A stretch of 64,000 nt of DNA from an uncultured virus (IMG/VR IMGVR_UViG_3300037419_001523) (Duplodnaviria > Heunggongvirae > Uroviricota > Caudoviricetes), in the IMG/VR virus record IMGVR_UViG_3300037419_001523. One strand, written 5' to 3'. This document shows positions 1 to 64,000 of this stretch, piece by piece. Made by a program: the position numbers and the translations under genes. Within the stretch, counting starts at the first letter, position 1. Each line of letters opens with the position of its first letter. The notes beneath the pieces were generated by a model that was given only the letters and a program-made list of their open reading frames with translations, was not told where the DNA came from and did not search any database.

Positions 1-505
1 TATCATTATATTTTGTTATGGTATCCTTATTTAATCCTAGAGCCTTTGAAGTTGTTTCAATTGCTGGATATGCAATTTGTTTGATCTGTTCATCTGTCCT
101 ATTTATAAATGAATTGTAATAGAAAAATAGTCTTAATCCTATTACACCAATATTTTCTATTCTGTTTAGAATACTTGCCGGAACTTGTTTAAATGTTAAG
201 TTATCCAATGGCAGAGGCTCAAACGTTAAATTTAGCGTTCCTTTTGTTGGTAATGAGTTAATGTATTCTAATATATACCCTTGTTTATGTAATGTTAAAA
301 ATGCCTTTTTAAGCGTTCTGTTATCTGATATGTATAATTTATGTTTGAATTTGTTATGATCAATTGTCATTTCGTTATTATTATAATTTCTGAAATGTAA
401 AAAGGTTAAGTATGTATAGACTGCAAATGTATTTGAATCTATTTTAGATATTTCATTTCTTGCAATACAATCTGGAATTTGAATAAAAATTTGTTTCTTT
501 TCCAT
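1..505 (-). CDS. Tandem winged-helix DNA-binding/replication-initiator-like protein (runs off the left edge)
   Basis: Not in the ORF track because its stop lies outside the window. ATG at 505 follows an AAGGAG RBS. It reads MEKKQIFIQIPDCIARNE...FAVYTYL...GLRLFFYYNSFIN...AYPAIETTSKALGLNKDTITKY, an HTH_36-like pattern resembling the 8892-9662 protein. Confidence 0.65.
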   Translation of the reverse strand, partial: MEKKQIFIQIPDCIARNEISKIDSNTFAVYTYLTFLHFRNYNNNEMTIDHNKFKHKLYISDNRTLKKAFLTLHKQGYILEYINSLPTKGTLNLTFEPLPLDNLTFKQVPASILNRIENIGVIGLRLFFYYNSFINRTDEQIKQIAYPAIETTSKALGLNKDTITKYND

Positions 506-567
506 ATTAAATAAACATCTCCTTAAAGGTTAATAAACTAATTAAATAAACAAAATAAACAATACAA

Positions 568-750
568 CTATTTAAATATCTTATTATATTTTTCTATACT
601 GTTATTAAGTTCCTCCGTTCTCTCATATGCCCAAAATTTATTTTTTGTATGTTCATGTAACCCTGTTAGTAAGTAAGGTATTTTACAAGTGTTATGTAAA
701 TATTTATGTAGCATTGGGCTATAGCAGCAAAAAACTTTTGATTCTGACAT
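568..750 (-). CDS. Small DUF5659-like protein, paralog of 26286-26474
   Basis: AAAGGAG RBS. The pattern F.CYS..L..(Y/F)L.....Y...G..E.T...FW...RTEELNN is shared with the 26286 ORF. Confidence 0.7.
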   Translation of the reverse strand: MSESKVFCCYSPMLHKYLHNTCKIPYLLTGLHEHTKNKFWAYERTEELNNSIEKYNKIFK

Positions 751-910
751 TATGTGTCTCTCCTTTAATTAACTTATATTTTAAATAACTATTTCACTCT
801 AGGAAAAGACTTTTCTACCCTCCTTTCAAAAAGTATAAAATATCCCTCATTGTAATAATACCATCATTTTTCAATTGCGACAATACTTTTATTTAATTAT
901 TTTTTATAAA

Positions 911-940
911 TAAAAAAGAGCCAGCTTTATAACTGACTCC
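911..940 (-). terminator. Intrinsic terminator
   Basis: Minus strand GAGTCAG-ttataaa-GCTGGCTC followed by TTTTTT; a related copy lies at 2951-2980. Confidence 0.7.
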
Positions 941-955
941 TGTTATATGATTCTG

Positions 956-1534
956 TTATAGGTTGCTGTTATCGTCCTTTTTATCCTTTTCAATTTCCTT
1001 TTTAAGCTTCTTAACGTCCGCAGGTAATGTTATCTCTAATTGTTCCTTTTCCTCTTCAAATTGGCTTGCTAATTCCCCTGTATGTCTGTTAAATTCAATC
1101 AGTGACCCTGAAGGAGATAAAGCCTGATCTGTCATTTTTGTATAAGTTCCATACATTTCTTTTAATGCTGCATAGGATTCTTTATATTTTTCAGGTGGAT
1201 TCTGTAATAGTTTCATATTATTTCTTATTTTTTCCTGATCTTTTTCAATGTCACTTAATAGTCCTTTTTCCTCAATGCCATCTTTAAAGGTTGTTATTGC
1301 TACATTAAAGTCATTTCCTTTATCAATAGCATTGTTCCATACGTCCGAATAAGTTGAGACAATTACACTTGATAATACGAATTGTGCATATAAATCGAAT
1401 GATGTTTCTGCCAGTCGTTTAGAGTACTGTTTTTCCTGTTTGACTTGTTGGACGCTGTTATATTTTGTATATGAAAAGCCACCTAGACCAATGACCATAA
1501 GAACCGCAACAATTGAAATTATTAACTTTTTCAT
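956..1534 (-). CDS. N-terminally membrane-anchored helical protein of unknown function
   Basis: MKK followed by a hydrophobic stretch (LIISIVAVLMVIGLGGF); AAGGAG RBS. Confidence 0.75.
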   Translation of the reverse strand: MKKLIISIVAVLMVIGLGGFSYTKYNSVQQVKQEKQYSKRLAETSFDLYAQFVLSSVIVSTYSDVWNNAIDKGNDFNVAITTFKDGIEEKGLLSDIEKDQEKIRNNMKLLQNPPEKYKESYAALKEMYGTYTKMTDQALSPSGSLIEFNRHTGELASQFEEEKEQLEITLPADVKKLKKEIEKDKKDDNSNL

Positions 1535-1713
1535 TTTATTTATCTCTCCTTAATTAAATTTATATTTGTTTTTCTTAATGGCAAAGTGACTGGACGGTAA
1601 ATTCTTTCTAATTCAGGCTTGATTAGGCTTATTTTCATGATAAAACTCTCCTTTTAATTATTTATTTTGTTATATAGGCAGCCCATTCTGTTATAGACTG
1701 CCTGTTATATTGA

Positions 1714-1968
1714 TTAATACATTGATCCTTGCATGAATTCCTTAACTGGTTCTGTTATAGCTGTTAATAAATAGCCCTCATCATCGTAAACGTTATTTGT
1801 TATTAAATCTCTGCCGGATAAATCATATTTGATAATGAATTTTTCAATTTGTTCATTTGCTTTGAAAAAGGTTAATCCTTGGACAGTTTCAATGGAATTT
1901 GAACCATCAGAGACAAAAACATCGTAAATATTTGAATCTTTGTATTCATCAATAATAATTTTAATCAT
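1714..1968 (-). CDS. Hypothetical early protein
   Basis: 84-aa ORF with GGAGG RBS. Confidence 0.7.
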   Translation of the reverse strand: MIKIIIDEYKDSNIYDVFVSDGSNSIETVQGLTFFKANEQIEKFIIKYDLSGRDLITNNVYDDEGYLLTAITEPVKEFMQGSMY

Positions 1969-2042
1969 CTGTTATAACCTCCACATGATAATTTATTTCT
2001 GTTATAGGGAACTATAGTTCAAGTTCCCCTGTTATACTGCTG

Positions 2043-2519
2043 TTATGCCATTTCATGTAGCCATTTAGCATTATCAAAGTTAAGTAATCCACCAGCTTCT
2101 AAAATGGATTTAAGGGCTTTACGTCCACCAATTGGATTATATGGTACTTCTCCACCATCTTCTACAAATGACAGATAACCTAGTTCAGGGTGCTTTAATG
2201 CGTATCCAGTGGGCTTATAATAACCACCAATTGCTTTAAATTTTTGAGTGCCTAATTTAACTATGGAAAGTTTAGAATTGATCTGATTAACCTTTTCAGC
2301 CTCAATACATACAAGGTTATATATTTGTTTTAATACTGGCATTCCTCCATTGTCTGCAATTTCTGTTGCGATAAAGTGAAACTTATTGATAAGTTTACCG
2401 ATTTCATCATTTTGAAAATCTGCTTCATAAATGATTTTTTCTAGGTTACCTGATGAGAATTTACCGTTTTCTCTGTATTCTTGAATCATGTTTTCGATAA
2501 TGGTTTTTAGTTGTTTCAT
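2043..2519 (-). CDS. Hypothetical early protein
   Basis: 158-aa ORF with AGGAGG RBS. Confidence 0.75.
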   Translation of the reverse strand: MKQLKTIIENMIQEYRENGKFSSGNLEKIIYEADFQNDEIGKLINKFHFIATEIADNGGMPVLKQIYNLVCIEAEKVNQINSKLSIVKLGTQKFKAIGGYYKPTGYALKHPELGYLSFVEDGGEVPYNPIGGRKALKSILEAGGLLNFDNAKWLHEMA

Positions 2520-2604
2520 TTTAAATTCCTCCTATACGCTTTAAGCGTTTATTTAATTATTTCATTGGACTCCTATAAATCTGTTATAGAAGTCCTAGCA
2601 ACAA

Positions 2605-2784
2605 TTAAATGATATGCTGATCATTTTCGTACATTTCTTTTAAATCGTATCCTTGTTTAGTTAAATATTTTTCAATTTGGTTAAAAGTAACTTCTTGAAT
2701 GATATCCTCGATTTCTTCTAAATCTAAACCCATGCAATTTTGATCTTCCTTGAAAATGTCTAATACGAATTCTTGATAATTCAT
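2605..2784 (-). CDS. Small acidic hypothetical protein (MNYQEFVLD...)
   Basis: The AAGGGG RBS favours the internal ATG at 2784 over the ORF-track start at 2844, which overlaps the promoter. Confidence 0.6.
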   Translation of the reverse strand: MNYQEFVLDIFKEDQNCMGLDLEEIEDIIQEVTFNQIEKYLTKQGYDLKEMYENDQHII

Positions 2785-2832
2785 TTTAATTTTCCCCTTT
2801 CGAGTTACCGTTTTATTTGATTTCTTATACAT

Positions 2833-2861
2833 AGCATAACCCATAAAATATATAATATCAA
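2833..2861 (-). promoter_or_regulatory. sigma-A-like promoter
   Basis: TTGATA-17 nt-TATGCT; the spacer ends in TTTATGGGT. Confidence 0.55.
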
Positions 2862-2982
2862 GTTATTTTTGATTAAATTTTACAAATATTTTTAAATTAT
2901 TTTTTATGCTGCTGGATCAGTTTTCAAATAAAATCATACTTTCAATTGCAAAGAAAAAGACCAGCTTTAAATGCTGATCCTG

Positions 2983-3210
2983 TTATAGTACCCTTACTAT
3001 TTTTGGCAATGGTTTTTTGAATCCTTTATGTAAATCTAATAACCATTGTTTATTTCCGTTTAAAAAATCATTTAAATCAAGTCCAGCATATTCACCATTA
3101 AAACCATGTACAAAGACAATATTATTATACTTTTTACTTTTCCTCATTGTTTTAATTTCCATATTACATAATTCAGCCCGTTCTTTAATAGCTTTTTTAA
3201 ATTGCATCAT
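2983..3210 (-). CDS. Hypothetical early protein
   Basis: 75-aa ORF with GAGGAGG RBS; overlaps the stop of the upstream gene. Confidence 0.7.
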   Translation of the reverse strand: MMQFKKAIKERAELCNMEIKTMRKSKKYNNIVFVHGFNGEYAGLDLNDFLNGNKQWLLDLHKGFKKPLPKIVRVL

Positions 3211-3449
3211 GCTGCTACCTCCTCATAAGTTCCAATTTCATGCTTTACTTTTCCAAATGAGATATAAATTTTACCCTCTTCAAATTTCATTGTTTTTATT
3301 ACTGTAGTCATTCTCATTCCGTCTTTAATTGCTGTCATATATAGTCTTTTTCCTTTTGATTCTTTAATTTTAAGTGAATCATATACATATTGATCTTGTT
3401 TGCCGGATTGCTCAATTGTCCAAGTGTGAATGTTTAATTTAATTGCCAT
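3207..3449 (-). CDS. Hypothetical early protein (MAIKLNIHTW...)
   Basis: GGAGG RBS precedes the ATG at 3449. Confidence 0.65.
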   Translation of the reverse strand: MAIKLNIHTWTIEQSGKQDQYVYDSLKIKESKGKRLYMTAIKDGMRMTTVIKTMKFEEGKIYISFGKVKHEIGTYEEVAA

Positions 3450-3497
3450 TGTTACAACCTCCAAAGGGTTCAAATTTAGTTAACTTCTATATTTACA

Positions 3498-3526
3498 ATT
3501 ATAAGCCCATAAACAAACAAAGTCAA
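3498..3526 (-). promoter_or_regulatory. Near-consensus sigma-A promoter
   Basis: TTGACT-17 nt-TATAAT; the spacer ends in TTTATGGGCT. Confidence 0.75.
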
Positions 3527-3598
3527 ATACTTTTGTATAATTATCCTTAATAAAAAGATAATTTTATAGGTAAAGAAAAAGACCATCCTATCAGATAG

Positions 3599-3814
3599 TC
3601 AAAATTGATAAACTTTGCCCATTCGCTTTTCTTTCTTAATTCCTAATACATTTTGTTTTCCATCCCTGATAATCCTATTGTTATGATCTAGAATACATTC
3701 AGAAAAGCCTAATTCATATTCTCCGGTTAAGTTAAACTGTTTATTTGCTTCTGCTCGTGTTTCATATTCTTCTATAATACGTGTTCCATATCTCCATAGA
3801 ATAAGTTTATACAT
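3599..3814 (-). CDS. Hypothetical early protein
   Basis: 71-aa ORF with GGGGTG RBS and a terminator-like element downstream. Confidence 0.65.
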   Translation of the reverse strand: MYKLILWRYGTRIIEEYETRAEANKQFNLTGEYELGFSECILDHNNRIIRDGKQNVLGIKKEKRMGKVYQF

Positions 3815-3829
3815 TTAATATCACCCCTG

Positions 3830-4267
3830 TTAATAATCCGTATCTTCTAACATTGTTTCAGCCATGTTTTGCATATCCTGAAGAGTTAAAAAGTATTTTG
3901 ATTTATCTAAGTTGTAAATATTTATATCTGCAATATCTTTCAAGGCTCTTTTTAATGATTGAACATGATCCTTATTTAATTCCATATCATAATCATATAA
4001 TTCTTCTAATACATCTAATTTCCCCTGTAATTGCTGAATAATGTTATAGGCATCATATAGCAAGGATTCTGCATGATTATCGAATATATAGCCATCATCA
4101 TCTTCGCAACCATCTATATAGTCTTTAATCTTGCGTAAATCCCTTACTGTTATACAATTTTCACAAATAATACCATCAAACAAAGTTTTTCCTACATGTC
4201 TATATGGTTCATCTATATGTATTATGTTATTACAATCTTTACAATTTCCTCTTTTGTATTCCCACAT
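3830..4267 (-). CDS. Hypothetical protein with N-terminal CxxC...CxxC zinc finger
   Basis: CKDC...CENC motifs; abuts the upstream gene. Confidence 0.7.
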   Translation of the reverse strand: MWEYKRGNCKDCNNIIHIDEPYRHVGKTLFDGIICENCITVRDLRKIKDYIDGCEDDDGYIFDNHAESLLYDAYNIIQQLQGKLDVLEELYDYDMELNKDHVQSLKRALKDIADINIYNLDKSKYFLTLQDMQNMAETMLEDTDY

Positions 4268-4672
4268 TTAAAAATCATCCCCTAGTCCAAAAGTTTTTCT
4301 TTCTAAGTCAGTTAATTCCCTATATAAATTGTTTTTATAATCTAAATGTATTTTATTTAATTCACATTCAAGGTTAACTATTTCTCGTTTCAATCCCCGA
4401 CACATTACCGTTAAATCTTGTATTTGTGCATCTTTTAATGATATTTGTTTTTCTAATTCTCTTTTAATCTCCAGTAAATTTAAGTTTCCTTTAAATTGTT
4501 GGTCTGTGTATGTTTCATAATAATATACCGATTGATCATAACTCTTTATAGTTTTTATCATCCATTCTATTTGCTCATCATCTAGGTTTAAATAGCCCCT
4601 GTTAGATACTTTTAAACCGTTTTTAAAGTCTTCCTCTATTTCATTTAACATTTGTTTATCATGTTCATACAT
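4268..4672 (-). CDS. Hypothetical coiled-coil protein
   Basis: 134-aa ORF with AAGGAGG RBS. Confidence 0.7.
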   Translation of the reverse strand: MYEHDKQMLNEIEEDFKNGLKVSNRGYLNLDDEQIEWMIKTIKSYDQSVYYYETYTDQQFKGNLNLLEIKRELEKQISLKDAQIQDLTVMCRGLKREIVNLECELNKIHLDYKNNLYRELTDLERKTFGLGDDF

Positions 4673-4793
4673 TGCTTATAGCCTCCTTAAATCACTATTA
4701 AATTTTATATAATGGTAAGTAATATCATTACAAATATAATCAACTAATTCACCAAAAGAAACTAATCCTCTTTGATACATGTTATATAATTGT

Positions 4794-4979
4794 TTAATTT
4801 GTTTTTCTATTATTATCTCCACCTTCTTCTATAACTTTTAATCTGTTATTTTTTATTTCTAGGATTCTTCCACATTCGCAACCATTTAAACCTTCTTTTA
4901 ATTTGTACGCTAATAGTTTTCTTTCCTCTAGGCTTAACCTTTATTTTCTTGCACATTTACCGCATGTAATTTTATTCAC
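4794..4979 (-). pseudogene. Frameshifted small zinc-ribbon ORF
   Basis: GTG-start MNKITCGKCARK* continues in the -1 frame as IKVKPRGKKTISVQIKEGLNGCECGRILEIK...; the shift falls in the AGAAAAT run near 4945. Confidence 0.45.
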
Positions 4980-4986
4980 TGTTATA

Positions 4987-5208
4987 TCACTTCCTATTTC
5001 TTTTGTTATGTAATTGTTTATTGATATGTTTTACAAGCCTGTTAAATTGACTTTGACTCGAATAATTAAATAATACCTGATCATTTTCTGTTATTTTTCT
5101 GGTATCTGTTAAGGCTCCTAAAACCATTTGCCAGCCTTCAAACTTCCCTAACATACACTGCATTAATGGATTAAAAGTAAATAGGATTTTATATTGTTCA
5201 TTGTACAT
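4987..5208 (-). CDS. Hypothetical early protein
   Basis: 73-aa ORF with AGGGGTGG RBS. Confidence 0.65.
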   Translation of the reverse strand: MYNEQYKILFTFNPLMQCMLGKFEGWQMVLGALTDTRKITENDQVLFNYSSQSQFNRLVKHINKQLHNKRNRK

Positions 5209-5253
5209 ATTTCCACCCCTTTTTTATTTGATTAATTATTTAAAGGCAACCGT

Positions 5254-5652
5254 TCAGGCTGCCTCTTTGTTTAATGTTTTATAAGCGAAGTCTAATGCAA
5301 TTTTCATTCCTTTGTATTGATCCATACTGTTATAAATAAAGTCGTATTCTTGTTCTATTAGTTCTAATCCTTCAATAGTCCAAGAAAACGGAAAAGCTTT
5401 TAAACCTTGTTCTTTTTCAATTTGTCTTTGCCAGCTTTCAAGGCTTTCAAAGTGACTTTTTCCATATACACTTGTTATTCTCACACTGTTTTCTATGTTC
5501 ATTATTTCTTGTTTAGTGAAGAATAATTTCATCATATCTTTCATTGCGTTCAGTCTAGTTAGTTCCCTTTCAGATTTTTCACCAGATAGGAAGTAGTAAT
5601 TAAATTGATCCTTGTAAGTATCAATCATCATTTGTTTTTCGTTCGCTCTCAT
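5254..5652 (-). CDS. Hypothetical early protein
   Basis: AAGGAG RBS; upstream promoter TTTACT-17-TATAAT at 5691-5719. Confidence 0.7.
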   Translation of the reverse strand: MRANEKQMMIDTYKDQFNYYFLSGEKSERELTRLNAMKDMMKLFFTKQEIMNIENSVRITSVYGKSHFESLESWQRQIEKEQGLKAFPFSWTIEGLELIEQEYDFIYNSMDQYKGMKIALDFAYKTLNKEAA

Positions 5653-5859
5653 TATAAGCAACTCCTTTAATTAACTTATTTGTTAATTAAATTATAACAT
5701 CTAAACAAAAATAAGTAAATATTAAAAATGATAATTTTAAGATTTTTTTATAAATATTTTCCAGTGTGTATAAATCATATATTTATATACTTGTCAATAG
5801 TTTATTATAAATAATTTAAAAAGTTTTCCGGCTATATGTTCCCGAATAAAACGGCTGCT

Positions 5860-5994
5860 TTATAGTATCAATTCCACTTTACGTACAGAGTTTTTACCAG
5901 TCCATTCTTCAACAAGATAAATAGCATGTTCAGCGTCCCATGCTTGGATAGTTGTTGTTTTGAAGTTCTTTAGATACAATTTATAATTTTTCAT
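5860..5994 (-). CDS. 44-aa hypothetical protein (below the ORF-track cutoff)
   Basis: AGGAG RBS; MKNYKLYLKNFKTTTIQAWDAEHAIYLVEEWTGKNSVRKVELIL*. Confidence 0.55.
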   Translation of the reverse strand: MKNYKLYLKNFKTTTIQAWDAEHAIYLVEEWTGKNSVRKVELIL

Positions 5995-6089
5995 GTTTAA
6001 ATGGCTCCTATTCGTTTATTTTGGGCTTATAAGGTAAATGTATTAGGAAAGGAGTTATAAAGGATTATAACCCATTTATGTTCGTTTGC

Positions 6090-7592
6090 TTATGCTAATT
6101 TTCTTTTTCTGTAGCTTGCAAAGTCGATTATATTACCCTTTACAATATTTTCTTTTACTGGTTCGTTTACTTGTTCCATAACTTCCTTTGTAACTCTTTC
6201 AAGATTGCTATTTATTTCATTTAATAATCCTTTTACCTTTTCCACTACTTCGAAGCGTTCCGGCATTTGGACTGCACACCAGCAATATTTTTTACCATTC
6301 CAATAAAAACCTACAGACTTTAATAATTTAATAATTGTTTGTGAAGGTTTGCTGCTGAAATATAATTCAATTCCTTTTTTCTTTTCGTTAAGTTCAACTT
6401 TTAAAGTAACGGAAGGAATAGCAATTTCTTGTTCGGTAGTTTCAATTATTTTGCTTTCAACTTCTTCAATAATTTCTTTTGTTGGTTGTTCTGGTGCTTC
6501 ATTCTCGATAATTGCCGTATATCTTGCGTAATCGTATCCTTGAGGATCAATTAATAAGGAGAAGTTTTCACGCTCTATTTTCACTTCTAATGCTAGGTTA
6601 TAGGCTCCTTTAATCCATTTCGCCTGCTCTGATTCGGATAATTTGTAAAAGTCCTCTGTATCCTCTACAGGCTCATAAGATGAACTAGAACCGCCTTTAA
6701 AAGTTGTATTTAAATCTTTCATATCGAATGTAATTGAAAATTGTTCGAATGTTTCTTTGTTAACTGTGATTGATTCAGCAACAACATATTTTTCTAAAGT
6801 TGCCATACGTTTATTTTTCAATTCATCAATATTGAATACTTTAGAACTAAACCAAGCATATTTAATTTCTTTTCCTTCTGGAGTAGTTTCATTTGGTAAA
6901 GTTACTTCATTAGTTGCTTTTGTTGCTCTTTCCATTTCTTTTTCATAACGTGTAGCCATTTCCAATTCTTTACTAATATCAAACTTAGCACCAATCATGA
7001 AAGAAGTTTTATTTTTATTTCCTAATTGTTTTAACATTGTAATTGCAGTCTCATAAGCTTTTCTAATTTTGCCGTATGATTTTAACCCAGTTAGTAACAA
7101 TTCTTTTAATGCTAAACCAGTTACAACAACCGAGTTATTTAATTGAATCATTCTTTCATCAGATAAGATTCTCCGAGAATTTACTTCAATGTAATAAATA
7201 TCTGTATTGTTAATTGTAATAGGCTCATAAGCAATTGCATCATATTCGTTTAGGAGTTCAATACCTGTTAAAATTGTTTGGGATTTAACTAAACCGTATC
7301 CATAGTAACTTTCATCTTTATTAACAGTCACATTGTAAAGCCCAGTAAGATCAATATTGTTTTCGTTTAAAGTTGCTTGGAAATTATCTTTCTCTTGTTG
7401 AGCTACAATTTCTTTTTGTTTAGATTCATCAGATAGGAATGTTTTAACTGCTGAAATAATTTCCTCTTTATGAGTTCGGGAACCTTTACCTTTTACCTTG
7501 GTATCATACTTATCATAGTAAGTTACAATTGCTTGAATACCTTCTCCAGTAACTTCATAAGTGAAACTTTCTAAACGGTTAACTTTTAACAT
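6090..7592 (-). CDS. Multidomain polyvalent-type early protein
   Basis: Contains IDPQGYDYARY (DUF6329-like) and VELNEKKKGIELYFSSKPS...LK..GF.W....CW, motifs I recognise from polyvalent proteins of conjugative elements and phages. Promoter TTGTAT-17-TATAAT at 7638-7666. Confidence 0.65.
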   Translation of the reverse strand: MLKVNRLESFTYEVTGEGIQAIVTYYDKYDTKVKGKGSRTHKEEIISAVKTFLSDESKQKEIVAQQEKDNFQATLNENNIDLTGLYNVTVNKDESYYGYGLVKSQTILTGIELLNEYDAIAYEPITINNTDIYYIEVNSRRILSDERMIQLNNSVVVTGLALKELLLTGLKSYGKIRKAYETAITMLKQLGNKNKTSFMIGAKFDISKELEMATRYEKEMERATKATNEVTLPNETTPEGKEIKYAWFSSKVFNIDELKNKRMATLEKYVVAESITVNKETFEQFSITFDMKDLNTTFKGGSSSSYEPVEDTEDFYKLSESEQAKWIKGAYNLALEVKIERENFSLLIDPQGYDYARYTAIIENEAPEQPTKEIIEEVESKIIETTEQEIAIPSVTLKVELNEKKKGIELYFSSKPSQTIIKLLKSVGFYWNGKKYCWCAVQMPERFEVVEKVKGLLNEINSNLERVTKEVMEQVNEPVKENIVKGNIIDFASYRKRKLA

Positions 7593-7713
7593 TTAAAACA
7601 CTCCTTAGTGAATATGTAGTATTTATCTTATATACTTATTATAAACCATGATTGCGGATAATACAATACATTTAGTTATTTATTTTTAATTAATTTGAAA
7701 TTAGTTCGAACGT

Positions 7714-7729
7714 TATTTCATGTGAAACA
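7714..7729. promoter_or_regulatory. parS-like (Spo0J/ParB) site
   Basis: TATTTCATGTGAAACA matches the parS consensus TGTTTCACGTGAAACA at 14/16 and is intergenic. Confidence 0.5.
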
Positions 7730-8107
7730 TTGTCATGTAGTATTGAAAACTATGTATAGTAGTAATAATGATACACTGACCAAATTTGTATTTTAGTCAA
7801 TAAATAGCATGAAATATATATGGTTACAAAAAGTAAGTAACTTACTATTAATAATTAAACTGTAACATTTTTTATTACAGAATACTTCACTGCAACCAGT
7901 CATGTTATATGCGATACTTTACCGAACTAAAGTATATTAACAAAAATAATGGATTAGCTTGTACAATCAAATAATACTGATCATGCAGTCACTGGTGTAT
8001 GATTGCAGCTTTAAACGGTTAAAAGTAATTAAATGAATGAGTGTTCATCAGTTCTTATTCTAAGGAATATTATATAGGCAATTAAAGAGGGTTATTGATC
8101 CAATAAG

Positions 8108-8526
8108 GGGGGATATTTTACATCAATTTGTGTTGTGTTTTTGGATGAATTGACCATAGCACTTCCATTTCCACACTAAACCCAAAATTACAAACTAAAC
8201 TTATTTTTTAACTTTAATCTAATTTTACCTACAATTCCCCCCTCATTCCTATCGAATTCCATATCGACACACACGACACAAACCCTTGCTACATCAACAT
8301 TCTTCCCTCTCATCCTATCCCATAATCCCCACTATAATCCACCCAAATCCCCAACAAACCCTTATATACCAACACTTCTCCGATACTCACACATCCTAAC
8401 TAATCCCCATCCACACCAAATCACCCTCTAACCCTTGATAACACTACATTTCTACCCAATACCCACTTAATCAATCAACTGCCCTCGACACTATCTCTAT
8501 CGCAACATCGGGGGATAATTTTCATC
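8108..8526. repeat. G-poor, C-rich non-coding segment bounded by 17-bp direct repeats (candidate genome terminus/packaging region)
   Basis: GGGGGATATTTTACATC at 8108 and GGGGGATAATTTTCATC at 8510 are 402 bp apart; three internal AACCCTT(G/A)...ACA(T/C)T repeats lie at 8281, 8357 and 8430. Confidence 0.55.
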
Positions 8527-8574
8527 CAAAATAAAAAGTACCGATCATAATTGACCAGTACCCTAAAATTTATA

Positions 8575-8769
8575 TTAACTAATTAACCATGAAACAAAAA
8601 TAATAAATCCTACTACAAATACAAGAAATACCCAAATATCATTCTCAGTATATTCTACTGGTTTATTATTCCTACTCCTACCTCTATTATAAGCATCTAC
8701 TGCTCTATAAACTTCTCTTCTCGCCTGTCTTCTTGCATATCTATAACATGAACTTTTAAATGATCTCAT
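8575..8769 (-). CDS. Small basic protein with a C-terminal transmembrane helix
   Basis: GAGGAGG RBS before the ATG at 8769; hydrophobic tail IWVFLVFVVGFIIFVSWLIS. Confidence 0.65.
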   Translation of the reverse strand: MRSFKSSCYRYARRQARREVYRAVDAYNRGRSRNNKPVEYTENDIWVFLVFVVGFIIFVSWLIS

Positions 8770-8794
8770 AATAATCCTCCTCAATTAGATTTTT

Positions 8795-8892
8795 AAAAGG
8801 TTAACAATTTGGGTGATTAAATAATATAACTATAATATTATATATAATTATTAATATATTTATTCTTTAATAGGTCAAATAGTTAACCTTTT
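8795..8892. other. Candidate replication origin: 17-bp inverted repeats flanking an almost pure A/T spacer
   Basis: AAAAGGTTAACAATTTG (8795-8811) and the inverted CAAATAGTTAACCTTTT (8876-8892) enclose a 64-bp AT-rich spacer; an exact third copy lies at 9717-9733. Confidence 0.6.
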
Positions 8893-9662
8893 TAATTTAC
8901 TGTGTATGTATTAGCTTTTTTATTAAACTCACCATCTATCAATCTGCAATCATTCCCCTTATAAGAAATCAATCCTTCCTGACACAACTTGATTAAATAT
9001 TTATCAACTGTATTCTTACTCATTCCTATTTCTTCCCCTAAACGTTCAACGGATGAATTATACTCTCCAAATTTATCACACCTGTATTTCAAATATCCGT
9101 AAAGGTAAAATCCACTGCATCTTAAATCACTTTCCATACACTTTGTAAATAAATCAAATGTCATTTCATGTGTGTAATAGATATCATAAAACGTACCATT
9201 CTCTCCATTTCTATTTAATCCCTTGACTGGAACTTTAATTTTATAATTCCTACCCTTTTGTTTTTGGTATAGTTTCCTTATATCCTCGTCAAAGTCACTC
9301 AGCATATCACTCAGCATAGTAAATTCTAAATTACCATCTTCAAATGTCCACAGTAACGGATAATTTGTACTTGTTTCAGTAAATCCTATTTCATCCAATA
9401 ATCCTCCTTTCTTAATCAGATAATCCAATTTCTTATTTGTTGCATTGTAACCTAAGATTTGCTTAATCATCTTTACATCAATATTCAATTCTCCATACTT
9501 AGTGTACCTGTATAGCCAGCTAATCAAATAGTAATACGTGTATGTAAAAGCAACATGACTACTTCCTTTGCTATGTAGTACCTTTAACTCCTCAAATACT
9601 TCATTATGTATGTAAAGTTTATTCTGATGATCATTGTAATGTAAAAGTTGTTTTATTTTCAA
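8892..9662 (-). CDS. Tandem winged-helix replication-initiator-like protein
   Basis: GAAAGGAG RBS before the TTG at 9662. It has two wHTH-like repeats (C-terminal SVERLGEEIGMSKNTVDKYLIKLCQEGLI) and is flanked by the 17-bp repeat on both sides. Confidence 0.6.
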   Translation of the reverse strand: MKIKQLLHYNDHQNKLYIHNEVFEELKVLHSKGSSHVAFTYTYYYLISWLYRYTKYGELNIDVKMIKQILGYNATNKKLDYLIKKGGLLDEIGFTETSTNYPLLWTFEDGNLEFTMLSDMLSDFDEDIRKLYQKQKGRNYKIKVPVKGLNRNGENGTFYDIYYTHEMTFDLFTKCMESDLRCSGFYLYGYLKYRCDKFGEYNSSVERLGEEIGMSKNTVDKYLIKLCQEGLISYKGNDCRLIDGEFNKKANTYTVN

Positions 9663-9866
9663 TTTAGTTTCTCCTTTCAAGATTAATATTAATATATTTT
9701 TGTTTGGTTAGCAAGTAAAAGGTTAACAATTTGAAAATTAATTTATTATCCAAATAAACAATAATTTCTCCGTACCTACCTAGACTACTCGAAACTTAGA
9801 AACTCAACTGTATCAGACGTATAAACAGTCTCAGATATATTCTAACGAAAAAGAAAAAGCAGCACA

Positions 9867-12140
9867 CTACGTACCACTTTCCCTCCATTTATTTATCTCA
9901 TTTTCATCAACGTTAATTTCATAACGTTTATTTGGTAATTGAATTAACCACTCATCATCCACAAGTTCATGAATTAAAGCATGGACTTTATTCATAGCAA
10001 TACCCATCAAATCTTGTAAATGAGAAACACGTAATTCTCCTGTTGTAGCAATAATCCTTTTCAATTTATCAATTGGTTTTTCAACTTTAACCTCCTCTAA
10101 TTCACCACCATCCACCACAACATCCTTAAACAATTCCTTCAAACTATCATATATATCTTCTTCATCTTCCTCAACTAAAGTTAATATCGTTGACTGAAAA
10201 CGTTCATATTCCTTTAACTGCCCTTCTAGTCTACACACTCCATCTCCTTTACCTAACAAGTTATAAGGAATCCCTTTTCCAAATACAGTTGTATAATCTG
10301 ATGAAGTTTTCAATCTAAAACTAATTGCTGAAGGTAAATTACTTTTCAACACACTTGTAACAATATCTGCTAAAGGTTTCTGTGTGCAAATGATTAAATG
10401 TATACCTGCTGCCCTAGCCATTTGCCCTAATCGTACTAAATGATCTTCTACATTCGCATTAACCATTACTAAATCTGCATATTCATCTACTGCAACAACA
10501 ATATATGGAATCTTAACTTCATTATTTTTGTTGTAGGTTGCTATGTTTCTTACTCCACTTTTAGCGAATAATTCATATCTCTTTTCCATTTCATTTACTA
10601 ATGAAGATAACAATGCATCCGCCTTTTTCATATCTGTGATTATCTTTTTAACTTGAGGAAATCCTTCAAAGAATGTGTACTCAACCTGTTTAGGATCAAC
10701 TAAGTATAATGCTAATTCATCAGGTGGAACATTCAATAACAAACTGAGTAAGAGTAAATTTACGAATACAGATTTACCTGAACCTGTTGCTCCTGTAACT
10801 AATAAATGTCTTAATTCGGCTAAGTCACTAAACATTAATCCTCCATTCACATTTTCCCCAATGATAAAAGGGAGGGGGTATTTTTCCTTGTGCTGTTGAA
10901 ATTCCTCTGATTCTAAGATGCCCCTAAAATATACGATTCCTCTTTCTTCCAATGGTACAAAAACATTAATCGTATCAGGTTTATCACCAATCTCTACACT
11001 CACTCCTTCATTACCTAAAGCAGCTTTAATATCAGTTAACTTTTTTGTAATAGATGTATACGTAATTTCTGGTGGAATGACCATCTGAACTTTTAACAAA
11101 CTTGCTCCTTGATGAAGTTCACTGACTTTTAACGGTTTCTGTACAATTCCAACCCTTTTAAACGCTTGATTTATTAATTGTGCTTTAGATTGATCAACTT
11201 CCACATTCTTATTTTCACTCTTAGGCATTAATTGAATTGCTTTTTGCAATAGCATACTGTCTTCCAAACTCTTAACTACACTTTGTTGCTTGATTGGTTT
11301 CTCTAATTCAACCTTTGTAACAGTAGAAGGTTTTTCATTGCATAAAACACTAAAAATCTCACTTTCTGATAACATTTGATTCACTAAATCAACCTGAAAC
11401 TCCCTATTTTCAATCAATTTGATAAAATTACGCTTATTTTTTACCTTTTTTACCCTAAATTCATTAAAAAGTTGTAGTTTTTGTAGGTTTTTCTCCATAT
11501 TTTCAACAAAATGATTCACATATTTCTGTTCATAAACAATAAATCTTGATTCAAAACGATAATTTTGACTGAGTATCTTCTGCTCCATTTCCTCAATCTG
11601 ATCTCGTTTAACTTGGAAATTGTTTAGTTTAGTCAGTATGTTAATAACTTTCTCTTGTAACTTGATAGTAAACTTATTCCCTAATGGAGTATCATTACCA
11701 GAAAGATAACTAGTATACTGCTGAATTACATTTTCTCGCCAATTATCTAATCTTTTGCATAATAACACTTGAGAAAACACTGTTGCATTAGGAAAATTAG
11801 TAACACAATTAAATAAATCAATAAATTGTTTTGTATCTAGTGGCATGAATAATGGTTTTTCTAAAACTAACTCAAATACAGTCAATTCCTTTACATCTTC
11901 ACTCTTGAACTCCCATTTTTTATCTGTGACAATTAAATTTTGTTTATCAAAGGAGGGGGTAATTAAATATTTCTCCCTATAGTCAGGCATACTTAATTGC
12001 TCCAGACAATATACCCCTTCCCCAATAAATCGTGATTGTAATATTTGATTGATTAAGTTGGAACTGAATCCATCTATTTCATACACATTTGATTTTTCAT
12101 TGACTAAAGGTGTTTTGTTGATCATTCGTGAAAGTGTCAT
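9867..12140 (-). CDS. FtsK/SpoIIIE-family DNA translocase with an atypical soluble N-terminal domain and a gamma-like C-terminal wHTH
   Basis: Walker A GATGSGKS, Walker B VVAVDEYADL, ARAAGIHLIICTQKP and LLGKGD motifs; C-terminal VSHLQDLMGIAMNKVHALIHEL. No obvious N-terminal TM segments. Confidence 0.9.
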   Translation of the reverse strand: MTLSRMINKTPLVNEKSNVYEIDGFSSNLINQILQSRFIGEGVYCLEQLSMPDYREKYLITPSFDKQNLIVTDKKWEFKSEDVKELTVFELVLEKPLFMPLDTKQFIDLFNCVTNFPNATVFSQVLLCKRLDNWRENVIQQYTSYLSGNDTPLGNKFTIKLQEKVINILTKLNNFQVKRDQIEEMEQKILSQNYRFESRFIVYEQKYVNHFVENMEKNLQKLQLFNEFRVKKVKNKRNFIKLIENREFQVDLVNQMLSESEIFSVLCNEKPSTVTKVELEKPIKQQSVVKSLEDSMLLQKAIQLMPKSENKNVEVDQSKAQLINQAFKRVGIVQKPLKVSELHQGASLLKVQMVIPPEITYTSITKKLTDIKAALGNEGVSVEIGDKPDTINVFVPLEERGIVYFRGILESEEFQQHKEKYPLPFIIGENVNGGLMFSDLAELRHLLVTGATGSGKSVFVNLLLLSLLLNVPPDELALYLVDPKQVEYTFFEGFPQVKKIITDMKKADALLSSLVNEMEKRYELFAKSGVRNIATYNKNNEVKIPYIVVAVDEYADLVMVNANVEDHLVRLGQMARAAGIHLIICTQKPLADIVTSVLKSNLPSAISFRLKTSSDYTTVFGKGIPYNLLGKGDGVCRLEGQLKEYERFQSTILTLVEEDEEDIYDSLKELFKDVVVDGGELEEVKVEKPIDKLKRIIATTGELRVSHLQDLMGIAMNKVHALIHELVDDEWLIQLPNKRYEINVDENEINKWRESGT

Positions 12141-12241
12141 CTTCTTTTCATCTCTTTCATGATGTGAGTTGAACTTATCGCTAACACTGTGAGATTAACC
12201 AATACCATTGTGACATTTAAAATTAACACTGATCCAATCAT
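12137..12241 (-). CDS. 34-aa single-pass membrane peptide translationally coupled to the FtsK gene
   Basis: AAGGGAGG RBS; MIGSVLILNVTMVLVNLTVLAISSTHIMKEMKRR*; its TGA overlaps the FtsK ATG (ATGA). Confidence 0.65.
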   Translation of the reverse strand: MIGSVLILNVTMVLVNLTVLAISSTHIMKEMKRR

Positions 12242-12362
12242 TTCACTGCCTCCCTTAATTTCAATTTAAGTGAATGAGTTGTGTGAGTAATCAAATTGAC
12301 CACAAGGAAACTAGAATAAAACTTCTTCCCTAATATCGCTAAAATACCTAATTTTACAAATA

Positions 12363-13652
12363 TCATAATAAATCACCTACATATCTTCTTTTGTGATGCT
12401 TACGTAAAGAAGCAACTTTTTTCATTTTGTCTTCTGCTCTCTTCTTTAAAAATTGAGTTGGTCTAAAATTTTTAAAAGTTAATATATCCCAAGTCTCTTT
12501 AAGTGTATTTTTACCTTCATCATACTGATCAAAAACATCTGATTTATCTCCTGTCATTCTTGTGACGAAATTAGGGGGATTTAATAATCGTAAAAGTCCA
12601 CCTGCTACAATCAATAACTTAATGATTAACGTAAATAATCCTCCCTGTATCCCTTGAGTGCTAAAGATGAATATTCCCATTAATAAAATGAATACTGAGT
12701 AAACTAATTGCACTAATGATAAAGATTTAACTTTACTCCACCACAGATTGAAATAATGCCTATGTCTATCGAATACCCAAGTAGATAATGCTAATGGACT
12801 AATACAAGCAAGACACATCAAGTCCCACCAACGCTTACCTGCCTGAAAGCAAACTGGAATCAATAATGCGATGGATGCTAAATCAAACAGAATAACAATT
12901 CCTGTATCGAACCAACTGATTGTTTGATTAGATATAAATCCATTATCATTTGTTCCATTGAATATACTTATTTTTGTGATAGCATTGGATAATTTATTGA
13001 GATAATCAAAACTTGTTTCAAACGCAAAAGGTAAAAATCCTGAAACTCCTGCAACTATCGCCCATCTTTTAATGATTTTATTGAATGGAGTATGATCTTT
13101 TTTGAACATCTGCATAAAGGCTTCAAATACAGTTAACATGGTTACTATCGTAATGGAAATAAGTGCAAAAGTGAGGGAAGTATTTTTCAGGTACGGATTG
13201 TTGAATATGAACAAAGGGGTTTGGAGGACAATATTAGCCATGAAGTGATAAATATGAGTGAGTAAGTCTGCTGTTAGTTTTGGAATGGAAAATGGAAGGT
13301 TATTAAACCAATCTAATCCTTTTATTACATATCCTGTGATACCTTCTAAGCTGTGAATTAATCCTTTAGGTATATCCGTTAATGATAATCCTGTTTTTGA
13401 ATTAGCAACGTGTGTAAGCACCCCTTTTTTCTGAAATACAACTTCACCAATTGTAGCAGCTTTAACACTTTTAAATACGAATAGTAAACTTGCTGTTGAT
13501 ACAGTTGCAAATGGAAATATAATTTTCTTTAGAATGGGGATACCCACCAACCGTTTCCACTGAAGAATAAATTTGCTACGTAATATATCAAGAAAACTAG
13601 AGGGACTGCTATTAGCACTTGAACGAGTCCTCGAACTATGTCTTTCGCCCAT
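12363..13652 (-). CDS. Polytopic membrane protein, TrbL/VirB6-like (start uncertain, probably near 13550)
   Basis: About 6-7 hydrophobic segments; LACISPLALSTWVF...FNLWWSKV..LSLVQLVYS resembles the TrbL/VirB6 core. Confidence 0.65.
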   Translation of the reverse strand: MGERHSSRTRSSANSSPSSFLDILRSKFILQWKRLVGIPILKKIIFPFATVSTASLLFVFKSVKAATIGEVVFQKKGVLTHVANSKTGLSLTDIPKGLIHSLEGITGYVIKGLDWFNNLPFSIPKLTADLLTHIYHFMANIVLQTPLFIFNNPYLKNTSLTFALISITIVTMLTVFEAFMQMFKKDHTPFNKIIKRWAIVAGVSGFLPFAFETSFDYLNKLSNAITKISIFNGTNDNGFISNQTISWFDTGIVILFDLASIALLIPVCFQAGKRWWDLMCLACISPLALSTWVFDRHRHYFNLWWSKVKSLSLVQLVYSVFILLMGIFIFSTQGIQGGLFTLIIKLLIVAGGLLRLLNPPNFVTRMTGDKSDVFDQYDEGKNTLKETWDILTFKNFRPTQFLKKRAEDKMKKVASLRKHHKRRYVGDLL

Positions 13653-14077
13653 TGTGTCATTCCATTGATTCTGAACATCCTCCCTACTGCATTGGCTACT
13701 AGAAGTATTGCTGCCAATATTACTGCTGCTCCTACTGATATTTTCAGAAGTGTTAATAGAAGTTCTAATAACTCTGGTGGCATTCCTGTTGCTGTTTGTG
13801 GAAGAGTTGTTGTTCCCACTGGTAGGGACGAGTTTGCCATTGATCTTAATGGTAATATCAGAAAACTGCTCGCTGTCATTAGAAATGTCTGAATTTTTCG
13901 TTTGTGTTCTTTTCTTTCTTTCTTGTTTAGCTTTTTCACCTCCTTTAGTAAAGTGGGGGAATGAAAATTTACATTGTTATCAATGATGACTTTATCGTTG
14001 TTAATTGTGAAAGGTTTAAAAAAATTATACTTAACTAATGTGTCTTGATTTTTCACGGAGAGATTCACCAACACCAT
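13529..14077 (-). CDS. TrbC/VirB2 pilin-like membrane protein
   Basis: Long leader followed by two hydrophobic helices separated by a short charged loop (GRMFRINGMTQWAKDIVRGL); GGAGGGG RBS. Confidence 0.55.
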   Translation of the reverse strand: MVLVNLSVKNQDTLVKYNFFKPFTINNDKVIIDNNVNFHSPTLLKEVKKLNKKERKEHKRKIQTFLMTASSFLILPLRSMANSSLPVGTTTLPQTATGMPPELLELLLTLLKISVGAAVILAAILLVANAVGRMFRINGMTQWAKDIVRGLVQVLIAVPLVFLIYYVANLFFSGNGWWVSPF

Positions 14078-14210
14078 TTTCGTCCCCTCCCTTACTCTTT
14101 TTACCTAATTTAAATTCATGAAAGAATTGAAGACCAAGTGCAGATGCAATTCCGATTCCACCCATAGTTGCAAGTTTTAATGTAGCTATAATAATAAATG
14201 AAGTTCCCAT
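14031..14210 (-). CDS. 59-aa membrane peptide, first gene of the membrane/FtsK operon
   Basis: AGGAGG RBS; MGTSFIIIATLKLATMGGIGIASALGLQFFHEFK...; below the ORF-track cutoff. Confidence 0.65.
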   Translation of the reverse strand: MGTSFIIIATLKLATMGGIGIASALGLQFFHEFKLGKKSKGGDENGVGESLREKSRHIS

Positions 14211-14270
14211 AATTGTAACCTCCTAGAATGTTTTGTAATGCTTTGTTTTTCTATGCTTTAGCCTATTCAG

Positions 14271-14301
14271 ATTGTATGACAGTTGAAATTTGTACTATTA
14301 C
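14271..14301 (-). promoter_or_regulatory. sigma-E-like (mother-cell sporulation) promoter
   Basis: gtaATA-17 nt-CATACAAT; the -10 element equals the sigE consensus cATAcanT. Confidence 0.5.
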
Positions 14302-14344
14302 ATCTTTTTTCATGTAATTTTTCAACTTTATAGTTAAAAAAAAA

Positions 14345-14779
14345 TTACTCCTCCTCTCTATAAAGAACTTTATTCATTGGAGGACATCCAACCGCAATCC
14401 AGATTCTTAAAAAATAATCTAATGATGGCTGAGAACGGTTAGTTAAAATAATACTTATGTTTCCAGCATCGATTTTTGTTTTCTCTGCAAGGTCTTTTTG
14501 TTTCCATCCTAAATAAGTGATGTATTCTTTAAACTTATTTTTAAGCCTATAGGGTTTACCAAGATCATCAAGACCAGATAATTCCTCTCCGTTCTTTAAT
14601 TTATTTAGATAAGCATTAACGCAACCTGTAACAAAATCTTCTATATTTAAATCGATGGGCTTACCTTTTCTTTTAGCTTTATCATTGCGTAAATTTTGGT
14701 ATTGTACGTATTCGTTTATTTCATTAAAAGTTTCTTTTTTAAATTTAATTGTTAATTCCACATACTCCTGCTTTTTCAT
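14345..14779 (-). CDS. Transcriptional regulator with C-terminal XRE HTH and possible N-terminal ribbon-helix-helix
   Basis: LKNKFKEY...KQKDLAEKTKIDAGNISIILTNRSQPSLD; AAGGAGG RBS. Confidence 0.8.
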   Translation of the reverse strand: MKKQEYVELTIKFKKETFNEINEYVQYQNLRNDKAKRKGKPIDLNIEDFVTGCVNAYLNKLKNGEELSGLDDLGKPYRLKNKFKEYITYLGWKQKDLAEKTKIDAGNISIILTNRSQPSLDYFLRIWIAVGCPPMNKVLYREEE

Positions 14780-14809
14780 GTATAAGAACCTCCTTAACGT
14801 GGGATATTA
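14780..14809 (+). promoter_or_regulatory. sigma-F/G-like (forespore) promoter
   Basis: GTATA-15 nt-TGGGATATTA versus the sigF consensus GYWTA-15-GGNRAYANTW. Confidence 0.45.
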
Positions 14810-14848
14810 GTATCAGACACAGCAAACAACGAACTAGGAGTGATACTA

Positions 14849-14947
14849 ATGTTAAATATACAATTATTAAAAAGAGACGAAGATGACTTAAATGATACAT
14901 TAGATGAAATTTTTGATAACTCAGATAGAAATGACAATAGAAGATAA
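14849..14947 (+). CDS. 32-aa acidic peptide
   Basis: AGGAGTG RBS; MLNIQLLKRDEDDLNDTLDEIFDNSDRNDNRR*. Confidence 0.45.
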   Translation: MLNIQLLKRDEDDLNDTLDEIFDNSDRNDNRR

Positions 14948-14960
14948 AGGGTGATTATAG

Positions 14961-15119
14961 ATGCAACAACTAGGCTCATGGTTTACAACAAATACAAAGT
15001 CAGCTTGGGAAGAACGTTTAGATTATATGAGCAATTATGCTATTGAGAAAACTGGCATGAACAGAAATGAATTGAAGAAGTTGCTTACTTATTTGGATGA
15101 ACAGGGTATCATACGGTAA
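14961..15119 (+). CDS. 52-aa helical protein, antisense-overlapping the M23 gene 3' end
   Basis: AAAGGGTG RBS; MQQLGSWFTTNTKSAWEERLDYMSNYAIEKTGMNRNELKKLLTYLDEQGIIR*. Confidence 0.55.
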   Translation: MQQLGSWFTTNTKSAWEERLDYMSNYAIEKTGMNRNELKKLLTYLDEQGIIR

Positions 15120-15608
15120 GTGAATTAATTGCATTTTTAAATCACTTAGTACATTCATATGTTGTTGCATGTAATCAAAGAAGTTAAGTTTTGTTGTTTC
15201 AGGAATATGTTGTACGAATTGTTTTACATTCATATTTTGAATATCGTTAATATATGGAGACGGATCGAGAAATTGTCCTTCTCCATTTTTTAATCCGAAG
15301 TGTAAATGACTACCTGTAGAAAATCCTGTATTTCCTGCATGACCTAACAAGTCACCTGCTTGAACACGTTGACCATTATGAACTGAGAAATCATTCAAGT
15401 GTCCATAAATAGCAGTTTTATTATCACCATCCCATTTAACTAAAACGGTTTTTCCTGCATTTACATTTCCGAAATCTTTGATGGTCACAACACCATCTTT
15501 AACTGAACGAATCGGCTCACCTATTTCCATCTTAAAATCAATTCCAGAATGACCATGAGAACGGAAAGATTCTTGTTGACCAAATCGTGATGTAATTTTG
15601 TAACTCAT
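15018..15608 (-). CDS. M23/LytM-family peptidoglycan endopeptidase
   Basis: HSGID, YGHL and GNTGFSTGSHLHF zinc motifs are intact; no signal peptide; hydrophobic/amphipathic C-terminus. Confidence 0.9.
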   Translation of the reverse strand: MSYKITSRFGQQESFRSHGHSGIDFKMEIGEPIRSVKDGVVTIKDFGNVNAGKTVLVKWDGDNKTAIYGHLNDFSVHNGQRVQAGDLLGHAGNTGFSTGSHLHFGLKNGEGQFLDPSPYINDIQNMNVKQFVQHIPETTKLNFFDYMQQHMNVLSDLKMQLIHLPYDTLFIQISKQLLQFISVHASFLNSIIAHII

Positions 15609-15660
15609 AATGACTTCCCTTTCATGTGATATTTTTTGAGTAAAGTAAATTCTAAGGTTT

Positions 15661-15787
15661 GTTACTGAAAATTGATAAGTGGTAAAAAGTCGTTACTCGG
15701 TAACGTAGTAATTACTGATGGCTCAGTAACGTAATGAGTAACCAGTTAGACAATCTATCAGTAACGAATGAGTAACAAGTCAGTAAC
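15661..15787. repeat. AGTAAC/GTTACT iteron array (tubC centromere-like)
   Basis: AGTAAC at 15725, 15737, 15760, 15771 and 15782 (spacing 12, 23, 11, 11); inverted GTTACT at 15661 and 15692; variants at 15699, 15707 and 15711. It lies directly downstream of tubZ. Confidence 0.75.
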
Positions 15788-15810
15788 CAGAAATTGCTAT
15801 ATGGATAAAC

Positions 15811-16908
15811 TTATTTTTGATATTTAGATAAGATACTAGACAAGGCTTTCTTGTCTTTTTGTTTTGGTCGAATTTGTAAATTAGATGATTTGTAAGATAT
15901 ACCGTGACCGCTTGAGAGTATATTTGAAAGTGATTCAGACTCGCTAATGGTTTTGTATTCAATTTGTTTTAATCGTTCTGTATTGAATTCTAAGCCAGTT
16001 AGAATTGTATATACGTCACCTTTATTTTCGTGATAGTATCCTTCAAATGAATCCAAGGTTGGATTTTTAAAATCATTTAATATGTTTTGCGGATTTATGA
16101 ATGTCATCAATCCTTCTTGACCATTAAAAATTAGTCCAAATCGGATAATCTTTGTATACGATGGTTTGGTAAAAATAGACTTTTGCCATGAATGTTTAAT
16201 GGCATCTGTTACAGATTCCTTTGACAATTGAATACCATCATTTTGATTGGTGATATTTGTATAAGCTAAAGTAGAAAATCCTGAAGTTTTAAACAGAGTA
16301 AGCAAATCCTTTTGATCTAAATTTCCATTGTGCGATTGTTTGTCTGTATGTTCAATTATAGAATCAATGATGTTGTAAAAAGTTTGATTTACTCTTTTAT
16401 ACAGTTCATTCTTCCCTTCAATTTTTACTTGTTCATTATCAATTGGTAAGATACAAATATTTAATTCACTGAGCTGCTTCAAACATTCTAACGTATTTAT
16501 CTGATTCGCTATAGGTTCTGACAAACTCGGTAAAATTGGTACGGCTACAATCGTTTTGTCACCTAATTCATTCGCCAATATTTCAAGGAACAATGGACTA
16601 ATTCCACTTCCAGTTCCTCCTGCCGTAGAGAATGTAATAAATATTAATTGAACGGAGGGTTGCGAAAAGTTATCTTTAATATAAGAAACAACAATTTCCC
16701 AATTATTCTGCATTAATGAAACTGCTAAATTTCTATCTCTACCTACCCCTTCTGAACCATGTAAACGTAATTTCAAGTGACTTTCAATATGAATACATGT
16801 ATCTAAGTCTTTTTGAGATGAATTTATTATTCCACTTAAATATCCATTTTGAGAGAATAAATCTGCAATTTGTGATCCACATTGACCTAATCCAATACAC
16901 GCAAACAT
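15811..16908 (-). CDS. tubZ: TubZ-like tubulin/FtsZ GTPase (type III partition motor)
   Basis: IGLGQCGSQIA, GSEGVGRD, tubulin signature AGGTGSG, IDN and NLDQKD T7 loop; basic C-terminal tail. Confidence 0.85.
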   Translation of the reverse strand: MFACIGLGQCGSQIADLFSQNGYLSGIINSSQKDLDTCIHIESHLKLRLHGSEGVGRDRNLAVSLMQNNWEIVVSYIKDNFSQPSVQLIFITFSTAGGTGSGISPLFLEILANELGDKTIVAVPILPSLSEPIANQINTLECLKQLSELNICILPIDNEQVKIEGKNELYKRVNQTFYNIIDSIIEHTDKQSHNGNLDQKDLLTLFKTSGFSTLAYTNITNQNDGIQLSKESVTDAIKHSWQKSIFTKPSYTKIIRFGLIFNGQEGLMTFINPQNILNDFKNPTLDSFEGYYHENKGDVYTILTGLEFNTERLKQIEYKTISESESLSNILSSGHGISYKSSNLQIRPKQKDKKALSSILSKYQK

Positions 16909-17189
16909 TACACTTCAACTCCTTCGGTGATTTTTTGAATTGCCATTACTCCATAATCAGTCAAATAGAAATGGTGAAACCTATTTAATTTGGTTACTTC
17001 AATAAACATAAGTAATTCTAATCGTTCGATTACTTTTCTTAGTGCATACTCACCTATTCCTGATTCTGTTGTGATTTGTGACTTATCTAATGACTGAAAT
17101 TTATTTATCGAATCCTTGGACAATAGAATATTCATGATTAATAAATCATCTCTACTTAGTCGCTTAACAATTGCATCAAAGTGATTCAT
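16908..17189 (-). CDS. tubR: TubR-like winged-helix adaptor
   Basis: 93-aa wHTH (GIGEYALRKVIERLELLMFIE...FYLTDYG) overlapping the tubZ start by 1 nt. Confidence 0.65.
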   Translation of the reverse strand: MNHFDAIVKRLSRDDLLIMNILLSKDSINKFQSLDKSQITTESGIGEYALRKVIERLELLMFIEVTKLNRFHHFYLTDYGVMAIQKITEGVEV

Positions 17190-17258
17190 TAATTCTTCCT
17201 CCTTGTTGTTTATTTCAAAGTTGTTGTAGAATTGATGCTCTTTGTCGTTGATTAATAC

Positions 17259-17289
17259 ACTATATGAACATACTGTTTGTACTGATTCA
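17259..17289 (-). promoter_or_regulatory. sigma-E/K-like promoter upstream of tubRZ
   Basis: TGAATCAGTACAAACAGTATGTT-CATATAGT; shares AGTACAAA and CATAYART with the 14271-14301 promoter. Confidence 0.4.
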
Positions 17290-17353
17290 ATAATTACAAT
17301 AAAAATTGTATTTTTTTAATTAAAATATTTTTATAACTTTTCACTAAAAATCG

Positions 17354-17382
17354 TTGACTAATCAAAATTAATTTGATATATT
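17354..17382 (+). promoter_or_regulatory. Extended -10 sigma-A promoter, duplicated at 38804-38832
   Basis: TTGACT-17-TATATT with TG; 28/29 nt identical to 38804-38832. Confidence 0.7.
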
Positions 17383-17418
17383 TATAATTGACAAGTATAT
17401 TAGAAAGGAGGATTCACA

Positions 17419-17619
17419 ATGTTAAAATCTAAAATCAAAGTACGATTAGCTGAACTGGAAATTAAGCAGCAGGATTTGAGCGATAAACTTGGTGTTACTA
17501 AACAAACTATGAGTTTGTGGGTAACTGGTAAATCAACGCCTACACTTGAGACTGCGTTTAAGATTGCTAAGTTGTTAGATTGTAAAGTGGATGATTTATA
17601 TATTTATAGGGAGGATTAA
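17419..17619 (+). CDS. XRE/Cro-like HTH regulator
   Basis: IKQQDLSDKLGVTKQTMSLWVTGKSTPTLETAFKIAKLL; AAAGGAGG RBS. Confidence 0.9.
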   Translation: MLKSKIKVRLAELEIKQQDLSDKLGVTKQTMSLWVTGKSTPTLETAFKIAKLLDCKVDDLYIYRED

Positions 17620-17624
17620 AAAAT

Positions 17625-18377
17625 ATGAAATTTTTAGGTCAAGAAAGAATTGGGGAAGTTAGTTTTAACAAACAAGGTTCAAAAATGATTGTTGAGGTTT
17701 ATAACAATTGTGATGATGTTTTGGTTAATTTCATTGATTATAATTATAAAGTAAGTACAACGTGGAGACATTTTAAAAATGGTAATGTAAGCAATATTTA
17801 TGATATCACTGTACATAATGTCGGATATATCGGAGAAGGAAAATATAAGCCTTGTATACAAAATGTCGATACAGTTTTTTATACTACTTGGTCAAGAATG
17901 TTAAAAAGATGTTATAGTGAATCCTATCATCAAAAACGCAATCGTTATAAAGATTGTATAGTTTGCGAAGAATGGCACTGTTTTCAAAACTTTGCTAAGT
18001 GGTTTGATGAGAATTATTATGAGGTGGATGATCTAAGAATGGAATTAGATAAAGATATTTTAGTTAAGGGAAATAAGGTATATAGTCCTGAAACTTGTGT
18101 TTTTGTTCCTCAAAGAATTAATAGTCTATTTACTAAATCTAATTTGAGTAGAGGAAATCTTCCTATAGGGGTTCACTTGCATACAATAAATAAAAAATAT
18201 ATAGCTAGATGTAATGGAATATCGCTGGGTAGTTTTAATACCCCAAAAGAAGCGTTTCACAGTTATAAAACTTTCAAAGAGAATTATATTAAAGAAGTCG
18301 CCAATGATTATGGAGTTAAAATTCCGAAAAAATTATATGAAGCGATGATTAATTATAAGGTTGAAATAGATGACTAA
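17625..18377 (+). CDS. Free-standing HNH-type homing endonuclease with AP2-like C-terminus
   Basis: WSRMLKRCY...VCEEWHCFQNF...LDKDIL..GNKVYSPETCVFVP; LPIGV...LGSFNTPKEAF. Confidence 0.8.
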   Translation: MKFLGQERIGEVSFNKQGSKMIVEVYNNCDDVLVNFIDYNYKVSTTWRHFKNGNVSNIYDITVHNVGYIGEGKYKPCIQNVDTVFYTTWSRMLKRCYSESYHQKRNRYKDCIVCEEWHCFQNFAKWFDENYYEVDDLRMELDKDILVKGNKVYSPETCVFVPQRINSLFTKSNLSRGNLPIGVHLHTINKKYIARCNGISLGSFNTPKEAFHSYKTFKENYIKEVANDYGVKIPKKLYEAMINYKVEIDD

Positions 18378-18505
18378 TGTAATTTTTTAATTAATTTTCA
18401 GACAACTATTGTCTAAAGATAAATAACTTGATATAATAATAAATATAAAAGAATAATAGTCTTATATTATTTTATATACACATCATAAACAGGAGGTGAA
18501 ATCAG

Positions 18506-18685
18506 ATGGAAAAATTACATTTTACTAAAAGTGAGGTGTTAGCCTATTTAGAGGATAAGATTCTTTCTAATATGGCAACTGAAGATGAACTTGAAATGTA
18601 CCAAGATTATAAATGGGATAGAAAATTAAACAAAAATAACTATACATATAAAAAACTAATCAGAGAAATGAGGGAATGGTATTAA
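18506..18685 (+). CDS. 59-aa protein upstream of the RNA polymerase (YonP-like position)
   Basis: [30 protein letters not shown]...[18 protein letters not shown]; promoter TTGTCT-17-TATAAT at 18409-18437. Confidence 0.65.
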
Positions 18686-18704
18686 AAAAGGAGGAGTATT
18701 AAAT

Positions 18705-21700
18705 TTGACAATTGCTTTAGAAAAACAGGTTTACATCTACTCAGTGGATACCTCTAGTTTCTATAATGAAAACGAACAGAAAATACATAAGAAATTGTTA
18801 AAATCCTATAGATATAGAGATCACTTAAAGAAACTGGATGGAAATGTTAGTAAGCATAAGAAGTACATAAGCGAACGAATAAGTTCATTAAAAAATAAAC
18901 TAATATTAAACATAAATAAAAATAGTGATATTAGACATTTAAGAAAAGATTCATTAAAGAAAAGCAACGTAATCTCATTATTTGATTCTGTGCTTACTAG
19001 AGTGTTGAAAATTGAGCAAAATTCATTATCAGAAGACATCTTTGTTGTTCAGGCATATTACTTTCAAGTATTAGAAAACATAATTAAGAATGGTTTTATA
19101 CATAATGGTGAGAAATACATATATCTAACGAGTTCAGCCGGACAGATTAGAACAAAACGATCTATCTTCATAAAAGAGTCACTGTGGAATCAACATAAAG
19201 AAACTCTAATGTGTGGATTGTCTGTTGAAGATATTAACACTCAAGGTGGAGTGAATATCAATAAGTATCAAGCTTACCTTGCTCTATCCAATAGTGCTAC
19301 AGATGAGTGGAAGAATTTCAACATCCATAGAAGTATTGTGGTTGATGATTTAGAAACAACTGTACATAGTTTGGTAGATTATATTGACCGTGAAACTTAT
19401 AAGATTACTAGGCAGGAAATGGATATTCCAATTGAGCATACGGATGGTTGTGGAATGATACTTCCAAAAAAGTCTAAGAAAAGCTTCATGTGTCGTTTAC
19501 CTTGGCTCAAAGGTTTATTAGTCCCATTCCCTTTTGATAAGTTTGCTGAAGAATATGATTCGTTTGTTGTGAAGGATATCTATGGTAAGGAATGGGATAT
19601 TGTGAAAGACAATATTGAAGTAATTTTCACTAAATCTCAGTTTAAAATGTGGAAATATTACCAAGATTGGAATGACTACAAAGATAAATTTGTAAAACAT
19701 AGCTGTCAAGCTGCTAAATTGAACGAGGAAGACGTTTCTGCTGATGCTAACCTTAATTATCAGATGATACAAACGTTGACAGATATGACTGATGAAGAAT
19801 TAACAAAAATAAGTCAAAGTACCATTGAAGACATTTTAAAAATTGGCAGTGATAAAGAAACCATGCTTCGTATATTAGGTGCTACTGAAACGAACAGAAG
19901 AAAAAACTACTTTCAACAAGCATTAAGTATGTATCCTGAATTACTGAATGATGAGCATTCTAAGCAAGTTATTAAGGATAAAAAGAAAAGGTTAATCAAA
20001 GAAGCTCGTGCTGGGAAGTTAAATGTTAAAGGGAAATATACCTTCCTAGTTCCTGATTTGTTTGCATTTTGTGAAAGATTATTTCTTAGAATCGAACAAC
20101 CAAAGGGATTACTTGCTAAAGGTGATGTATATTGTGATTTGTTTGATGAAGGTAAGGTTAATTGCTTACGTGCGCCTCATCTCTTCCGTGAGCATGGGGT
20201 TCGAAATAATGTATTAGATGAAGGAAAAGCAAAATGGTTTATCACTCGTGGGGTATACACTAGCATTCATGATCCAATTAGTAAGATATTGCAATTTGAT
20301 AATGATGGGGATAAATCCTTAGTTGTCAGTGACAAGACATTTGTTGAAGTCGCAGAACGAAATATGAAAGGTATTGTACCTTTGTATTATGAAATGGCTA
20401 AAGCCCCTGCTGAACAAATTAACAGTGAAGATATTTATAAAAGTTTAGTTTCTGCATACAAGGCTAACATTGGTGAGATTAGCAATAACATAACTAAGAT
20501 ATGGAACAGTGACAATGTTAATTTGGATGTTATCAAATGGCTGTGTATGGAAAATAATTTCACAATTGATTAAATTCTTAGTCCCTCCATATAGTGATAT
20601 ATGGATGTGCAGTCGGTGAACCTGTAAACACAGGGTGTTTGGTTAACGTTTAGTGGCAGTAGGAAATGACTGTTAATAACCAAGCTAACAGGGAAAATCT
20701 AAGTAATACACTTCACATTTTTTATATAATATATTATTAATCAAGGAGGTGATAATTATGAAGTTCATCAATGAGGATCAATCTAAAAATCTATGTGGAA
20801 TTTATAAAATAACTCAGATTAGTAATGGTCGTATTTACATTGGTCAAACAAAAATGAGATTTATAAAGAGATATTGGCATCATGTATGGAAATTGAATGA
20901 TGGAAGTCATGATAATAACTTTCTGCAAAATGCTTGGAATAAATACGGAGAAAGCGATTTTATGTTTGAAGTGGTTGAAATTATGAATCGTGATGAAAAT
21001 ATGAACAAACAAGAAATTATGTACATTGAGAAATACGATACTTATCATAATGGATTCAATATGACGCTCGGTGGTGAAGGTAAAAAAGGCACTCCGATGT
21101 CAGAACAAACAAAAGAAATTGTAGGTAGAAAAAACAGAATCCATATGTTAGGTAAAAAACACACCGAAGAAACAAAAAGAAAAATGAGTTTGTCTAGTCA
21201 TAGACGTAAAATCACTTCGGAACATGCTGAAAATTTAAGAAAATCCAGATTAGGAAGTAAACATAGTGAATCCTCTAAGCAGAAAATGAAGGAAGCGAAA
21301 TTAGGAGTCGGTTCAGCAATCAATGAATCTCAGGCTTTTGAAATAAAGAATAGATTAATAAATGGTGATAGGATTATAGATATTGCAAACGAATTAGACA
21401 TTGAATATCACAATGTTAAATCAATTCTTCAAGAAAAAGTATGGACTCATATTAAGGTAGATGGATGGGGTGATTTTATTGTTGAATATAAAAAACGGAA
21501 AAAAGAATCTTTGACAGATGACCAAGTAAGAGAAATTAGAAATTTAATAGACAAAGGATATTCTGCTCCTGAAATATCAAAATTATGTGATATTGGAGTA
21601 TCAGTTGTTTATGGTATCAAACAAAACCGAACTTATAAAAATGTGAAGTAAGACAAATAAGAGTGTATTATATGACAATCCTGTGCCAAGTCTCTAATTA

Positions 21701-22479
21701 GAGAAAGGTGCAACGACCATCCTGAAATGGAGTAGGATCGGGGTGAAACTCCTCTTTCCGAAGTGCCGACCAACTATTGCGTAAATAGTTGATGATATGG
21801 TCTATTCCCTTCAAATATAGCGAAAGCTAGGGTATAAAAGTATGCTAAAACTCTTTTCATGCCAACTAGACCAGAAGATGTCAATCAAATTATTTCACAG
21901 TACATAAAAGCGAAAGTACCTCATTTTTTCATTTATGCAAAGGATAAGGAAGAAAAGAATGTTGAAAAATTGAATGACAGTGTGGTAAATAAACTTAATT
22001 ACCTTGTTCCTAACAAACCTATTCAATTCAAAAAAATATTAGGTAAATTAAATTATAAAATGCTCATGAAAAACAAAAAAGTTTCAACTGATGAAAGCAT
22101 TATTGTGACTTTTGAGAAACTAGATAAAAGTAAAAGATGGTTGATTAAATCTAAAGAAAAAAGTGAATCAAATGAAACATTATTTATATACAAATATATA
22201 AGAGAAGAATTATTAAAAACCCATGATGATATTAATTATGTTGTAGATGTGTTAGTTAAATATTTATATATTAAAAAGAGTAGCAGAAAAGAAACGTTGT
22301 GGAAATCATTTGGTGATATTTTATTTGAGAATTTACAGTATAACCTAGAAAACACTAAACAATGTGAATCATGTGGTTCAAGAATTGATATTAAATCTAA
22401 CAAAACGAAATATTGCAATGACTGCGCTAAATATATAAAAAACGAACAAAACAAATTATACTATCATTTAGGAAAATAG
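18705..22479 (+). CDS. yonO: YonO-like single-subunit DNA-dependent RNA polymerase, two exons (18705-20570 + 21841-22479, about 834 aa)
   Basis: [25 protein letters not shown] and catalytic QFDNDGD motifs. The exons join in frame as [19 protein letters not shown]-terminal CxxC...CxxC zinc finger. Confidence 0.88.
20571..21840 (+). mobile_element. Group I intron in the RNA polymerase gene
   Basis: Exon ends in U and intron ends in G. P1 GAU/UAA pairs with UUAGUC giving a U.G at the splice site. Core-like segments CAAGCTAACAGGGAAA, AATCCTGTGCCAAG, GTGCAACGACCATC and GATATGGTCTA. Confidence 0.88.
20749..21651 (+). CDS. Intron-encoded GIY-YIG homing endonuclease with NUMOD3 repeats and C-terminal HTHs
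   Basis: CGIYKI...IYIGQT, GFN and [10 protein letters not shown] / [10 protein letters not shown] repeats. Confidence 0.92.
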   Translation: MIIMKFINEDQSKNLCGIYKITQISNGRIYIGQTKMRFIKRYWHHVWKLNDGSHDNNFLQNAWNKYGESDFMFEVVEIMNRDENMNKQEIMYIEKYDTYHNGFNMTLGGEGKKGTPMSEQTKEIVGRKNRIHMLGKKHTEETKRKMSLSSHRRKITSEHAENLRKSRLGSKHSESSKQKMKEAKLGVGSAINESQAFEIKNRLINGDRIIDIANELDIEYHNVKSILQEKVWTHIKVDGWGDFIVEYKKRKKESLTDDQVREIRNLIDKGYSAPEISKLCDIGVSVVYGIKQNRTYKNVK

Positions 22480-22710
22480 AAAAGTGACTCGAACCTTACT
22501 GCCACAAGGATTTCAACGATTTTTACTAATTTTTCATTTTAATAAAAACACCTGAAACCATTGGGAGAGTAAGGGTAAAGACGTTTTACCATGAATAACG
22601 TACAAAGGAGGTAAATGTTAATGTACAAGTTTAAGAGCAGGAGTCTCTCCTATTTTATTTTTTAATCAAAAATATATAAATATTAAAATCTACCTATAAA
22701 GGGGTATCTT

Positions 22711-23967
22711 ATGGACAAATACTATGTAGCAGATACAAACGTATTACTCGATTCAATCGAAGCACTACAAGACTACAATATTGTCCTTCTCTCTCACACG
22801 TTAAGGGAATTGGATAAACATAAGTCCAGCAATAATGATGATTTGGCATTTAGAGCAAGAAAGACAGTTAGATATATTAAAGATAATAAAGATAAATTTA
22901 TATTTGACGCAAAAGACTATAATGGATTTGAATTAGGTAAAGATTATGATGATGTATACCAAGATAACAATATTCTTGCTGCGTGTGTACAAAATCAGTA
23001 TGGACTAATTTCAAACGATTTGTTATTAACGTATAAAGCAGAAGGTTTTGGATTAGAAGTTATTAGTTTAGATAATGAGAAATTTAATGATAATTCCAAG
23101 TATACAGGTATTAGAGATTTGTATATTGATGAGACAGTTGAAAGTCAATTAGCATTAGCTTACATATATCAACACTATAATACTGACAAATTTGAAATGG
23201 TTGAAAATGAGTATTTAATTATTTGGGATAAATCAAAACCTACATACCACAGAACAAGTGGAAAAATTAACGGATATGAAGCGATTGATACTTTCCGTTT
23301 TGATGGAGAAAAACTAGTTAAATTGAAATATAAATCAACTGAAGATTTGTTTATGGGTAAAACGAAACCGATTAATGTAAAACAGCAAGTTGCGTTTGAT
23401 ATGCTTCAAAACAAAAACATTGGTGTAAATTTAATTCTAGGTGGAGCAGGTTCTGGTAAAGACCACATAATGGCTGCTCATATGATGCAAGCACTACAAA
23501 GAGAAGAAATTGATAAAATTGTTTTTGTTCGAAACATACAAAAGTTAAAAGATGCTGGTGAGGTTGGATTTCTTAAAGGAGACTTATTTTCAAAAATGCT
23601 CACATGGTCACTTCCACTTGCGGATCAAATTGGTGGAATTGAAGCGTTAGAGATGTTAGTTGAAAAAGGAAAAATTGAAATACAGCATTTTGAATCAATT
23701 AGAGGTAGAAGTTTTACTCGTTGTGGAGTTTATTGTACTGAGATTCAATCAATGTCAGATTATCACGCTAGAGTATTACTGAGTCGGATAGGAAAAGATT
23801 CTTTTATCTACTTGAATGGTGATATAAAGCAATCTGATAGTGACTACAACAAACATAACTCAGCTATCAATGCACTAAAGAGACTTAAAGGACATCCATT
23901 ATTTGGAGTTGTCACTTTAGACAAAACGGAGCGCTCAGATATTGCTAGTTTAAGTGAATTGATTTAA
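22711..23967 (+). CDS. phoH: PIN-PhoH (PhoH2-like) protein
   Basis: N-terminal VADTNVLL...ELDKHK PIN; GGAGSGK Walker A; GFLKGD, IRGRSF, SRIG and GDIKQSD PhoH motifs. Confidence 0.9.
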   Translation: MDKYYVADTNVLLDSIEALQDYNIVLLSHTLRELDKHKSSNNDDLAFRARKTVRYIKDNKDKFIFDAKDYNGFELGKDYDDVYQDNNILAACVQNQYGLISNDLLLTYKAEGFGLEVISLDNEKFNDNSKYTGIRDLYIDETVESQLALAYIYQHYNTDKFEMVENEYLIIWDKSKPTYHRTSGKINGYEAIDTFRFDGEKLVKLKYKSTEDLFMGKTKPINVKQQVAFDMLQNKNIGVNLILGGAGSGKDHIMAAHMMQALQREEIDKIVFVRNIQKLKDAGEVGFLKGDLFSKMLTWSLPLADQIGGIEALEMLVEKGKIEIQHFESIRGRSFTRCGVYCTEIQSMSDYHARVLLSRIGKDSFIYLNGDIKQSDSDYNKHNSAINALKRLKGHPLFGVVTLDKTERSDIASLSELI

Positions 23968-24024
23968 TCGGACTACTTTCGAGTAGTCTTTTTTGTTTTT
24001 GAGGAATAAAAGGAGGAATTACAA

Positions 24025-24216
24025 ATGGCAAGTAAAAAGGTACACACTGTAAATTTAAAAGGTATTTTAGATTTAGACACAATGGAAATTACGGAACAAA
24101 CAAAAGAAGCAGAATTTACATATGATTTCTTAGAAATTCTACGTGATTTTGACGGTAAACAAGTTTCCATTAGTATTAAAGAGGAAAATGATTTACCAAT
24201 CAAGGACGAGGAATAA
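24025..24216 (+). CDS. yonK: YonK-like protein
   Basis: MASKKVHTVNLKGILD...YDFLEILRDFDGKQVSISIKEE and SPbeta-like synteny. Confidence 0.7.
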   Translation: MASKKVHTVNLKGILDLDTMEITEQTKEAEFTYDFLEILRDFDGKQVSISIKEENDLPIKDEE

Positions 24217-24219
24217 TCA

Positions 24220-25467
24220 ATGGTGGAATATAATTTTGATAGTTTACAAGGTGAAACTAAATTCAGGCATTTGGTGAGACTTTCTATTGCAAAATTAAAC
24301 AAAGAACATTCATTAGATTGGTTAGAATTAGTTGATATGTTCAATTTAGAATATTCTGCTGAAACCTTGCGTAAGAAAACATACGGTTGGAAAGATTTTC
24401 TTGAGAATGAAGAAATAGAGAAATTAAATTCTGAAGAAGAAATTACTTATAAAGAAACTACAGAAATATTAGCAAATGGATCGCATAAATCTGACAAACT
24501 TGTTAGAATGACTGCTGAACAATCTAAGGATGTCAATTATTTGCTTGCTGCTCATGGTTTTGATAAAGAATCTTGGGAATTAGTGAATGCTAAGAATAAT
24601 ATTTGGAATGTTCACAGTAAACAAGATGGAGTCCAGACTCTTTATTCAAGTAAGATAACAGTCAAACCTAAAACCAATGTTTTTGATTATAATAAATTTC
24701 TTGAATTAATTAGTAAAAAGATTAAACCAATTACAATTGAAAATAAACAAAATAACAAACCTTTTTCTAAATTATTAGAAATATCTTTATATGATTTACA
24801 TTTTGGAGTATCATCTCTTGAATATTACAATAATCATTTACAAGAAATTGTTCATAAGATTCAGTCACGTTCATGGAAAAAGATACTATTCGTTATCGGT
24901 CAAGACCTTTTACATAATGATAACTTTAGAGGTCAAACTGCCAATGGCACATTTATTGAAAAAGCGGATATGGAAAAAGCGTTTAATGAAGCATTGCAAT
25001 TTTACGTGACTTTAATTACTGAAGCAATACAGCATTCTGAAAGTGTAGAGTGTAGATATGTAAAAGGAAATCATGATGAATCAATCAGTTATGGATTCTT
25101 TAGAACTTTACAGGCTACCTTCCCTCAAGTTGTATTTATCGGTAATTTAAAACAACGTACTGCTTTCATTTGGGAAAAAGTCTTCATTGGCTTAACTCAT
25201 GGGGATAAGGGTGCTAACAGAATTGTAGAAAACTTTATTTCTGAATATGGTAAGTTAATTGCAAATGCAGAAGTTAAAGAAATACATGCCGGTCATATAC
25301 ATACTGAAAAATCTAATGATAACTTTGGAATAATGAAAAGATCATTATCTACAGCTAACAAAACGGATGATTGGCATGATGATAATGGATTCATTGGTGC
25401 TAATAAACGTTTTCAGTTATTTGAGTATTCCCCAAGTAGTTTAGATGCTATTTATTATGTTCAATAA
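24220..25467 (+). CDS. Calcineurin-like metallophosphoesterase (YonJ-like position)
   Basis: DLHFG, GQD, GNHD, THGD and GHIH motifs. Confidence 0.8.
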   Translation: MVEYNFDSLQGETKFRHLVRLSIAKLNKEHSLDWLELVDMFNLEYSAETLRKKTYGWKDFLENEEIEKLNSEEEITYKETTEILANGSHKSDKLVRMTAEQSKDVNYLLAAHGFDKESWELVNAKNNIWNVHSKQDGVQTLYSSKITVKPKTNVFDYNKFLELISKKIKPITIENKQNNKPFSKLLEISLYDLHFGVSSLEYYNNHLQEIVHKIQSRSWKKILFVIGQDLLHNDNFRGQTANGTFIEKADMEKAFNEALQFYVTLITEAIQHSESVECRYVKGNHDESISYGFFRTLQATFPQVVFIGNLKQRTAFIWEKVFIGLTHGDKGANRIVENFISEYGKLIANAEVKEIHAGHIHTEKSNDNFGIMKRSLSTANKTDDWHDDNGFIGANKRFQLFEYSPSSLDAIYYVQ

Positions 25468-25540
25468 AAATTAATTAAATAACAGATATCACAGTCAGAC
25501 TGTGCGCTATCTCCTGAATAACACTAAGGAGGTTATAATT

Positions 25541-26122
25541 ATGGATTTTTTAATGGATGAAGAAATGAAAAGCACATTATTGGATAAAGTTGAAAAGGAT
25601 TTATTTAAGGATAGGGTTATTTATCTAAATGAGGATATTAGTTCATTTACAATTGCTAATATTGTTCCGTTAATCCATATGATTAATAAGGAAGATGAAG
25701 GAAAATCAGTTGAAGATAGAAAACCAATTCAATTACATATCACCTCCTATGGTGGATCAGCTTACGATGGATGGCAAATTGTTAGTACAATTGAAAACTC
25801 CGTTACACCTGTACATACATATGTAGAAGGATATGCAATGAGTATGGCACTCCCTATTTTCTTATCTGGTAAAGTTAGATATTTAGGAAAATATGCTACC
25901 CTTCTCTACCATGAGTTACGTGGTGGAGCGAATGGTACTAGACAAGAAGTGAAACGATTAGATAAAGAGTATGATAGATTACAGAAAATTTATGATGATT
26001 ATATTATTTCTAAATCTACTATTACTCAAGAAATTTTAGACTATCATCAAGAAAAAGTATCAGATTGGTACATTGGTTTGGAAGAATCTACAAAATATAA
26101 ATTATATGATGAATTGATTTAA
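25541..26122 (+). CDS. clpP: ClpP-like serine protease
   Basis: DRVIYL, ITSYGGSAYDG, AMSMA (Ser), YHE (His) and DWY (Asp); AAGGAGG RBS before the ATG at 25541. Confidence 0.85.
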   Translation: MDFLMDEEMKSTLLDKVEKDLFKDRVIYLNEDISSFTIANIVPLIHMINKEDEGKSVEDRKPIQLHITSYGGSAYDGWQIVSTIENSVTPVHTYVEGYAMSMALPIFLSGKVRYLGKYATLLYHELRGGANGTRQEVKRLDKEYDRLQKIYDDYIISKSTITQEILDYHQEKVSDWYIGLEESTKYKLYDELI

Positions 26123-26171
26123 AACTACCAAAGTCCTCTTAGTTAATTCTAGGAGGACTTTTTACTATTTT

Positions 26172-26254
26172 AGAATCATTTAATTGACACTTGTTCGCTA
26201 AGTTTTCCCTCCTCTCCTTTTCCTTGGTGGTACAAGTGTCAATTAAATGATTCT
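26172..26254. repeat. Perfect 23-bp inverted repeat with a CU-rich loop
   Basis: AGAATCATTTAATTGACACTTGT / ACAAGTGTCAATTAAATGATTCT; the loop includes CCCTCCTCTCCTTTTCC. Confidence 0.85.
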
Positions 26255-26285
26255 CTTATAATTTAAAAAATCTATAATTTTAAGG

Positions 26286-26474
26286 ATGGATGAGATGAAT
26301 AAAAATAATTTATTTTATTGTTATAGCGGAAAATTGAAAAGTTTTCTTGTTTATAAAAAGGATTTTAGATATTTACACAAAGGTCATAATGAAAAAACTA
26401 ATAGAGACTTTTGGGTTTTTAATCGTACAGAAGAGTTAAATAATGCTCTTACAGAGTGGTCGCTGAAAAAGTGA
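26286..26474 (+). CDS. Small DUF5659-like protein, paralog of 568-750
   Basis: FYCYSGKLKSFL...HNEKTNRDFWVFNRTEELNNAL. Confidence 0.7.
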   Translation: MDEMNKNNLFYCYSGKLKSFLVYKKDFRYLHKGHNEKTNRDFWVFNRTEELNNALTEWSLKK

Positions 26475-26502
26475 TTACATTTTTAATTTCAATAATAACT
26501 AA

Positions 26503-27513
26503 TTGGAGGATGATCAAATCATGTTATTAAGCGAAAAAGTTGAAGTAAAATTATGTTCTACAAATATCAAACACTTTGAAAATTTAGGTTATAAAATTCC
26601 TAGACATAGAAGTAGTAAACGAAAACCTATAAATGAGTTAACAGTTCCAAGAGGCACATGTATAACTGTATTTGTAAAAGACTTACCTAAAGGTTCTCAT
26701 ATAAAAGTTAAAGTACAGTGTGATTATTGTCCTAAAATTATTGAAAAACCTTATTTCAAATATATTGAACAAAACGAGAAAAACACTATTAATAAAGATT
26801 GTTGTGCAAAATGTCGTGGTAAGAAAACGGAAGAATACATGAGTGTTACATATGGAATATCTCATAATTCTAAACTTGATAGTTTTAGTGTATCAGTTTC
26901 AGAGAAAAATAGAGAAGATATATTAATGGTAAAAGAAGTTTTTGATAATGCAGGATATTCCATGTTAAGTGAGTATATTAATTATTCATCACCAATTGAT
27001 TTTATATGTTCAAAGCATATGGAATTAGGTGTGCAAACTACATCGTATTGTATTGTTAAAAATTATAACAGTGGGTGTAAAGCGTGTAGATATGAAAAAA
27101 TATCTAAAGAAAACTGCTACATGTGGAAAGGTGGGATCACCGATCTTTACACTCATTTGAGAACAAAAATTGATAAATGGAAAATGGATTCATTTGCTCA
27201 TCATAATTTTAAGTGTGTAATCACAGGTGAAGATGAGAATCTCGAGTTACATCATTTATATAATTTTTATAAGATTGTCGAAGAAACATTACGAGATTTG
27301 AAGATACCTGTATTAGATAAAATAAGTAAATACACTCCAGAAGAAATAAAAAGAATTGAAGTTTTATGTTTAGAAAAACATTATAAGTATGGATTCGGTG
27401 TTCCTTTGGTCGCAACAATCCATCGGGAATATCATTCTATCTATGGAAATAAAGATAATTCAAAGGAACAATTTGAAAAATTTAAACAAGATTATATTAA
27501 TAAAAGGTGGTGA
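26503..27513 (+). CDS. Putative free-standing HNH homing endonuclease with zinc-binding repeats (start possibly 26521)
   Basis: CDYC, CAKC and CKAC motifs, WKGGIT, and CVITG...LELHHL...HREYHSIYG. Confidence 0.7.
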   Translation: MEDDQIMLLSEKVEVKLCSTNIKHFENLGYKIPRHRSSKRKPINELTVPRGTCITVFVKDLPKGSHIKVKVQCDYCPKIIEKPYFKYIEQNEKNTINKDCCAKCRGKKTEEYMSVTYGISHNSKLDSFSVSVSEKNREDILMVKEVFDNAGYSMLSEYINYSSPIDFICSKHMELGVQTTSYCIVKNYNSGCKACRYEKISKENCYMWKGGITDLYTHLRTKIDKWKMDSFAHHNFKCVITGEDENLELHHLYNFYKIVEETLRDLKIPVLDKISKYTPEEIKRIEVLCLEKHYKYGFGVPLVATIHREYHSIYGNKDNSKEQFEKFKQDYINKRW

Positions 27514-27519
27514 GGAAAT

Positions 27520-28587
27520 TTGATAAAGAAAAATGATTCAACAAAAAAGGAATGTTTAAAATGTAAAAAATTAAAACGTTTCAAAGAAGACTTTTACATA
27601 TCAAGTTCTCTTAACCATGCTGACAATAAATATCCGGTCTGCAAAACATGTATTCAGTCGAGTTTAAAATTAGATGATCCAATGTCTCAAGAATCAATTG
27701 ATTCAGTTAAATCTGTTTTATTAGAAATGAATCGTCCGTTTTTGTTTTCACAATGGATTAGTTCAGTAGAAGAATCAGAAAAAACTAAAAGAAACGTTTT
27801 TGGACTGTACTATAAGAGTGTAATCCTCAACTACAAAACCTATACTTGGTTAGATAGTGAATTTGAATTTAATCAAGATGGGTCAAATGAAATTATTCAA
27901 GCTCAAGATGGAGAAATTCAAAATGTAATAGTTCTTGATGATAGAAGTAAAGATGATGTTTTAAGAATGCTTGGCTATGATCCTTTTGAACACGAGTCAA
28001 AAGAGGATAAAAAACAATTATATAATAGACTTGTTGACTTTCTTGACGAAAGTGCATTGGAAGATGGCTTTAAACTTCAAGCTGTCATTGAGATTGTAAA
28101 AGGATTCAATCAAATTGATAAGATTAATCACGCAATTACCAATATTACTAGTGATGTCGGTAAATTAGCTACAAATTCAGGTGGTATTAAGTCTTTAATT
28201 GACTCCAAGAAAAATATCCTTGCTTCCTTAATGAAACTTGCTGAGGATAATGGTATATCTGTAAAACATAATAACCAAAAAAGTAAGGGTGCAGGAACTT
28301 TATCTGGAATTATTAAGACTCTTCAAGAAAAAGGTTTTGAAGAAGGAGAAGTTAATCTTTTTGATATTGAAACTGCACAGGGCATTAGACAAGTTGCTGA
28401 TTTAAGTAATCAAAGTATTTTTGCACAGTTACAGTTTGATGAAAATGATTATACAGCTATGATAATGGAACAAAAAGAAATCATTCAAGACTTGGATACT
28501 AGAGTAATGAAACTTGAAGAAGAAAACCGACTTTTAAAAAAAGAAATAATTAAATACAGAAAGTTAGAAAGTGATATAGATGAGTAA
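27520..28587 (+). CDS. YonG-like protein, candidate terminase small subunit/packaging factor
   Basis: N-terminal CxxC...CxxC, C-terminal coiled coil; overlaps the terminase start. Confidence 0.55.
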   Translation: MIKKNDSTKKECLKCKKLKRFKEDFYISSSLNHADNKYPVCKTCIQSSLKLDDPMSQESIDSVKSVLLEMNRPFLFSQWISSVEESEKTKRNVFGLYYKSVILNYKTYTWLDSEFEFNQDGSNEIIQAQDGEIQNVIVLDDRSKDDVLRMLGYDPFEHESKEDKKQLYNRLVDFLDESALEDGFKLQAVIEIVKGFNQIDKINHAITNITSDVGKLATNSGGIKSLIDSKKNILASLMKLAEDNGISVKHNNQKSKGAGTLSGIIKTLQEKGFEEGEVNLFDIETAQGIRQVADLSNQSIFAQLQFDENDYTAMIMEQKEIIQDLDTRVMKLEEENRLLKKEIIKYRKLESDIDE

Positions 28588-30370
28588 GGAAAATTTATCA
28601 CAAAGAAAAATTGAAGGTTATCTGAAGTTAGCTGAAATTATTCAATGGGGTAGAAAAAATCCGGTTAAATTTGTAGAGAGATTTTTCGGAATGGAATTAC
28701 TTGATTATCAAAAGTATGTCTTTATGGAAAGTTGGTATAAACAATATGTACTTTGGTGTATGGGACGTAACAGTGGTAAAACTACATTGGGAAGTCCTTT
28801 TATTATGGCTAAAAGTTTATTGATACCAAACTTCCAAGCGTATATTCTTGCTGGTGTGGGTTCTCAATCACAAGAAATGTTCTTGAAAATTGAAAAGATA
28901 GCAAAACGTGAAATTGCTTCTTTTACAGGTCTGACAGATATCTTCTATAACGAAACAGTTAAAAGTGCTGCTAATACTGATGGATTCACTCACAATCCTG
29001 CTTCTTTTCAATACAAACTATATAATGGTTCTATTGTAAATTCACTAAATGGTTCATTTGATAACAACCGTTCTAAACGGTCAAATTTAAATTTTTATGA
29101 TGAATCAGGATTTGCTCCTGATGAATTATTTACAACTTCTGAACCGTTTGCAGTACAGAACAGTGACTTCCGATTAGGTGGAGATGTTGACGTTACTCTC
29201 TTCCCTAAACAAATGCCAAACCAATTAATTTATGCTTCTTCTGCTTCATCAACAGACACATATTTCTTTAGAAAATATTCCGATTTTGCAAAGAAAATGT
29301 TTTTAGGTGACAAGAGATATTTCGTTGCAGATATTAGTTCAGATATAGTTATTAACGCAACGTTTAACGGAAAATTATACCCTGTTTCCCTTCTATCTCA
29401 AGAAACTGTTGATGCTGCAATGCGTGAAAACAAAGAAAAAGCAATGCGAGAGTATAAGAATATTTTCACGACTGAAGGTTCAGACCAACAAATTATTAAA
29501 CGTGCAATGATTATTCGAAATTCAACATTAAGACCACCTACACTGGCGAATCCAAGCAATCAAAAATTCGCTATGGCGGTTGACCCTGCACGAAACCATG
29601 ATAATTCTGTATGTACTGTTGGTGAGATTATTTTTGATGAAAATGTTGGTTATAAAATGAAAATAGTTCATAACGTAAGTTGGACTGACATTGAAAAGAA
29701 AAAGAAAACTCCTATGAAAACCCCTGATCAAATTAAAGACTTTAAACGAATGCTTATTGATTTTAACGGAAATCAAGTTGCAGATTATGAAAACATTGAA
29801 GCTGTAATGATTGACGCTGGTGCTGGTGGTGCAGGTATGAGTGCATGGGCAGACGGTCTTTTAGAAGATTGGACAGATGAAAAAGGAGTTACTCATAGAG
29901 GGGTAATTGATGCTTCCCATGAAGAATATCAAACTTATTTGAGTAAATACCCTAATGCAGTTGATAAACTGAAACTTCTTTCACCTCAAAAATATAAACG
30001 TGAAATGTTTGAAGCATTAATTGAAATGATGAAATTAGACTTAATATCCTTTACTGAAAATTACGATTACAAAGGTGAATTAATATTTAACAACAATGAA
30101 GGAAAAGCAACTAAATATAAACTTACAATTGAAGAAGAAGCATCATTAATTAACATTGATATTGCTAAAGAAGAATTAGTAAGTATTTATGCATTTAAGA
30201 GTACAAACGGAAATGTTAGATATGATTTACCACCTGATAAACAAAATAAAATGGGTGATGACCGAGCGTATACAATAGCAATGTTGGCATGGTATTTACA
30301 ACAGTTAAGAAGACAGAATATCACTAAAAAAGAAAATTCCGATTACGAATTCGGATTCTTCTTCAATTAA
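28580..30370 (+). CDS. Terminase large subunit (YonF-like)
   Basis: LLDYQ, GRNSGKT Walker A, FYDE Walker B, AVDPAR nuclease and DDRAY motifs. Confidence 0.92.
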   Translation: MSKENLSQRKIEGYLKLAEIIQWGRKNPVKFVERFFGMELLDYQKYVFMESWYKQYVLWCMGRNSGKTTLGSPFIMAKSLLIPNFQAYILAGVGSQSQEMFLKIEKIAKREIASFTGLTDIFYNETVKSAANTDGFTHNPASFQYKLYNGSIVNSLNGSFDNNRSKRSNLNFYDESGFAPDELFTTSEPFAVQNSDFRLGGDVDVTLFPKQMPNQLIYASSASSTDTYFFRKYSDFAKKMFLGDKRYFVADISSDIVINATFNGKLYPVSLLSQETVDAAMRENKEKAMREYKNIFTTEGSDQQIIKRAMIIRNSTLRPPTLANPSNQKFAMAVDPARNHDNSVCTVGEIIFDENVGYKMKIVHNVSWTDIEKKKKTPMKTPDQIKDFKRMLIDFNGNQVADYENIEAVMIDAGAGGAGMSAWADGLLEDWTDEKGVTHRGVIDASHEEYQTYLSKYPNAVDKLKLLSPQKYKREMFEALIEMMKLDLISFTENYDYKGELIFNNNEGKATKYKLTIEEEASLINIDIAKEELVSIYAFKSTNGNVRYDLPPDKQNKMGDDRAYTIAMLAWYLQQLRRQNITKKENSDYEFGFFFN

Positions 30371-30398
30371 ACAAAAATAATTAAAAGGAGGTGTTTAC

Positions 30399-31928
30399 GT
30401 GACAGAAGAAAATCAAGTCTCTTACGAGTTTAACACCAACCTATCTTCCCTTGAATCTTTAATTATGGGAACGTACTATAATGTCATTAATTATGAACAA
30501 GTTAAGAAATGGCTTAAAGATTACATAGCAAATAATCGTGAAATTAGAAGAACTTCAAGATTTTTATACAGTTCTAATGGTATTTATACAAATGTAATAG
30601 ATTACATGGTTGCTCTCCCTACTCTTGATAGAGTAATTTATAGTCTTAATAGAAATCATATTCGATTTAAGAAAAACAAAGACATGTATCTTCTAGCATT
30701 AAGAAAAATGAAAGATAAATTGATTGCTAGAGATATTCTACATAAGTTAGCAGTAGATGGTACTTCTTTCTATTATTTTGAAACTACTGAAAGTCAAGAC
30801 TTACCAAAATATATGAATGATATAGATATTGAAGCAGTTAGCGAAATCAACTCTGAATTCAACTGTTCAGCTATTCCCCTTCCAATTGATTACTGTAGAA
30901 TTATAGGACGCAAGAATTCATCTTACGTTGTAGCTTTTGATGTTTCTTATTTTGATCAATTTTTAAGTAACGGCTTATCACTTAAACTTAAACGGTTTCC
31001 TAAAGAAATTAGAGAACATTACAAAAACTATAAAAAAGACTTAAATAAAAAATGGGCAGTTCTTGATAATAATAAGACAATTTGTACTAAGGTGAGGGCT
31101 AATATTGATGAACGTTGGGGTAGACCAGTTGGTTTATCTGCTTTTATTGATATGTTATATGATGAATATTTCATTGATACTAAACGGAATATCTTAGACG
31201 AAATTAATTCAACAATTGTATATCAAACTTTCCCTGAAGGTGAAACAAAAGGTACTTCTTCATTAAGTCAAAAACAACAGAAACAGCAGCATGACAATAT
31301 TAAGGGTGCATTATTCTCTAGGGGTTCACGTAAAGGGTTAAACTTCTTCTCAGTTGCTTCAGGAACTAAATTGGATAAGATTACAACAAATGTGGATTTC
31401 CTTAAAGCAAAAGGTGAAGATGAATTAATTAAACGTATCTCAACAAATTTAGGGTTTGCTGGTTCTGCTTTGAATGGACAAGACGGAAACTTTAGTTCGC
31501 AACAAACGAACATAGAAATGGTTTCTGCTGAAATATTCGCTTGGCTTGAACAAATTCAAGAAGAATTTAATAAAGTTATCAATGCTAATTTAATTAAAGA
31601 TTCAAAAGTATTTGTAGAAGTCTACTATCTCCCTATTACTCATGTTAACCGTAAACAAATGGTTGGTAATATGAAAGACTTATATACTTCTGGGCGAGGT
31701 AGTTTAACTGCGTGGATTGCTTCCACAGGTTTTAATCCTGAAGCGTATTTATCTATGATGGATTATGAGTTAGAAGAAAAGTTTGATGAAAAATATCCTG
31801 TCCACGCTACGTCATTTACCATGTCAAATAAAGATGGAAAAGATGCAGGTCGACCTTCTGACGATTTATCTCAGAATGAGAATACAATTAAGTCTAAAAC
31901 TAATGGGTCTAACGAGAATCCAAATTAG
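30399..31928 (+). CDS. Portal protein (YonE-like)
   Basis: 509 aa directly after the terminase; ERWGRP motif and C-terminal AGRP tail. Confidence 0.8.
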   Translation: MTEENQVSYEFNTNLSSLESLIMGTYYNVINYEQVKKWLKDYIANNREIRRTSRFLYSSNGIYTNVIDYMVALPTLDRVIYSLNRNHIRFKKNKDMYLLALRKMKDKLIARDILHKLAVDGTSFYYFETTESQDLPKYMNDIDIEAVSEINSEFNCSAIPLPIDYCRIIGRKNSSYVVAFDVSYFDQFLSNGLSLKLKRFPKEIREHYKNYKKDLNKKWAVLDNNKTICTKVRANIDERWGRPVGLSAFIDMLYDEYFIDTKRNILDEINSTIVYQTFPEGETKGTSSLSQKQQKQQHDNIKGALFSRGSRKGLNFFSVASGTKLDKITTNVDFLKAKGEDELIKRISTNLGFAGSALNGQDGNFSSQQTNIEMVSAEIFAWLEQIQEEFNKVINANLIKDSKVFVEVYYLPITHVNRKQMVGNMKDLYTSGRGSLTAWIASTGFNPEAYLSMMDYELEEKFDEKYPVHATSFTMSNKDGKDAGRPSDDLSQNENTIKSKTNGSNENPN

Positions 31929-31948
31929 ACAATGAAGGGGGGTGACAC

Positions 31949-33118
31949 TTGTTGAAAAGTTCTATTCTTGAATTAAACCAAAACAAGAAAATTAGTGGTA
32001 GGACTTATGTAAAATGGGTTGTATTAGAGATACATAATGATATAACTCAATATAACAAAAATGGTATTAGCTGGCGAGAACAATATATACAAAACAATCT
32101 GGAGTCAATTAAAGGTATGCCACTATGTGTTGAATTCCTATCAGATTGGGATAAAGATGAACCGTTTGGTCATGGTATGACTGATGTAAAAGACGGTGTT
32201 CCTCTCTTTGAAAATTCAGTAGTAGTTGGTGTAACTGAAAATGGATTCATAGATACAATTGAAATCAATGGAGAAAATAAAAGGGTATTGATTGCGGAAG
32301 GATATATTTATAATCAACGCTATCCTAAATTTGTCCAATGGTTGAAAAGTAAAATGTTTGATGGTGATTTTCCTGAAACTTCTGTAGAAATATGTGCTAA
32401 AGACGGAAACGAATTAATCATATATGAAGATGGATGGAAAGAAACTGGTCGTGTTCCTAAGATATTTGATTTTTCAGGTGACGCAATTTTAGGGATTGAA
32501 CCAGCAGATGATAGTGCAGTACTTTTAGAGTTAAATAATAAAGTCAAGGAGGATGACGAAATGAAAGAAACAGTTGTTGAATTAAACAATAAGATTGATG
32601 AACAGCGTTCTGAGATCAACAATCTTAAAGACGAAGTAAAAGTTAAAGATTCTACTGTTGCTGAGTTAAATGGAAAAATAGAATCAAAGCAAACTGAACT
32701 TAATTCTACAGTTGAAGAATTAAAAGAGGTTAATGCTAAACTTCAAGGTAAGGAAAAAGAACTTGAAGAAAACAAAAAAGCAAAAGAAAAAATGGAAAAA
32801 GAATTAAATGAACTTCGTGAGTTCAAACAAAAAATCGAAGACCAAAAATTGATTGGTGAATTAAATCAAAAATTAGTAACTTATTCAGATGAAGAAAAAG
32901 CGGTTGCTAAAGAAAAGATTGAGACTTTTAATAAAGAGCCTAAAGCAGAACTTATGAAAGAAATTATTTCTGAAATCAATTCTGCTATTGCTCAAAAAAT
33001 TGTTGAAGAACGTACCAAAAATGCTAATTCAGAAGTGAATAGTAAAGTAGATGACATTTATAGTGATGTTTATGAAGTAAATAACGAAGACCAAACTACT
33101 ATTGATGAATTATATTAA
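31949..33118 (+). CDS. Prohead protease-scaffold fusion (YonD-like) with a probable internal start at 32561
   Basis: Globular N-half (PFGHG, TSVEI) and coiled-coil C-half; AAGGAGG RBS before an in-frame ATG at 32561. Confidence 0.7.
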   Translation: MLKSSILELNQNKKISGRTYVKWVVLEIHNDITQYNKNGISWREQYIQNNLESIKGMPLCVEFLSDWDKDEPFGHGMTDVKDGVPLFENSVVVGVTENGFIDTIEINGENKRVLIAEGYIYNQRYPKFVQWLKSKMFDGDFPETSVEICAKDGNELIIYEDGWKETGRVPKIFDFSGDAILGIEPADDSAVLLELNNKVKEDDEMKETVVELNNKIDEQRSEINNLKDEVKVKDSTVAELNGKIESKQTELNSTVEELKEVNAKLQGKEKELEENKKAKEKMEKELNELREFKQKIEDQKLIGELNQKLVTYSDEEKAVAKEKIETFNKEPKAELMKEIISEINSAIAQKIVEERTKNANSEVNSKVDDIYSDVYEVNNEDQTTIDELY

Positions 33119-33182
33119 TAGACTGTCAAAATGACAGTTTACTATATTATTAAATTTTAAAATTACTAAGGAGGAAAAATAG

Positions 33183-33662
33183 ATGTTTAAATTTGGTACT
33201 ATTGGTGCTTTCAAACAAGTACGTAACAACCCACGTTGCAAAGCAGTTGCACAATTACAAAACGGATTGGTGGTTCTTCCTAAAGATGCAACTAAACAAG
33301 CTACTGCCCCTGCTAATGCTACTGAAGCACAAGGAGAAGTTTATGTTGTAAAGAATATTATCGACAAACCTGAAACTCTTAACAAAAAAGATTTCAAAGT
33401 TGAAATTGGTGAATATGTACGTGCATTTAACTTAGCCGATGCTAAAGACCTTACGGTTGAATTAGATGCTGCTGTTGTTTCTACTGCTTATGCTTCTGTT
33501 GCTGTTGGTGACAAACTATGCCCTGCTGTTGATGGTTCTGGTAAATGGATTAAAGCAGATGGAACAACTATTGTTTACACTAACTACAAAGTTTACCTTG
33601 AAGTATTAGAAAAGACTACTTTTGGTGATCAAGGTTTCTACGCTGTTGTGCGTGTAAAGTAA
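33183..33662 (+). CDS. Head decoration/cement protein (YonC-like)
   Basis: Lies between scaffold and capsid; strong RBS and highly biased codons. Confidence 0.65.
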   Translation: MFKFGTIGAFKQVRNNPRCKAVAQLQNGLVVLPKDATKQATAPANATEAQGEVYVVKNIIDKPETLNKKDFKVEIGEYVRAFNLADAKDLTVELDAAVVSTAYASVAVGDKLCPAVDGSGKWIKADGTTIVYTNYKVYLEVLEKTTFGDQGFYAVVRVK

Positions 33663-33702
33663 TTTAAACAAAATTAAACTAATATTTTAGGAGGTATATT
33701 TA

Positions 33703-34800
33703 ATGTTTTCTTTCGAATTAAACAATAAGCGTAATGACGCTCAATTTTCTACTGATAAACTAAATTCAAAATCCCCTGTTGTTGAAATTTTCAACGCAAT
33801 CGCTACTGGTCAAGACTTATCTAAATACGGTAAAAAAGCTGACACTGTAATGAATCACGTAAAAGAATTAGCTCAAAGAGCAACTAATGGAGATTTTACT
33901 GCAAAAGCAGAGATTAATACTATCGTTCGTTATGCAATTGAACCAAAATTAGCAAATCTTATTCAACTTTTCAGCTTCATGGGAAATTTCCATGACATCG
34001 GATATGATGAGCAACCAAAAATGAAAACTTACAAGCATGATAGCATTCGTTCTGCTTTCCAAGCTTCTCAAGGTGATGTGCCGTTTGCAGTAACTTCTTG
34101 GAGCGAATACCCTATTTCCACTAGCACAATTTCATCTGGTTACGCTGTTAACTACCGTGAAGTTGCTTCTGGAAACCTTGACAGAGTTGCCGAAGGTATG
34201 CAACAAGTACAAGTTGATATGATGAACAAGGCAATGCTTTATGTTGTTATTCAAATGTACAATGCTATCAAAAATGCTACTGGAGTTAAATATTTTGCAG
34301 AAGCTGCTGGTATTACTAAAACTTCTGTAGATGATGTATTAAAGAAAGTTAGACGTTTTGGTAAACCTTCAATTGCTGGAGATTATTCTGTTGCTTCACA
34401 ATTAAATGCGTTTTCTGGAATTGCTTCTACTTCTCCATCTGTAAACAATATTTCTCAAACAGCAATGGATGAAATTCGTCAAAATGGTCTTTTATCATTT
34501 TATAACGCTGCTCCTGTTGTAGAACTACCTAACCAATACAATTTAACTCAATTAAATACAGCAGGTGACAACTTCAAGCCATATCTTCCTGAAGGATTGC
34601 TATTTGTTTTACCACAAGGAGCAGTATCTCCTCTTCAAGTGTTCCGTAGAGGTGGATTAACTTCAATGAGTGGTAACGATGTTGTTACTGGAACTGAATT
34701 AACTCGTTTCGATATGGAAATTGGTGCAGGTGTCGCTACTGGTATGGAGTATCAAATTGGTCTAATTTCTGATACTAACTTCTCTATTCCAACACTTTAA
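33703..34800 (+). CDS. Major capsid protein (YonB-like)
   Basis: 365 aa, strong RBS, biased codons, synteny and a downstream hairpin. Confidence 0.8.
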   Translation: MFSFELNNKRNDAQFSTDKLNSKSPVVEIFNAIATGQDLSKYGKKADTVMNHVKELAQRATNGDFTAKAEINTIVRYAIEPKLANLIQLFSFMGNFHDIGYDEQPKMKTYKHDSIRSAFQASQGDVPFAVTSWSEYPISTSTISSGYAVNYREVASGNLDRVAEGMQQVQVDMMNKAMLYVVIQMYNAIKNATGVKYFAEAAGITKTSVDDVLKKVRRFGKPSIAGDYSVASQLNAFSGIASTSPSVNNISQTAMDEIRQNGLLSFYNAAPVVELPNQYNLTQLNTAGDNFKPYLPEGLLFVLPQGAVSPLQVFRRGGLTSMSGNDVVTGTELTRFDMEIGAGVATGMEYQIGLISDTNFSIPTL

Positions 34801-34865
34801 TAATTAAATAATTTAACATTAAGGGAGGATTATTTCCTCCCTGTCATAAAAAAGGAGAATGAATA

Positions 34866-35339
34866 ATGGGTATTGATTTAAATAGTCGTGTTTCTGTAAA
34901 AAACCTTTGTGAATGGGATTTACATTTTCCTCGTTTAGAAAGATCAGGAGATGTAAAATTAGTTGCTAAAGGTGTAAACCGTTTAGAAATTGGTGAAATT
35001 CAAGCACAAGTTTTTGCGAATAATACTATGTTCACTGGATTAGATGGAAAAGGTTCACATGCGAAAATTTTTATTGAGGATAAAGAAACAAGAGTATTTC
35101 TTGGTTTTGAGGATGAAGAAGGAAAAGAACCTCAAAATGTTTTAACTTCAGAAAAGATTAAAAAATTATTCGAATATAAGTCTCAATCAACTTTCGAAAA
35201 ACATGTTAAAGAAAATGTAATTTTAGAAAGTGAAAAATTAATTCTAGTTGAAGAAGCAAAGAAACTTAAAGTGAATGATTATGAAAAAATTAAATTTATT
35301 GAAGAATATACTGGATTTAAGTTTGAAACTAAGAAATAG
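34866..35339 (+). CDS. Head morphogenesis-associated hypothetical protein
   Basis: AAAGGAG RBS; directly follows the capsid gene. Confidence 0.6.
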   Translation: MGIDLNSRVSVKNLCEWDLHFPRLERSGDVKLVAKGVNRLEIGEIQAQVFANNTMFTGLDGKGSHAKIFIEDKETRVFLGFEDEEGKEPQNVLTSEKIKKLFEYKSQSTFEKHVKENVILESEKLILVEEAKKLKVNDYEKIKFIEEYTGFKFETKK

Positions 35340-35351
35340 GAGTGATGTAGA

Positions 35352-35744
35352 GTGTCTACTCCTTATCAAAAAATTGCTGATGTATTCCATTCAAAATTTA
35401 AAAGTAAAACGGTTATTGATACTACTTTAGAAGAACAATACTTCATTAATTCTCTTGGGGCTTTTGAATTAGATTTATATTCTCTTGATTACAATGATAC
35501 CCTAAATGAAATAACCAATGATTTAACTAGACCTGAAATTCTATTATTAGGAACTCTTATGTATAAGGAGTATTTAAGTCAAGAACGTGACAGAATATTA
35601 AAGTTAAATAATATAATTGGTAGAGACATTAAGTTAACTGGCTCAGGAGATAGTAAATCTAACATCAATAAAGCAATGGTTGAGTTGGAAAGTCAAATTG
35701 CAGTTATGATTGACAAATTGAAAACCAATATTTTTGATAATTAG
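35352..35744 (+). CDS. Putative head-tail adaptor
   Basis: 130-aa helical protein in the neck position. Confidence 0.55.
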   Translation: MSTPYQKIADVFHSKFKSKTVIDTTLEEQYFINSLGAFELDLYSLDYNDTLNEITNDLTRPEILLLGTLMYKEYLSQERDRILKLNNIIGRDIKLTGSGDSKSNINKAMVELESQIAVMIDKLKTNIFDN

Positions 35745-35756
35745 GAGGTAAAATGA

Positions 35757-36425
35757 ATGTCTACAAATTGGTATCTAACCTCCTCCTCTAATTATTTCTC
35801 TGGTTATGAAAATGATGAGTTTTCACAAAATGCAACTGCTGCCTTTGATGAATTATTGAACAGTTCACCTGAAACCTATTCAGTTTCAATCAATGGGATT
35901 ACAAAATCAGTCATAATTCAATTTAAAGAAGAAAATGAACGTTATTTGTTGACTCGTATTGGAGATGTTCAATTTGGTGATGTAGTCAATCACAAGAATA
36001 ATAACTGGTTAGTTGTTACCAATCCAGATGATAATAAAATGAATTTGACTACTATTATGAAATTATGTAACTCCACCTACCCTATCAAGTCTGCTGGAAC
36101 AAAAACACTTAAACTTGATTCAAATGGTAATCCTGTATTAGATAAATTCGATAATCCAGTTTATACCTATACTGAAGGAACAAACATTAGTATCCCATGT
36201 ATTGTTGAATCTTCATTTATTGCTACTGATGAGAACAAACAACTTCCACTCCCTCAAGGACAATTGCGTGTTACAATGCAGTATCGTGATGATATCAAGG
36301 TGAATGATACATTCGCAATGTTCAACAACACTTACAAGATACGTAATGTTGATTACACAAAAGTCATTAATAATAAGGGAATTATTGTTCTTTCAGTTGA
36401 AGAAGTAACAAGTGAGGTGAAGTAG
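35757..36425 (+). CDS. Putative head closure/neck protein
   Basis: Beta-rich; position in the neck module. Confidence 0.55.
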   Translation: MSTNWYLTSSSNYFSGYENDEFSQNATAAFDELLNSSPETYSVSINGITKSVIIQFKEENERYLLTRIGDVQFGDVVNHKNNNWLVVTNPDDNKMNLTTIMKLCNSTYPIKSAGTKTLKLDSNGNPVLDKFDNPVYTYTEGTNISIPCIVESSFIATDENKQLPLPQGQLRVTMQYRDDIKVNDTFAMFNNTYKIRNVDYTKVINNKGIIVLSVEEVTSEVK

Positions 36426-36426
36426 T

Positions 36427-36927
36427 GTGGTAATGTATGATGATTTTTTAAAGATAATTAAATATTTAAAGTCTGATGAAGAATTGAATAGATTACTGTA
36501 CTATCCACCTGAAGATTTAGGAAATGCTGTGCTTGATCCATTGGATAGTAGTTTACCTGCTATTATGAGTATGAACGTTGAGCAACGTGCAGGAATTATT
36601 AATAAACGTATTATGAAATCTACTAAATATAAGGATTTGGAAAAAGATTCTATTTGTAGGATTTATGTATACGCAGGTAGAAGAAACCCAAATAGCAATT
36701 ATCAATCTGCTGACCAAGAATTGGTTATTGATGTTATGTGCCATAGTGACTTTGAAAATGGGGATTTAAGATCATTAAGAATAGCAGATAGGTTAAACGA
36801 ATTGTTCTGTCAGTCTCGTTTAGTTGGTATTGGTCAAATGGATTTTGTAGGTGCAAGACAAATCAATGCTCCTTATGAATACACAGGATATCAAGTAGCC
36901 TTTACGTATAGCACGTTTAAGAAATGA
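36427..36927 (+). CDS. Putative tail terminator/completion protein
   Basis: RIYVYAG...LVIDVMCH...RSLRIADRL; position before the tail tube gene. Confidence 0.55.
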   Translation: MVMYDDFLKIIKYLKSDEELNRLLYYPPEDLGNAVLDPLDSSLPAIMSMNVEQRAGIINKRIMKSTKYKDLEKDSICRIYVYAGRRNPNSNYQSADQELVIDVMCHSDFENGDLRSLRIADRLNELFCQSRLVGIGQMDFVGARQINAPYEYTGYQVAFTYSTFKK

Positions 36928-36928
36928 G

Positions 36929-37672
36929 GTGCTATTAATGGAAATACTTAAAGATAGTGATATTCGTTTGAAGTTTCTTTTAGGTCTACCTGTTCACATT
37001 GAAGGTATAGGAAATTTCTATGCTCCAGAATTAACTAGAGTGGTAGATTTAACTGAAGGATTTTACAATATGTCCCTCTCCTCTCTCCTATTCGACAAGA
37101 AAAACTTGACTGAACAAGAAGGATTAGAAAACTATAGTAACTTTCAAATCCTATTATCAGTGATTAATCAAGATGACTCCTTTCGGGAGTTCTTTTTTTA
37201 TGGTTTGAATTTACATTTAGATACTATTCCCAACTTTCACGAAATGGGAATTGTTTACTTTGGTGAGTTTAGTGAGGATAGTATTTTGACTGAAGAGAAA
37301 TTTGAATACATAAAAAGGTTGGTTAGGATTGCTAATAATATTTCTAATCAAGAAGAAAATGATGAGTATGAATTTGGGGATGAAAAAGCAAAAGCATTGT
37401 ATGAAAGTATAAGAAAAAAGCGTGAATTGGCAGCAAAACTCAAAAAGCCAAAAATTAATCTTCATAGTATCGTTTCTGCTGTGGGTTGGAAGGCTCAAAG
37501 TTTTGATTTTGTTAGTAAACTAAATATCTATCAACTTTATGATGGGTTTTATAGATTAGGATATATAGACAACTATGAGAATACTATGACTGGAATCTAC
37601 ACAGGAAATATTGACGGTTCAAAAATAAAGTTAGCTGATATCAATTGGGCTAACATTATTGAAATAAAGTAA
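36929..37672 (+). CDS. Tail-module hypothetical protein
   Basis: ORF in the late operon; LNIYQLYDGFYRL motif. Confidence 0.6.
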   Translation: MLLMEILKDSDIRLKFLLGLPVHIEGIGNFYAPELTRVVDLTEGFYNMSLSSLLFDKKNLTEQEGLENYSNFQILLSVINQDDSFREFFFYGLNLHLDTIPNFHEMGIVYFGEFSEDSILTEEKFEYIKRLVRIANNISNQEENDEYEFGDEKAKALYESIRKKRELAAKLKKPKINLHSIVSAVGWKAQSFDFVSKLNIYQLYDGFYRLGYIDNYENTMTGIYTGNIDGSKIKLADINWANIIEIK

Positions 37673-37704
37673 ATTAAACTAACATTTGAAAGGATGATTT
37701 ATAC

Positions 37705-38490
37705 ATGTCTACACCTAATCGTTGGGCAATTAAAGAATCTGGTGACGTTTCTTTCTTCGATTTAGTCACTGGAAAGGCTATCGTAACTCTTACTACATTA
37801 AAATCCACTTCATTGGAAACAACTGGTGAAACTGTATATAGCAGAGGCGGAAGAGGAAATGCTAAGATTGTAGGCTTTTCTACTAACCGTGAAAGTAAGC
37901 TTGTCATGCAGGATGCCATTTTTGATAACAAAGCAGTTTCGATGTTAACAGGTAATGACCTTGTGTCAGGGGTAAAAACAATTGATTATAATGAAGTATT
38001 AACAGTTACTTCTAACACACTTACTCTTACTAAAACACCAAATGGTGCATTAACTTCAGTTTTTGCATTAAACACTGACGGTACAAATGGGCAAGAATAT
38101 ACTCTTGGAACTCCTGCAACAAACGCAACTGATTACTCTATTTCTGGAAAAGTTGTAACTTTAAACTCTGGAGTGGCAAATGGTACTCAATTCAAAATTT
38201 ATTATAAAGTTAATACTGCATCTGATGCGAAAACCGTGAAGGTCACTTCAGATCAGTTTGGAAAATCGTTCCGTGTCGCAATTGATGTACTTGTTACTGA
38301 CGTTTTCACGAAAAAAGCATATTCTGGTCAATTAAGTATTCCAAATGCTAAGTTTGAGGACAACTTTAACTTATCATTTACAAGCGACGGAGACCCCGCA
38401 GTTTTAGACCTTAACATGGAAATTTTGAAATCTTCAACTTCTACAGATATGTGGCAGCTAACAGTATACGATAAGGATGCAATTGTTTAA
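37705..38490 (+). CDS. Major tail tube protein
   Basis: T/S/G-rich beta protein; YSRGGRGN and GDPAV motifs; downstream hairpin. Confidence 0.7.
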   Translation: MSTPNRWAIKESGDVSFFDLVTGKAIVTLTTLKSTSLETTGETVYSRGGRGNAKIVGFSTNRESKLVMQDAIFDNKAVSMLTGNDLVSGVKTIDYNEVLTVTSNTLTLTKTPNGALTSVFALNTDGTNGQEYTLGTPATNATDYSISGKVVTLNSGVANGTQFKIYYKVNTASDAKTVKVTSDQFGKSFRVAIDVLVTDVFTKKAYSGQLSIPNAKFEDNFNLSFTSDGDPAVLDLNMEILKSSTSTDMWQLTVYDKDAIV

Positions 38491-38554
38491 TAATAAATAA
38501 ATTGATAAGGGGTATATAAATGACATACCCCTCTTCCATTCATGGAGGTGGATT

Positions 38555-38788
38555 ATGGCTATTTCTAAAGAAACAACAGTTATAGAAGAACAACCTAAAC
38601 AAACTGAATTGGTTATTCAAGAAGTCGAGGATTTTGCAATCATCGTCAATATTCAAGGTTGGAGAATGCGTGTTTATTATGACGTAGATTATAATTATGA
38701 AAACCTTCGTCAAAGTCAATTTATCACGGTTAGTTACTTTGGTGATATTGAAGACCCTCATAGTGTCCAATTTGAGAAATTAAAGTGA
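38555..38788 (+). CDS. Small hypothetical protein
   Basis: GGAGGTGG RBS; 77 aa. Confidence 0.65.
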   Translation: MAISKETTVIEEQPKQTELVIQEVEDFAIIVNIQGWRMRVYYDVDYNYENLRQSQFITVSYFGDIEDPHSVQFEKLK

Positions 38789-38937
38789 AATTCCCAAAAT
38801 ATATTGACTAAACAAAATTAATTTGATATATTAATAATAGAGATAGATAAAGCCTAATTAACTTTATCGAAAAGGGAGACTCTCACTCCCCTTCTCTTTT
38901 TTTAAAATGAGAGAATACATTTTGAGAGGTGTATTAA

Positions 38938-40539
38938 ATGTTAGTTAATAAAAAATATGAAGTAAGATGGAACACTAATAATATCAAGCATTATAAATCA
39001 TTAGGTTACGTATTTACACATAAGAATGACACTTTTTTAGTTTTAGTTGAACATTTACCTATTAATTCTTCTATATTTATAGATTTAATTTGTGATTATT
39101 GTGACAAACCATTCCAAAGAAAACTTGTAAATTATACTTATTGCTTAAAAAAGAATAATTTTCATAAAGATGCTTGTGATAATTGTAAAGAGTTGAGAAG
39201 AAAAGATAATTTAAAAAGTAAACAAATGAATGGTATATTAACAAGAGAAATTGACGGTTATTGGACTTTTAAAGAAAACAGATTGAAAGAATTAAACGAA
39301 TATATTAAAACTTACAAGACTTTAGATGGTATTTCCAAAACTAAAGAAGGTTTCTTAATATCTTCTAATTTTCATAAAAATAATCATCTTATTGTGGATG
39401 GTGTAATTGAACTAGGTTACAATCCTTTGGAACTTTACAAAAGAATGCCTGAAGGCTATTATGACAACTTCGATATTATAGAATCTCTAATTAGAAATTT
39501 CATTGACAAATACGGAAAGTTTCCAACTGTTTCTGAAATGAAATATGAATTTAAATTTGATACTCGTCATATTTCAAAGCATGGTGGAGTTAATAAAGTA
39601 AAACAAAAAATGGGATATGTAGACGAATTAGATATGGTTGATGATAATGGGTATTACAATCGTTCTGCTTATGAATATATTGTTGCTCAATATTTGATAC
39701 ACAATAATGTAACTTATAAACGTGAACAATATCCTTTTTCTTCTGAAGAAGGACTTTATAGAAGTGATTTTACTTTATGTCCAAAAGGATCAAAAGAAAT
39801 TCATGTTGAAGTTTGGGGAATGGATTCTTCTGAAAATTATATTAAAACTAAGAAAAAGAAATTAGAGTTATATGAAAAATATAATATTCAGTTAATATCC
39901 ATTAATCAAAACACGTTTGTAGGAAAATCTTTATATCGAGTACAAGAAATCTTATATTCTTTATTTTCACAATATGTAAATTTAGAATATGAAAAAATTG
40001 ATAAAAAATATTTAGTTACTCCAAATAGTCTAAGTGATCAAGATTTGTTCGAATTATTGATGGAATTTTCAAGTGATGGAAAAACACTTCCTACAACCAC
40101 TACATTGAAAGAAAAATGTGCATATGGATTATATAATCAAGTAATAAAAAGGTATGGTAACTACGCTTCATTTGCTAAACATTTCAGTGTAAGTAATCAC
40201 CATAAAAGGTTTTACTGGACAGAACAGGAAATTGAATATCAACTAAATATTGTTAATCAAAACAAAAAAGATTTATCAAGGAAATCATTTAATGAGTTAA
40301 ATTTAAGTGGGCTTATGACGGCAATTGATAAATCAAAAGGCATGATTCAGACTAGGTTGGATTATTACGACAATAATAATGTTAATTTTATTCATGATAA
40401 AGACTTAAAAATATTAAATAACATTATTATGAATAAAGGAACAAATATAAAAAATCATGTCACACTAAAACAACAAGAACAAGCAAAAAGAATTCTTGAA
40501 AAATATTATAGTAAGTCAACCCTAACACCCATAAAATGA
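38938..40539 (+). CDS. Free-standing putative endonuclease (zinc-binding N-terminus, central PD-(D/E)XK-like domain)
   Basis: RSAYEYIVAQYL...YRSDF...HVEVWG...KKKKLELY; own promoter at 38804 and terminator near 40525-40555. Confidence 0.65.
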   Translation: MLVNKKYEVRWNTNNIKHYKSLGYVFTHKNDTFLVLVEHLPINSSIFIDLICDYCDKPFQRKLVNYTYCLKKNNFHKDACDNCKELRRKDNLKSKQMNGILTREIDGYWTFKENRLKELNEYIKTYKTLDGISKTKEGFLISSNFHKNNHLIVDGVIELGYNPLELYKRMPEGYYDNFDIIESLIRNFIDKYGKFPTVSEMKYEFKFDTRHISKHGGVNKVKQKMGYVDELDMVDDNGYYNRSAYEYIVAQYLIHNNVTYKREQYPFSSEEGLYRSDFTLCPKGSKEIHVEVWGMDSSENYIKTKKKKLELYEKYNIQLISINQNTFVGKSLYRVQEILYSLFSQYVNLEYEKIDKKYLVTPNSLSDQDLFELLMEFSSDGKTLPTTTTLKEKCAYGLYNQVIKRYGNYASFAKHFSVSNHHKRFYWTEQEIEYQLNIVNQNKKDLSRKSFNELNLSGLMTAIDKSKGMIQTRLDYYDNNNVNFIHDKDLKILNNIIMNKGTNIKNHVTLKQQEQAKRILEKYYSKSTLTPIK

Positions 40540-40670
40540 GGTGTTTATTTTTTTTGTCTAATAAAAGCGAGATTTCATTATGTTTGTGAGCAGCTAAAAA
40601 TTCGAATTCTCATAAACATAATCCTCGGTTTTAAAAATAATTAACTAAACAATCTAAAGGAGGTTGTTAT

Positions 40671-40955
40671 ATGTCAAGATTAGGTTCAGGATACATAGGT
40701 AGTTCACAACTTTTAACCAGTACTCTTAATCAAGAAATTATACCCCTGCCAGACAGTTCAAAGTCATTCAAAAAATACAGTTTATACAAATTTTCATTCT
40801 CAAACAATCAGGATGTAACTGTAATTATCAATAATGACGCTACTATTTTCATTCCTGCTGGACGTGGTTTTGAAATAGACGAAACTGATGCTCCTATTTA
40901 TAGTTTTGTAATTAAAGAAGCAGGAATTACTTATAATTGGGCTGCGTGTTATTAG
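40671..40955 (+). CDS. Small virion-associated protein
   Basis: AAAGGAGG RBS; precedes the tailspike cassette. Confidence 0.6.
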   Translation: MSRLGSGYIGSSQLLTSTLNQEIIPLPDSSKSFKKYSLYKFSFSNNQDVTVIINNDATIFIPAGRGFEIDETDAPIYSFVIKEAGITYNWAACY

Positions 40956-40970
40956 AAAGGAGGTTAATTA

Positions 40971-42797
40971 ATGAGTTTATTTAAATTACAAAAAGTTTCA
41001 ACAGACATGGTTACAGATGGTTCAGGTAACAAACTTAGTTCGCTTTTGGCGGATAAGGCGACCATTTTTAATACACTTGGCGACTTGAAAAACAGCACCA
41101 AACTAAAAGATGGAGACGTAGCTATTACACTTGGATACTATTCCATCAATGATGGTGGTGGTGGAACTTATAATGTAGTTTCTGGTAATGTTCAATCTGA
41201 CAATGGCGGAAGTGTTATAAAATTGGCAGACAATACATTAACAGCATTGCTTATTACGGATGGAAAACGCATTAATGTAAAGCAGTTTGGAGTAAAGGAA
41301 TCTTCGAGCAGTGCTGGCGATTGTTCCAGTATTATTCAAAACATCATCACGAATACAGACTTTGCCACACTTGTTTTTCCTAAAGGACAATACTATTTTT
41401 CTAATACTATTCAATTAACAAGGTATATACAGATTATTGGCGACTTAAACAGTACCAGCATTGGTGTACTTATAAGGACAGGTGCCATTGAAGCATTTAC
41501 CACAAATGATACGGAACAAAGACTAGTTATTAAAAATATTCAATTTCAATCGGATAACAACAATTTTTCAATTTTATTTTCAAGGGTACGCTTTACTAAT
41601 TCGGAATTTATTAATATCACTACAGTTAGTTATCATGTTATTTTTAACGGCAGTATTTATCAAATCTCCAAAATAGAGAAATGTTATTGGCAAACCATAC
41701 GGTATGCGGCTTTTACAAATGTCTTTCCGAGTGGATATACTCAATATCAATCAGCATACTCCGGTATAACGGATAGTGAAATAAATAGTAACTATTTTAC
41801 TGGATCACACACTGAACGTTGTCATTTGTTTTATCAATTTAGAACAAATAGTAGTCGTTTTCATTCGAATTATGTAGATTATTTTTATTGTGTTTGGGGT
41901 ACAGATTACACTGTGGATGGTGTAAATTGTGCAGTATTTGATGGAGTAGTAATTCAAAATAATGTCATTGAATACTGTTTTTCTATTATGAAAAATGTTC
42001 GAATATCGGGTTTGTCATTCCTCAATAACTTAACTCGATTTATTAATAATACAATTGTTAACGCTAATACATTCAACTACTTAACGACAACAGAAAAAAC
42101 TTCTTTGTTCATGGCAATACGTTCATTTAGAGCAAATACAACTTTGATACGGAACAATCAGATTGTAAGCTGTGACACTTTTTTAGACTTTGATATTATG
42201 GACTTAAATGTAAATATCGGAGGAAACATTTATGAATCTGTCACAAATAAAGTTGTATTTCATGATCCTTACTCGTATGCAGGGCAAGGGCAATTAGGCT
42301 GTTTAATCGAAGAATTGAATAATCAAGTTGTAGCGAATTTACCTAGTGCGAATTGGGGTACAGGAACATATCCCGGTCATACAGTGATTTATAATAATAA
42401 AATTTACACGAATATGAACCAGAAATGGTATGATTCCAATGGAATTGTTAGTACGCAAGGATCATTAATTGACCCTTTGGTGAAATATCTAACCGTTGCA
42501 GCTTCTGGAAATACGTATGGGCTTGATTTAACTAATTATTATAACTTTGCCATTGAAACTACCGACACTGCAACAAAGACAATCACATTCTCTAATGTTC
42601 CTGCTACTTCAAACTTACTTTTATCGGTGTCCGTCAAATTAAAATATACCAATGCGGCAGCGTTAAACTACCCAACAGGAACAGTTTGGAAAGATGGTAC
42701 AACTCCAACTTTAGCAACAGGGAAACAATATATCTTGCAGTTTGTTAGTTTTGATAATGGAACATCGTGGTTAGCGTCTTTTGTAGGGGCGTGGTAA
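40971..42797 (+). CDS. Beta-helix tailspike/receptor-binding protein (pectate-lyase-like)
   Basis: TLGYYSINDGGGGTY, INVKQFG and VFPKGQY; Asn-rich beta-helix repeats; C-terminal WKDGTTPTL...DNGTSW domain. Confidence 0.8.
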   Translation: MSLFKLQKVSTDMVTDGSGNKLSSLLADKATIFNTLGDLKNSTKLKDGDVAITLGYYSINDGGGGTYNVVSGNVQSDNGGSVIKLADNTLTALLITDGKRINVKQFGVKESSSSAGDCSSIIQNIITNTDFATLVFPKGQYYFSNTIQLTRYIQIIGDLNSTSIGVLIRTGAIEAFTTNDTEQRLVIKNIQFQSDNNNFSILFSRVRFTNSEFINITTVSYHVIFNGSIYQISKIEKCYWQTIRYAAFTNVFPSGYTQYQSAYSGITDSEINSNYFTGSHTERCHLFYQFRTNSSRFHSNYVDYFYCVWGTDYTVDGVNCAVFDGVVIQNNVIEYCFSIMKNVRISGLSFLNNLTRFINNTIVNANTFNYLTTTEKTSLFMAIRSFRANTTLIRNNQIVSCDTFLDFDIMDLNVNIGGNIYESVTNKVVFHDPYSYAGQGQLGCLIEELNNQVVANLPSANWGTGTYPGHTVIYNNKIYTNMNQKWYDSNGIVSTQGSLIDPLVKYLTVAASGNTYGLDLTNYYNFAIETTDTATKTITFSNVPATSNLLLSVSVKLKYTNAAALNYPTGTVWKDGTTPTLATGKQYILQFVSFDNGTSWLASFVGAW

Positions 42798-42799
42798 AG

Positions 42800-43252
42800 A
42801 TGTTTATTAAAAATGCTGTCAGTCTTATATCTAGTATGGTTTCAAACAATGCTCTAAAACCTAACCTTGTTACGAATGGTGATTTTTCACAAGGGCAGAC
42901 AGGTTGGACTATTCTAGGTACAGCAGCAACGTGGACTTTTGCAAATAATATTGCGGAAGGAATCGTTACAAACTGGAATCAAGGGTTAAAAACTACAACG
43001 AATATAACCGTTTTACCAAACACAACATATACCCTAAAATTTACTTGTAGCAATATCAATGCTTATGCAGTTATGTATTTTTACAATGGAGCAACTTATG
43101 TGAGCCAATCAAGTAATATTACCCCTTCTTCAGCGAATGTTGAAAGAAGTTTTACATTTACCACGGGATCAACTGTAACAAATTTAAATTTACAATTAAT
43201 TTGTAATAATATCTCAGGTACATTTGATTGGAGCAATATTAGTATTAGTTAA
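42800..43252 (+). CDS. Carbohydrate-binding-module-like protein
   Basis: NLVTNGDFSQGQTGW...VLPNTTYTL (CBM4/9-like). Confidence 0.7.
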   Translation: MFIKNAVSLISSMVSNNALKPNLVTNGDFSQGQTGWTILGTAATWTFANNIAEGIVTNWNQGLKTTTNITVLPNTTYTLKFTCSNINAYAVMYFYNGATYVSQSSNITPSSANVERSFTFTTGSTVTNLNLQLICNNISGTFDWSNISIS

Positions 43253-43410
43253 TATACATTTGGAGAAAAAGGCGTCGTAACAAAAATTTAATAACAAGTG
43301 TATTTTTACACTATTTTATCACAACTAGAGGGCTTCTTTGTCCTCTTTTTTTATTTTGAAATGCCCGTTTTATCAGATTTCAATAAAAGGATTAAAAGGA
43401 GGAAATTTTC

Positions 43411-43932
43411 ATGGCTAAAGCAAAACAATCTACAAATTTAACAATGGGGAAAATTAAGAAAGCTTATCGCAAAACACAAGAAAAAGTAAATTATGAATTA
43501 AAAGATGGTTTGAATCTTACCTTATCTCCCATATTCGCACATTCTGAAATTGAAAAATTATTAGAACACATGTCTGAACAATTTAAATATGCAGAAGAAA
43601 AAGGAATTGAGATTAGTGAGAAATTTACAATGGACTACATCCTTTTCCTTTGTATTAAACAATTTACTCACCTCGGTAAAGAAATCAGTGACAACTTCGA
43701 AGAACAATATCAACAAATGGAATGGTTAGTTGATACTGGTTATTTTAAAGAAATTGTTGAAGATGTATTTATGCAAGAAGAAATTAAAAAAGTGTTTGAT
43801 AAAGCAGTAGAACTTAGCAGCAAGTTTGCATTCTTAGAAAAATTAACTGAGCAAATGCAAGAGAATGTACGAAATATTCAGTTAAAGAATGCAGACGTAA
43901 TATCACAACTTGGAAATAAAGTCGTTCAATAA
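43411..43932 (+). CDS. Putative tail assembly chaperone
   Basis: Acidic helical protein between the tail tube and tape measure genes. Confidence 0.5.
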   Translation: MAKAKQSTNLTMGKIKKAYRKTQEKVNYELKDGLNLTLSPIFAHSEIEKLLEHMSEQFKYAEEKGIEISEKFTMDYILFLCIKQFTHLGKEISDNFEEQYQQMEWLVDTGYFKEIVEDVFMQEEIKKVFDKAVELSSKFAFLEKLTEQMQENVRNIQLKNADVISQLGNKVVQ

Positions 43933-43948
43933 GCGAGTTGATAAATAG

Positions 43949-44470
43949 ATGACAACTTTTAACAGTATTAATGATCTCAAGAAATGGTTAGCAACTCAGC
44001 ATGGTCAAAATGCTACTTTAGATGAAACACATATTCGTAAAGTATTAACAGAAGCAGGTAAAGAATTAGAGAAGTTAATGATTGATGAACTGAATGATTA
44101 TTTTCAAAGTTATGATCCTGTTTATCCAGAATACAGACGAGGGCAAACGGTCGCCTCTATTCAAATTGGAAAACCGAAAAAGATTACAGTAAATGAATGG
44201 TCATTAGAAATTATTTTTGATTCTTCTATTGCTAATCATCCTTCTGTTTTTGGTCAAGAAGAAGGTTACACTCCTTGGTTGTTAAATAGCGGTTGGAGGA
44301 CGAAATTAGATGCGACTTTAGATAAAGACCATTTTACAAGATTTAAAGGAACAAACTTTGTAACTCATGCAGTAGAAAAATTCAATAAAAATAATAAACA
44401 TGGCTTGAAAGTTGAAGTTTTACATAACGGTGTAGATGTTACAGGTAAATTATATAGTTACGGTATATAG
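43949..44470 (+). CDS. Tail-module hypothetical protein
   Basis: 173-aa ORF; YDPVYPEYRRG motif. Confidence 0.55.
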   Translation: MTTFNSINDLKKWLATQHGQNATLDETHIRKVLTEAGKELEKLMIDELNDYFQSYDPVYPEYRRGQTVASIQIGKPKKITVNEWSLEIIFDSSIANHPSVFGQEEGYTPWLLNSGWRTKLDATLDKDHFTRFKGTNFVTHAVEKFNKNNKHGLKVEVLHNGVDVTGKLYSYGI

Positions 44471-44492
44471 CATTATGGAGGTGAACAATTAA

Positions 44493-45506
44493 TTGGCTAA
44501 AATAACTAGAATAAAATACTTCACCGAGGAAAAGAAAGCATTAATTAATCCAGAGAATCAAAAGAAATATGATAAATACTTAAACTCTAATATTATTAAG
44601 AATAGAGATGTAAAAGATACTACATATCTAGTTTACAAAAATTATATGTCTCATTTCCTTGTTTATCTTGCAGAAACTTGGGAAAATATTGACCTTTATA
44701 GTGATGAATTTATGGAAAATGCAGTTGATATTATGGAAGGTTATATTTCATTCCTTCAAGATGTATTGAAGAATAACAAGAAAGTCATTAATACTAAACT
44801 TTCTACTGTTTCAAGTTTTTATTTGTGGAGTCTTAAACGTAAATTTGTTGACAGACATCCTTTTGATAAACAACTTGATCGTATGAAAGGTGCTAACGAA
44901 GAAAAAATAATCAACTCTTATTATCTTGATGAAGACCAAATGAAACTTATCACAGAAACCTTAAAGGTTGATGGTAAGTACGATATTCAAGATAGATTAA
45001 TTTGGGGAGTTATGCTTGATTCAGCTAATCGTGTAGGAGCAATTTCTAATCTTACCCTCTCTTCTCTTGATTTAGACAATATGCTTTTTGAAGGAATTCG
45101 TGAAAAACGTGGTTATCGTGTAGAAGTTGTATTCGAAGAAGATAGTAAAGTATTGATTGAACAGTGGCTTGAACAACGTAAAGAAATGGATAATCTTGAA
45201 GTGGATTCCTTATTCATTACTAAGCATAACGGTCAATATCGTCCAATGTCAAAAGGTACAATTCAGGAACGTGTGAAAAAAATTGGTGAGATTTTAGGTT
45301 TAGATGACTTTCATGCTCACTGCATAAGAAAAACAAAATTGAATGATGTCTACGTTAAGACTGGAGATTTAACATTAGCTTCTGAACTTGCTAATCATAA
45401 ATCAACTGAGGTAACTAGATCGAGTTATATTAAACCACAATCTAAAGCAGAAATTAGAGAAAAAATTAGAGCAATGAAAGAAAAGATGTCAAATAAAAAT
45501 AATTAA
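44493..45506 (+). CDS. Tyrosine recombinase (YomM-like)
   Basis: Catalytic set R (SANRVG), HxxR (HCIR), H (ANHKS) and Y (SSYI) is present. Confidence 0.9.
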   Translation: MAKITRIKYFTEEKKALINPENQKKYDKYLNSNIIKNRDVKDTTYLVYKNYMSHFLVYLAETWENIDLYSDEFMENAVDIMEGYISFLQDVLKNNKKVINTKLSTVSSFYLWSLKRKFVDRHPFDKQLDRMKGANEEKIINSYYLDEDQMKLITETLKVDGKYDIQDRLIWGVMLDSANRVGAISNLTLSSLDLDNMLFEGIREKRGYRVEVVFEEDSKVLIEQWLEQRKEMDNLEVDSLFITKHNGQYRPMSKGTIQERVKKIGEILGLDDFHAHCIRKTKLNDVYVKTGDLTLASELANHKSTEVTRSSYIKPQSKAEIREKIRAMKEKMSNKNN

Positions 45507-45563
45507 TCAAGAGTGACTGGTTTTATATCAGTTGCTCTTTTATTTTTGGAGGAGGTTATTTCA

Positions 45564-46892
45564 TTGAGCAAATTTCATAATAGATATTCAGATGAAGAAT
45601 TAATACAAATCTTAAAAGATGCTTATATTGAGTTAGGAAGAGTTCCATATATTAGAGATTTTAATAAAAGGAAACCCAACGCTTCAACTTTTCGTAGATT
45701 TGGTTCTTGGCAAGATGCTTTGAAAAAAGCAGGTTTAACTAAGGAAAAACAAAAATCTACTGATTATACAAAAGAAGAACTTATTAACTTATTAAAAAAG
45801 TATTACATAGAATATAATAAAGTTCCAACAACAAGAGATTTAAAAAGTACAAAAGGTTATCCATCTGATTCTCCTTTTAGAAGTGTATTTGGTTCTTTTA
45901 AACAAGCGTTAATTGATGCTGAACTATTCGATTTAAGAAAAGACAAAGATAAAAAAATATTTGATAGGAAACCATATACTAAAGAAGAATTATTAACATT
46001 GCTTGATAATTACATTAAAAAGAAAGGGAGAATACCATCATGGAAAGAAATTGATTCTTTGAAAGAATTACCTAGTTGTACTGCATATATTGCACATTTT
46101 GGTAGTATGGAAAATGTAATTAATTTACTAGGTTATGACTTAGAAAAACAAAGACAACAGGATTTACAAGAATTAAAGAGTGATATGTTAAAAAAATATA
46201 AAATATTAAAAGAAAGATTAGGTAGAGTCCCATCAAGTAGAGATATTGAAGAATACTGTAGAAAAGAGAAAAGTATTTATTCTATGGGTGCTTATGAATT
46301 TCATTTTGGAAGTTTATATGAATTACAATTATTATGTGGTTTTACACCGACAGTTATCGGGAGAAATAAAACAAACGAAGACTTGTTGGATGATTTAGTT
46401 AGAATATCATATGAAATAGGGAGAACACCTTCTCAAAATGATTTGATATTTTTTGATGATGTTGCAAATTACCACAAATATGCAAAAGAATTTGGATCAT
46501 GGAATAATGCAGTAAAATTAGCAGGCTTGAAACCTAATAATGATGTTTATTACTCAAATAATGGGATAGAATGTCTTTCTTATTATGAATTACTTTTTAC
46601 TAATATGCTTGAAAAGTATAATATTAAATTTTTAAAGGAAGAGTTCTATAAAGATTACATACCTACAAAAAGAAGGTTTAGGTTTGATTATGTAGTTGAT
46701 TTAAAGGATAAAAAAATATTTGTGGAAATTTTCGGAATAACTTGCAAAGAAAATTATAAAGAGAGAACAAAAGAAAAAATAACACTTTGTGTAGAAAACA
46801 AAATTGATTTAATTGAAATTTATCCAGAAGATTTCACAAGTTACAAACTAGAAAAAATACATAAAATGTTTTTATCTAAACTTCAAAAATAA
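45564..46892 (+). CDS. Putative homing endonuclease with tandem HTH-like repeats and a C-terminal PD-(D/E)XK-like domain
   Basis: Five repeats of the type Y(S/T)xEEL...LGRVP...FGSW..AL..AGL; SYYE...FRFDY...FVEIFG; GGAGGAGG RBS before the TTG at 45564. Confidence 0.7.
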   Translation: MSKFHNRYSDEELIQILKDAYIELGRVPYIRDFNKRKPNASTFRRFGSWQDALKKAGLTKEKQKSTDYTKEELINLLKKYYIEYNKVPTTRDLKSTKGYPSDSPFRSVFGSFKQALIDAELFDLRKDKDKKIFDRKPYTKEELLTLLDNYIKKKGRIPSWKEIDSLKELPSCTAYIAHFGSMENVINLLGYDLEKQRQQDLQELKSDMLKKYKILKERLGRVPSSRDIEEYCRKEKSIYSMGAYEFHFGSLYELQLLCGFTPTVIGRNKTNEDLLDDLVRISYEIGRTPSQNDLIFFDDVANYHKYAKEFGSWNNAVKLAGLKPNNDVYYSNNGIECLSYYELLFTNMLEKYNIKFLKEEFYKDYIPTKRRFRFDYVVDLKDKKIFVEIFGITCKENYKERTKEKITLCVENKIDLIEIYPEDFTSYKLEKIHKMFLSKLQK

Positions 46893-46924
46893 TTATACAA
46901 ACAATATATAATGTGATACAATTA

Positions 46925-47021
46925 ATATATAATAATTTGGTTGCAACCTAATAGTGTGTATTAATACTATTAGTCCAAACAATTAGGAGTGTTGTCCGTA
47001 CAAACAGCACTCCCCTTTTTC
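46925..47021 (+). ncRNA. Candidate ~95-nt small RNA
   Basis: TG-extended TACAAT -10 near 46913-46922; hairpin CTAATAGT...ACTATTAG; terminator GGAGTGTTGT...ACAGCACTCC then CCTTTTT; no convincing ORF. Confidence 0.35.
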
Positions 47022-47085
47022 ATGCTTTTATATTTTCCTATTTTGGATTATAATGGGATTACCAATATATTGAGGTGATCCCATT

Positions 47086-47796
47086 ATGAATTATTTAATA
47101 AACATGAATCGACACCTTAGAATAACTATCCTTCTATCCTGTTTCTTTTGTTCATTTTTATTATTTTTTCTTACGGTGAATGGATGGTTTATTCTGTTAG
47201 CATTTGTCTTTTTAGGAATCTTAATTGCTTCTAACGTTTCACATGCACGTAATTATTCAAAATTAATGGAGAAGTCATTAGAAAAAGCATTAATTAAAAA
47301 TAATTTTGTGGCAGATTATTTTTATCTAAGTGATGATTTCTTATCAGGAATAGCAATTAATAAATCTGAAAATCTAATCGCTATTTACAAAAGGAATCAA
47401 ATTAATGAAAATTTTACCCCTACCCTTCTCAACTTTAAAGATATTGTTGAATGTGCAATTCAAGAAGACAGTGAAATTGTTACACATACTTCTAAGAGTT
47501 CTGCTATAAGTAATGCAATGGCTGGTGGAGTTTTATTCGGAGGAATTGGTGCAACGGTTGGTGGTTTGATTGGAGAAAAAATAGGTCATGAAAAGATTTA
47601 CAAAGCAACTTTGTCTATTGTAGTTGATGATTTAGACAATCCTATCCATGAAATACATTTCTTAAATTCTCAAATATTAGTGGATAGAAAAAGTGAAATA
47701 TACAAAAAGATTTATGTTGATCTTAATAAATGGTATCAAACAATTCGAGTTATTATTCGTAGAAATGAAACAGAACTAAATAGTAAAACGGTTTAA
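47086..47796 (+). CDS. Two-TM membrane protein (moron-like, possible superinfection exclusion)
   Basis: N-terminal TM pair; AMAGGVLFGGIGATVGG glycine motif; followed by a terminator at 47797-47829. Confidence 0.7.
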   Translation: MNYLINMNRHLRITILLSCFFCSFLLFFLTVNGWFILLAFVFLGILIASNVSHARNYSKLMEKSLEKALIKNNFVADYFYLSDDFLSGIAINKSENLIAIYKRNQINENFTPTLLNFKDIVECAIQEDSEIVTHTSKSSAISNAMAGGVLFGGIGATVGGLIGEKIGHEKIYKATLSIVVDDLDNPIHEIHFLNSQILVDRKSEIYKKIYVDLNKWYQTIRVIIRRNETELNSKTV

Positions 47797-47851
47797 AGAA
47801 GTGTCAGCCATTTGACGCTTCTTTTTTTATTTTAAGAAAGGAAGTGTTTAT

Positions 47852-50800
47852 ATGGCTGGAGAAAATTTAAAAATTCTCATTACTGGTACACTTAATACAG
47901 GAGCGACAATTGGTGAGATTAATACTGCTCTAAAAGGTATAGAGAAAAAAATTAATAAACTACAATTAAAAGTTGATATTGGTTCAGAAGCATTAAAAGC
48001 AATTAATACATTTTCTAATAATGTTAAGAAACTACAACTTAAAATGGATGTTCATGCTAATACAAAACCTGCTGAAGATGAAATCAAACAGATTACTAAG
48101 TCTTCTGCAAAGTTTATTGCAAAAAGCATGGATGAAGCGAAACAACAATTAAGAAGTGTTTTTGGTGATGATAACGTCATTGGTACGCAAGCATTTAAAT
48201 CTGGAAAAGGTGCGCTTCGTTCTTTTATTGTTGATGTTAAAGATGCAGAAGGAAAACTACAAAGAGTAAATTATGAAATTAGAGAATTTGTAAAGAAAAA
48301 TAAAGAAGGAGAAATAATCAGTAAAGAAAAAAGTTTTGTTTCTACTTGGATTCAAGAAATGAATATGGCTGAAGCAGAACTAAAGAAATTATCTCAACTT
48401 CAAGAAAAACTTAGAACACAATTACAAGCAGGATTAATAACAGGTAAACTAGATCAAAGCACCCATGATAAACTTCTGAATAACGTTAACAAAGCAACTA
48501 CATCAGATGAATTAAAAGCGTTGCAAAATAAAAATGCAATTTTAAAGGCACAACAACAGGCTAATAATTCTCTCGCATCATCACAAGAAAAACTTATGCA
48601 AGGGTTTAAGAAGTTATATGATGCTGGCAAACTTTCAGAAAATAGACTGAGAGATTTTAATAAAATTATTAATTCTGCCAAAAATGTTCAAGAAATTGAA
48701 AAAATAGAAAAGGCTTTACAACGTGTAAGTCAAACTTCCAATAACAAACAATTGCAACAAAAATTATTGTCACAAGCAAGAACGCTACTTGCAGGAAATT
48801 CAAAGAAACTTGATGTTACAGGTGTAAATAATTTAATTAACAGTTTAAAAAATATCAAACCTAATGTATCAAGTGCTTCAAATGAATTAAATCGTTTACA
48901 AGCACAACTTAAAGAATATCAGGCAAATGCAAGGGTTGCAGCAGCACATACTCTCACATTTGGTTCAGCATTAAAGCAAGCCCTAAGTGGTTTCAGTCTT
49001 TGGAGTTTAACCGCCCAAATGGTATATGCCCCTATTAATGCATTAAAAGATATGACACAACGGTTAATTGAAATTGATACCTTAATGACTGATATTCGCA
49101 GGGTTATGAATATGCCTGATTTTAAGTTTACTCAATTACTTGAAGAAGCAGTTGGAACGAGTGATGAATTATCATCAAAATTAAATGACGTTCTAAAAAT
49201 AATGGGTGACTTCGGGAGAATGGGATTTGGGGAAAATCAACTTGTAGATATCACCAAAACTGCTCAAGTTTTGCAGAATATTTCAGATTTAGACGCATCT
49301 TCTTCTGTTGACACATTAACTAGTGCTATGTTGAATTTCAATATTGCTGCTGAAGACAGTATTACAATTGCTGATAAACTCAATGAGGTTGATAATAATT
49401 ATGCTATCAGCACGAAGGACTTATCTGACGGTATTCGTAAAGCAGCCGCAAGTGCTAAAACCTTTGGTGTAGATATCAACCAATTAACAGGTTATATCGC
49501 TGCAATTGGAAGTACCACTCGTGAATCAGGAACAATTGTGGGTAACGGATTAAAAACAATTTTCTCCAGAATTACCACTATGGATGATGCTATTGGTGCA
49601 TTAAATTCCGTTGGTGTTTCTATTAAAGATATGGCAGGTAATGTTAGACCTGTTAGCAATATTCTTGAGGATTTAGCAGGAAAGTGGACTAAGTTATCTG
49701 ATGAGCAACGTCAAAACTTAGGTGTTACATTGGCAGGAAGATTCCAGTTGACGAGGTAAATAAGTGCCTTCCTTTAAGGAAACTTAGAGGTAATAAATCA
49801 AGCCGTATCGGTGAAACCCCAGAGATGGGCAATACCGAGGAAAGACTAAAAATTCATTATAATTGGCGAAATCAAAAATAATCTAAACAAAGGAGGTGAG
49901 TATTGTGAATAAGAAAGAAGAAATATTATTAAAGTTTAAACAAAGAATCAGTGAAGGAAAATCTATTAAATATAAAGAATTTAAATCAGAAGATTCTAGT
50001 TTATTATTTGCGATAGAAAAACATTTCGGTGGAATTTTTAAAATTGCAACTGCGATAGGAATTACTGAAGAAGAATTAATAGAAAAACATGGATTAACAA
50101 GAAGCATTAATAAAAGAACTCTATCTGAAGAAGAAATTCGTTATAGATTATTATATTTAAAATCTATTGGTAAATTAACAACAAATGCAATGAGGAATGA
50201 GTTTAATGATTTAAGACTTGAACGATCCATAAAGAAATTATATGGAAGTGTTGAAAATGGACTTAAATATTTTAACTTAGAAAGAGATAGAGTGATAGTT
50301 TCTAAGGATGCCATTATAAGAGAAATACATACTTTAGCAAATAAAAATGCTGACATGTCCTACAACGCTATTTTAAATACAAATCCTAAATTACTTTATA
50401 ATGCAAATCGTCATTTTAATAAAGGATGGTATGGTGTTTTAGATGAATTAAATATCAAATATTCAGCGAAAAGGCAACGTTTTACACATGAAAACATCTT
50501 AAAGAGAATTAACTTATTATTAGAACAGTTCGGAGAAATAAATTCCCCAATAATAAAAGAGAATGATAGTTCTATTCTTTTTTATGCTTATGATAATTAT
50601 GAGAGTTTGGAAGATTTTTATGTAGATATGGGTTTGAATCCTGCCAAATGTATGGACTATTCAAAGCAAACGATGAAAGGATTTGCTTTTGAAAAAGTAT
50701 TTAAACAAGTGTTGGATTTATTAGGACTTGATTATAAATACAATAAACACTTTAACAAAACTCTCAGACCTGACTTTCAATTAAACAATGGAATCTGGAT

Positions 50801-53800
50801 AGATTGTAAATTAAGTTCATGGACAAATTCTATTGAAGAAACCATTGAAAAATACACTCCAAACTGTAATAAGTTGATAATTGTCTTTTTAAGAGGACAC
50901 GAAAAGCATTTAAAGCAATACGAAAATGATAAAGTTGAATTTAGAAAAATAGATTACTATTATCCATTTCTTAATCAAATTAATCGCCAAGATTTGATTG
51001 AAGTTTTCAACAATATAATAAATGATGAATTTTTAGAATCCGTAACGACTAAACGCTTGATATCCTAACAATTAGGTTGAGGATAAAGTTATAGTCTGAA
51101 CTGCACATATAATCTAACAGTAAAGTGCAGAGAAAAGGTCAAGTGTAAAGACACTTTAAAGAAGAACCTTTTCCGCCACATAAATTTGTGGTCAGTAGGT
51201 GTAAACCGAAAGTAACAGAATGTCTTAGCTTTAATGAATAACTTTGGTATTGCACAAGAAGCAACTGCTACTGCTATCAATTCAAGTGGAAGTGCAATGA
51301 AAGAACAACAAAAATACGCAAATAGTTTAGAAGCACGTATTAATCGTTTGGATACTGCGTGGAACAAATTCACTTTAGCTATGGGTAAAGCAGTTCTTAC
51401 TGATGGATTGATAAGTGGTATTGAAACACTGAACACTATGGCTACTGGAGTTGCAGGATTAGTCGATAAATTTGGTATATTGTCTGCTACATTTGGAATT
51501 ATTGGTGTAGCTGTAACTGGACTAAATACAAAATTTAGAGGATTCACCACTGCTTTAATGTTCGGAACTGAGGGAATGACTCGTGCGCAATTAGCAAGTT
51601 CGGGATTAGCGGCTGGAATGACTAGATTAGGAATTGCTACGACTGGTGTAAAATTTGCCATGAGAGGGTTATTAGCTTCCACTGTGGTTGGTTTGATATT
51701 CGTTGGAATTGGTTATGCGATTGAAAAGTTAATTGATAAATATGGCGAAGCTAAAAAAGCACAAGAAGCATATGAACAATCAGTACAAAAAGATATTGAA
51801 GCAATGGGTAAGAATAAGCAAGAAACTGAATCTTTAATTAAACAATACAATGATTTAACTGATGCAAAGAAAGAAGCAGGTAAAAATTGGACTTCTGAAC
51901 AAGAACAAACATATTTACAAGTTACTCAAAAATTAGCTGATATATATCCAAGTTTAGTTTCTTCTATTGATGGAGCAGGAAGATCACATCTTAAAAGCAA
52001 GGAACAAATTGAAAAAGAAATTGAAGCTACCAACAGGTTGATTGAAGCGAAAAAACTTGAGACACAAGCTGATGCTAATAAAAATATTAACAAAGCAATT
52101 AATAAACGAGATGACATTAAAGATAAAATTAAAGAAACACAAAAACAATTAGATAATCCTTTTGATGTACAGGCTAAAGGTAAAGTAAGTATTGTAACTC
52201 CAAAAAGTGATTCTGAAATTAAACGTTTAAAAGGGCAACTTATTCTTTATAAACAAGAATGGTCTGATTTATCTCAATCTGTCAATTCAGAAGTATTAAA
52301 AATTGCTGAAGCATACAATAAATTAAAAATTGATCCTAGTATTAGTCAAAGTGTGGATGAGTTTTTTAGTGGCATTGATACTTCAAAGTTAAAACCTGAA
52401 GAATTAGAAAAGTTCGCTCAAAAAATCGGTAAAGCTGAAGATATGTTACAAAAAGCATATGCCAATGGGGATACTGTTGCATTTGACAAAGCGAAAAAAT
52501 CCATAAAAGAAATAGCCGAACAAATGGGTGGAAGTAAACAAATCGTCAATTCGTTTGCACTCTCTTACGATGGATTAAAAAAATCTGCTGAATTGTCTAA
52601 TAATGCTGTTTACGCTGGTAAAGATGGCATGGATGGTATTGATGAATCTGCAACTGAGGCTACAAAAAGTCTCACCGAATTAGTCCAAGCAGAAATGGAA
52701 AAAGCAAGTGTCGAAGAACAAATGGTTGGTACAACTCAAAGTTTAATCGACAAAACAAAAGATCAAATTACTGCCTATCAAATGTTGTCTAATGCGGAAA
52801 ATCTTTCAGCAGACCAAAAAGATGCACTTGCTGAAGCTACTAAGTATTTAAATACATTATATCCTCAATTTGTAGAAAACGGTAAATTAAACGTTGAACA
52901 AATGCGAAAAGAAGTTGAAGCACAAGACATACTTCTAAAATCAGTTAAAGATGTAGCAGACGGTCATGCGAGTGCCGAACAAATGATGACTACTAACCAA
53001 GCGTTACAGGCACGTAATCGTCTACAAATCATGTCTGCTGAATTATCTGCAATGCAAAAATTAATGGAAACCTATGAATCTGCTGCAAAACATCAAGAAG
53101 ACATGGCAAAGGTTACTGGTGATGATCGAGCATATATTCAAGCACAAAAGTTTCATAATGCTCAACAAAAAGTTTCCAATGATTATGCTAATACCAAGAA
53201 ACAAATTGATGCTTTAATTCCTTCTTATAATTCAAATATTCAAAAATTAGCTGAAGCGACTGATTATCAAGGAGAATATTATAAGGCGACAGATAAATCT
53301 AATGATAAAACAAAAGATTCTATTTACGTCAGCGATAAGTTTAAGCAAAAGTTAGAAGAAATTAACGCACAATTAGCAAAATATGAAGATATTCAAAAGC
53401 GTTACCCTAACTACTCCAAAGAATACCAAGATGCTTTAAAAAGTGAAATTAGTCTACTTGGAGATAAGAAAAAATTAATCGAAGACCAAGCTAAATCACT
53501 TCAATCACAAATTAAATCAGGAAACGTCAAACAATATGGGATGGTTTCATCATCTACCTCTGTTTCTTCTTATTCATATGGCAATAGCAACGAGGATATA
53601 ATTTGGAATTTCCTTAAATCTAAAGGGTTATCTGATAGTGCTGTTGCAGGTGTAATGGGTAATTTACAGATGGAATCAAGTTTAAATCCTAATGCTCTCG
53701 GACGACCAACGAAACAAGGTAGAGCGTTTGGTATTGCTCAATGGTTAGGTGGACGTAGAACAGGTCTTGAAAATTTCGCAAAACAAAGAGGAACAAGTTC

Positions 53801-55913
53801 ATCTGATATTAACACTCAATTAGAATGGTTATGGCATGAATTAACTGGTTCAGAAAAGTCTTCATTGGATTATTTAATGAGTAATTCAAATGCTAGTGCT
53901 TCAACTATTGCAGCAGGATTTGATAGGAAATTTGAACGTTCTGAAGGTACATCTGTAGCAAGTAGACAGAAATATGCCAATAACTTTTATAATCAATTTT
54001 CTGGTAAAGGTGGCACATCCGTTTCAAGTAGTGGTGCTGAAACAGCACAATCTATTGACCAAGCGAAATCAGATTTACTTCAACTTCAACAAGACGCAAT
54101 GGATGTTGCAAATCAAATTAAGGAATTGCAATTTTCATTAATTGAAGCAAAACTAGCTAAGAACGATAAATTAATTGCTGATTCTGAAAACAAAGTTAAG
54201 TCAATGGATCGTACTTCATTAGAATACCGTAAAGAAATTGATTATCAATGGAAATTGTCTACTGAAAAAGCGAAAATGTATCGACAAGCCATTGCTGATT
54301 TAACTAAAACCTATGGTGAGAATAGTATCTACGTACAACGTTTAAAAGATGAATATGCTGACCTTCAATCTCATATTGCTGATTTGAATTGGGAGTATTA
54401 CACTTCTGAAATTGATCAATATGCAAATAAGATTGAAAGTTTAAATCAACAAATTGAAGTTTCTAGTAAACGCATGGAATTGTATTCTGATAGTTTTTCT
54501 GTTCATCAGCAAGAAACAAAAAAGCAGATTGAACTATATAAGGAACTAATAAAATCCATTGACGGTGAAAGAGAAGTTATGGAACGTTCAATTCGAAATA
54601 ATTTCTTAAACGCTCAACAAAAAGAGGAAATGAAAAAGAAATTACAAGATTTGAACAAAGAATATCTTGAGTATCAATTAAATCTAAAAAATATCATTAC
54701 AACCGAAAAAGAAATGATTAATCAAAAAGTAGATGATTTAATTGACGCTTACAAGGACTTCTACAATAAGAAACGTGACCTTGAACAAAAGTCATTAGAT
54801 GATGAATTATCTGCTTATGAAAAAGTAACCCAAGCCAAACTTGACCTAATCGACAAGGAAGAAAAGGCTCGTGATAATAGTCGAGAATTATCTGATAAGC
54901 AAAAGGAAATTGCTGATTTACAGGCACAAATTGTATCATTGTCAATGGATTCTTCTCAAACAGGTAAAGTTGCCGATTTAAGAAAACAATTAACGGAAAA
55001 ACAAAACGACCTTGGAGAATTTGTACATAACAATGAAGTTGAAGCACGTAAAGATGCCTTAAATCAGGAACTTGACGCTAAGAAAGAACAAATTGACAAA
55101 GAAAAAGTAGCCGTAGATAAATATTACGATGATATTGTCAATGATGAGCGTAAATTTGCAAAAATTCGTGAGGATATTTTAAACGGTCATACTGATGCTG
55201 TATTAAAGCAATTGGGTGAATTCAAAGACTACTTTACAAAACACGCTGAAGATATTGGGTTAGTCATTACAAATAATATTCTTGATAAGATTAACAAGGT
55301 GACTGAATCCATTAAAGAAGCAGGTAAGGCAGCGAAAGATATATCATTGGATTATCAAATGTCAACTGTTCAACAAACTAAAACCGCAACAGATCAATTG
55401 TTACATAACACTGACAAACCTGACGAAGTAACTATTCTTGAAGATACTCCTTTCTTACAAAAAGGTAAAGATGGAACATATGAGTTTACTGACAGGGTAT
55501 TGAAAAAAGGTGAAAAGTATAAGGCTTACGGTGTTGATTATCAACACGGAATCTATACTCTTGGTGGCGGATATGTTACTGCTGATCCAAAGAAAACGAA
55601 GTATCAGTTTTTCCAGTCTGGTGGATACACAGGAAATGATGAAGGTCTAGCCTACTTGCATGAAAAAGAACTTATCCTTAATAAAATGGACACTTCCAAT
55701 ATTTTGAAGGCAGTAGATTTAGTTCGTCAAATGACCGCTAATTTACCGAAATTCACCATTCCTAAATTCATGCAAAATCCTGTTCAACCACAACCTAACA
55801 TTTACATGAATGTCACTTTAAATGAAGTACAGAATGGTAAACAAGTTATGGATGAAGTATACAAAGAATTTAACAAACGATTACGAGGTAAAGGAGGACT
55901 GTCATTCGGATGA
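47852..55913 (+). CDS. Tape measure protein (YomI/CwlP-like), two exons (47852-49757 + 51223-55913, about 2198 aa), with a tail-lysozyme domain
   Basis: TP901-type core DKLNEVDNNYA...TRESG..VGNGLKTIFSR. The exons join as GRFQLTR-F-LALMNNF. Lysozyme motif IWNFLKSKGLSDSAVAGVMGNLQMES...FGIAQW. Confidence 0.9.
49758..51222 (+). mobile_element. Group I intron in the tape measure gene
   Basis: Exon ends AGGU and pairs with GCCU (U.G); intron ends in G. Core-like segments GTATCGGTGAAACCC, GGGCAATACCGAG, GTAACGACTAAACG and TATAGTCTGAACTGCAC. Confidence 0.88.
49896..51068 (+). CDS. Intron-encoded putative PD-(D/E)XK endonuclease with N-terminal helical repeats
   Basis: KGFAFE...LRPDFQL..GIWIDCKLS; AAAGGAGG RBS; the 3' end runs into the intron core. 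Confidence 0.7.
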   Translation: MSIVNKKEEILLKFKQRISEGKSIKYKEFKSEDSSLLFAIEKHFGGIFKIATAIGITEEELIEKHGLTRSINKRTLSEEEIRYRLLYLKSIGKLTTNAMRNEFNDLRLERSIKKLYGSVENGLKYFNLERDRVIVSKDAIIREIHTLANKNADMSYNAILNTNPKLLYNANRHFNKGWYGVLDELNIKYSAKRQRFTHENILKRINLLLEQFGEINSPIIKENDSSILFYAYDNYESLEDFYVDMGLNPAKCMDYSKQTMKGFAFEKVFKQVLDLLGLDYKYNKHFNKTLRPDFQLNNGIWIDCKLSSWTNSIEETIEKYTPNCNKLIIVFLRGHEKHLKQYENDKVEFRKIDYYYPFLNQINRQDLIEVFNNIINDEFLESVTTKRLIS

Positions 55914-56677
55914 TGATAAAACATTACCTCAATTTTACAAAGAACGGTATTTATTCAGGGGACATGGGAGTAATCTCGTGTTCCCTTTCTTCTGGTATGT
56001 ATGAGGATAATCTTGGTGCAAATCGCAACATTATTGAAACTCAAAATAGTAATACAGATAGACGATATTTCAAGCGTATTTCTCTTGATCCAATTGAATT
56101 TGAGTTGAATCTTGCCCTCGAAGATGGAATGGATGAGTCTCAAATTGATTATATCTGTTCATGGCTAATCAATGACTATTATGAAGAATTATATTTTGAA
56201 GATGAAGTAGACAAAATTTATTACTGTCTACCCACTTCTCAACCTAAAATCACACACAATGGTATGAATCAAGGTTACATTACCATTCAATATCGTTGTT
56301 TTGATGGATACTTGTACTCACAGGAAATTCCTGAAACATTTGATTTATCTGCTAATCCAGTAGCAGGAACAACTATCACTTTAAATAATGATGGTCATGT
56401 GGAAGTGTCCCCTCTTGTTACGATTACAATGAACGAATCAAATGTAACAATCTTAAATTTAACAACGAATGAGTCAACGGAATTTACTAACTTGTTAGTT
56501 GGTGAAATTATCACATTAGACAATGAGAACGAAGAAATCACAACAAATCAAACAGCAATAAATCGCTATGCTAATCATAATGATGTGTTTATGCGTATTC
56601 TCCCCTCCTCTACTCAGTTTAAAGTAACAGGGAAATGTACGCTTACATTCACATACAGGACTAAAAGGAAATTCTAA
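55910..56677 (+). CDS. Distal tail protein (Dit)
   Basis: Follows the tape measure gene; WL...YEELYF...KIYY and GYITIQYRC motifs. Confidence 0.8.
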   Translation: MMIKHYLNFTKNGIYSGDMGVISCSLSSGMYEDNLGANRNIIETQNSNTDRRYFKRISLDPIEFELNLALEDGMDESQIDYICSWLINDYYEELYFEDEVDKIYYCLPTSQPKITHNGMNQGYITIQYRCFDGYLYSQEIPETFDLSANPVAGTTITLNNDGHVEVSPLVTITMNESNVTILNLTTNESTEFTNLLVGEIITLDNENEEITTNQTAINRYANHNDVFMRILPSSTQFKVTGKCTLTFTYRTKRKF

Positions 56678-56690
56678 AGGAGGATAGTGA

Positions 56691-59600
56691 ATGCTACCTA
56701 CCATAGACTTATTAGAAAAAGGACAGGAAATAAGAATCCAAATTTGCAACAGTCGTATGCAAGTCATTGGAAATGTAAAAGAAGCAGATTCAAAAGCCTA
56801 TGACATTAACACAGGAAAATTGAATGAGTTATCCTTTACTATTCCTTTGTATATAGATAATCTTCAAACAGGAATTCAAAAAAATAAAAATGCTGATTTG
56901 TTAGTCAATCGTTGTATTCTTAAAGTGAAATATGGAAGTTTGGAAGAATATTTTATTATTGATAGTCACGATGACTCAGATGATAATCAATATCGTTCCA
57001 TTCATGCCTTTTCATTAGGTAATCAATTGAATGATAAAATAATTAGATATTATAAATCCCAATCTACTACACCTACGGATTATGCTGTACCTATTAGCAT
57101 TCAGACTGCCATAACTGACGCATTACAACTTAACCGTAGTTGGACTGTAGGATATATTGATCCTGCTTTCACTGGAATCTATCGTACATTTGAGTTTGAT
57201 TCACAAACAGGATTGGAATACATATATCAAATTGGAACAGCATTTAACGCAATTATCACATGGGATACTAAGAATAAAAAAGTAAGTGCCTATCATCCTG
57301 ATTTTTATGGAACGGATAAAGGTTTCAAAATTACAGATGAAAAATATATTAGTAGTTTGGTAAAGAAAACAAGTGATGATGAATTCTGCACTCGTTTGTA
57401 TTTGTACGGTAAAGACGGCATTACAATAAATACAGTTAGTCCTCTTGGTGTAAGTTACATAGAGGACTTTTCTTATTTCATGAACAATGGAATGATGAGT
57501 CAAGATTTAGTCAATGCACTTGTATCTTATAACAATTATGTAATTTTTCGTCAAGGTGAATTCCCTACCCTCCTTACTCAGTTGACAACTAAGCAAGATG
57601 AAATGTCTACCTTGCAATTAGATATGTCTACATTGCAAAATAATAAAACGATTATTCAAGACAGACTAGATGGAATCAGTGCAATCAACGAAAGAACCAA
57701 TATTAAATATTCGCTTACTTCTACTGTAACTAGTGGAACGACTACTTTTACAGATGTAACTCCTGTAAAGAGACTGTTTTTCTTTAAAATAACAACAAGT
57801 GAAACTCCAACCATTACACATAATGGAGTGAGCGTCCCTTCTACTTCAAATAATTTGTATATGTTGAAGTTAGATAACGTTACAACTAGTACCTTAACTT
57901 TAACTGGTTTCACTAATCCTATTACAATAGATGGTTATTATATTATCATTTCTAATACTGATTTCGCTTTAACTAATACAGAATTAGAAGATAAATTTGG
58001 AATTGATAAAATTAATAGTCTCATTGATTCTAAGCAAACGGCAATTAATACCAAGCAAAGTGAACTTAATTCTGTAACGACTAGCATGAATCAATTGAAA
58101 ACTGATTTATCTATTGAGACTCATTTAACCGTTGATGAATTAAATGAATTAGACAATTTCATTATCGAGAAGGAATATTCAGATGATAATCTAATTGATG
58201 CTAATAGTTTACTAGAAGCAGGTAAAAAACAATTAGCAGAAAGGAATATTCCTCAAGTTTTACACGATGTTAGTTTAATTAATTTCCTAAATTGTTTAGA
58301 AGAAAAACGAAATTGGGATAAAGTATCCATCTTTGATATTGTACGGATTCAGAGTAAAAAGTTAGATGTGGATATTAAAGCACGTATTATCAATATTAGA
58401 GTAGATCAAGATACGATTGGATTAACCATTGCCAATTCTAAGAATGTGAAAGATGAACCAAATAAGTTTATTCAACTATTGTATGGAACTGCCAGTGGTA
58501 CGAAGCAACTTCAACGTAAAGAAGGTACATGGGATGATGCTTCAAAAGTACGGACAGAGTTTAATGATTATTTAAACAGTGCCATTGATGCTGTCAAACA
58601 GAAGATTGTAGCTGGAGTAAATGAAACTATTCAGATAACTGAAAGAGGAATTAAAGTTACCTCTCCTGATGATATTAACACTTTCCTTATCATAAATCAC
58701 GGTGTAATAGCAATTACTCGTGACGGAGGTTCCACTTGGGAAAATGCTTTGACAACTTCAGGCTTGATTGCCGAAAGAGTAATCGGAAAACTCTTAATCG
58801 GAAGTAAATTAACAATATCAAATGAAAATGGTACATTTGCTGTTGATGGTGGGAATGTAACAATTAATGGTGGCTCAACCAAAGCAAAAATTCTCATTAA
58901 TCCTACTGACGGAATTAAGATTCAAACTTCTCCTGATAACGGAACAACTTGGGTTGATACTTTCTATGTAGATACAAATGGTATTCTTCATGCTAAAGGA
59001 TTAGTTATCACTAACGATGACGGTACTGCTGTATTAATTGATGCTAAGAATAAAACAATTGATTTTAGTAAATTCACATCAATCTTCGGTACATTATTAG
59101 CAGATATTATACAAGGTGGAACACTAAAACTTGGTGGATTGAATAACGGTAACGGTAGTTTACAGGTGCTTAACGGTAGTGGTGAAATAATTGCAAACCT
59201 TGATTCTGCTCAAGGGGGATTTGACAAGTTATGGGTTGGAAATTTTTCTAGTCCAACTGTTCCAAATTTGAATAATAATACAATCAATCTGTATGTTGAC
59301 GCTATTAACGGAAATGACAGTAATACTGGTTCAGATTTTACAAATGCTAAGAAATCTTTATCAGGTGCAGTTGATGAGATTCCACAAGTAAACAATGGAA
59401 CTGTAAATATTTATTTACATTACGACAACTGTAAAGATATTCAATTGAATGTAAAGATGGCAGGAATTTCTGGAAATGGAACAATTAATATTATAGGACA
59501 AAATACACAAAATACAGTTCATGGTATTATTCAAGTTCAATCCTGTACAAACATTGTTAATTTCACAGATTTGTCGATTGCTTCATCAACTACTTGTTTA

Positions 59601-60443
59601 GAAGTTGATCGTTCACCGTATGTTACAGCAACAAGAGTATGGGCATTAGGTGATAATAGTACAGGTGGAACTGCTGGATTTAAAGCATTCAATAGTGGAT
59701 ATCTGTATCTAAAAGACTCTTATTCTTATTATTCTCAGTTTGGTGTATATGCTTCTCATAATGGAACTGTATTTGTTCAGAATACAGGAGGAAAAGGTTC
59801 AGTTAGAGGTATAGTTGCTCAATACGGAGGAACTATTAAATTGTTTGGAGATAAATATCCAACAGGAGGAACATCTGATACTTACAATGATACAGCAGGA
59901 CAAATCATTGGTACAGGTGCAGTGGATACTACATCTACAAATACTACTCAAACCGCAACAGCTACGACAACTACTACTCAATGGGTTTCTAACGTTGCTG
60001 ATAACTGGTCTACTTCTTACAGTTCATGGCAAGGCGGAGGTGCAAAGCAAGGGGACTATGGTTATGGACAAAGAAAAGGTTTCTGGTGGTTTGAATCTTC
60101 CCCTATTGCTCTCAGTGGCAAAACTATTAAATCTATGCGTGTATGGGTTCAACGTGCTTCTTCTGGAGGTAATTCAGGAACCGTAAGAATTTATCTTCAC
60201 CCTCACACTTATGCGACAAAGGCAACAGTTACAGGCACTCCTACATTATCATTAGAATCTGATTTTTCAGTATACGTTGACTTAGCTTGGGGAAAAGGAG
60301 CGTGGGTCACAATTCCCACTTCATGGTTTGCTAATTTCGCCAATGGTACATATAAGGGAATAGGAGTGTGGGCAGGTAGCACAAACAGTAACTATTATTC
60401 TATCATGAACGGTCAAGCCACCTTGGAAGCTACCTATCAATAA
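56691..60443 (+). CDS. Tail tip/Tal-like protein with coiled coil and C-terminal beta-helix/adhesin domains
   Basis: TRLYLYGKDGITI and YIEDFSYF; ALTTSGLIAERVIGKL; LYVDAINGNDSNTG. Confidence 0.8.
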   Translation: MLPTIDLLEKGQEIRIQICNSRMQVIGNVKEADSKAYDINTGKLNELSFTIPLYIDNLQTGIQKNKNADLLVNRCILKVKYGSLEEYFIIDSHDDSDDNQYRSIHAFSLGNQLNDKIIRYYKSQSTTPTDYAVPISIQTAITDALQLNRSWTVGYIDPAFTGIYRTFEFDSQTGLEYIYQIGTAFNAIITWDTKNKKVSAYHPDFYGTDKGFKITDEKYISSLVKKTSDDEFCTRLYLYGKDGITINTVSPLGVSYIEDFSYFMNNGMMSQDLVNALVSYNNYVIFRQGEFPTLLTQLTTKQDEMSTLQLDMSTLQNNKTIIQDRLDGISAINERTNIKYSLTSTVTSGTTTFTDVTPVKRLFFFKITTSETPTITHNGVSVPSTSNNLYMLKLDNVTTSTLTLTGFTNPITIDGYYIIISNTDFALTNTELEDKFGIDKINSLIDSKQTAINTKQSELNSVTTSMNQLKTDLSIETHLTVDELNELDNFIIEKEYSDDNLIDANSLLEAGKKQLAERNIPQVLHDVSLINFLNCLEEKRNWDKVSIFDIVRIQSKKLDVDIKARIINIRVDQDTIGLTIANSKNVKDEPNKFIQLLYGTASGTKQLQRKEGTWDDASKVRTEFNDYLNSAIDAVKQKIVAGVNETIQITERGIKVTSPDDINTFLIINHGVIAITRDGGSTWENALTTSGLIAERVIGKLLIGSKLTISNENGTFAVDGGNVTINGGSTKAKILINPTDGIKIQTSPDNGTTWVDTFYVDTNGILHAKGLVITNDDGTAVLIDAKNKTIDFSKFTSIFGTLLADIIQGGTLKLGGLNNGNGSLQVLNGSGEIIANLDSAQGGFDKLWVGNFSSPTVPNLNNNTINLYVDAINGNDSNTGSDFTNAKKSLSGAVDEIPQVNNGTVNIYLHYDNCKDIQLNVKMAGISGNGTINIIGQNTQNTVHGIIQVQSCTNIVNFTDLSIASSTTCLEVDRSPYVTATRVWALGDNSTGGTAGFKAFNSGYLYLKDSYSYYSQFGVYASHNGTVFVQNTGGKGSVRGIVAQYGGTIKLFGDKYPTGGTSDTYNDTAGQIIGTGAVDTTSTNTTQTATATTTTTQWVSNVADNWSTSYSSWQGGGAKQGDYGYGQRKGFWWFESSPIALSGKTIKSMRVWVQRASSGGNSGTVRIYLHPHTYATKATVTGTPTLSLESDFSVYVDLAWGKGAWVTIPTSWFANFANGTYKGIGVWAGSTNSNYYSIMNGQATLEATYQ

Positions 60444-60457
60444 GGAGAAATATTTAT

Positions 60458-61006
60458 ATGAAAATAATACTCTACTCAGGTGACAATGTAATTGAAACTA
60501 TTGAAGGTGTCGAGGATGTGAAAATAAATGGCAATGATATTGCTTGGGAAACAGGATCGGTATCAGGTGTCAAATGTAATATCATGGTATTAAATGATGA
60601 TGAAGTTTTTTCAACAACAATCATTTTAGATAATCGTAAAAAAACGAAAATCGAAGAATTGGATAAAGCGTGTAGTGAAACGATTTTAGGCAGATTTGCT
60701 GCGGATATAAATGGAGTGACGTACTACTTCTCAAACGATGCAGAGGCTCAATCTAACTTTAAAGATACGAAAATATTATTTTCGGATGGTACTATTGATG
60801 CCATTTTAGGCGGATTAGTGACATGGACTTGTTATGATGTAAACGGAAATGTAATGAGGGTTCAATTGAATAAAACACAATTCGATAACGTATTTATTGC
60901 TAGAGTTAAACATCAAAATGATAATGTGTCTAAGTTTAGAGATACATTACAACCTCAAGTGGAAAATGCTACAACAGTTGAACAAATAGAATTGATAACT
61001 TGGTAA
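60458..61006 (+). CDS. DUF4376-like tail accessory/chaperone protein
   Basis: KIEELDKAC...I..F...YF..D..AQSNF...ATTVEQIELITW. Confidence 0.65.
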   Translation: MKIILYSGDNVIETIEGVEDVKINGNDIAWETGSVSGVKCNIMVLNDDEVFSTTIILDNRKKTKIEELDKACSETILGRFAADINGVTYYFSNDAEAQSNFKDTKILFSDGTIDAILGGLVTWTCYDVNGNVMRVQLNKTQFDNVFIARVKHQNDNVSKFRDTLQPQVENATTVEQIELITW

Positions 61007-61020
61007 AGGAGGTTGGATAA

Positions 61021-61485
61021 ATGTACCGACCTTTTCATTTGTTATTCTACAAAGGAAATAGTTTACTAGGAAGATTAATCAGATTATTTTCAAAGGATTA
61101 TAGTCACTGTGCTATGTTTCTTGATCATTTTCACACTTTAGAAATTGCATGGAATAATCCAAGTGTTATCAAACATTTTGATTATAAATACAAAGATTAT
61201 GACATTTACAAGTTAAATGTAAGGCTTACTGATTATCAAAAACAAATTATATTATTGTTTATAATCGAGCATATTGAAGTTGGTTATGATTGGAAATATT
61301 TATTCAGCAGAGCCTTTCATTTACTATTCGGAACTGAGGTAGTTAATTCTAAAGCGAGAATGACATGTGATGAGTTAATTTATGAAGCATTCAAACGTGT
61401 TGGGATACATCTGATTGACGAAGGAGAAATACTTACTCCTAGTGCATTAGCCAAAAGTAAGTATTTAGAAAAAGTAAAAATTTAA
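61021..61485 (+). CDS. Permuted papain-like NlpC/P60 (YiiX/YebB-like) protein
   Basis: YSHCA (His) precedes GYD and MTCDELI (Cys); TPSAL C-terminus. Confidence 0.75.
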   Translation: MYRPFHLLFYKGNSLLGRLIRLFSKDYSHCAMFLDHFHTLEIAWNNPSVIKHFDYKYKDYDIYKLNVRLTDYQKQIILLFIIEHIEVGYDWKYLFSRAFHLLFGTEVVNSKARMTCDELIYEAFKRVGIHLIDEGEILTPSALAKSKYLEKVKI

Positions 61486-61606
61486 TAAAAAACAAATTTT
61501 ATTGGAAAAAGTTTGTGAATTTGGTTTTAAGAATGTTGATATATCAACGTTTTCGAGATTGAATTTTCACAAACTTTTTCTATTTTAACATAAGGAAGGT
61601 GAATTT

Positions 61607-62770
61607 ATGGCATTTAGTAATTCATATACTTTGAATCTTGATCTCAAAAAAACGATTAGTAATAAGATACCAACCTTTGTCGCTGATGACACCGCCATAT
61701 TATATGTAAAAGTAACTGATGACGGTCAGCCGATTGACCTTTCTACCGCAACTAGATACACAGTGTCTCTTCAAAGACCGGATGGATTGGTTGTAACAGG
61801 AACCGGAGTTTACGAAAATGGACTTTTGAAATATCAATTAGGGCATAACGAGATGGCAATACAAGGCTCTCTAAGTGTAATTGTTCAATTCTATCAAAAT
61901 GGCACTAGGATTAGCGTAAAGCCTTTCACCATAAAAATTATAGGTGATTTGGTTGAAGATGTTGCTTCTTCAAGTCAATTGCCTTTACTTCAACAATTAG
62001 TGGCAGATGGTGACTACGCTGTTGCACAGGGAAATTACGCTAAATCCCAAGCTGATAATTTAGTTAATAAAGGAGATTACAGTTCAACAGTAGCGTATAA
62101 GGCTAATAACATCGTTACATACTCAGGAGTTTCTTATATGTGTCTTATAGATGCTCCAATTGGAACACTTCCTACAGATGCAACTTATTTCTCGATAATC
62201 GCACCTCAAGCAAGATTTAATTCTCAATCTTGGACTGCAACAGAAGGTCAGACTGTATTCACGATTACCAACGGAAGTTATGTAATAAATAGCAACAACA
62301 TAGAAGTTTCAGTTGGAGGAGTTCCACAACAAACTGGTGTTGGATTTACAGAAACAAATTCAACATCATTCACTCTTGCTGAAGGTGTTGTTGCAGGTAC
62401 AGTCATTATTAGTCGTTGGGTAGAAGGAGCATTCACAATATCCAAAACACACAATTTGTCACATCAACTTGGTGGTCAAGATGAGTTAGATGTTACTAAA
62501 TTAAAAAATTATCAAGAACAAATAAGTTCGCCAATTAATGTTTTATACGGTGTGAATAATTATAGGACGGATTATACCTATACAGGAAATAAAATGGCAA
62601 CTGAAACGGTTAGTGACTTGAACGGAAACGAGATAGGTAAAACAACTTATACTTATGTCAATGGTAATTTAGATACTAGTGTGTTAGTGATGAACGGACA
62701 AACAATTACCTCTAAATATACTTATGATTCCAATGGAAATATTTTGAGTATTGTAAATACCAAATCTTAA
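61607..62770 (+). CDS. BppU-like upper baseplate protein with carbohydrate-binding-like and YD-like C-terminal parts
   Basis: DTAILYVKVTDDGQPIDLS...RPDG; YSSTVAY...NIVTYSGVSY; YTY..GNL repeats. Confidence 0.7.
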   Translation: MAFSNSYTLNLDLKKTISNKIPTFVADDTAILYVKVTDDGQPIDLSTATRYTVSLQRPDGLVVTGTGVYENGLLKYQLGHNEMAIQGSLSVIVQFYQNGTRISVKPFTIKIIGDLVEDVASSSQLPLLQQLVADGDYAVAQGNYAKSQADNLVNKGDYSSTVAYKANNIVTYSGVSYMCLIDAPIGTLPTDATYFSIIAPQARFNSQSWTATEGQTVFTITNGSYVINSNNIEVSVGGVPQQTGVGFTETNSTSFTLAEGVVAGTVIISRWVEGAFTISKTHNLSHQLGGQDELDVTKLKNYQEQISSPINVLYGVNNYRTDYTYTGNKMATETVSDLNGNEIGKTTYTYVNGNLDTSVLVMNGQTITSKYTYDSNGNILSIVNTKS

Positions 62771-62788
62771 AGAAATGGAAGTGGCTAA

Positions 62789-64000
62789 ATGAGTTTGTTT
62801 AATCAAAATAATAATGCAAAAATAAATCAACTTAGTGAACAATTGGCAGATATGGCGTACAACGTAAAAAACTATGGGGCAATCGGAGACGGACTATCTC
62901 ATAAAATTAGAGATGTTTTTCCGAGCGTGACATTGGCACAAGTGCAAGCGTTAAATGCAAGTGCAACATTAGACGATGAAGCTGACTGGTACGCAATACA
63001 AACTTGTTTCAATGCATCAAAAAGTAAAGCGTATATTCCAGATGGAACGTATATGATTTCAAAACCTATAGTAGTTCCGACTTACTTAAGTATTGACTTA
63101 TTGCCTTATAAAACGAAATTAAAAGCAACGTCAGCCATTACTGTCATGATTGTGGATGATATAGGCGGAGGGGCATATGGCAACAGATATGGATATTTAA
63201 AAAACCTGACCATTGATGGAAACAACATAGCGACTACTGGCTTATACGTTGGAATCATTAACTGTAAACTATTTGAAAATATCTATGTTTCTGATTGTGT
63301 TGGAACCGGAATGATATGTGATACAAGTCAAAACAGTGTTTTTAATAATGTTACTTTAGAGAAAAACGGTGTCAACTTAAAAATGTTAAATGGTGTTGGA
63401 AACAATGTCTTTAACGGCTTATTTGTTGGATTAAGTACAAATGAAGGAGTTATTTTTGCGGAGGATTCGACTGTAAGAGGGTACTCTTACGCTATATTTC
63501 AAAATAACCCTACGAATAATTATTTCAATAAGTTTCTAATTGAAGAAGTAGCAACATTTGCCGTAAAAATCAATAAGGGCAACCAAAATACATTCATGGG
63601 ATTTGATAACGCAAAAGGTCAGGTATACATTGAGAGCGGAGCCAATAACAACCGATTTGTTAATGTGGGTTTTTCGTATAATGGAAATCCCGATCCTGCT
63701 ATTATCAACAATGGATACCAAACTGTATTTGAAAATGTTACATTTACAAGTTATCCATCAGGATTTGAAGTGGGACATATTTACAATCAAATCATCATTT
63801 CTAATATTCTGTTTGGAAACAACACTGTTTTTGTTAATAAATCAGGGCAGATTGCAACAAACATTATTAACAAAGATATATTTACATTTTCTGATACAAC
63901 CAATGATGTATATAGCCCTTATCCAAATGGTTTTGGTTACAACGCCAATAACTTCTTATTCTTTAAAGGTAAGAATAACACCACAACGCAGTTATTAACG
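62789..64000 (+). CDS. Pectate-lyase-like beta-helix tailspike (runs off the right edge)
   Basis: Absent from the ORF track because it has no stop in the window. MSLFNQ...QLADMAYNVKNYGAIGDG...DWYAIQ...AYIPDGTYMIS. Confidence 0.8.
   Translation, partial: MSLFNQNNNAKINQLSEQLADMAYNVKNYGAIGDGLSHKIRDVFPSVTLAQVQALNASATLDDEADWYAIQTCFNASKSKAYIPDGTYMISKPIVVPTYLSIDLLPYKTKLKATSAITVMIVDDIGGGAYGNRYGYLKNLTIDGNNIATTGLYVGIINCKLFENIYVSDCVGTGMICDTSQNSVFNNVTLEKNGVNLKMLNGVGNNVFNGLFVGLSTNEGVIFAEDSTVRGYSYAIFQNNPTNNYFNKFLIEEVATFAVKINKGNQNTFMGFDNAKGQVYIESGANNNRFVNVGFSYNGNPDPAIINNGYQTVFENVTFTSYPSGFEVGHIYNQIIISNILFGNNTVFVNKSGQIATNIINKDIFTFSDTTNDVYSPYPNGFGYNANNFLFFKGKNNTTTQLLT

Follow-up and report, generated by a model that had tools for sequence, protein, structure and literature searches.

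The early block and its phage

The window, the whole 64,000-nucleotide stretch of DNA analysed here, belongs to a large temperate siphophage from soil. All of its called genes from position 1 to 17189 lie on the minus strand, and among them is a block of small genes that fall into no known family (Table 1). Other genes encode an FtsK/SpoIIIE-like protein and a YonO-type single-chain RNA polymerase, the latter sharing 66% identity with its counterpart in Bacillus phage SPbeta and present in two pieces.

Table 1. Coordinates of the octamer copies and other features in the window.
Feature	Position	Strand	Details
Block of small genes	300..5800	-	at least 4 transcription units
Sigma-A-like promoters in block	near 5719-5691, 3526-3498, 2861-2833, 883-855	-	predicted
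Terminators in block	3600-3581, 2981-2957, 941-916	-	predicted
Exact CTGTTATA, starts	940, 953, 1455, 1688, 1702, 1752, 1969, 1999, 2029, 2581, 2980, 4147, 4979, 5327	+	
Six extra 7-mer copies (ATAACAG)	318, 599, 966, 2040, 4843, 5088	-	different first letter; span 318..5094
Octamer, sense TATAACAG	940..947	-	last AG opens stem of terminator 941-916
Octamer with TAA stop of gene 956-1534	953..960	-	
7-mer GATAACAG	966-972	-	13 nt upstream of copy 953..960
Octamer within gene 956-1534	1455..1462	-	frame TAT AAC AG
Octamer pair, 14 nt apart, intergenic hairpin	1688..1709	-	stem begins with upstream copy's AG; downstream copy (1688) has UAU in stem, AACAGA in loop; -16.6 kcal/mol, z -6.0
Octamer within gene 1714-1968	1752..1759	-	frame x ATA ACA G
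Octamer between ribosome-binding site GGAGG and ATG of gene 1714-1968	1969..1976	-	
Octamers 1999 and 2029 around 8-bp intergenic hairpin	1999..2047	-	-12.2 kcal/mol, z -4.2
7-mer with TAA stop of gene 2043-2519	2040-2046	-	read from sequence
Octamer in intergenic hairpin	2581..2588	-	UAUAA stem, CAGAU loop; -15.5 kcal/mol, z -5.1
Octamer with TAA stop of gene 2983-3210	2980..2987	-	opens stem of terminator 2981-2957
Octamer within gene 3830-4267	4147..4154	-	
Octamer directly after TGA stop of gene 4987-5208	4979..4986	-	
Octamer within gene 5254-5661	5327..5334	-	
FtsK/SpoIIIE-like gene	9867..12140	-	candidate reader in earlier note
YonO-type RNA polymerase	18705..22479 (18705-20573 and 21859-22479)	+	single-chain; two pieces
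Homing-endonuclease gene	20749-21651		between YonO pieces

A sense-strand octamer array

The block carries many copies of one octamer. Between 940 and 5334 on the plus strand, CTGTTATA occurs exactly 14 times, and the mean spacing within the small-gene block is about 400 bases. The message-strand form is TATAACAG, and since the genes of the block are on the minus strand, the message reads UAUAACAG, as an earlier note made from the sequence had stated. That note had counted 13 same-strand copies in 4.4 kb, which the exact count confirms but for one copy, and had seen none in the rest of the window; this is correct for the plus strand but not for the minus strand, where a single further exact copy lies at 27064. 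Its rough estimate was that chance would give well under one copy. Under an order-2 Markov model, 0.68 copies are expected on the sense strand of the 6-kb block against the 14 observed, and 0.13 on the antisense strand, where none is found. In dinucleotide shuffles of the whole window (n = 100), the mean was 3.14 octamers and the maximum 8.

The 7-mer CTGTTAT is found 20 times on the plus strand, all within 318-5327 and never elsewhere on that strand, and four times on the minus strand. In its refined form the word is (T/C/a)(A/g)TAACAG, with a TAACAG core that tolerates no change and a loose first position (CATAACAG stands at 7.8 times expectation). Alignment of 126 copies revealed no informative column outside the octamer, tandem copies lie 11 to 19 nt apart without helical phase, and an Rfam scan of positions 1-25000 of the window gave no match at E <= 0.1. 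The octamer is best read as a self-contained, strand-specific signal in the message strand of one block of small early genes that evolve fast.

Arrays in related phages

The same exact word, in an array likewise limited to one block and to the sense strand, recurs in large phages that are only distantly related, with arrays in the cultured Psychrobacillus phage Perkons and in five uncultured records. Sense copies number 15 in Perkons (0.92 expected), 30 in G002 (2.24), 30 in G003 (1.55), 16 in G004 (1.60) and 21 in G005 (1.48), with no antisense copy in Perkons, G002 or G003 and one each in G004 and G005. Over seven blocks, including that of G012, a PolA-type phage fragment with an 11-copy array, the totals are 137 sense and 2 antisense copies. 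Nearly every copy in a genome lies inside its block of 5-17 kb (14 of 15 in the window, 15 of 16 in Perkons, 30 of 32 in G003).

A YonO gene is present in the genomes of six of the seven dense arrays, the window counted in, the exception being G003, a record that is 75% complete; it is present in none of the seven other records tested, G012 among them. The YonO proteins of array-bearing relatives are only 22-29% identical to that of the window, with the exact word unchanged. SPbeta has only three scattered copies and no array. Five YonO phages in all are without an array, and array presence does not track YonO relatedness. The carriers form one subgroup among the SPbeta-like temperate phages that encode YonO; the polymerase is a marker of this array-bearing group and probably does not read the word.

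The genes of the blocks have almost nothing in common between carriers, while the word stays constant, and a comparison of the blocks gave no DNA-binding protein shared by all of them. In a soil-metagenome variant without gene 2983-3210 (two runs), the deletion junction keeps CTGTTAT, which there serves as new stop codon and terminator foot. The array is real: it is sense-only, confined to one block, recurrent in distant relatives, independent of flanking sequence and able to survive gene gain and loss.

Genes, hairpins and promoters around the word

Across the arrays, roughly one copy in two is intergenic, and nearly half lie within genes. Coding copies use only the two stop-free frames, the third giving TAA stops. 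Overlaps of the word with stop codons, with ribosome-binding sites and with the feet of hairpins all occur. For the window, a script count placed 4 of the 14 copies in coding sequence and one with a stop codon; reading of the sequence adds TAA stops in copy 2980 and in the 7-mer at 2040. The hairpin associations described in the earlier note were all recovered, namely copies whose last AG is used by the adjoining terminator stem (940 and 2980), a stem with copies on both sides (1999 and 2029) and copies inside hairpins (1688 and 2581).

Of the 13 terminators predicted in six arrays, 4 have a stem with the word at its 5' foot. A hairpin begins directly at the 3' edge of the word for 21 of the 126 copies, compared with 182 of 2344 control AG sites (p = 0.001), and a ribosome-binding-like run comes after 14 of the 126 copies, compared with 145 of 2344 control sites (p = 0.03). 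Neither element follows 94 of the 126 copies (75%). Predicted RNA accessibility averages 0.174 for the word and 0.148 for composition-matched octamers (p = 0.04), and in the window alone it falls below controls. In G012, strong sigma-A-like promoters have 4 of the 11 copies at their positions -6 to +2, and one more copy lies in a promoter spacer; none of the four sigma-A-like promoters in the window's block bears the word.

MazF- and YopR-like neighbours

Five of the six other arrays (Perkons, G002, G004, G005 and G017) have a gene of the MazF/PemK family within the block or next to it, upstream of yopQ/yopR-like lysogeny genes. By position only, this neighbouring phage MazF-type RNase is a candidate reader of the word. 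The G002 protein has its best matches in the Bacillus and Staphylococcus MazF chains 4HKE, 4MZM and 4MDX (E about 1e-26). Apart from B. subtilis EndoA, we take the other closest chains to be UACAU-specific as EndoA is. For EndoA this specificity appears in the reference list of PMC10769878. UACAU is not contained in the word, which may count against reading at the RNA level, as may the distribution of the genes: G003, the densest array with 30 copies, has no block-adjacent MazF, and c-st, TR-TP1 and PMBT24 have MazF genes and no array.

Next after the block in Perkons, G003, G004, G005 and G017 come YopR-like genes, whose products are only 25-30% identical to one another. SPbeta YopR, also named MrpR, acts as a master repressor through SPBRE, a repeated, transcription-oriented element that it binds (PMC10516654). 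In the present analysis, ten SPBRE sites of 16-21 bp were mapped in SPbeta, of the form caaatACAAAWAATATGTATA and often just 5' of a ribosome-binding site.

Possible roles of the octamer

The leading reading, held weakly at a probability of about 0.35, is that the octamer is an RNA-level processing or antitermination tag. This was the first of three alternatives in the earlier note, and the strict sense-strand placement, the terminator feet and the 3'-edge hairpins are consistent with it. The word would be read on RNA, or on the displaced coding strand during transcription of the block, by a factor that binds or cuts at it. The outcome would be the fate of each segment in polycistronic early transcripts, through read-through or stopping at the hairpins that the word abuts and through the sites of new 5' ends. 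Many copies are directly followed by a hairpin or a ribosome-binding site, and in Bacillus-type hosts either element protects a 5' end. We infer that RNA is most likely the level at which the word is read, and that its effect is most likely of this kind. Against a tag on RNA, the accessibility of the word is barely above that of controls, and lower in the window, and three quarters of copies have no following hairpin or ribosome-binding site. The G012 copies at promoters would also be absent from the RNA started there, which points to reading at the DNA level.

Known RNA-level systems offer partial parallels. T4 RegB targets GGAG in early mRNAs, and UACAU is enriched in S. aureus sraP as a target for MazF. 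Like these target sets, the octamer is a short sense-strand word in defined early messages, often at ribosome-binding regions, and a predicted sequence-specific RNase gene accompanies the block in most relatives; unlike the sraP target, the word does not contain the EndoA site. RAT sites of LicT/SacY-type antiterminators are structured, about 30 nt long and present once per terminator. The octamer resembles them in overlapping the first bases of terminator stems, but this pattern holds only for the 4 of 13 terminators above and for a small share of the copies.

A more specific form of the RNA tag, which we consider rather unlikely, would make UAUAACAG the address label of a post-transcriptional switch in SPbeta-type phages, read on the first early block by a sequence-specific factor that binds or cuts RNA. 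The factor could be a phage MazF-family enzyme with shifted specificity or a conserved host enzyme. The block would hold anti-defence and takeover genes, and the label would turn it off or process it at commitment to lysogeny or at the shift to later genes. The early arms of SPbeta and its relatives are enriched in a second sense-strand octamer, AAUACAUA, within which lies UACAU, the site of B. subtilis MazF; this octamer may be the matching label for MazF. If so, it would show which transcripts MazF cuts to promote lysogeny.

A close rival to the RNA tag, possible if doubtful, places the signal in DNA. Cluster A mycobacteriophages carry 13-bp stoperators (bound by L5 gp71 and Bxb1 gp69) in both genome arms, among them the operator of the early promoter. 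In a similar way, a phage or host protein might bind each asymmetric copy of the octamer as a monomer and block or modulate transcription of the block, keeping it silent in lysogens or shutting it off after the early phase. Like stoperators, the octamers are short, asymmetric, numerous and co-oriented with transcription, and they lie inside transcription units, often over stop or start regions. The G012 copies over promoters, with further copies 17 nt to either side, form a classical operator layout. Unlike stoperators, the word has 8 nt, is confined to one block and is absent from the window's promoters, such that the operator feature is seen in G012 only; and where stoperators have an immunity repressor, the carriers offer only candidates, the divergent YopR-like proteins.

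The end of the block always directly precedes yopQ/yopR-like genes, which favours a DNA site given that SPbeta YopR is the repressor of SPBRE, and the array shares with SPBRE (PMC10516654) the phage lineage, the genome arm and a gene-oriented repeat. However, SPBRE occurs about 10 times, at promoters over the full length of the early arm, whereas the octamer is shorter, denser and partly coding, and the two sequences have no more than TATA in common. Octamer conservation stops at 8 nt, short of the 15 bp or more expected of an SPBRE-consensus element at early promoters. The word is also identical in carriers with divergent YopR-like proteins. The spacing of tandem copies without helical phase and the failure to find a DNA-binding protein common to all blocks argue further against DNA sites, and with about 180 occurrences of an 8-bp site in a 4.6-Mb Firmicute genome, a binding protein would be titrated.

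It is unlikely that the word is a cassette boundary, that is, a ready-made gene end (TAA stop, terminator foot, start of a ribosome-binding site) that also supplies microhomology for swaps of small early genes between phages, as in the promoter-stem-loop cassettes of T4-type phages that Arbiol et al. reportedly described in 2010. The constant word amid unshared genes is consistent with such a role, as are the deletion junction that rebuilds the 7-mer and two word-bearing terminators that are about 71% alike over 34 nt. Among variant indels, 3 of the 10 joint ends are no more than 2 nt away from a copy, although these joints were taken from metagenome contigs with the likeness threshold set at 80%, and some have short sides. 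Eight nucleotides are too short for homologous exchange, however, and the nearly half of copies that lie in genes serve no boundary. Exact conservation in distant phages calls for a reader, which counts against this explanation.

Improbable, too, is that the word is a promoter or start site of the phage's own YonO-type polymerase, with transcripts starting at its final AG; by 2017 the promoter sequence of YonO had yet to be found (PMC5467207). The distribution of YonO between array and other records speaks for it, as do the ribosome-binding sites and hairpins that often follow directly and, in G012, a predicted host start on the same AG. Short AT-rich start regions are typical of single-chain polymerases, and the word is similar. 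Yet upstream of the YonO-transcribed late operon, before PhoH and the yonK homologue, there is no copy (17150-18720, 22440-22740 and 23940-24060). SPbeta, with its similar YonO, has only scattered copies, array presence does not follow YonO relatedness, and copies lie in genes, in close tandems and at terminator feet.

It is highly improbable that the word is a polar DNA signal read by a translocase or a nuclease (FtsK/KOPS, Chi, or packaging and injection near a genome end), even if a strictly one-strand octamer about once per 400-600 bp would suit one: such a role leaves unexplained why the word is linked with stops, hairpins and ribosome-binding sites. The FtsK loading word (KOPS/SRS) proposed in the earlier note is largely refuted, because most carriers show no FtsK gene and the copies are confined to one block rather than spread or skewed along the genome; the window's FtsK has no match in G002, G003 or G004 at E <= 0.001 or in Perkons bases 1-130,000, and a weak one (29%) in G005. 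The genome-end signal of the same note keeps weak support from Perkons, where 5.4 kb separate the left terminal repeat from the start of the inward-pointing array, but that phage has no mirror array at its other end and one copy outside the block. Among six Firmicute genomes, none a confirmed host, the word was no commoner than a reversed control in five (in one example 90+89 against 139+151), and about 2-fold commoner in one Clostridium genome.

Clustering of the octamer in the early block

The octamer CTGTTATA is clustered in the early block of small genes, far above chance. The earlier note counted 13 copies between 940 and 5334; the clustering stands, but the + strand carries 14. Its statement that the rest of the window is free of copies holds for the + strand and fails for the - strand, which has one copy at 27064. 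Whole-window shuffles gave a mean of 3.1 octamers and a maximum of 8, against the 14 seen. An order-2 Markov background for the 6-kb block predicts 0.68 copies in sense (14 seen) and 0.13 in antisense (0 seen). The 7-mer form CTGTTAT occurs 20 times on the + strand, always within 318-5327 and nowhere else on that strand, and four times on the other strand. All ORFs in 1-17189, the block genes included, lie on the minus strand, so that the block's messages carry TATAACAG.

Summed over seven blocks, the exact word was seen 137 times against 9.2 expected. In these blocks its first position is loose, with CATAACAG at 7.8 times and AATAACAG at 3.1 times expectation, and G is tolerated at the second (3.4 times). 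The TAACAG core tolerates no substitution, and the columns flanking the octamer hold no information in 126 aligned copies. This core complements the usual tRNA-Asn anticodon loop, CUGUUA, a match that is probably a coincidence.

Recurrence of the array in other phages

The earlier note raised the possibility that relatives carry the same octamer, and dense one-strand arrays of it do occur in other phage records. Viral contigs were scanned for two nearby copies, and copies were then counted; the first scan found such arrays in at least four records, and there may be further carriers beyond those in the table. All arrays have the word in the sense orientation, with 0 to 1 antisense copies each.

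Phage records with an octamer array, and the MazF/PemK gene in or beside the block (G numbers denote viral contig records)
Record	Length	Copies by strand	Array	Sense copies seen / expected	MazF/PemK gene
G002	32.6 kb	30 / 1	2.8-17.1 kb	30 / 2.24	2252-2566
G003	139 kb	30 / 2	70.4-83.9 kb	30 / 1.55	none at block
G004	130 kb	18 / 6	about 17 copies in 60.6-67.6 kb	16 / 1.60	57106-57435
G005	197 kb	30 / 10	21 copies in 0.9-12.6 kb	21 / 1.48	15117-15443
G017 (later scan)	136 kb		7 copies in 75.4-79.9 kb		66643-66948
Perkons (Psychrobacillus phage)			15 copies in 5.7-22.6 kb, 1 elsewhere; 7-mer 27 vs 1	15 / 0.92	15268-15588

The other array phages show no nucleotide similarity to the window, their blocks have almost no proteins in common with it, and the carriers' YonO proteins (SPbeta-type single-chain RNA polymerases) are 22-29% identical to that of the window. 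The polymerase family phrog_8308 was detected in G002, G004, G005 and G017. The 75%-complete record G003 gave no match to it, and neither did any of seven other records tested; one of these, G012, has an 11-copy array, and the remaining six have few copies each, mostly in coding repeats. Among named phages with YonO homologues, SPbeta, D-1873, c-st, TR-TP1 and PMBT24 have no array, only scattered copies. A scattered subgroup of the SPbeta-like phages that encode YonO has conserved the array, which is under selection there.

The exact 8-letter word persists although the proteins that these phages share have an identity of only 22-30%, and it outlasts gene turnover inside one phage population. 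On the sequences compared, this persistence implies a conserved reader and function. In SPbeta-type phages, a model for phage communication and the lysis-lysogeny choice, the block marked by the word is bounded by the control region on one side and the lysogeny genes on the other. Because Perkons is cultured, the signal is open to direct testing. A full-text literature search for the word returned an unrelated match only, with neither reader nor function described, and no such motif is mentioned in the passages on motifs, promoters and repeats consulted in the Perkons genome paper.

Many matches of the two- and three-copy pattern scans were dropped as unrelated because they fall in coding repeats of the collagen-like, fibre or pentapeptide kind (loci L055, L147, L166, L012, L047, L030, L074, L032, L075 and L037). 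An analogous octamer in PMBT24 was also rejected, as the top word, GCTACTGC, falls in structural genes. In a Clostridia MAG contig (L307, 3824-4001 and elsewhere) and in viral contig G018, the word appears as the palindrome TGTTATATAACAG, in 36-nt tandem arrays and inverted pairs, which is probably an unrelated operator system.

Placement of the copies

The small genes of the block (about 300-5800) could be assigned no function from Pfam or PHROG. They fall into at least four predicted units, and the block has sigma-A-like promoters along with three intrinsic terminators. Scripted placement assigned nine of the 14 copies to intergenic DNA, four to gene interiors (in the frames TAT-AAC-AG or x-ATA-ACA-G only) and one to a position across a stop codon. 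By sequence inspection, genes 956-1534 and 2983-3210 both end on the TAA within the word, and gene 2043-2519 takes its stop from the 7-mer at 2040. Ahead of gene 1714-1968, a copy occupies the space from GGAGG to the ATG. Copies had been described beside terminators and around or inside hairpins, and both placements were recovered: the word's final AG opens the stem in two of the block's three terminators. Another three hairpins between genes either have copies on their flanks or carry AACAGA or CAGAU as the loop; their energies run from -12.2 to -16.6 kcal/mol and their z scores from -4.2 to -6.0.

Across the arrays, about half of the copies are intergenic, and coding copies shun only the stop-generating frame. 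Letters of the word double as parts of stop codons, of stem feet and of ribosome-binding sites, as in TATAAC-AGGAGG. The word looks as if it was inserted where this is cheapest, which suggests that selection acts on copy number along the block and not on one fixed position.

In a soil metagenome variant found in two runs, gene 2983-3210 is missing and 2984 is joined to 3209. The junction restores CTGTTAT, and the upstream gene then ends in the word, directly before a terminator. Among metagenome contigs at an 80% threshold, three of ten indel joint ends fall within 2 nt of a copy, a count to be read with care. Two genes that each come first in a unit match at 80% over 41 nt of leader and start region (AAGTTAATTAAAGGAG...ATG, at 748-788 and 5650-5690), and the units of the block look assembled from repeated regulatory modules.

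Candidate functions of the word

With a probability of about 35%, the favoured reading is a processing or antitermination tag that acts in RNA, or in the coding strand coupled to transcription, as in the first proposal of the earlier note. It is preferred to stoperator-like DNA sites, and cassette-boundary, promoter and translocase or nuclease readings trail both. Over six arrays, the word stands at the 5' stem foot of 4 of 13 predicted terminators. Of 126 copies, 21 have a hairpin that begins at the 3' edge, compared with 182 of 2344 control sites (p = 0.001), and 14 are followed by a ribosome-binding-like run, compared with 145 of the 2344 controls (p = 0.03). Given this excess, a factor binding or cutting at the word could control hairpin formation, and cutting could create new 5' ends that start with a protecting hairpin or a ribosome site; 5' hairpins and ribosome sites stabilise Bacillus mRNAs. 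However, the predicted accessibility of the word is barely raised (p = 0.04), and in the window it is below that of controls. An Rfam search of window 1-25000 gave no match at E <= 0.1.

No reader protein is common to all blocks, and only the MazF family (four genomes) and a 500-650-aa protein (three genomes) recur. Where the table lists a MazF/PemK gene, it lies just before yopQ/yopR-like genes. The same position is taken by yopM in SPbeta and by phi3T_93 in phi3T, and the product of this gene is described as freeing host MazF (PMC10769878, PMC10516654). Host MazF is reported to favour lysogeny of SPbeta-type phages through a mechanism yet to be characterised, perhaps cleavage of lytic transcripts (PMC10769878). 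Against MazF as the reader of the word, c-st, TR-TP1 and PMBT24 have MazF genes and no array. The G002 protein is closest to Bacillus and Staphylococcus MazF chains, of which those other than B. subtilis EndoA are presumably specific for UACAU, and the word lacks UACAU. EndoA itself is cited as UACAU-specific in a reference list (that of PMC10769878). Literature searches that paired MazF with fragments of the word yielded no pertinent paper, and one for YonO alone yielded unrelated papers only. The late regions of G003 and G017 encode an additional protein of about 290-310 aa with a PemK domain.

That the word is instead a set of stoperator-like repressor sites is only somewhat less probable, and attractive in view of the SPbeta master repressor MrpR (YopR), which is described as binding sites named SPBRE (PMC10516654), and of the YopQ- and YopR-like genes that lie downstream of the array in Perkons, G003, G004, G005 and G017. 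SPBRE mapped to 10 copies in SPbeta, all gene-oriented and often just before a ribosome-binding site. G012 strengthens this reading: 4 of its 11 copies lie at positions -6 to +2 relative to strong sigma-A-like promoters and are accompanied by further copies 17 nt away; no YonO, MazF or YopR was found in this 65-kb fragment of a PolA-type phage. Window promoters, however, lack the word (0 of the block's four sigma-A-like ones), the SPbeta YopR site is different and longer, and tandem copies 11-19 nt apart keep no helical phase. Moreover, the word stays identical although identity among the YopR-like proteins is only 25-30%.

A promoter for YonO is rated low because no copy precedes the window polymerase gene, PhoH or yonK, SPbeta lacks an array, and many copies are intragenic, tandem or at terminator feet, striking as the co-occurrence of array and YonO is. 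This promoter was undefined as of 2017, according to the YonO paper (PMC5467207). The word was also rejected as a -10 or -35 element, since no consistent partner hexamer occurs at sigma-A spacing, and as an activator box 9 nt before a -10, an arrangement confined to 6 of the 21 copies in G005. In this phage of 25% G+C, these six belong to a longer intergenic repeat at 2949-4510 (L364), TATAACAG-N9-TATAAT/C with TTCC before the second box, which was not seen in other phages and whose geometry resembles activator-box promoters.

The earlier note's two DNA-level proposals fare worst. FtsK loading fails: the word is restricted to one block, and the window FtsK is unmatched in G002-G004 and in Perkons 1-130 kb, and only weakly matched in G005. 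As for a polar signal read by host machinery, the word is no commoner than its reversed control in five of six Firmicute genomes, which include no confirmed host, and Perkons has no mirror array at its far end.

A second octamer

Another octamer of the sense strand, AATACATA, exceeds expectation over the entire early arm in SPbeta, Perkons, G004 and G005. It was seen 17 times against 2.7 expected in SPbeta (NC_001884, 64000-113000; antisense 1), 41 against 8.2 in Perkons (0.7-84 kb; antisense 2), 28 against 9.4 in G004 (1-68 kb) and 34 against 15.2 in G005 (1-105 kb), with no enrichment in G003 (11 against 8.5). It includes UACAU, the reported B. subtilis MazF site.

The window phage

The window encodes portal, terminase-like and tail proteins, together with a long tape-measure protein in pieces. 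Its FtsK-like protein is 37% identical to Bacillus myophage homologues, and a search based on it found no relatives among viral contigs. A nucleotide search with 1-8000 gave no match among phage records; record G001 is another piece of the window phage. Window DNA was found in soil and rhizosphere metagenome runs, with no RNA run among those listed.

A two-piece protein matches Pfam RdRP (PF05183, 7e-9) and phrog_8308 (7e-264) and shares 66% identity with the YonO protein of Bacillus phage SPbeta, described as a single-chain RNA polymerase transcribing the late genes (PMC5467207). A YonK homologue (68% identity) lies downstream. This homology places the block on the opposite, diverging arm from the polymerase and the late genes, where SPbeta has its yonR-yop genes. 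The YonO-type gene (18705-22479) is split into 622 and 206 aa, consecutive parts of phrog_8308 separated by a GIY-YIG/HNH homing-endonuclease gene (20749-21651); judging by this layout, it could be an intron, an intein or a split gene. The tape-measure pieces (47852-49759 and 51234-55913, region 47852-55913) match consecutive parts of phrog_4211 and are separated by an unrelated 390-aa ORF, with a homing-endonuclease-repeat protein encoded nearby (45513-46892).

In SPbeta, a 1.7-kb gene-free, G+C-richer stretch runs from yonN to yonK (L370, 15024-16706), where the YonO paper places an unannotated non-coding RNA (PMC5467207); the matching position in the window is occupied by a PhoH gene. A tubulin/TubZ-like gene lies at 15811-17189 (Pfam Tubulin, 3.5e-16), with a 93-aa gene upstream. 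The two possibly form a partition module which, if true, would fit a plasmid-like prophage state.

Follow-up and report, generated by a model that had tools for sequence, protein, structure and literature searches.

What task would lead a phage to encode, in a single block, a tubulin-type partition pair, a cell-wall hydrolase, several small membrane proteins and an FtsK-type DNA motor? The question is raised by a large uncultured soil phage of spore-forming bacteria, of which a 64-kb stretch (hereafter the window) was analyzed, out of a genome of about 137 kb (the longest contig with an identical copy of protein P0001 measures 137,158 bp). The original prediction had proposed that the block forms a relaxase-free transfer system by which a prophage-plasmid moves double-stranded DNA between cells or across the sporulation septum. 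Here, we have examined the gene content of the block, its repeat array and its occurrence in other elements. We infer that it is most plausibly a self-DNA translocation cassette that works at a septum, with the forespore septum as the likeliest site, a tentative reading to which we assign a probability of roughly 0.45.

Gene content of the block

Reading the ORFs of positions 9867 to 17189 on the minus strand recovered all ten elements that had been listed for this region, each in its place (Table 1). The identification is firm for TubR, TubZ, the M23 peptidase and the FtsK motor.

Table 1. Features of the block and of its immediate surroundings, in window coordinates
Feature	Length	Position	Strand	Supporting match or property
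HTH_36-type DNA-binding protein	262 aa	8892..9680	-	phrog_19047 1.6e-60, weak Pfam HTH_36
FtsK-type dsDNA translocase, anchor-less	757 aa	9867..12140	-	Pfam FtsK_SpoIIIE 3.8e-46
Single-TM peptide	34 aa	12137..12241	-	phrog_4802 2.2e-8
ORF	42 aa	12238..12366	-	weakly hydrophobic
VirB6/TrbL-like polytopic membrane protein	394 aa	12363..13547	-	phrog_3750 3.5e-76
Membrane protein with C-terminal two-TM hairpin	182 aa	13529..14077	-	phrog_3528 1.9e-28
Single-TM peptide	59 aa	14031..14210	-	one hydrophobic segment, residues 4-25
HTH protein (HTH144), C-terminal XRE-type HTH	144 aa	14345..14779	-	weak Pfam HTH_19 5e-4, HTH_3 1.4e-3
M23 (LytM-type) peptidoglycan endopeptidase	196 aa	15018..15608	-	Pfam Peptidase_M23 9.4e-25
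Candidate -10-like hexamer TAGAAT, conserved		15649..15654	-	between last inverted repeat and M23 ribosome-binding site
Repeat array, head of M23-to-FtsK operon		15661..15787		GTTACT copies
TubZ, tubulin/FtsZ-family GTPase	365 aa	15811..16908	-	Pfam Tubulin 3.5e-16
TubR, winged-helix adaptor of type III partition pair	93 aa	16908..17189	-	PDB sequence match 4asn

The only PDB sequence match of TubR is to a protein of the same name (E 1.2e-8, residues 2-87), and the top PDB matches of TubZ are likewise TubZ structures (4xcq, 9e-15; 3v3t, 5e-14). TubR homologues lie 5′ of TubZ in five related loci (L005, L007, L012, L016 and L019). The M23 peptidase matches phrog_7767 (6.6e-54) and has readable HxxxD and HxH motifs, and its sequence contains no signal peptide, TM or hydrophobic segment. 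HTH144 is probably the regulator of the operon. Its XRE-type C-terminal HTH is kept in the window protein and 12 aligned homologues. The protein is present in all six genome loci, in SPbeta-like viral loci and in the operon of plasmid pBMB26. Among Herelleviridae, a search of two loci with it (L001 and L002) yielded no copy, and four further genera have no such gene annotated between those for M23 and the small TM protein.

Two of the membrane proteins had been described as TrbL/VirB6-like and pilin-like. The 394-aa protein (its longest ORF has 429 aa and reaches 13652; 394 aa is the length called elsewhere) may be regarded as VirB6/TrbL-like with moderate support from profiles and a structural model: Pfam TrbL_4 was passed by 2 of 34 family members; among 36 distant profile matches, seven hit TrbL_4 at E ≤3e-4 (three above the cut-off); and the top five Foldseek matches were all TrwI/VirB6 of R388 (probability 0.96-0.99), a fold match of low statistical significance (E 0.06-0.17, model pLDDT 62; best PDB profile match TrwI, E 0.34). 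A natural fusion of M23 and VirB6-like protein also exists (P0240). The 182-aa protein (175 aa as called elsewhere; TM segments 102-137 and 145-174) is kept in every related locus that extends to its position. It is VirB2-like in topology only, with no significant Pfam match in 25 relatives and T4SS_pilin appearing solely among Atlas leads under the bar.

As for the smaller ORFs, 11 loci have a homologue of the 59-aa peptide in the corresponding place, and in BCP8-2, Bobb, Moonbeam, Shbh1 and Goe27 this place is taken by annotated ORFs of 62-73 aa. The stop codon of the 34-aa peptide overlaps the FtsK start. Of the 19 related loci examined, 13 have a similar peptide with an LLNTT motif directly 5′ of FtsK and six lack it. 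Homologues of the 42-aa ORF were found only in L009, L010 and L011. The 262-aa HTH_36-type protein downstream of FtsK, with homologues 3′ of FtsK in three of six genome loci, is possibly an accessory component of uncertain membership. A tyrosine recombinase is encoded at 44493-45506, inside the tail module and 30 kb from the cassette.

No relaxase or VirB4 family was detected among the window ORFs (64 scanned with Pfam and 61 with PHROG), nor in four of five related full-length records. The lack of these families that had been noted in the window is borne out by these scans and does not extend to the fifth record, a plasmid-like element (G003) carrying a separate, complete Tcp-type T4SS with VirB4, TcpC, TcpE and a Replic_Relax protein. 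No link between the VirB6-like protein and the TcpH-position protein of G003 was found by hhalign.

An anchor-less FtsK-type motor

Judged from its sequence and fold matches, the motor is a true FtsK-type dsDNA motor and not a coupling protein. Its PDB score is far better for FtsK (2iuu, 1.7e-57) than for the TcpA coupling protein (2e-20), and VIA-align comparison of the modeled motor (297-685) gave E. coli FtsK 2ius a Z of 42.9 with 32% identity over 371 residues, followed by EccC (Z 29.7), TcpA (Z 28.3), VirB4 (Z 18) and TrwB (Z 15). A match to the NCBIfam plasmid_TraB model (E 2e-16) reaches 59.6 bits against an equivalog cut-off of 800 bits. PADLOC matched the protein to the defense proteins SspH (2e-51) and mad8 (3e-21) by its ATPase domain only, and no other module protein was matched. 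The domain structure anticipated in the original prediction is borne out: hydropathy stays below the threshold for a TM segment in every stretch of 19 residues, and the model (pLDDT 83) comprises a folded N-domain (9-270; 260 residues without a recognized family), a disordered linker (272-293), the alpha/beta motor (about 297-685) and a divergent gamma-like winged helix (689-753) that is not matched by Pfam Ftsk_gamma.

The repeat array and its likely reader

The array holds 7 of the 43 GTTACT matches of the window within its 127 bp, where about 0.09 would be expected. Read on the minus strand, it consists of five direct copies with a phasing of about 11 bp, followed by inverted copies. Nearly all related loci have this layout at the operon head: at least four core copies lie within 136-251 bp in 22 of 24 (expected 0.3-1.4), and L016 is one more such locus. 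The array overlaps a putative sigma-A-like promoter region, and TAGAAT, TATAAA or TAAAAT occupies the -10-like place in the aligned upstream regions of nine relatives.

Across loci, the array falls into seven motif classes, each paired with its own variant of the FtsK recognition helix: TTACC with [KR][MI]N, TTACT with [AG]xNKV, TTTCCC with KTTKMK, ATTTCC with KTSTMS, AATTCC with KAE, TC[TG]CCC with RESN, and TA[GA]TCC with GRDKMK. The pairing largely follows clades, and only two switches are clearly independent in the tree of N-domain and motor, in which L006 (TTACC) falls within the TTACT clade and BCP8-2 (TTACC) within the Herelleviridae clade, each with a helix that fits its own motif. In addition, the motif class of L016 was forecast from its FtsK helix before the array was read.

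The motif covaries with the FtsK winged helix and not with TubR. An assignment of the array to TubR as its iteron set is rejected, the same motif classes occurring with TubR, with RHH adaptors and in loci without TubRZ. RHH adaptors do not follow the motif either, as L006 and L009 share an identical N-terminal strand and differ in class. The HTH144 recognition helix is nearly constant across motif classes, with a faint class-linked difference (NIS versus NLS/AIS), whereas the FtsK helix varies; HTH144 might still read the array in the SPbeta-like group. Because the motif changes with the FtsK recognition helix and not with TubR, the array is most likely the loading site of the motor, as clt is for TraB, and the idea of a TraB-like motor reading short repeats gains in silico support. 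Given its overlap with the putative promoter region, the array could also be only an operator.

Distribution among phages and plasmids of Bacillaceae

Among phages, 162 records carry the core of the cassette (small TM peptide, 2-TM protein, VirB6-like protein and FtsK); 160 of these are named after Bacillus, and most are lytic Herelleviridae. The core also occurs in SPbeta-like prophages from six species of Bacillaceae and on 12 large plasmids (10 from Bacillus and one from Niallia). All six genome loci with the module belong to Bacillaceae, and all 12 plasmids were typed as non-mobilizable by MOB-suite, i.e., no known relaxase was recognized. The cassette is therefore not peculiar to this phage and occurs in endospore-forming Bacillaceae, both in their phages and on large plasmids, a restriction that may reflect descent rather than sporulation. 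Synteny is strongly conserved: the order of 2-TM protein, VirB6-like protein and FtsK is kept in every related locus extending there (L001-L024), in four further Herelleviridae genera and in pBMB26. In BCP8-2, sigma-F/G-like genes adjoin the module.

A partition pair lies directly 5′ of the cassette in every case, and non-homologous types substitute for one another, TubRZ being interchangeable at this position with actin-type pairs (ParM-like/RHH, or an Alp-like actin with a small protein). The predicted link to a cytomotive positioning system is thus real and broader than supposed. The notion of a prophage-plasmid is not supported, since two TubRZ-bearing relatives (L005 and L007) reside inside bacterial contigs of 4.7 and 5.0 Mb and a third is in a record classed as a provirus by IMG/VR.

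Proposed function and alternative explanations

In the mechanism that we favor, the cytomotive partition pair (TubR/TubZ here, and a ParM-like protein with an RHH protein or an Alp-like actin with a small protein elsewhere) would bring the DNA of the element towards the pole or septum. The anchor-less motor would load on this DNA at the operon-head array, read by its C-terminal gamma-like winged helix, and would dock on a membrane complex that the VirB6-like and 2-TM proteins form with the small TM peptides, while the signal-less M23 endopeptidase may locally open the septal peptidoglycan. The dsDNA would then be pumped over the septum without nicking by a relaxase, the likeliest destination being the forespore. 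Both the transfer itself and its tie to sporulation are proposed here from gene content; no RNA run was found to contain the stretch. Pumping into the forespore, if true, would allow the spore to carry a plasmid of low copy number, a lytic phage or a temperate phage that has not yet integrated. The AlfA actin is reportedly required for plasmid retention in Bacillus subtilis spores, and SpoIIIE, directed by polar SRS motifs, pumps the two arms of the chromosome. The lack of an export signal in the M23 enzyme is an observation against the favored reading, as is the fact that integrated prophages (L005 and L007) travel with the chromosome and need no forespore pump. To our knowledge, the passage of a dsDNA circle or concatemer through a pore is unsolved even for TraB.

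The cassette may instead serve DNA management inside the cell, with the motor as a partition accessory that clears, decatenates or resolves genomes at the division septum, the array serving it for loading or acting as an operator, and the membrane proteins doing no more than anchoring it. This is not very likely, even though the partition pair always adjoins the cassette, a motor lacking its own anchor is co-encoded with small TM proteins, the convergent repeats resemble KOPS, which converge on dif, and the window encodes a tyrosine recombinase. The recombinase is distant and part of the tail module, concatemer-packaging lytic phages need little dimer resolution, and the conserved M23 endopeptidase, its fusion to a VirB6-like protein and the T4SS-type membrane protein would be left unexplained. 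Somewhat less probable is relaxase-free transfer of dsDNA from cell to cell in the manner of TraB and Spd, for example across the septa of Bacillus chains and without virions. The expected parts are present (an FtsK-type motor with a putative repeat-reading winged helix, a VirB6-like channel protein and a wall hydrolase), and both the four full records without VirB4 or relaxase and the MOB-suite typing of the plasmids would fit. However, virions already serve the spread of most carriers, which are lytic myoviruses, so that mating of the plasmid kind is not the general purpose, and the separate T4SS of G003 suggests that the task of the cassette differs from conjugation; the block also lacks a surface adhesin or mating-pair factor, and its constant intracellular partition pair points to a process within the cell or sporangium.

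We consider it more doubtful still that the array is a plain operator bound by HTH144 or another regulator and that the cassette, without sequence-specific DNA pumping, is a module for membrane or wall remodeling, lysis timing or exclusion. Such an explanation would accommodate the overlap of the array with a -10-like element just 5′ of M23, the presence of HTH144 within the operon in SPbeta-like loci and pBMB26, the resemblance of a signal-less M23 enzyme beside small TM proteins to an endolysin-holin pair, and the FtsK-like ATPase domains of SspH and mad8. It is opposed by the persistence of the array layout in Herelleviridae loci where HTH144 was not found (L001 and L002) or is not annotated, by an HTH144 helix that barely varies with motif class when that of FtsK does, and by the confinement of the PADLOC matches to the ATPase domain; a full alpha/beta/gamma motor is, moreover, hard to account for without DNA translocation.

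Comparison with known systems

Streptomyces TraB, with its clt/TRS repeats and Spd proteins, is likewise a hexameric-type motor of the FtsK family with a winged helix at its C terminus; as here, the element carries a short repeat array on its own DNA and encodes small accessory membrane proteins, and there is neither relaxase nor VirB4. The present motor scores only 59.6 bits against the plasmid_TraB cut-off of 800 and is nearer to chromosomal FtsK, and the putative transfer system belongs to phages and plasmids of Bacillaceae, adds a VirB6-like protein, an M23 peptidase and a partition pair, and has repeats of 6-7 bp in direct-then-inverted order.

Minimal T4SSs of Gram-positive bacteria (Tcp-type, as in pCW3/Tn916, and pELF-type) share with the cassette an FtsK-family ATPase, a VirB6-like protein, a peptidoglycan hydrolase and small membrane proteins. 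In the report on pELF-type plasmids, their machinery is described as highly minimized and its VirB4 analogue, traC, as essential by mutation (PMC13492992). In the Tcp-type cluster of G003, the VirB4 analogue is an 860-aa AAA_10 protein. Such an analogue is needed in these systems, whereas none was found here or in four of five related records; the hydrolase here is M23 and not SLT/NlpC-P60, and the ATPase is a full FtsK and not a VirD4/TcpA-type coupling protein.

Type III partition systems (TubZRC of pBtoxis, a B. megaterium plasmid and phage c-st) have the same tubR-tubZ order and related proteins (E 1.2e-8 to 4asn for TubR; E 1e-14 to 4xcq and 3v3t for TubZ). They differ in that no iteron array lies 5′ of tubR here (only two 12-nt copies, 106 nt apart), the array being 3′ of tubZ and not TubR-specific, and in that actin-type pairs take the place of TubRZ in relatives.

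Compared with SpoIIIE/FtsK and their SRS/KOPS sites, the motor here lacks the N-terminal 4-TM anchor, has a novel 260-residue N-domain and a Pfam Ftsk_gamma-unmatched C-terminus, and its sites are clustered in one array, not spread and skewed along the genome. It resembles them in the alpha/beta motor (Z 42.9, 32% identity), the gamma-like winged helix, the co-evolution of DNA motif and helix, and the spore-forming hosts.

Composition of the cassette

All elements named in the original prediction are present on the minus strand of the window, and the FtsK identity of the motor is unambiguous. Its alpha/beta RecA-type motor with P-loop matches Pfam PF01580 (E 3.8e-46), and its PDB sequence match to FtsK (2iuu, 1.7e-57) far exceeds that to the TcpA coupling protein (2e-20). 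Structural alignment of the motor with E. coli FtsK 2ius by VIA-align gave a Z of 42.9 (rmsd 2.7, 371 residues aligned), compared with 29.7 for EccC, 28.3 for TcpA, 18 for VirB4 and 15 for TrwB. PADLOC matches were limited to the ATPase domain, and a defence reading was dropped on that ground. In the model of the whole protein (pLDDT 83), a folded N-domain (residues 9-270), modelled as a soluble alpha/beta domain, is followed by a disordered linker (272-293), the motor and a C-terminal winged helix (689-753), of which residues 689-742 form a helix-helix-helix-strand-strand layout resembling the gamma domain (pLDDT 80-88); Pfam Ftsk_gamma has no match in this protein at E 0.01 or better. An N-terminal multi-pass anchor is absent, as no stretch of 19 residues reaches a hydropathy of 1.6. 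For the N-domain, apart from a weak lead to DUF8128, the ESM Atlas returned only clusters without a name, and the results of a whole-protein fold search were filled by the motor domain, with none on the N-domain.

The 394-aa protein that had been called TrbL/VirB6-like has no Pfam match itself, and the assignment, which we make with moderate confidence, is transitive via its homologues, beside Foldseek matches of its own model. Two homologues with 41-44% identity pass the TrbL_4 gathering score. Searching with a profile of 34 family members brought up 159 cluster representatives (E 0.001 or better). Of 36 distant representatives scanned, 7 match TrbL_4 (E 3e-4 or better), three of which score above the cut-off, and other membrane families did not appear among the 36. 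The five best Foldseek matches of its model (pLDDT 62) are, without exception, TrwI/VirB6 chains from the T4SS of R388 (probability 0.96-0.99, E 0.06-0.17, target TM 0.39-0.51), and TrwI is also the best match in a PDB profile search (E 0.34).

The 182-aa protein has a hydrophobic leader and a C-terminal two-TM hairpin, a topology that fits a VirB2-type pilin, so the pilin-like label is one of topology: T4SS_pilin appeared in the Atlas as leads below the bar only, and Pfam searches of 25 relatives gave noise-level TrbC, T4SS_pilin or CagC (E 0.1-0.9). Pfam and NCBIfam likewise gave no significant match for this protein, the small peptides or TubR. The 59-aa and 34-aa peptides have one TM segment each, and the 144-aa HTH protein (HTH144) carries a weak but conserved XRE-type HTH. 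The M23 peptidase is well covered by its Pfam family (9.4e-25, profile positions 2-95 of 96), with both zinc-ligand motifs, HxxxD and HxH, readable in the translation and no hydrophobic segment. P0240, a protein matched in the VirB6-like profile search, is a natural fusion of an M23 domain (residues 34-131) and a VirB6-like domain (224-499).

Distribution and genomic setting

The window has a G+C content of about 30% and belongs to an SPbeta-like large phage, as indicated by a siphovirus-type virion module and a YonO-type single-subunit RNA polymerase (18.7-22.5 kb). The polymerase is spread over two ORFs with a homing endonuclease gene between them, an arrangement that may reflect gene splitting or an intron-type insertion. 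A VirB6-like protein identical to that of the window (P0001) lies on a 137,158-bp contig, and the window thus covers about half of the genome. Searches of phage and plasmid collections for DNA nearly identical to the block returned no match, and the nearest record, a 24.8-kb fragment (G001), has no FtsK match. The sequencing runs containing the stretch are soil and rhizosphere DNA metagenomes, with no RNA run among those listed.

Coordinates of features in the window and in two related loci
Feature	Coordinates	Strand	Details
Window
500-aa protein of unknown function	6090-7592		follows the HTH_36-type protein
262-aa HTH_36-type protein	8892-9680		phrog_19047; weak replication-initiator phrog matches; follows FtsK, likewise in 3 of 6 genome loci
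Cassette, array and TubR/TubZ	9867-17189	minus
GTTACT array	15661-15787		7 of the window's 43 GTTACT sites within 127 bp; five direct at ~11-bp phasing, then inverted
YonO-type polymerase, first ORF	18705-20573		622 aa; phrog_8308
GIY-YIG/NUMOD3 homing endonuclease	20749-21651		between the polymerase ORFs
YonO-type polymerase, second ORF	21859-22479		206 aa; next part of phrog_8308
Siphovirus-type virion module	22-64 kb		portal, Clp-type protease, tape measure, Dit, YomG-like tail protein
Tyrosine recombinase; protein with four homing-endonuclease-associated repeats	44493-46892		PF00589, 7.7e-19; PF18780, 1.3e-57; both within the tail gene module
Tape measure protein	47852-55913		two ORFs, consecutive phrog_4211 parts (positions 197-845 and 850-1819)
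390-aa ORF of unknown kind	49896-51068		between the tape measure ORFs
Related loci
TTTCTA/TAGAAA cluster, L003	6370-6485		directly upstream of the ParM-like gene; distinct from the cassette array
Tcp-type cluster, L025 (record G003)	7997-19930		860-aa AAA_10 ATPase, TcpE, TcpC, Replic_Relax, SLT/NlpC-P60 hydrolase, Alp7A-like actin

Over its full length, the window FtsK shares 35-38% identity with the protein called "FtsK/SpoIIIE-like" in lytic Bacillus Herelleviridae myoviruses. The VirB6-like protein was detected by tblastn in 162 phage records, 160 of them Bacillus phages by name. The record MN364664.1 ("Xanthomonas phage Xoo-sp15") has FtsK-like and VirB6-like genes, the latter BCP8-2-like; they match the query about as well as the genes of Bacillus phages JBP901 and BCP8-2 do, in the same span of residues, and its Xanthomonas host label looks doubtful. 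The protein is also present in 12 plasmids (10 from Bacillus, one from Niallia and one labelled Arthrobacter), all 12 typed as non-mobilizable. In six Bacillaceae genomes, with two of the loci in contigs of 4.7 and 5.0 Mb, the VirB6-like gene adjoins a YonO-type polymerase, which places these loci in SPbeta-like prophages.

The check for conserved synteny was positive: the order 2-TM protein, VirB6-like protein and FtsK recurs in all of the related loci L001-L024 that reach these positions. A small TM protein of 59-73 aa and an M23 peptidase usually lie upstream of the 2-TM protein, and in 13 of 19 related loci examined, as in the window, a TM peptide of 34-44 aa that carries an LLNTT motif overlaps the start of FtsK. 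The plasmid pBMB26 has the same order (HTH, 66-aa, 208-aa, VirB6-like, FtsK).

Partition genes upstream of the array

The identities of the partition pair stood up to comparison: TubR has TubR 4asn as its only PDB sequence match (E 1.2e-8), and TubZ matches Pfam Tubulin and, best in the PDB, TubZ 4xcq and 3v3t. In the window, L005, L007, L012, L016 and L019, the genes immediately upstream of the array are those for TubR and TubZ. Six other loci (L003, L004, L006, L008, L009 and L014) have a 276-290-aa protein with a "GIDAGN" start, called actin-type from a reading of N-termini only, together with a 72-80-aa ribbon-helix-helix-like (RHH) protein. In L003 the repeat cluster upstream of the ParM-like gene probably serves the partition pair as a parC-type centromere. 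At this position, six Herelleviridae loci encode an actin-like protein and a second protein of 88-112 aa; the actin-like genes of BCP8-2 and SIOphi match Pfam ALP_N and MreB-like_C, those of Bobb, Moonbeam and Shbh1 are annotated ParM-like, and Goe27 has unannotated ORFs of similar size. The presence of three unrelated cytomotive systems in the same place speaks for a functional link of the cassette to DNA positioning, and their interchange indicates that the cassette does not depend on TubRZ in particular.

Repeat array and motor recognition helix

At the operon head, 22 of 24 loci have at least four copies of a 5-mer core in a stretch of 136-251 bp, against an expectation of 0.3-1.4, usually as a direct run followed by inverted copies; L016 has a short array of the same kind. 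Seven motif classes pair with seven predicted variants of the FtsK recognition helix, a pairing that mostly follows clades.

Array motif classes and the predicted recognition helix of the accompanying FtsK
Array motif	FtsK helix	Found in
TTACC	[KR][MI]N	several SPbeta-like loci, BCP8-2
TTACT	[AG]xNKV	window and relatives
TTTCCC	KTTKMK	three Herelleviridae genera
ATTTCC	KTSTMS	Shbh1
AATTCC	KAE	L017 group
TC[TG]CCC	RESN	L019
TA[GA]TCC	GRDKMK	Moonbeam

In a tree computed without the winged helix, two TTACC loci fall elsewhere, L006 inside the TTACT clade and BCP8-2 inside the Herelleviridae clade, and the helix of each fits its own motif, giving two independent switches. For L016, the helix was used to predict the motif class ahead of reading the array, and the prediction was confirmed. 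Motif class does not track adaptor type: some classes occur both at loci with TubR and at loci with RHH adaptors, and L006 and L009 differ in class although the N-terminal strand of their RHH proteins is the same. The recognition helix of HTH144 varies little (NIS versus NLS/AIS), and the protein was not found in the two Herelleviridae loci searched. Co-variation of motif and helix, independence from the adaptor and the near-invariance or non-detection of HTH144 together suggest that the array belongs to the cassette and is most likely the loading site of the motor. The TraB-like reading of repeats proposed for the FtsK motor thereby gains in silico support from paired sequence classes.

A role of the array as tubC was set aside because the same array classes occur in loci without TubRZ; in the window, no array lies upstream of tubR. 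The array downstream of tubZ may be bound by TubR, and it is not TubR-specific, as its motif classes are shared with RHH-adaptor and TubRZ-less loci. In pBMB26, a phage-type array directly before the HTH gene is absent; some 700 nt upstream there is a cluster of TTCGA.

Relaxase and VirB4

Among the window ORFs scanned (64 kb, about half of the genome), there is neither a VirB4 nor a relaxase, and the same holds for four of five related full records: two virus records rated 99-100% complete (G002 and G004) and the phage genomes BCP8-2 and SIOphi. These four match AAA_10 (PF12846) by the FtsK P-loop alone and contain nothing matching CagE_TrbE_VirB (PF03135) or Relaxase. The original prediction had likewise recognised no relaxase or VirB4 in the window. 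PF03432, the one relaxase family searched genome-wide, was found in none of the five records, and rarer relaxases are possible in them. The fifth record, G003 (116 kb), looks like a conjugative plasmid-like element rather than a phage; it has the sole true VirB4 among the five, as part of a complete Tcp-type T4SS that lies some 40 kb away from the cassette. Comparison of the VirB6-like profile with the 598-aa protein at its TcpH position by hhalign (a single-sequence target) indicated no relation. Since cassette and ordinary T4SS coexist on this element, the job of the cassette probably differs from conjugation.

Proposed function

Whatever the function, it has to benefit lytic myoviruses as well as temperate SPbeta-like phages and large plasmids, all of Bacillaceae, which makes help with the entry of virion DNA unlikely; genome entry at infection was rejected because plasmids also carry the cassette. 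The best-fitting task is movement of the element's dsDNA across a septum, most likely that of the forespore. The partition filament would position the element DNA, the FtsK-type motor would load at the array as its private address, the T4SS-type membrane complex would anchor the motor and the M23 endopeptidase would open the septal wall. SpoIIIE pumps both arms of the DNA and, by analogy, a bipolar array would let both arms be pumped. Sigma-F/G-like genes lie beside the module in BCP8-2, as also noted in the accessible text of PMC3601020, and they fit a sporulation link without proving it. The full proposal, that phages and plasmids of spore-formers encode a relaxase- and VirB4-free dsDNA export system in which FtsK reads the array and pumps the genome via a VirB6-like channel across a septum, with the forespore or a sister cell as its destination, is tentative, with a probability of roughly 0.3.

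Other tasks may be served by the same parts. The cassette may transfer dsDNA from cell to cell in the TraB manner, which would agree with the predicted repeat reading; the coexistence with a T4SS on G003 points away from conjugation. A purely intracellular role in segregation or resolution may also be considered, as the exchangeable partition systems suggest a tie of the cassette to DNA positioning; the conserved wall peptidase and the T4SS-type membrane protein speak against it. The array overlaps a -10-like element and may act as an operator, alone or in addition, so that the genes may form an operator-controlled wall or membrane module; the co-variation with the FtsK helix favours a loading site.

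The finding combines known kinds of component, FtsK/TraB-type dsDNA translocation and a T4SS-type channel protein, and the function is a predicted one. Spores carrying phage genomes have long been known, and to our knowledge phage-encoded machinery for loading the DNA into them has yet to be defined. A search of literature outside subscription journals turned up no account of the module as one system. In their accessible text, PMC3601020 and PMC3853049 treat the phage FtsK/SpoIIIE gene as a notable gene or sporulation homologue only, and PMC10294663 includes it as a listed item only; the FtsK-gamma domains fused to small terminase in the accessible part of PMC8190038 are a different case. If the cassette is spore-loading machinery, it would account for the survival of lytic phages and low-copy plasmids through dormancy of the host, would be a case of an FtsK motor and a T4SS-type channel protein acting together without VirB4, and would offer a natural set of motors paired with their addresses in which the reading of DNA by FtsK-type winged helices can be studied. 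Under the export reading, even strictly lytic phages would gain virion-free transmission and long-term persistence. The question can be tested directly, as sequenced B. subtilis phages bear the module.

Comparison with known systems

According to the accessible text of PMC13492992, the minimal Gram-positive conjugation set still requires a VirB4 analogue, whereas the window cassette has none among the ORFs scanned. The window motor is not a member of the Streptomyces TraB family: it scores 59.6 bits against NCBIfam NF041214 (plasmid_TraB; cut-off 800), in the P-loop region only. As a putative loading site, the window array may be likened both to the clt/TRS of TraB and to the SRS/KOPS of SpoIIIE/FtsK.

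Follow-up and report, generated by a model that had tools for sequence, protein, structure and literature searches.

When, and in which of the two cells of a sporulating host, are the leftward operons of this module from a Bacillus-family phage switched on? The window, i.e., the whole stretch of 64,000 nucleotides analyzed, carries two of them, and an earlier note had ascribed both to sigE-like promoters with a common element, active in the mother cell after polar septation. Both promoter strings it quoted were located on the minus strand, at 14301-14271 (site 1) and 17289-17259 (site 2), 60 and 69 nt 5' of the operons' first start codons, respectively. A literature search of mostly open-access text yielded no paper reporting these promoters.

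The partition/pump cassette and its two sites

The two sites and the minus-strand genes around them are arranged as follows:

17259..17289, minus strand: site 2, predicted sigE(/sigK) promoter of tubR-tubZ; poor -35 GAATCAG, 15 nt, -10 CATATAGT
16908..17189, minus strand: TubR-like gene, 93 aa, named by position, as it is directly upstream of tubZ in relatives
15811..16908, minus strand: TubZ-like tubulin/FtsZ GTPase, 365 aa (PF00091, E 3.5e-16; 27% to c-st TubZ)
15658..15788, no strand: AGTAAC repeat array downstream of tubZ, centromere-like or an FtsK loading site
15018..15608, minus strand: M23 peptidase (PF01551, E 9.4e-25; HxxxD and HxH motifs read from the translation)
14345..14779, minus strand: XRE-type HTH regulator, 144 aa (weak HTH matches)
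14271..14301, minus strand: site 1, predicted sigE(/sigK) promoter heading the small-membrane/pilin-like/TrbL-like/FtsK operon; -35 TAATAGT, 15 nt, -10 CATACAAT
14031..14210, minus strand: small membrane protein, 59 aa, first gene behind site 1
13529..14077, minus strand: pilin (TrbC/VirB2)-like membrane protein (phrog_3528)
12363..13652, minus strand: TrbL/VirB6-like polytopic membrane protein (Atlas feature score 0.93 to TrbL cluster; phrog_3750)
9867..12140, minus strand: FtsK/SpoIIIE-type DNA translocase, 757 aa (PF01580, E 3.8e-46)

The tubulin/FtsZ GTPase with a small DNA-binding gene upstream, which marks a type III partition system, is present here, and the TubR-like protein had no family match in profile searches. 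The order tubR-tubZ, the tubulin-like GTPase and repeats near the operon are common to TubZRC of c-st and pBtoxis (PMC6009700). There the centromere lies upstream of tubR, whereas the main array of this phage is downstream of tubZ, where relatives have similar short-repeat arrays; upstream of tubR the window has no clear repeat array, and the leaders of relatives show a periodic ATC...GAT motif. TubY was not identified, and the TubZRC sections of PMC6009700 name no sporulation sigma. On a plasmid from Niallia, the gene in the position of the pilin-like gene is annotated as TrbC/VirB2, and the translocase has relatives in 160 phage records at E<=1e-60. An FtsK-type pump with a repeat array and no relaxase seen is reminiscent of Streptomyces TraB/clt transfer, to which this cassette adds pilin-like, TrbL-like, M23 and filament parts as well as two-compartment sporulation promoters.

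The -10 boxes of both sites agree with the published sigE -10 CATANANT, and their 15-nt spacers lie inside the published range of 13-15 nt (PMC517825, Table S2). A spacer of 15 nt is rare in our host sigE training set (3/80), but spoIVCA, spoVK and gerM do have it. Measured against the sigE -35 TCATATT, TAATAGT of site 1 scores 1.0 bit and GAATCAG of site 2 -6.8 bits, the latter reading ATC where the consensus has ATA. A sigK-type -35, i.e., one of the CAC/ACA type placed 16-17 nt from CATA, was looked for and not found; the sites reach at most 4.1 and 4.3 bits on a matrix trained on one gene, yabG, and dual use is possible. As had been observed before, clear sigA promoters are present near 3498 (TTGACT-17-TATAAT) and at 17354 (10/12 match, with TG), and neither leftward operon has a well-spaced one: candidates near the starts are limited to two 9/12 matches, one lying some 200 nt ahead of tubR (17425-17397) and the other on the ribosome-binding site (14239-14212). 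By eye, the stretches upstream of the M23 and XRE genes show no promoter motif.

Plain counts are at chance level. AGTACAAA, the element common to both sites, occurs 8 times in the window against 5.06 expected, a number reached by 16/100 shuffles, and ATA-N16-18-CATAnnnT is found 41 times in the genome against 45.8 expected, so that a single match to the sigE consensus carries no meaning. AGTACAAA precedes CATA by 10 nt at site 1 and 9 nt at site 2; the pair AGTACAAA-N9/10-CATA is confined to these two sites (0.15 expected), a pattern chosen post hoc, just as the patterns generally and the 10-12 nt window were picked after the sites had been seen.

Conservation of the two sites

Although the plain counts are at chance, the site finding stands because the motif is conserved in relatives. 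Single-protein queries against viral contigs found no relatives, and alignments were needed as queries. From the sets we left out duplicates (L003, L087, L100, L103 and near-identical B. velezensis-type loci, one per type being kept) and L088 and L036, which are without the site-1 intergenic region; L198, L207 and one spoIIR locus are also outside them. The first sigE training set caught a conserved element near spoIIID, and the matrix was retrained after removal of the last 50 nt. A Gibbs motif learned blind on 10 relatives, with the window excluded, was in register in nine of them and had an information content of 20.7 compared with 14.3-15.4 in 12 shuffled control sets, run from 10 starts each against 40 for the real set. 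Applied to the 137-kb genome, this motif ranks site 1 first (24.9 bits), followed by G000:71904 (21.7 bits) and by matches of 20.7 and 16.8. With a host-trained composite scored at 274,022 positions, site 1 is at rank 2, the promoter of a likely excision factor at rank 5 and site 2 at rank 36. The composite exceeds the 95th percentile of 179 upstream regions in 10/13 site-1 regions, and the strict layout is kept in 12 of 15 elements (shuffles: mean 0.02, maximum 1) at a spacer identity of just 0.26. In general form this layout, AT[AC]-box-11/12 nt-[CA]ATA, is conserved over divergent phages and plasmids, recurs before excision-factor candidates and matches the sprB promoter of SPbeta.

At the tubR promoter, the composite is above the 95th percentile in 9/19 FtsK-linked relatives, but neither the box pattern (7/20 tubR leaders; shuffles mean 3.5, maximum 8) nor the plain sigE pattern (10/20; mean 5.0, maximum 11) is significant, and an unseeded motif search of the leaders returned their ATC...GAT repeats and not the promoter. 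These weak statistics, the leaders of L081, L085, L086 and L012, which by eye resemble the sigA type, and the autorepression of known TubR systems (PMC6009700) would fit a chance look-alike at site 2, with tubRZ vegetative and TubR-autoregulated and site 1 alone real. We consider this unlikely, as the tubR leader of the window is devoid of a good sigA promoter, site 2 ranks so high in the genome, and L002, L004, L007, L022 and L089 reach 14-23 bits in the same place. Support is strong for site 1 and weaker for the tubR site. An idea that tubRZ without a nearby FtsK has no such promoter was dropped (9/19 versus 4/9, p=0.23).

A probable SpoIIID box and the sprB layout

The most plausible reading of the 8-mer common to both sites is a box for SpoIIID, a regulator of the host. 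A 10-bp box with an ACA core like that in TAGAACAAGC / TTGGACAAAC was found at both sites:

17275..17284, minus strand: SpoIIID-like box CAGTACAAAC, ACA 11 nt before the -10, the register of B. subtilis spoIVCA
14288..14297, minus strand: SpoIIID-like box TAGTACAAAT, ACA 12 nt before the -10, the register of the B. subtilis sigK and SPbeta sprB promoters

On a host-trained matrix the boxes score 4.5 bits (site 1) and 9.0 bits (site 2), with relatives reaching up to 11.8. Phage boxes often have T for the purine before ACA, a letter with a frequency of 0.22 in host boxes, and the phage genome contains no spoIIID gene. The SpoIIID-activated sigE promoters of spoIVCA and sigK share the forward box abutting the -35, the long spacer and the weak -35 (PMC517825); these are host genes with footprints, whereas the phage boxes are predicted from sequence. 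Arithmetic from Table S2 of the same source places the footprinted boxes 11 and 12 nt before the -10 for spoIVCA and sigK, respectively. Among host sigK promoters the usual register is 21-22 nt, and that of 12 nt is mostly absent (2/30).

Host sigE/sigK together with SpoIIID very probably reads site 1 and probably site 2, and SpoIIID would on balance activate there rather than repress. The mother-cell, sigE-type character claimed in the earlier note is partly supported; since the shared 8-mer is likely a SpoIIID box, the timing is likely mid-sporulation, with sigE (or sigK) plus SpoIIID, and not that of plain sigE. Closest to the timing first proposed is the opposite sign, i.e., sigE firing right after polar septation and SpoIIID at the box then silencing the promoters; a brief early pulse of expression would result, before the septum closes to transport. 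SpoIIID boxes overlapping a promoter indeed usually mean repression (PMC517825), host spoIIIAA promoters have forward boxes in the spacer (6-8 nt; 8/28) and spoIID promoters reversed ones (16/28), and L004, L086 and L116 have good -35 boxes needing no activator. We nevertheless regard such a pulse as rather unlikely: the register is that of activated spoIVCA and sigK and not of repressed spoIID and spoIIIA, the -35 is poor at site 2 and in L008, L036 and L040, the parM promoters of related cassettes have the host sigK layout, and sprB is active mid to late (PMC4191935).

It is also conceivable that the XRE protein of the module has a TTGT-N6-ACAA operator of which the box forms one half, and that the resemblance to sigE promoters is partly incidental. 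Site 1 is invariably located behind the XRE gene, Bastillevirinae are without both, and the operator is exact in 3/12 aligned sites, with TGT in 7/12. Most of this left arm is explained by host sigE promoters, 33/80 of which have T before GT; moreover, the arm is missing from the box at all four excision-factor promoters, SPbeta yielded no XRE homologue (0/5 records, no positive control), and the spacing to the conserved -10 does not vary, all of which renders an XRE operator improbable.

The sprB promoter of SPbeta lends further weight to host control by sigE/sigK and SpoIIID. It reads AGACAAAC, with ACA 12 nt before CATATAAT; its start was mapped 20 nt before the start codon, and GFP appeared in the mother cell only (Abe et al., 2014, PMC4191935). 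With its perfect sigE/sigK -10, imperfect -35 and ACA 12 nt before the -10 it matches the layout of our sites. Its authors suspect SpoIIID, GerR or GerE; the box is not identified and SpoIIID not tested in the sprB part of that paper (PMC4191935), and our comparison names SpoIIID as the likely missing factor. While sprB drives excision only, the same layout in this phage heads the partition and FtsK operons as well as an excision-factor candidate. The motif at G000:71904 precedes a 44-aa ORF, likely an excision factor, between a YotM homologue (52%) and a serine recombinase; the ORF directly follows yotM, a place held by sprB in SPbeta, and gave no alignment with SprB. Among seven other elements with scanned ends, two carry the relative-trained motif ahead of a small ORF at the end of the prophage, with scores of 23.0 and 22.4. 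Reads over the recombinase region show loose ends near L394:622-661.

Two sigma-70-like genes of the phage (G000 74592-75835) might instead read these promoters in a programme unrelated to cell compartments. Both match sigma families, one weakly sporulation sigmas, and sigF/G-like genes adjoin the cassette in Bc431v3. Such a role is very improbable, because SPbeta, SIOphi and two of three plasmids, all of which bear the motif, gave no match to the 221-aa sigma (1/5 weak), the 193-aa sigma is matched in 0/5 motif-bearing elements (no positive control), the strict motif occurs just four times in the genome, and sprB is mother-cell-specific (PMC4191935). Mother-cell sporulation promoters are backed by conservation of site 1, the recurrence of the motif before excision-factor candidates in three prophages and the likeness to sprB; the tubRZ half is weaker, with about half of the relatives keeping such a promoter and several sigA-like.

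The opposite-strand operon, other carriers and a possible route into the spore

Overlooked in the earlier note was a forespore-type promoter on the other strand of the module:

14779..14810, plus strand: predicted forespore (sigG/sigF-type) promoter GTATA-18-GATATTA, overlapping the XRE gene's start codon
14849..14947, plus strand: 32-aa acidic ORF, first gene of the operon (similar ORF in 8/22 relatives, with ribosome-binding site)
14961..15119, plus strand: 52-aa three-helix protein, second gene (similar ORF in 20/22 relatives)

This two-gene operon with a forespore-type promoter is a new observation. Promoters for sigF/sigG are characterized by a G[TA]ATA -35 and a GGnnAnAnTR or (c/g)ATAnTA -10. 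The pattern was found at this place in 23/26 elements compared with 4/179 other genes; the copy in the window departs from the sigF pattern by a single base (TG for GG) but fits sigG, with 8.3 bits on the sigG matrix (rank 108) and -3.6 on a sigF matrix trained on spoIIR only. It is predicted, with good likelihood, to work as a sigF/sigG promoter. The gene for the 52-aa protein converges on the M23 gene, overlapping its 3' end; the protein is modeled as three helices (pLDDT 82) and has no match in Pfam, PHROG, NCBIfam, Atlas or Foldseek.

Lytic Bastillevirinae contain the same cassette with ParM/ParR in place of TubZR and without the XRE gene and site 1. In 6/7 of their parM promoters (shuffle mean 0.79) the box precedes the -10 by 21-23 nt, a register shared with 21/30 host sigK promoters, and the Bc431v3 record has a SigG-like promoter annotated at the opposite-strand gene. 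SpoIIIE homologues of the same FtsK family were described for Bastille-like phages with a guessed sporulation role (PMC4528723, PMC3601020); these accounts, in their parts on the homologues, report neither a mother-cell promoter nor a SpoIIID box, and PMC4528723 states that the homologues have not been linked to sporulation by any experiment.

We judge it likely that both sites are mother-cell promoters for sigE (maybe sigK) with SpoIIID on the GTACAA box and that the opposite operon is read in the forespore. The TubRZ and pilin/TrbL/FtsK operons would thus come on mid-sporulation; the filament would carry element DNA that is not integrated to the membranes of the forespore, M23 would open the septal wall, FtsK would pump the DNA through a pilin/TrbL-type pore into the forespore, and the 52-aa protein made there would either report the presence of a copy or set direction. 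As one chain these steps are a tentative proposal, in which transfer of DNA into the spore is inferred. With a little more reserve, temperate SPbeta-like phages, lytic Bastillevirinae and large Bacillaceae plasmids may share a cassette wired to two-compartment sporulation, with a SpoIIID-gated mother-cell half and a one-small-protein forespore half, which would actively load the forespore with the element's DNA after septation, as a dedicated within-cell conjugation machine making phage-bearing spores. Its filament, TubZ or ParM, could be interchangeable, the rest of the mother-cell half being M23, the pilin/TrbL pore and the FtsK pump, a suggestion made with the same caution.

For the route of phage DNA into spores, a 2026 paper invokes host-like segregation sequences and Spo0A arrest (PMC12991052); the cluster would offer a testable one, and its promoters can be examined precisely and at little cost in B. 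subtilis by means of phages in culture, e.g., SIOphi and phiNIT1. If the transfer step is true, lytic biocontrol phages would be built for persistence in spores. In an SPbeta-type lysogen, the prophage is already retained by the spore (PMC4191935), rendering DNA rescue redundant. This absence of a need for forespore loading, the conjugation parts (TrbL-like and pilin-like) and the promoter type shared with the excision factor, by which a free circle would arise in the mother cell simultaneously, point to another use of the same regulation: the cassette might export the excised or replicated circle to neighbouring cells in the manner of Streptomyces TraB, or alter engulfment. That appears doubtful to us, given that a conserved forespore-type promoter inside the cassette fits outward transfer badly, that the cassette persists in strictly lytic phages (160 records) and that 12/12 plasmids carrying it are typed non-mobilizable.

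Predicted promoters of the leftward cassette

The phage genome G000 is a complete record of 137,145 bp with terminal repeats, and the window makes up its first 64 kb. It encodes an RdRP-family polymerase (family match), which we take to be YonO-like, a serine recombinase, two sigma-70-like genes and a SASP-like gene recognised from its translation, and is therefore regarded as SPbeta-like. The polymerase is in pieces in window 18705-22479 with an endonuclease-like ORF (20749-21651) among them, which suggests introns, and the SASP-like gene (G000:108293-108478) has no high-scoring sigG promoter (rank 1297). The leftward cassette reads tubR, tubZ, repeat array, M23, XRE gene, small membrane gene, pilin-like, TrbL-like and FtsK.

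14271-14301, minus: site 1, before the small-membrane/FtsK operon
17259-17289, minus: site 2, before the tubR-tubZ operon
15658-15788: array of short repeats, downstream of tubR-tubZ, same position in relatives

The array unit varies among elements (GTTAC, ATTACC, TTTCCC, GTTCCC), a pattern that hints that it co-varies with a protein binding it. The XRE protein (14345-14779) has an additional N-terminal segment of ribbon-helix-helix look (by eye), lacking in the Bastillevirinae cassettes opened.

Both strings quoted in the earlier note are located upstream of the two operons and, as it held, no plausible sigma-A promoter is found near either operon start. The strings taken alone prove little: AGTACAAA occurs 8 times in the window (5.06 expected) and ATA-N16-18-CATAnnnT 41 times in the genome (45.8 expected). 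The -10 boxes of both sites agree with CATANANT at a spacer of 15 nt, and both sites share a putative box for the host regulator SpoIIID. Footprinted SpoIIID boxes include TAGAACAAGC, AGGGACAAGC, TTGGACAAAC and similar ones (extracts of Eichenberger et al., 2004; PMC517825). A matrix trained on 39 host promoters (22 of 30 sigK, 17 of 28 spoIID) gives 4.5 bits for site 1 and 9.0 bits for site 2. Combined with the host sigE matrix over a 10-12 nt distance range taken from the element data, it gives, among 274,022, rank 2 to site 1, rank 5 to the promoter of an excision-factor candidate and rank 36 to site 2.

ACA precedes the -10 by 12 nt at site 1 and 11 nt at site 2, the register of the activated sigK and spoIVCA promoters, respectively (our arithmetic on Table S2 of PMC517825), whereas the box is reversed in 16 of 28 hosts at repressed spoIID and closer to the -10 in 8 of 28 at repressed spoIIIAA. 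Two points speak against activation: the general rule, in the same extracts, that overlap of box and promoter goes with repression, and the distance of 21-22 nt, farther by one helical turn, at which 21 of 30 host sigK promoters carry the box. We nevertheless lean slightly towards activation.

Conservation of site 1 and site 2

The layout of site 1 is conserved upstream of homologous operons, a check that had been proposed. An unseeded motif search on the corresponding intergenic regions of 10 relatives, window excluded, aligned 9 in register (IC 20.7; 14.3-15.4 in 12 shuffled sets, which were allowed fewer starts), and in the likewise proposed matrix scan, site 1 is the best match to this motif genome-wide. 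The strict layout AT[AC]-R-D-ACAR-N11-MATA, composed after the sites had been seen, is present at this position in 12 of 15 elements, two plasmids among them (shuffle mean 0.02), with only 26% identity in the spacer columns. L007, L171 and L172 miss it; in L007 the box lies, by eye, 21 nt before the -10.

Site 2 is the weaker of the two. At tubR, the composite score lies above the 95th percentile of the background in 9 of the 19 relatives linked to FtsK and in 4 of the remaining 9, plain patterns in tubR leaders (7/20 and 10/20) stay inside the shuffle range, and several relatives have a sigA-like look. The sporulation-timed TubZ of the earlier note is thus probable for this phage, yet is no rule for the clade.

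Six relatives (L004, L012, L038, L048, L081, L110) have ATC...GAT motifs of ~10-bp period between tubR promoter and ribosome-binding site, a candidate TubR operator. Downstream of tubZ, L022, L032, L048, L082 and L085 feature other modules beside the same TubZ clade, with a large ATPase of 790-930 aa or with what are presumably FtsK and a replication-relaxation-like gene; high-scoring sigE + box promoters occur in L022, L032 and L089. In the B. subtilis group, the SPbeta-like prophages L012, L021 and L028 still have tubRZ, but an FtsK cassette is absent from the surrounding 7 kb; L012 retains a remnant of the box next to a degenerate -10, and a sigA-like site lies closer to its gene.

Excision-factor candidates and the sprB promoter

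The second genome match of the relative-trained motif (G000:71904, minus) precedes a small ORF.

G000:71702-71904 (L394:2703-2905), outside the window, minus: 44-aa ORF, excision-factor candidate, promoter layout as at site 1

It sits between a YotM homologue and the serine recombinase, directly upstream of the latter; in SPbeta, yotM is directly followed by sprB. The ORF does not align with SprB, so its proposed role rests on position. The scan also covered 14 end stretches from 7 related elements, where two matches exceed 20 bits, each ahead of a similar small ORF; the genes apparently interrupted by these two prophages are, from their translations, presumably spoVK and kamA. The recombinase has its own extended -10-like TGnTACAAT, and loose contig ends (runs X3, X4) cluster just beyond it at L394:622-661 (G000 about 69620-69660), a possible attachment site.

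The SPbeta sprB promoter has been mapped and is mother-cell-specific, and an extra factor such as SpoIIID was suspected there (extracts of Abe et al., 2014; PMC4191935). It contains (L412:2129-2166) AGACAAAC with ACA 12 nt before CATATAAT, the register of site 1. AGACAAAC would be a previously unreported SpoIIID-like box, predicting a direct SpoIIID need for SPbeta excision during sporulation. The box shared by sites 1 and 2 could instead be part of an operator of the XRE protein, or a phage sigma factor could read the promoters; we consider both unlikely. Judged by sequence, the promoter finding is real, and the motif is predicted to mark mother-cell genes. The earlier proposal that the module is switched on in the mother cell agrees with the site-1 conservation and the sprB likeness, with plain sigE refined to probable sigE or sigK with SpoIIID.

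Forespore-type operon, possible use and distribution

Facing the cassette's opposite direction is an operon of one or two genes, the last encoding a conserved 52-aa protein with three helices in a predicted model.

14779-14810, plus: predicted forespore-type promoter, window's copy, one base off the pattern, reads sigG-like

A sigF/sigG pattern precedes this operon in 23 of 26 elements versus 4 of 179 other genes in the same start-codon context; as the -35 is displaced from the start codon in 8 elements, the pattern is not accounted for by translation signals. At this gene, a SigG-like promoter is already annotated in the Bc431v3 record.

Host sigE or sigK with SpoIIID would have the filament, the pump, the components of its pore and the wall hydrolase made in the mother cell, excision alongside; the small protein would be made in the forespore only where that holds an element copy. 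The simplest use of this arrangement, which we put forward tentatively, is loading of unintegrated DNA into the forespore, the small protein signalling occupancy or direction. The spore of an SPbeta-type lysogen already keeps the prophage (PMC4191935, extracts), so the benefit would fall to new infections, lytic phages and plasmids. The main rival, DNA export to neighbouring cells, seems rather improbable. Mother-cell promoters for excision are known from SPbeta-like elements; within the limits of our search, we found no earlier account of a phage partition + FtsK cassette under SpoIIID-gated control that spans two compartments.

The cassette's FtsK is found in 160 phage records, by name mostly Bastillevirinae. 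All nine records opened have a ParM-like partition gene in place of TubZ; in six of the seven parM leaders covered, a box and a -10 of sigE type follow each other at 21-23 nt, as in the host sigK layout. In chromosomes the cassette is rare (2 of 401 genomes). A plasmid labelled Arthrobacter (L445, CP053689.1), a label that may be wrong, combines the cassette with a SASP gene and with promoters of both types.
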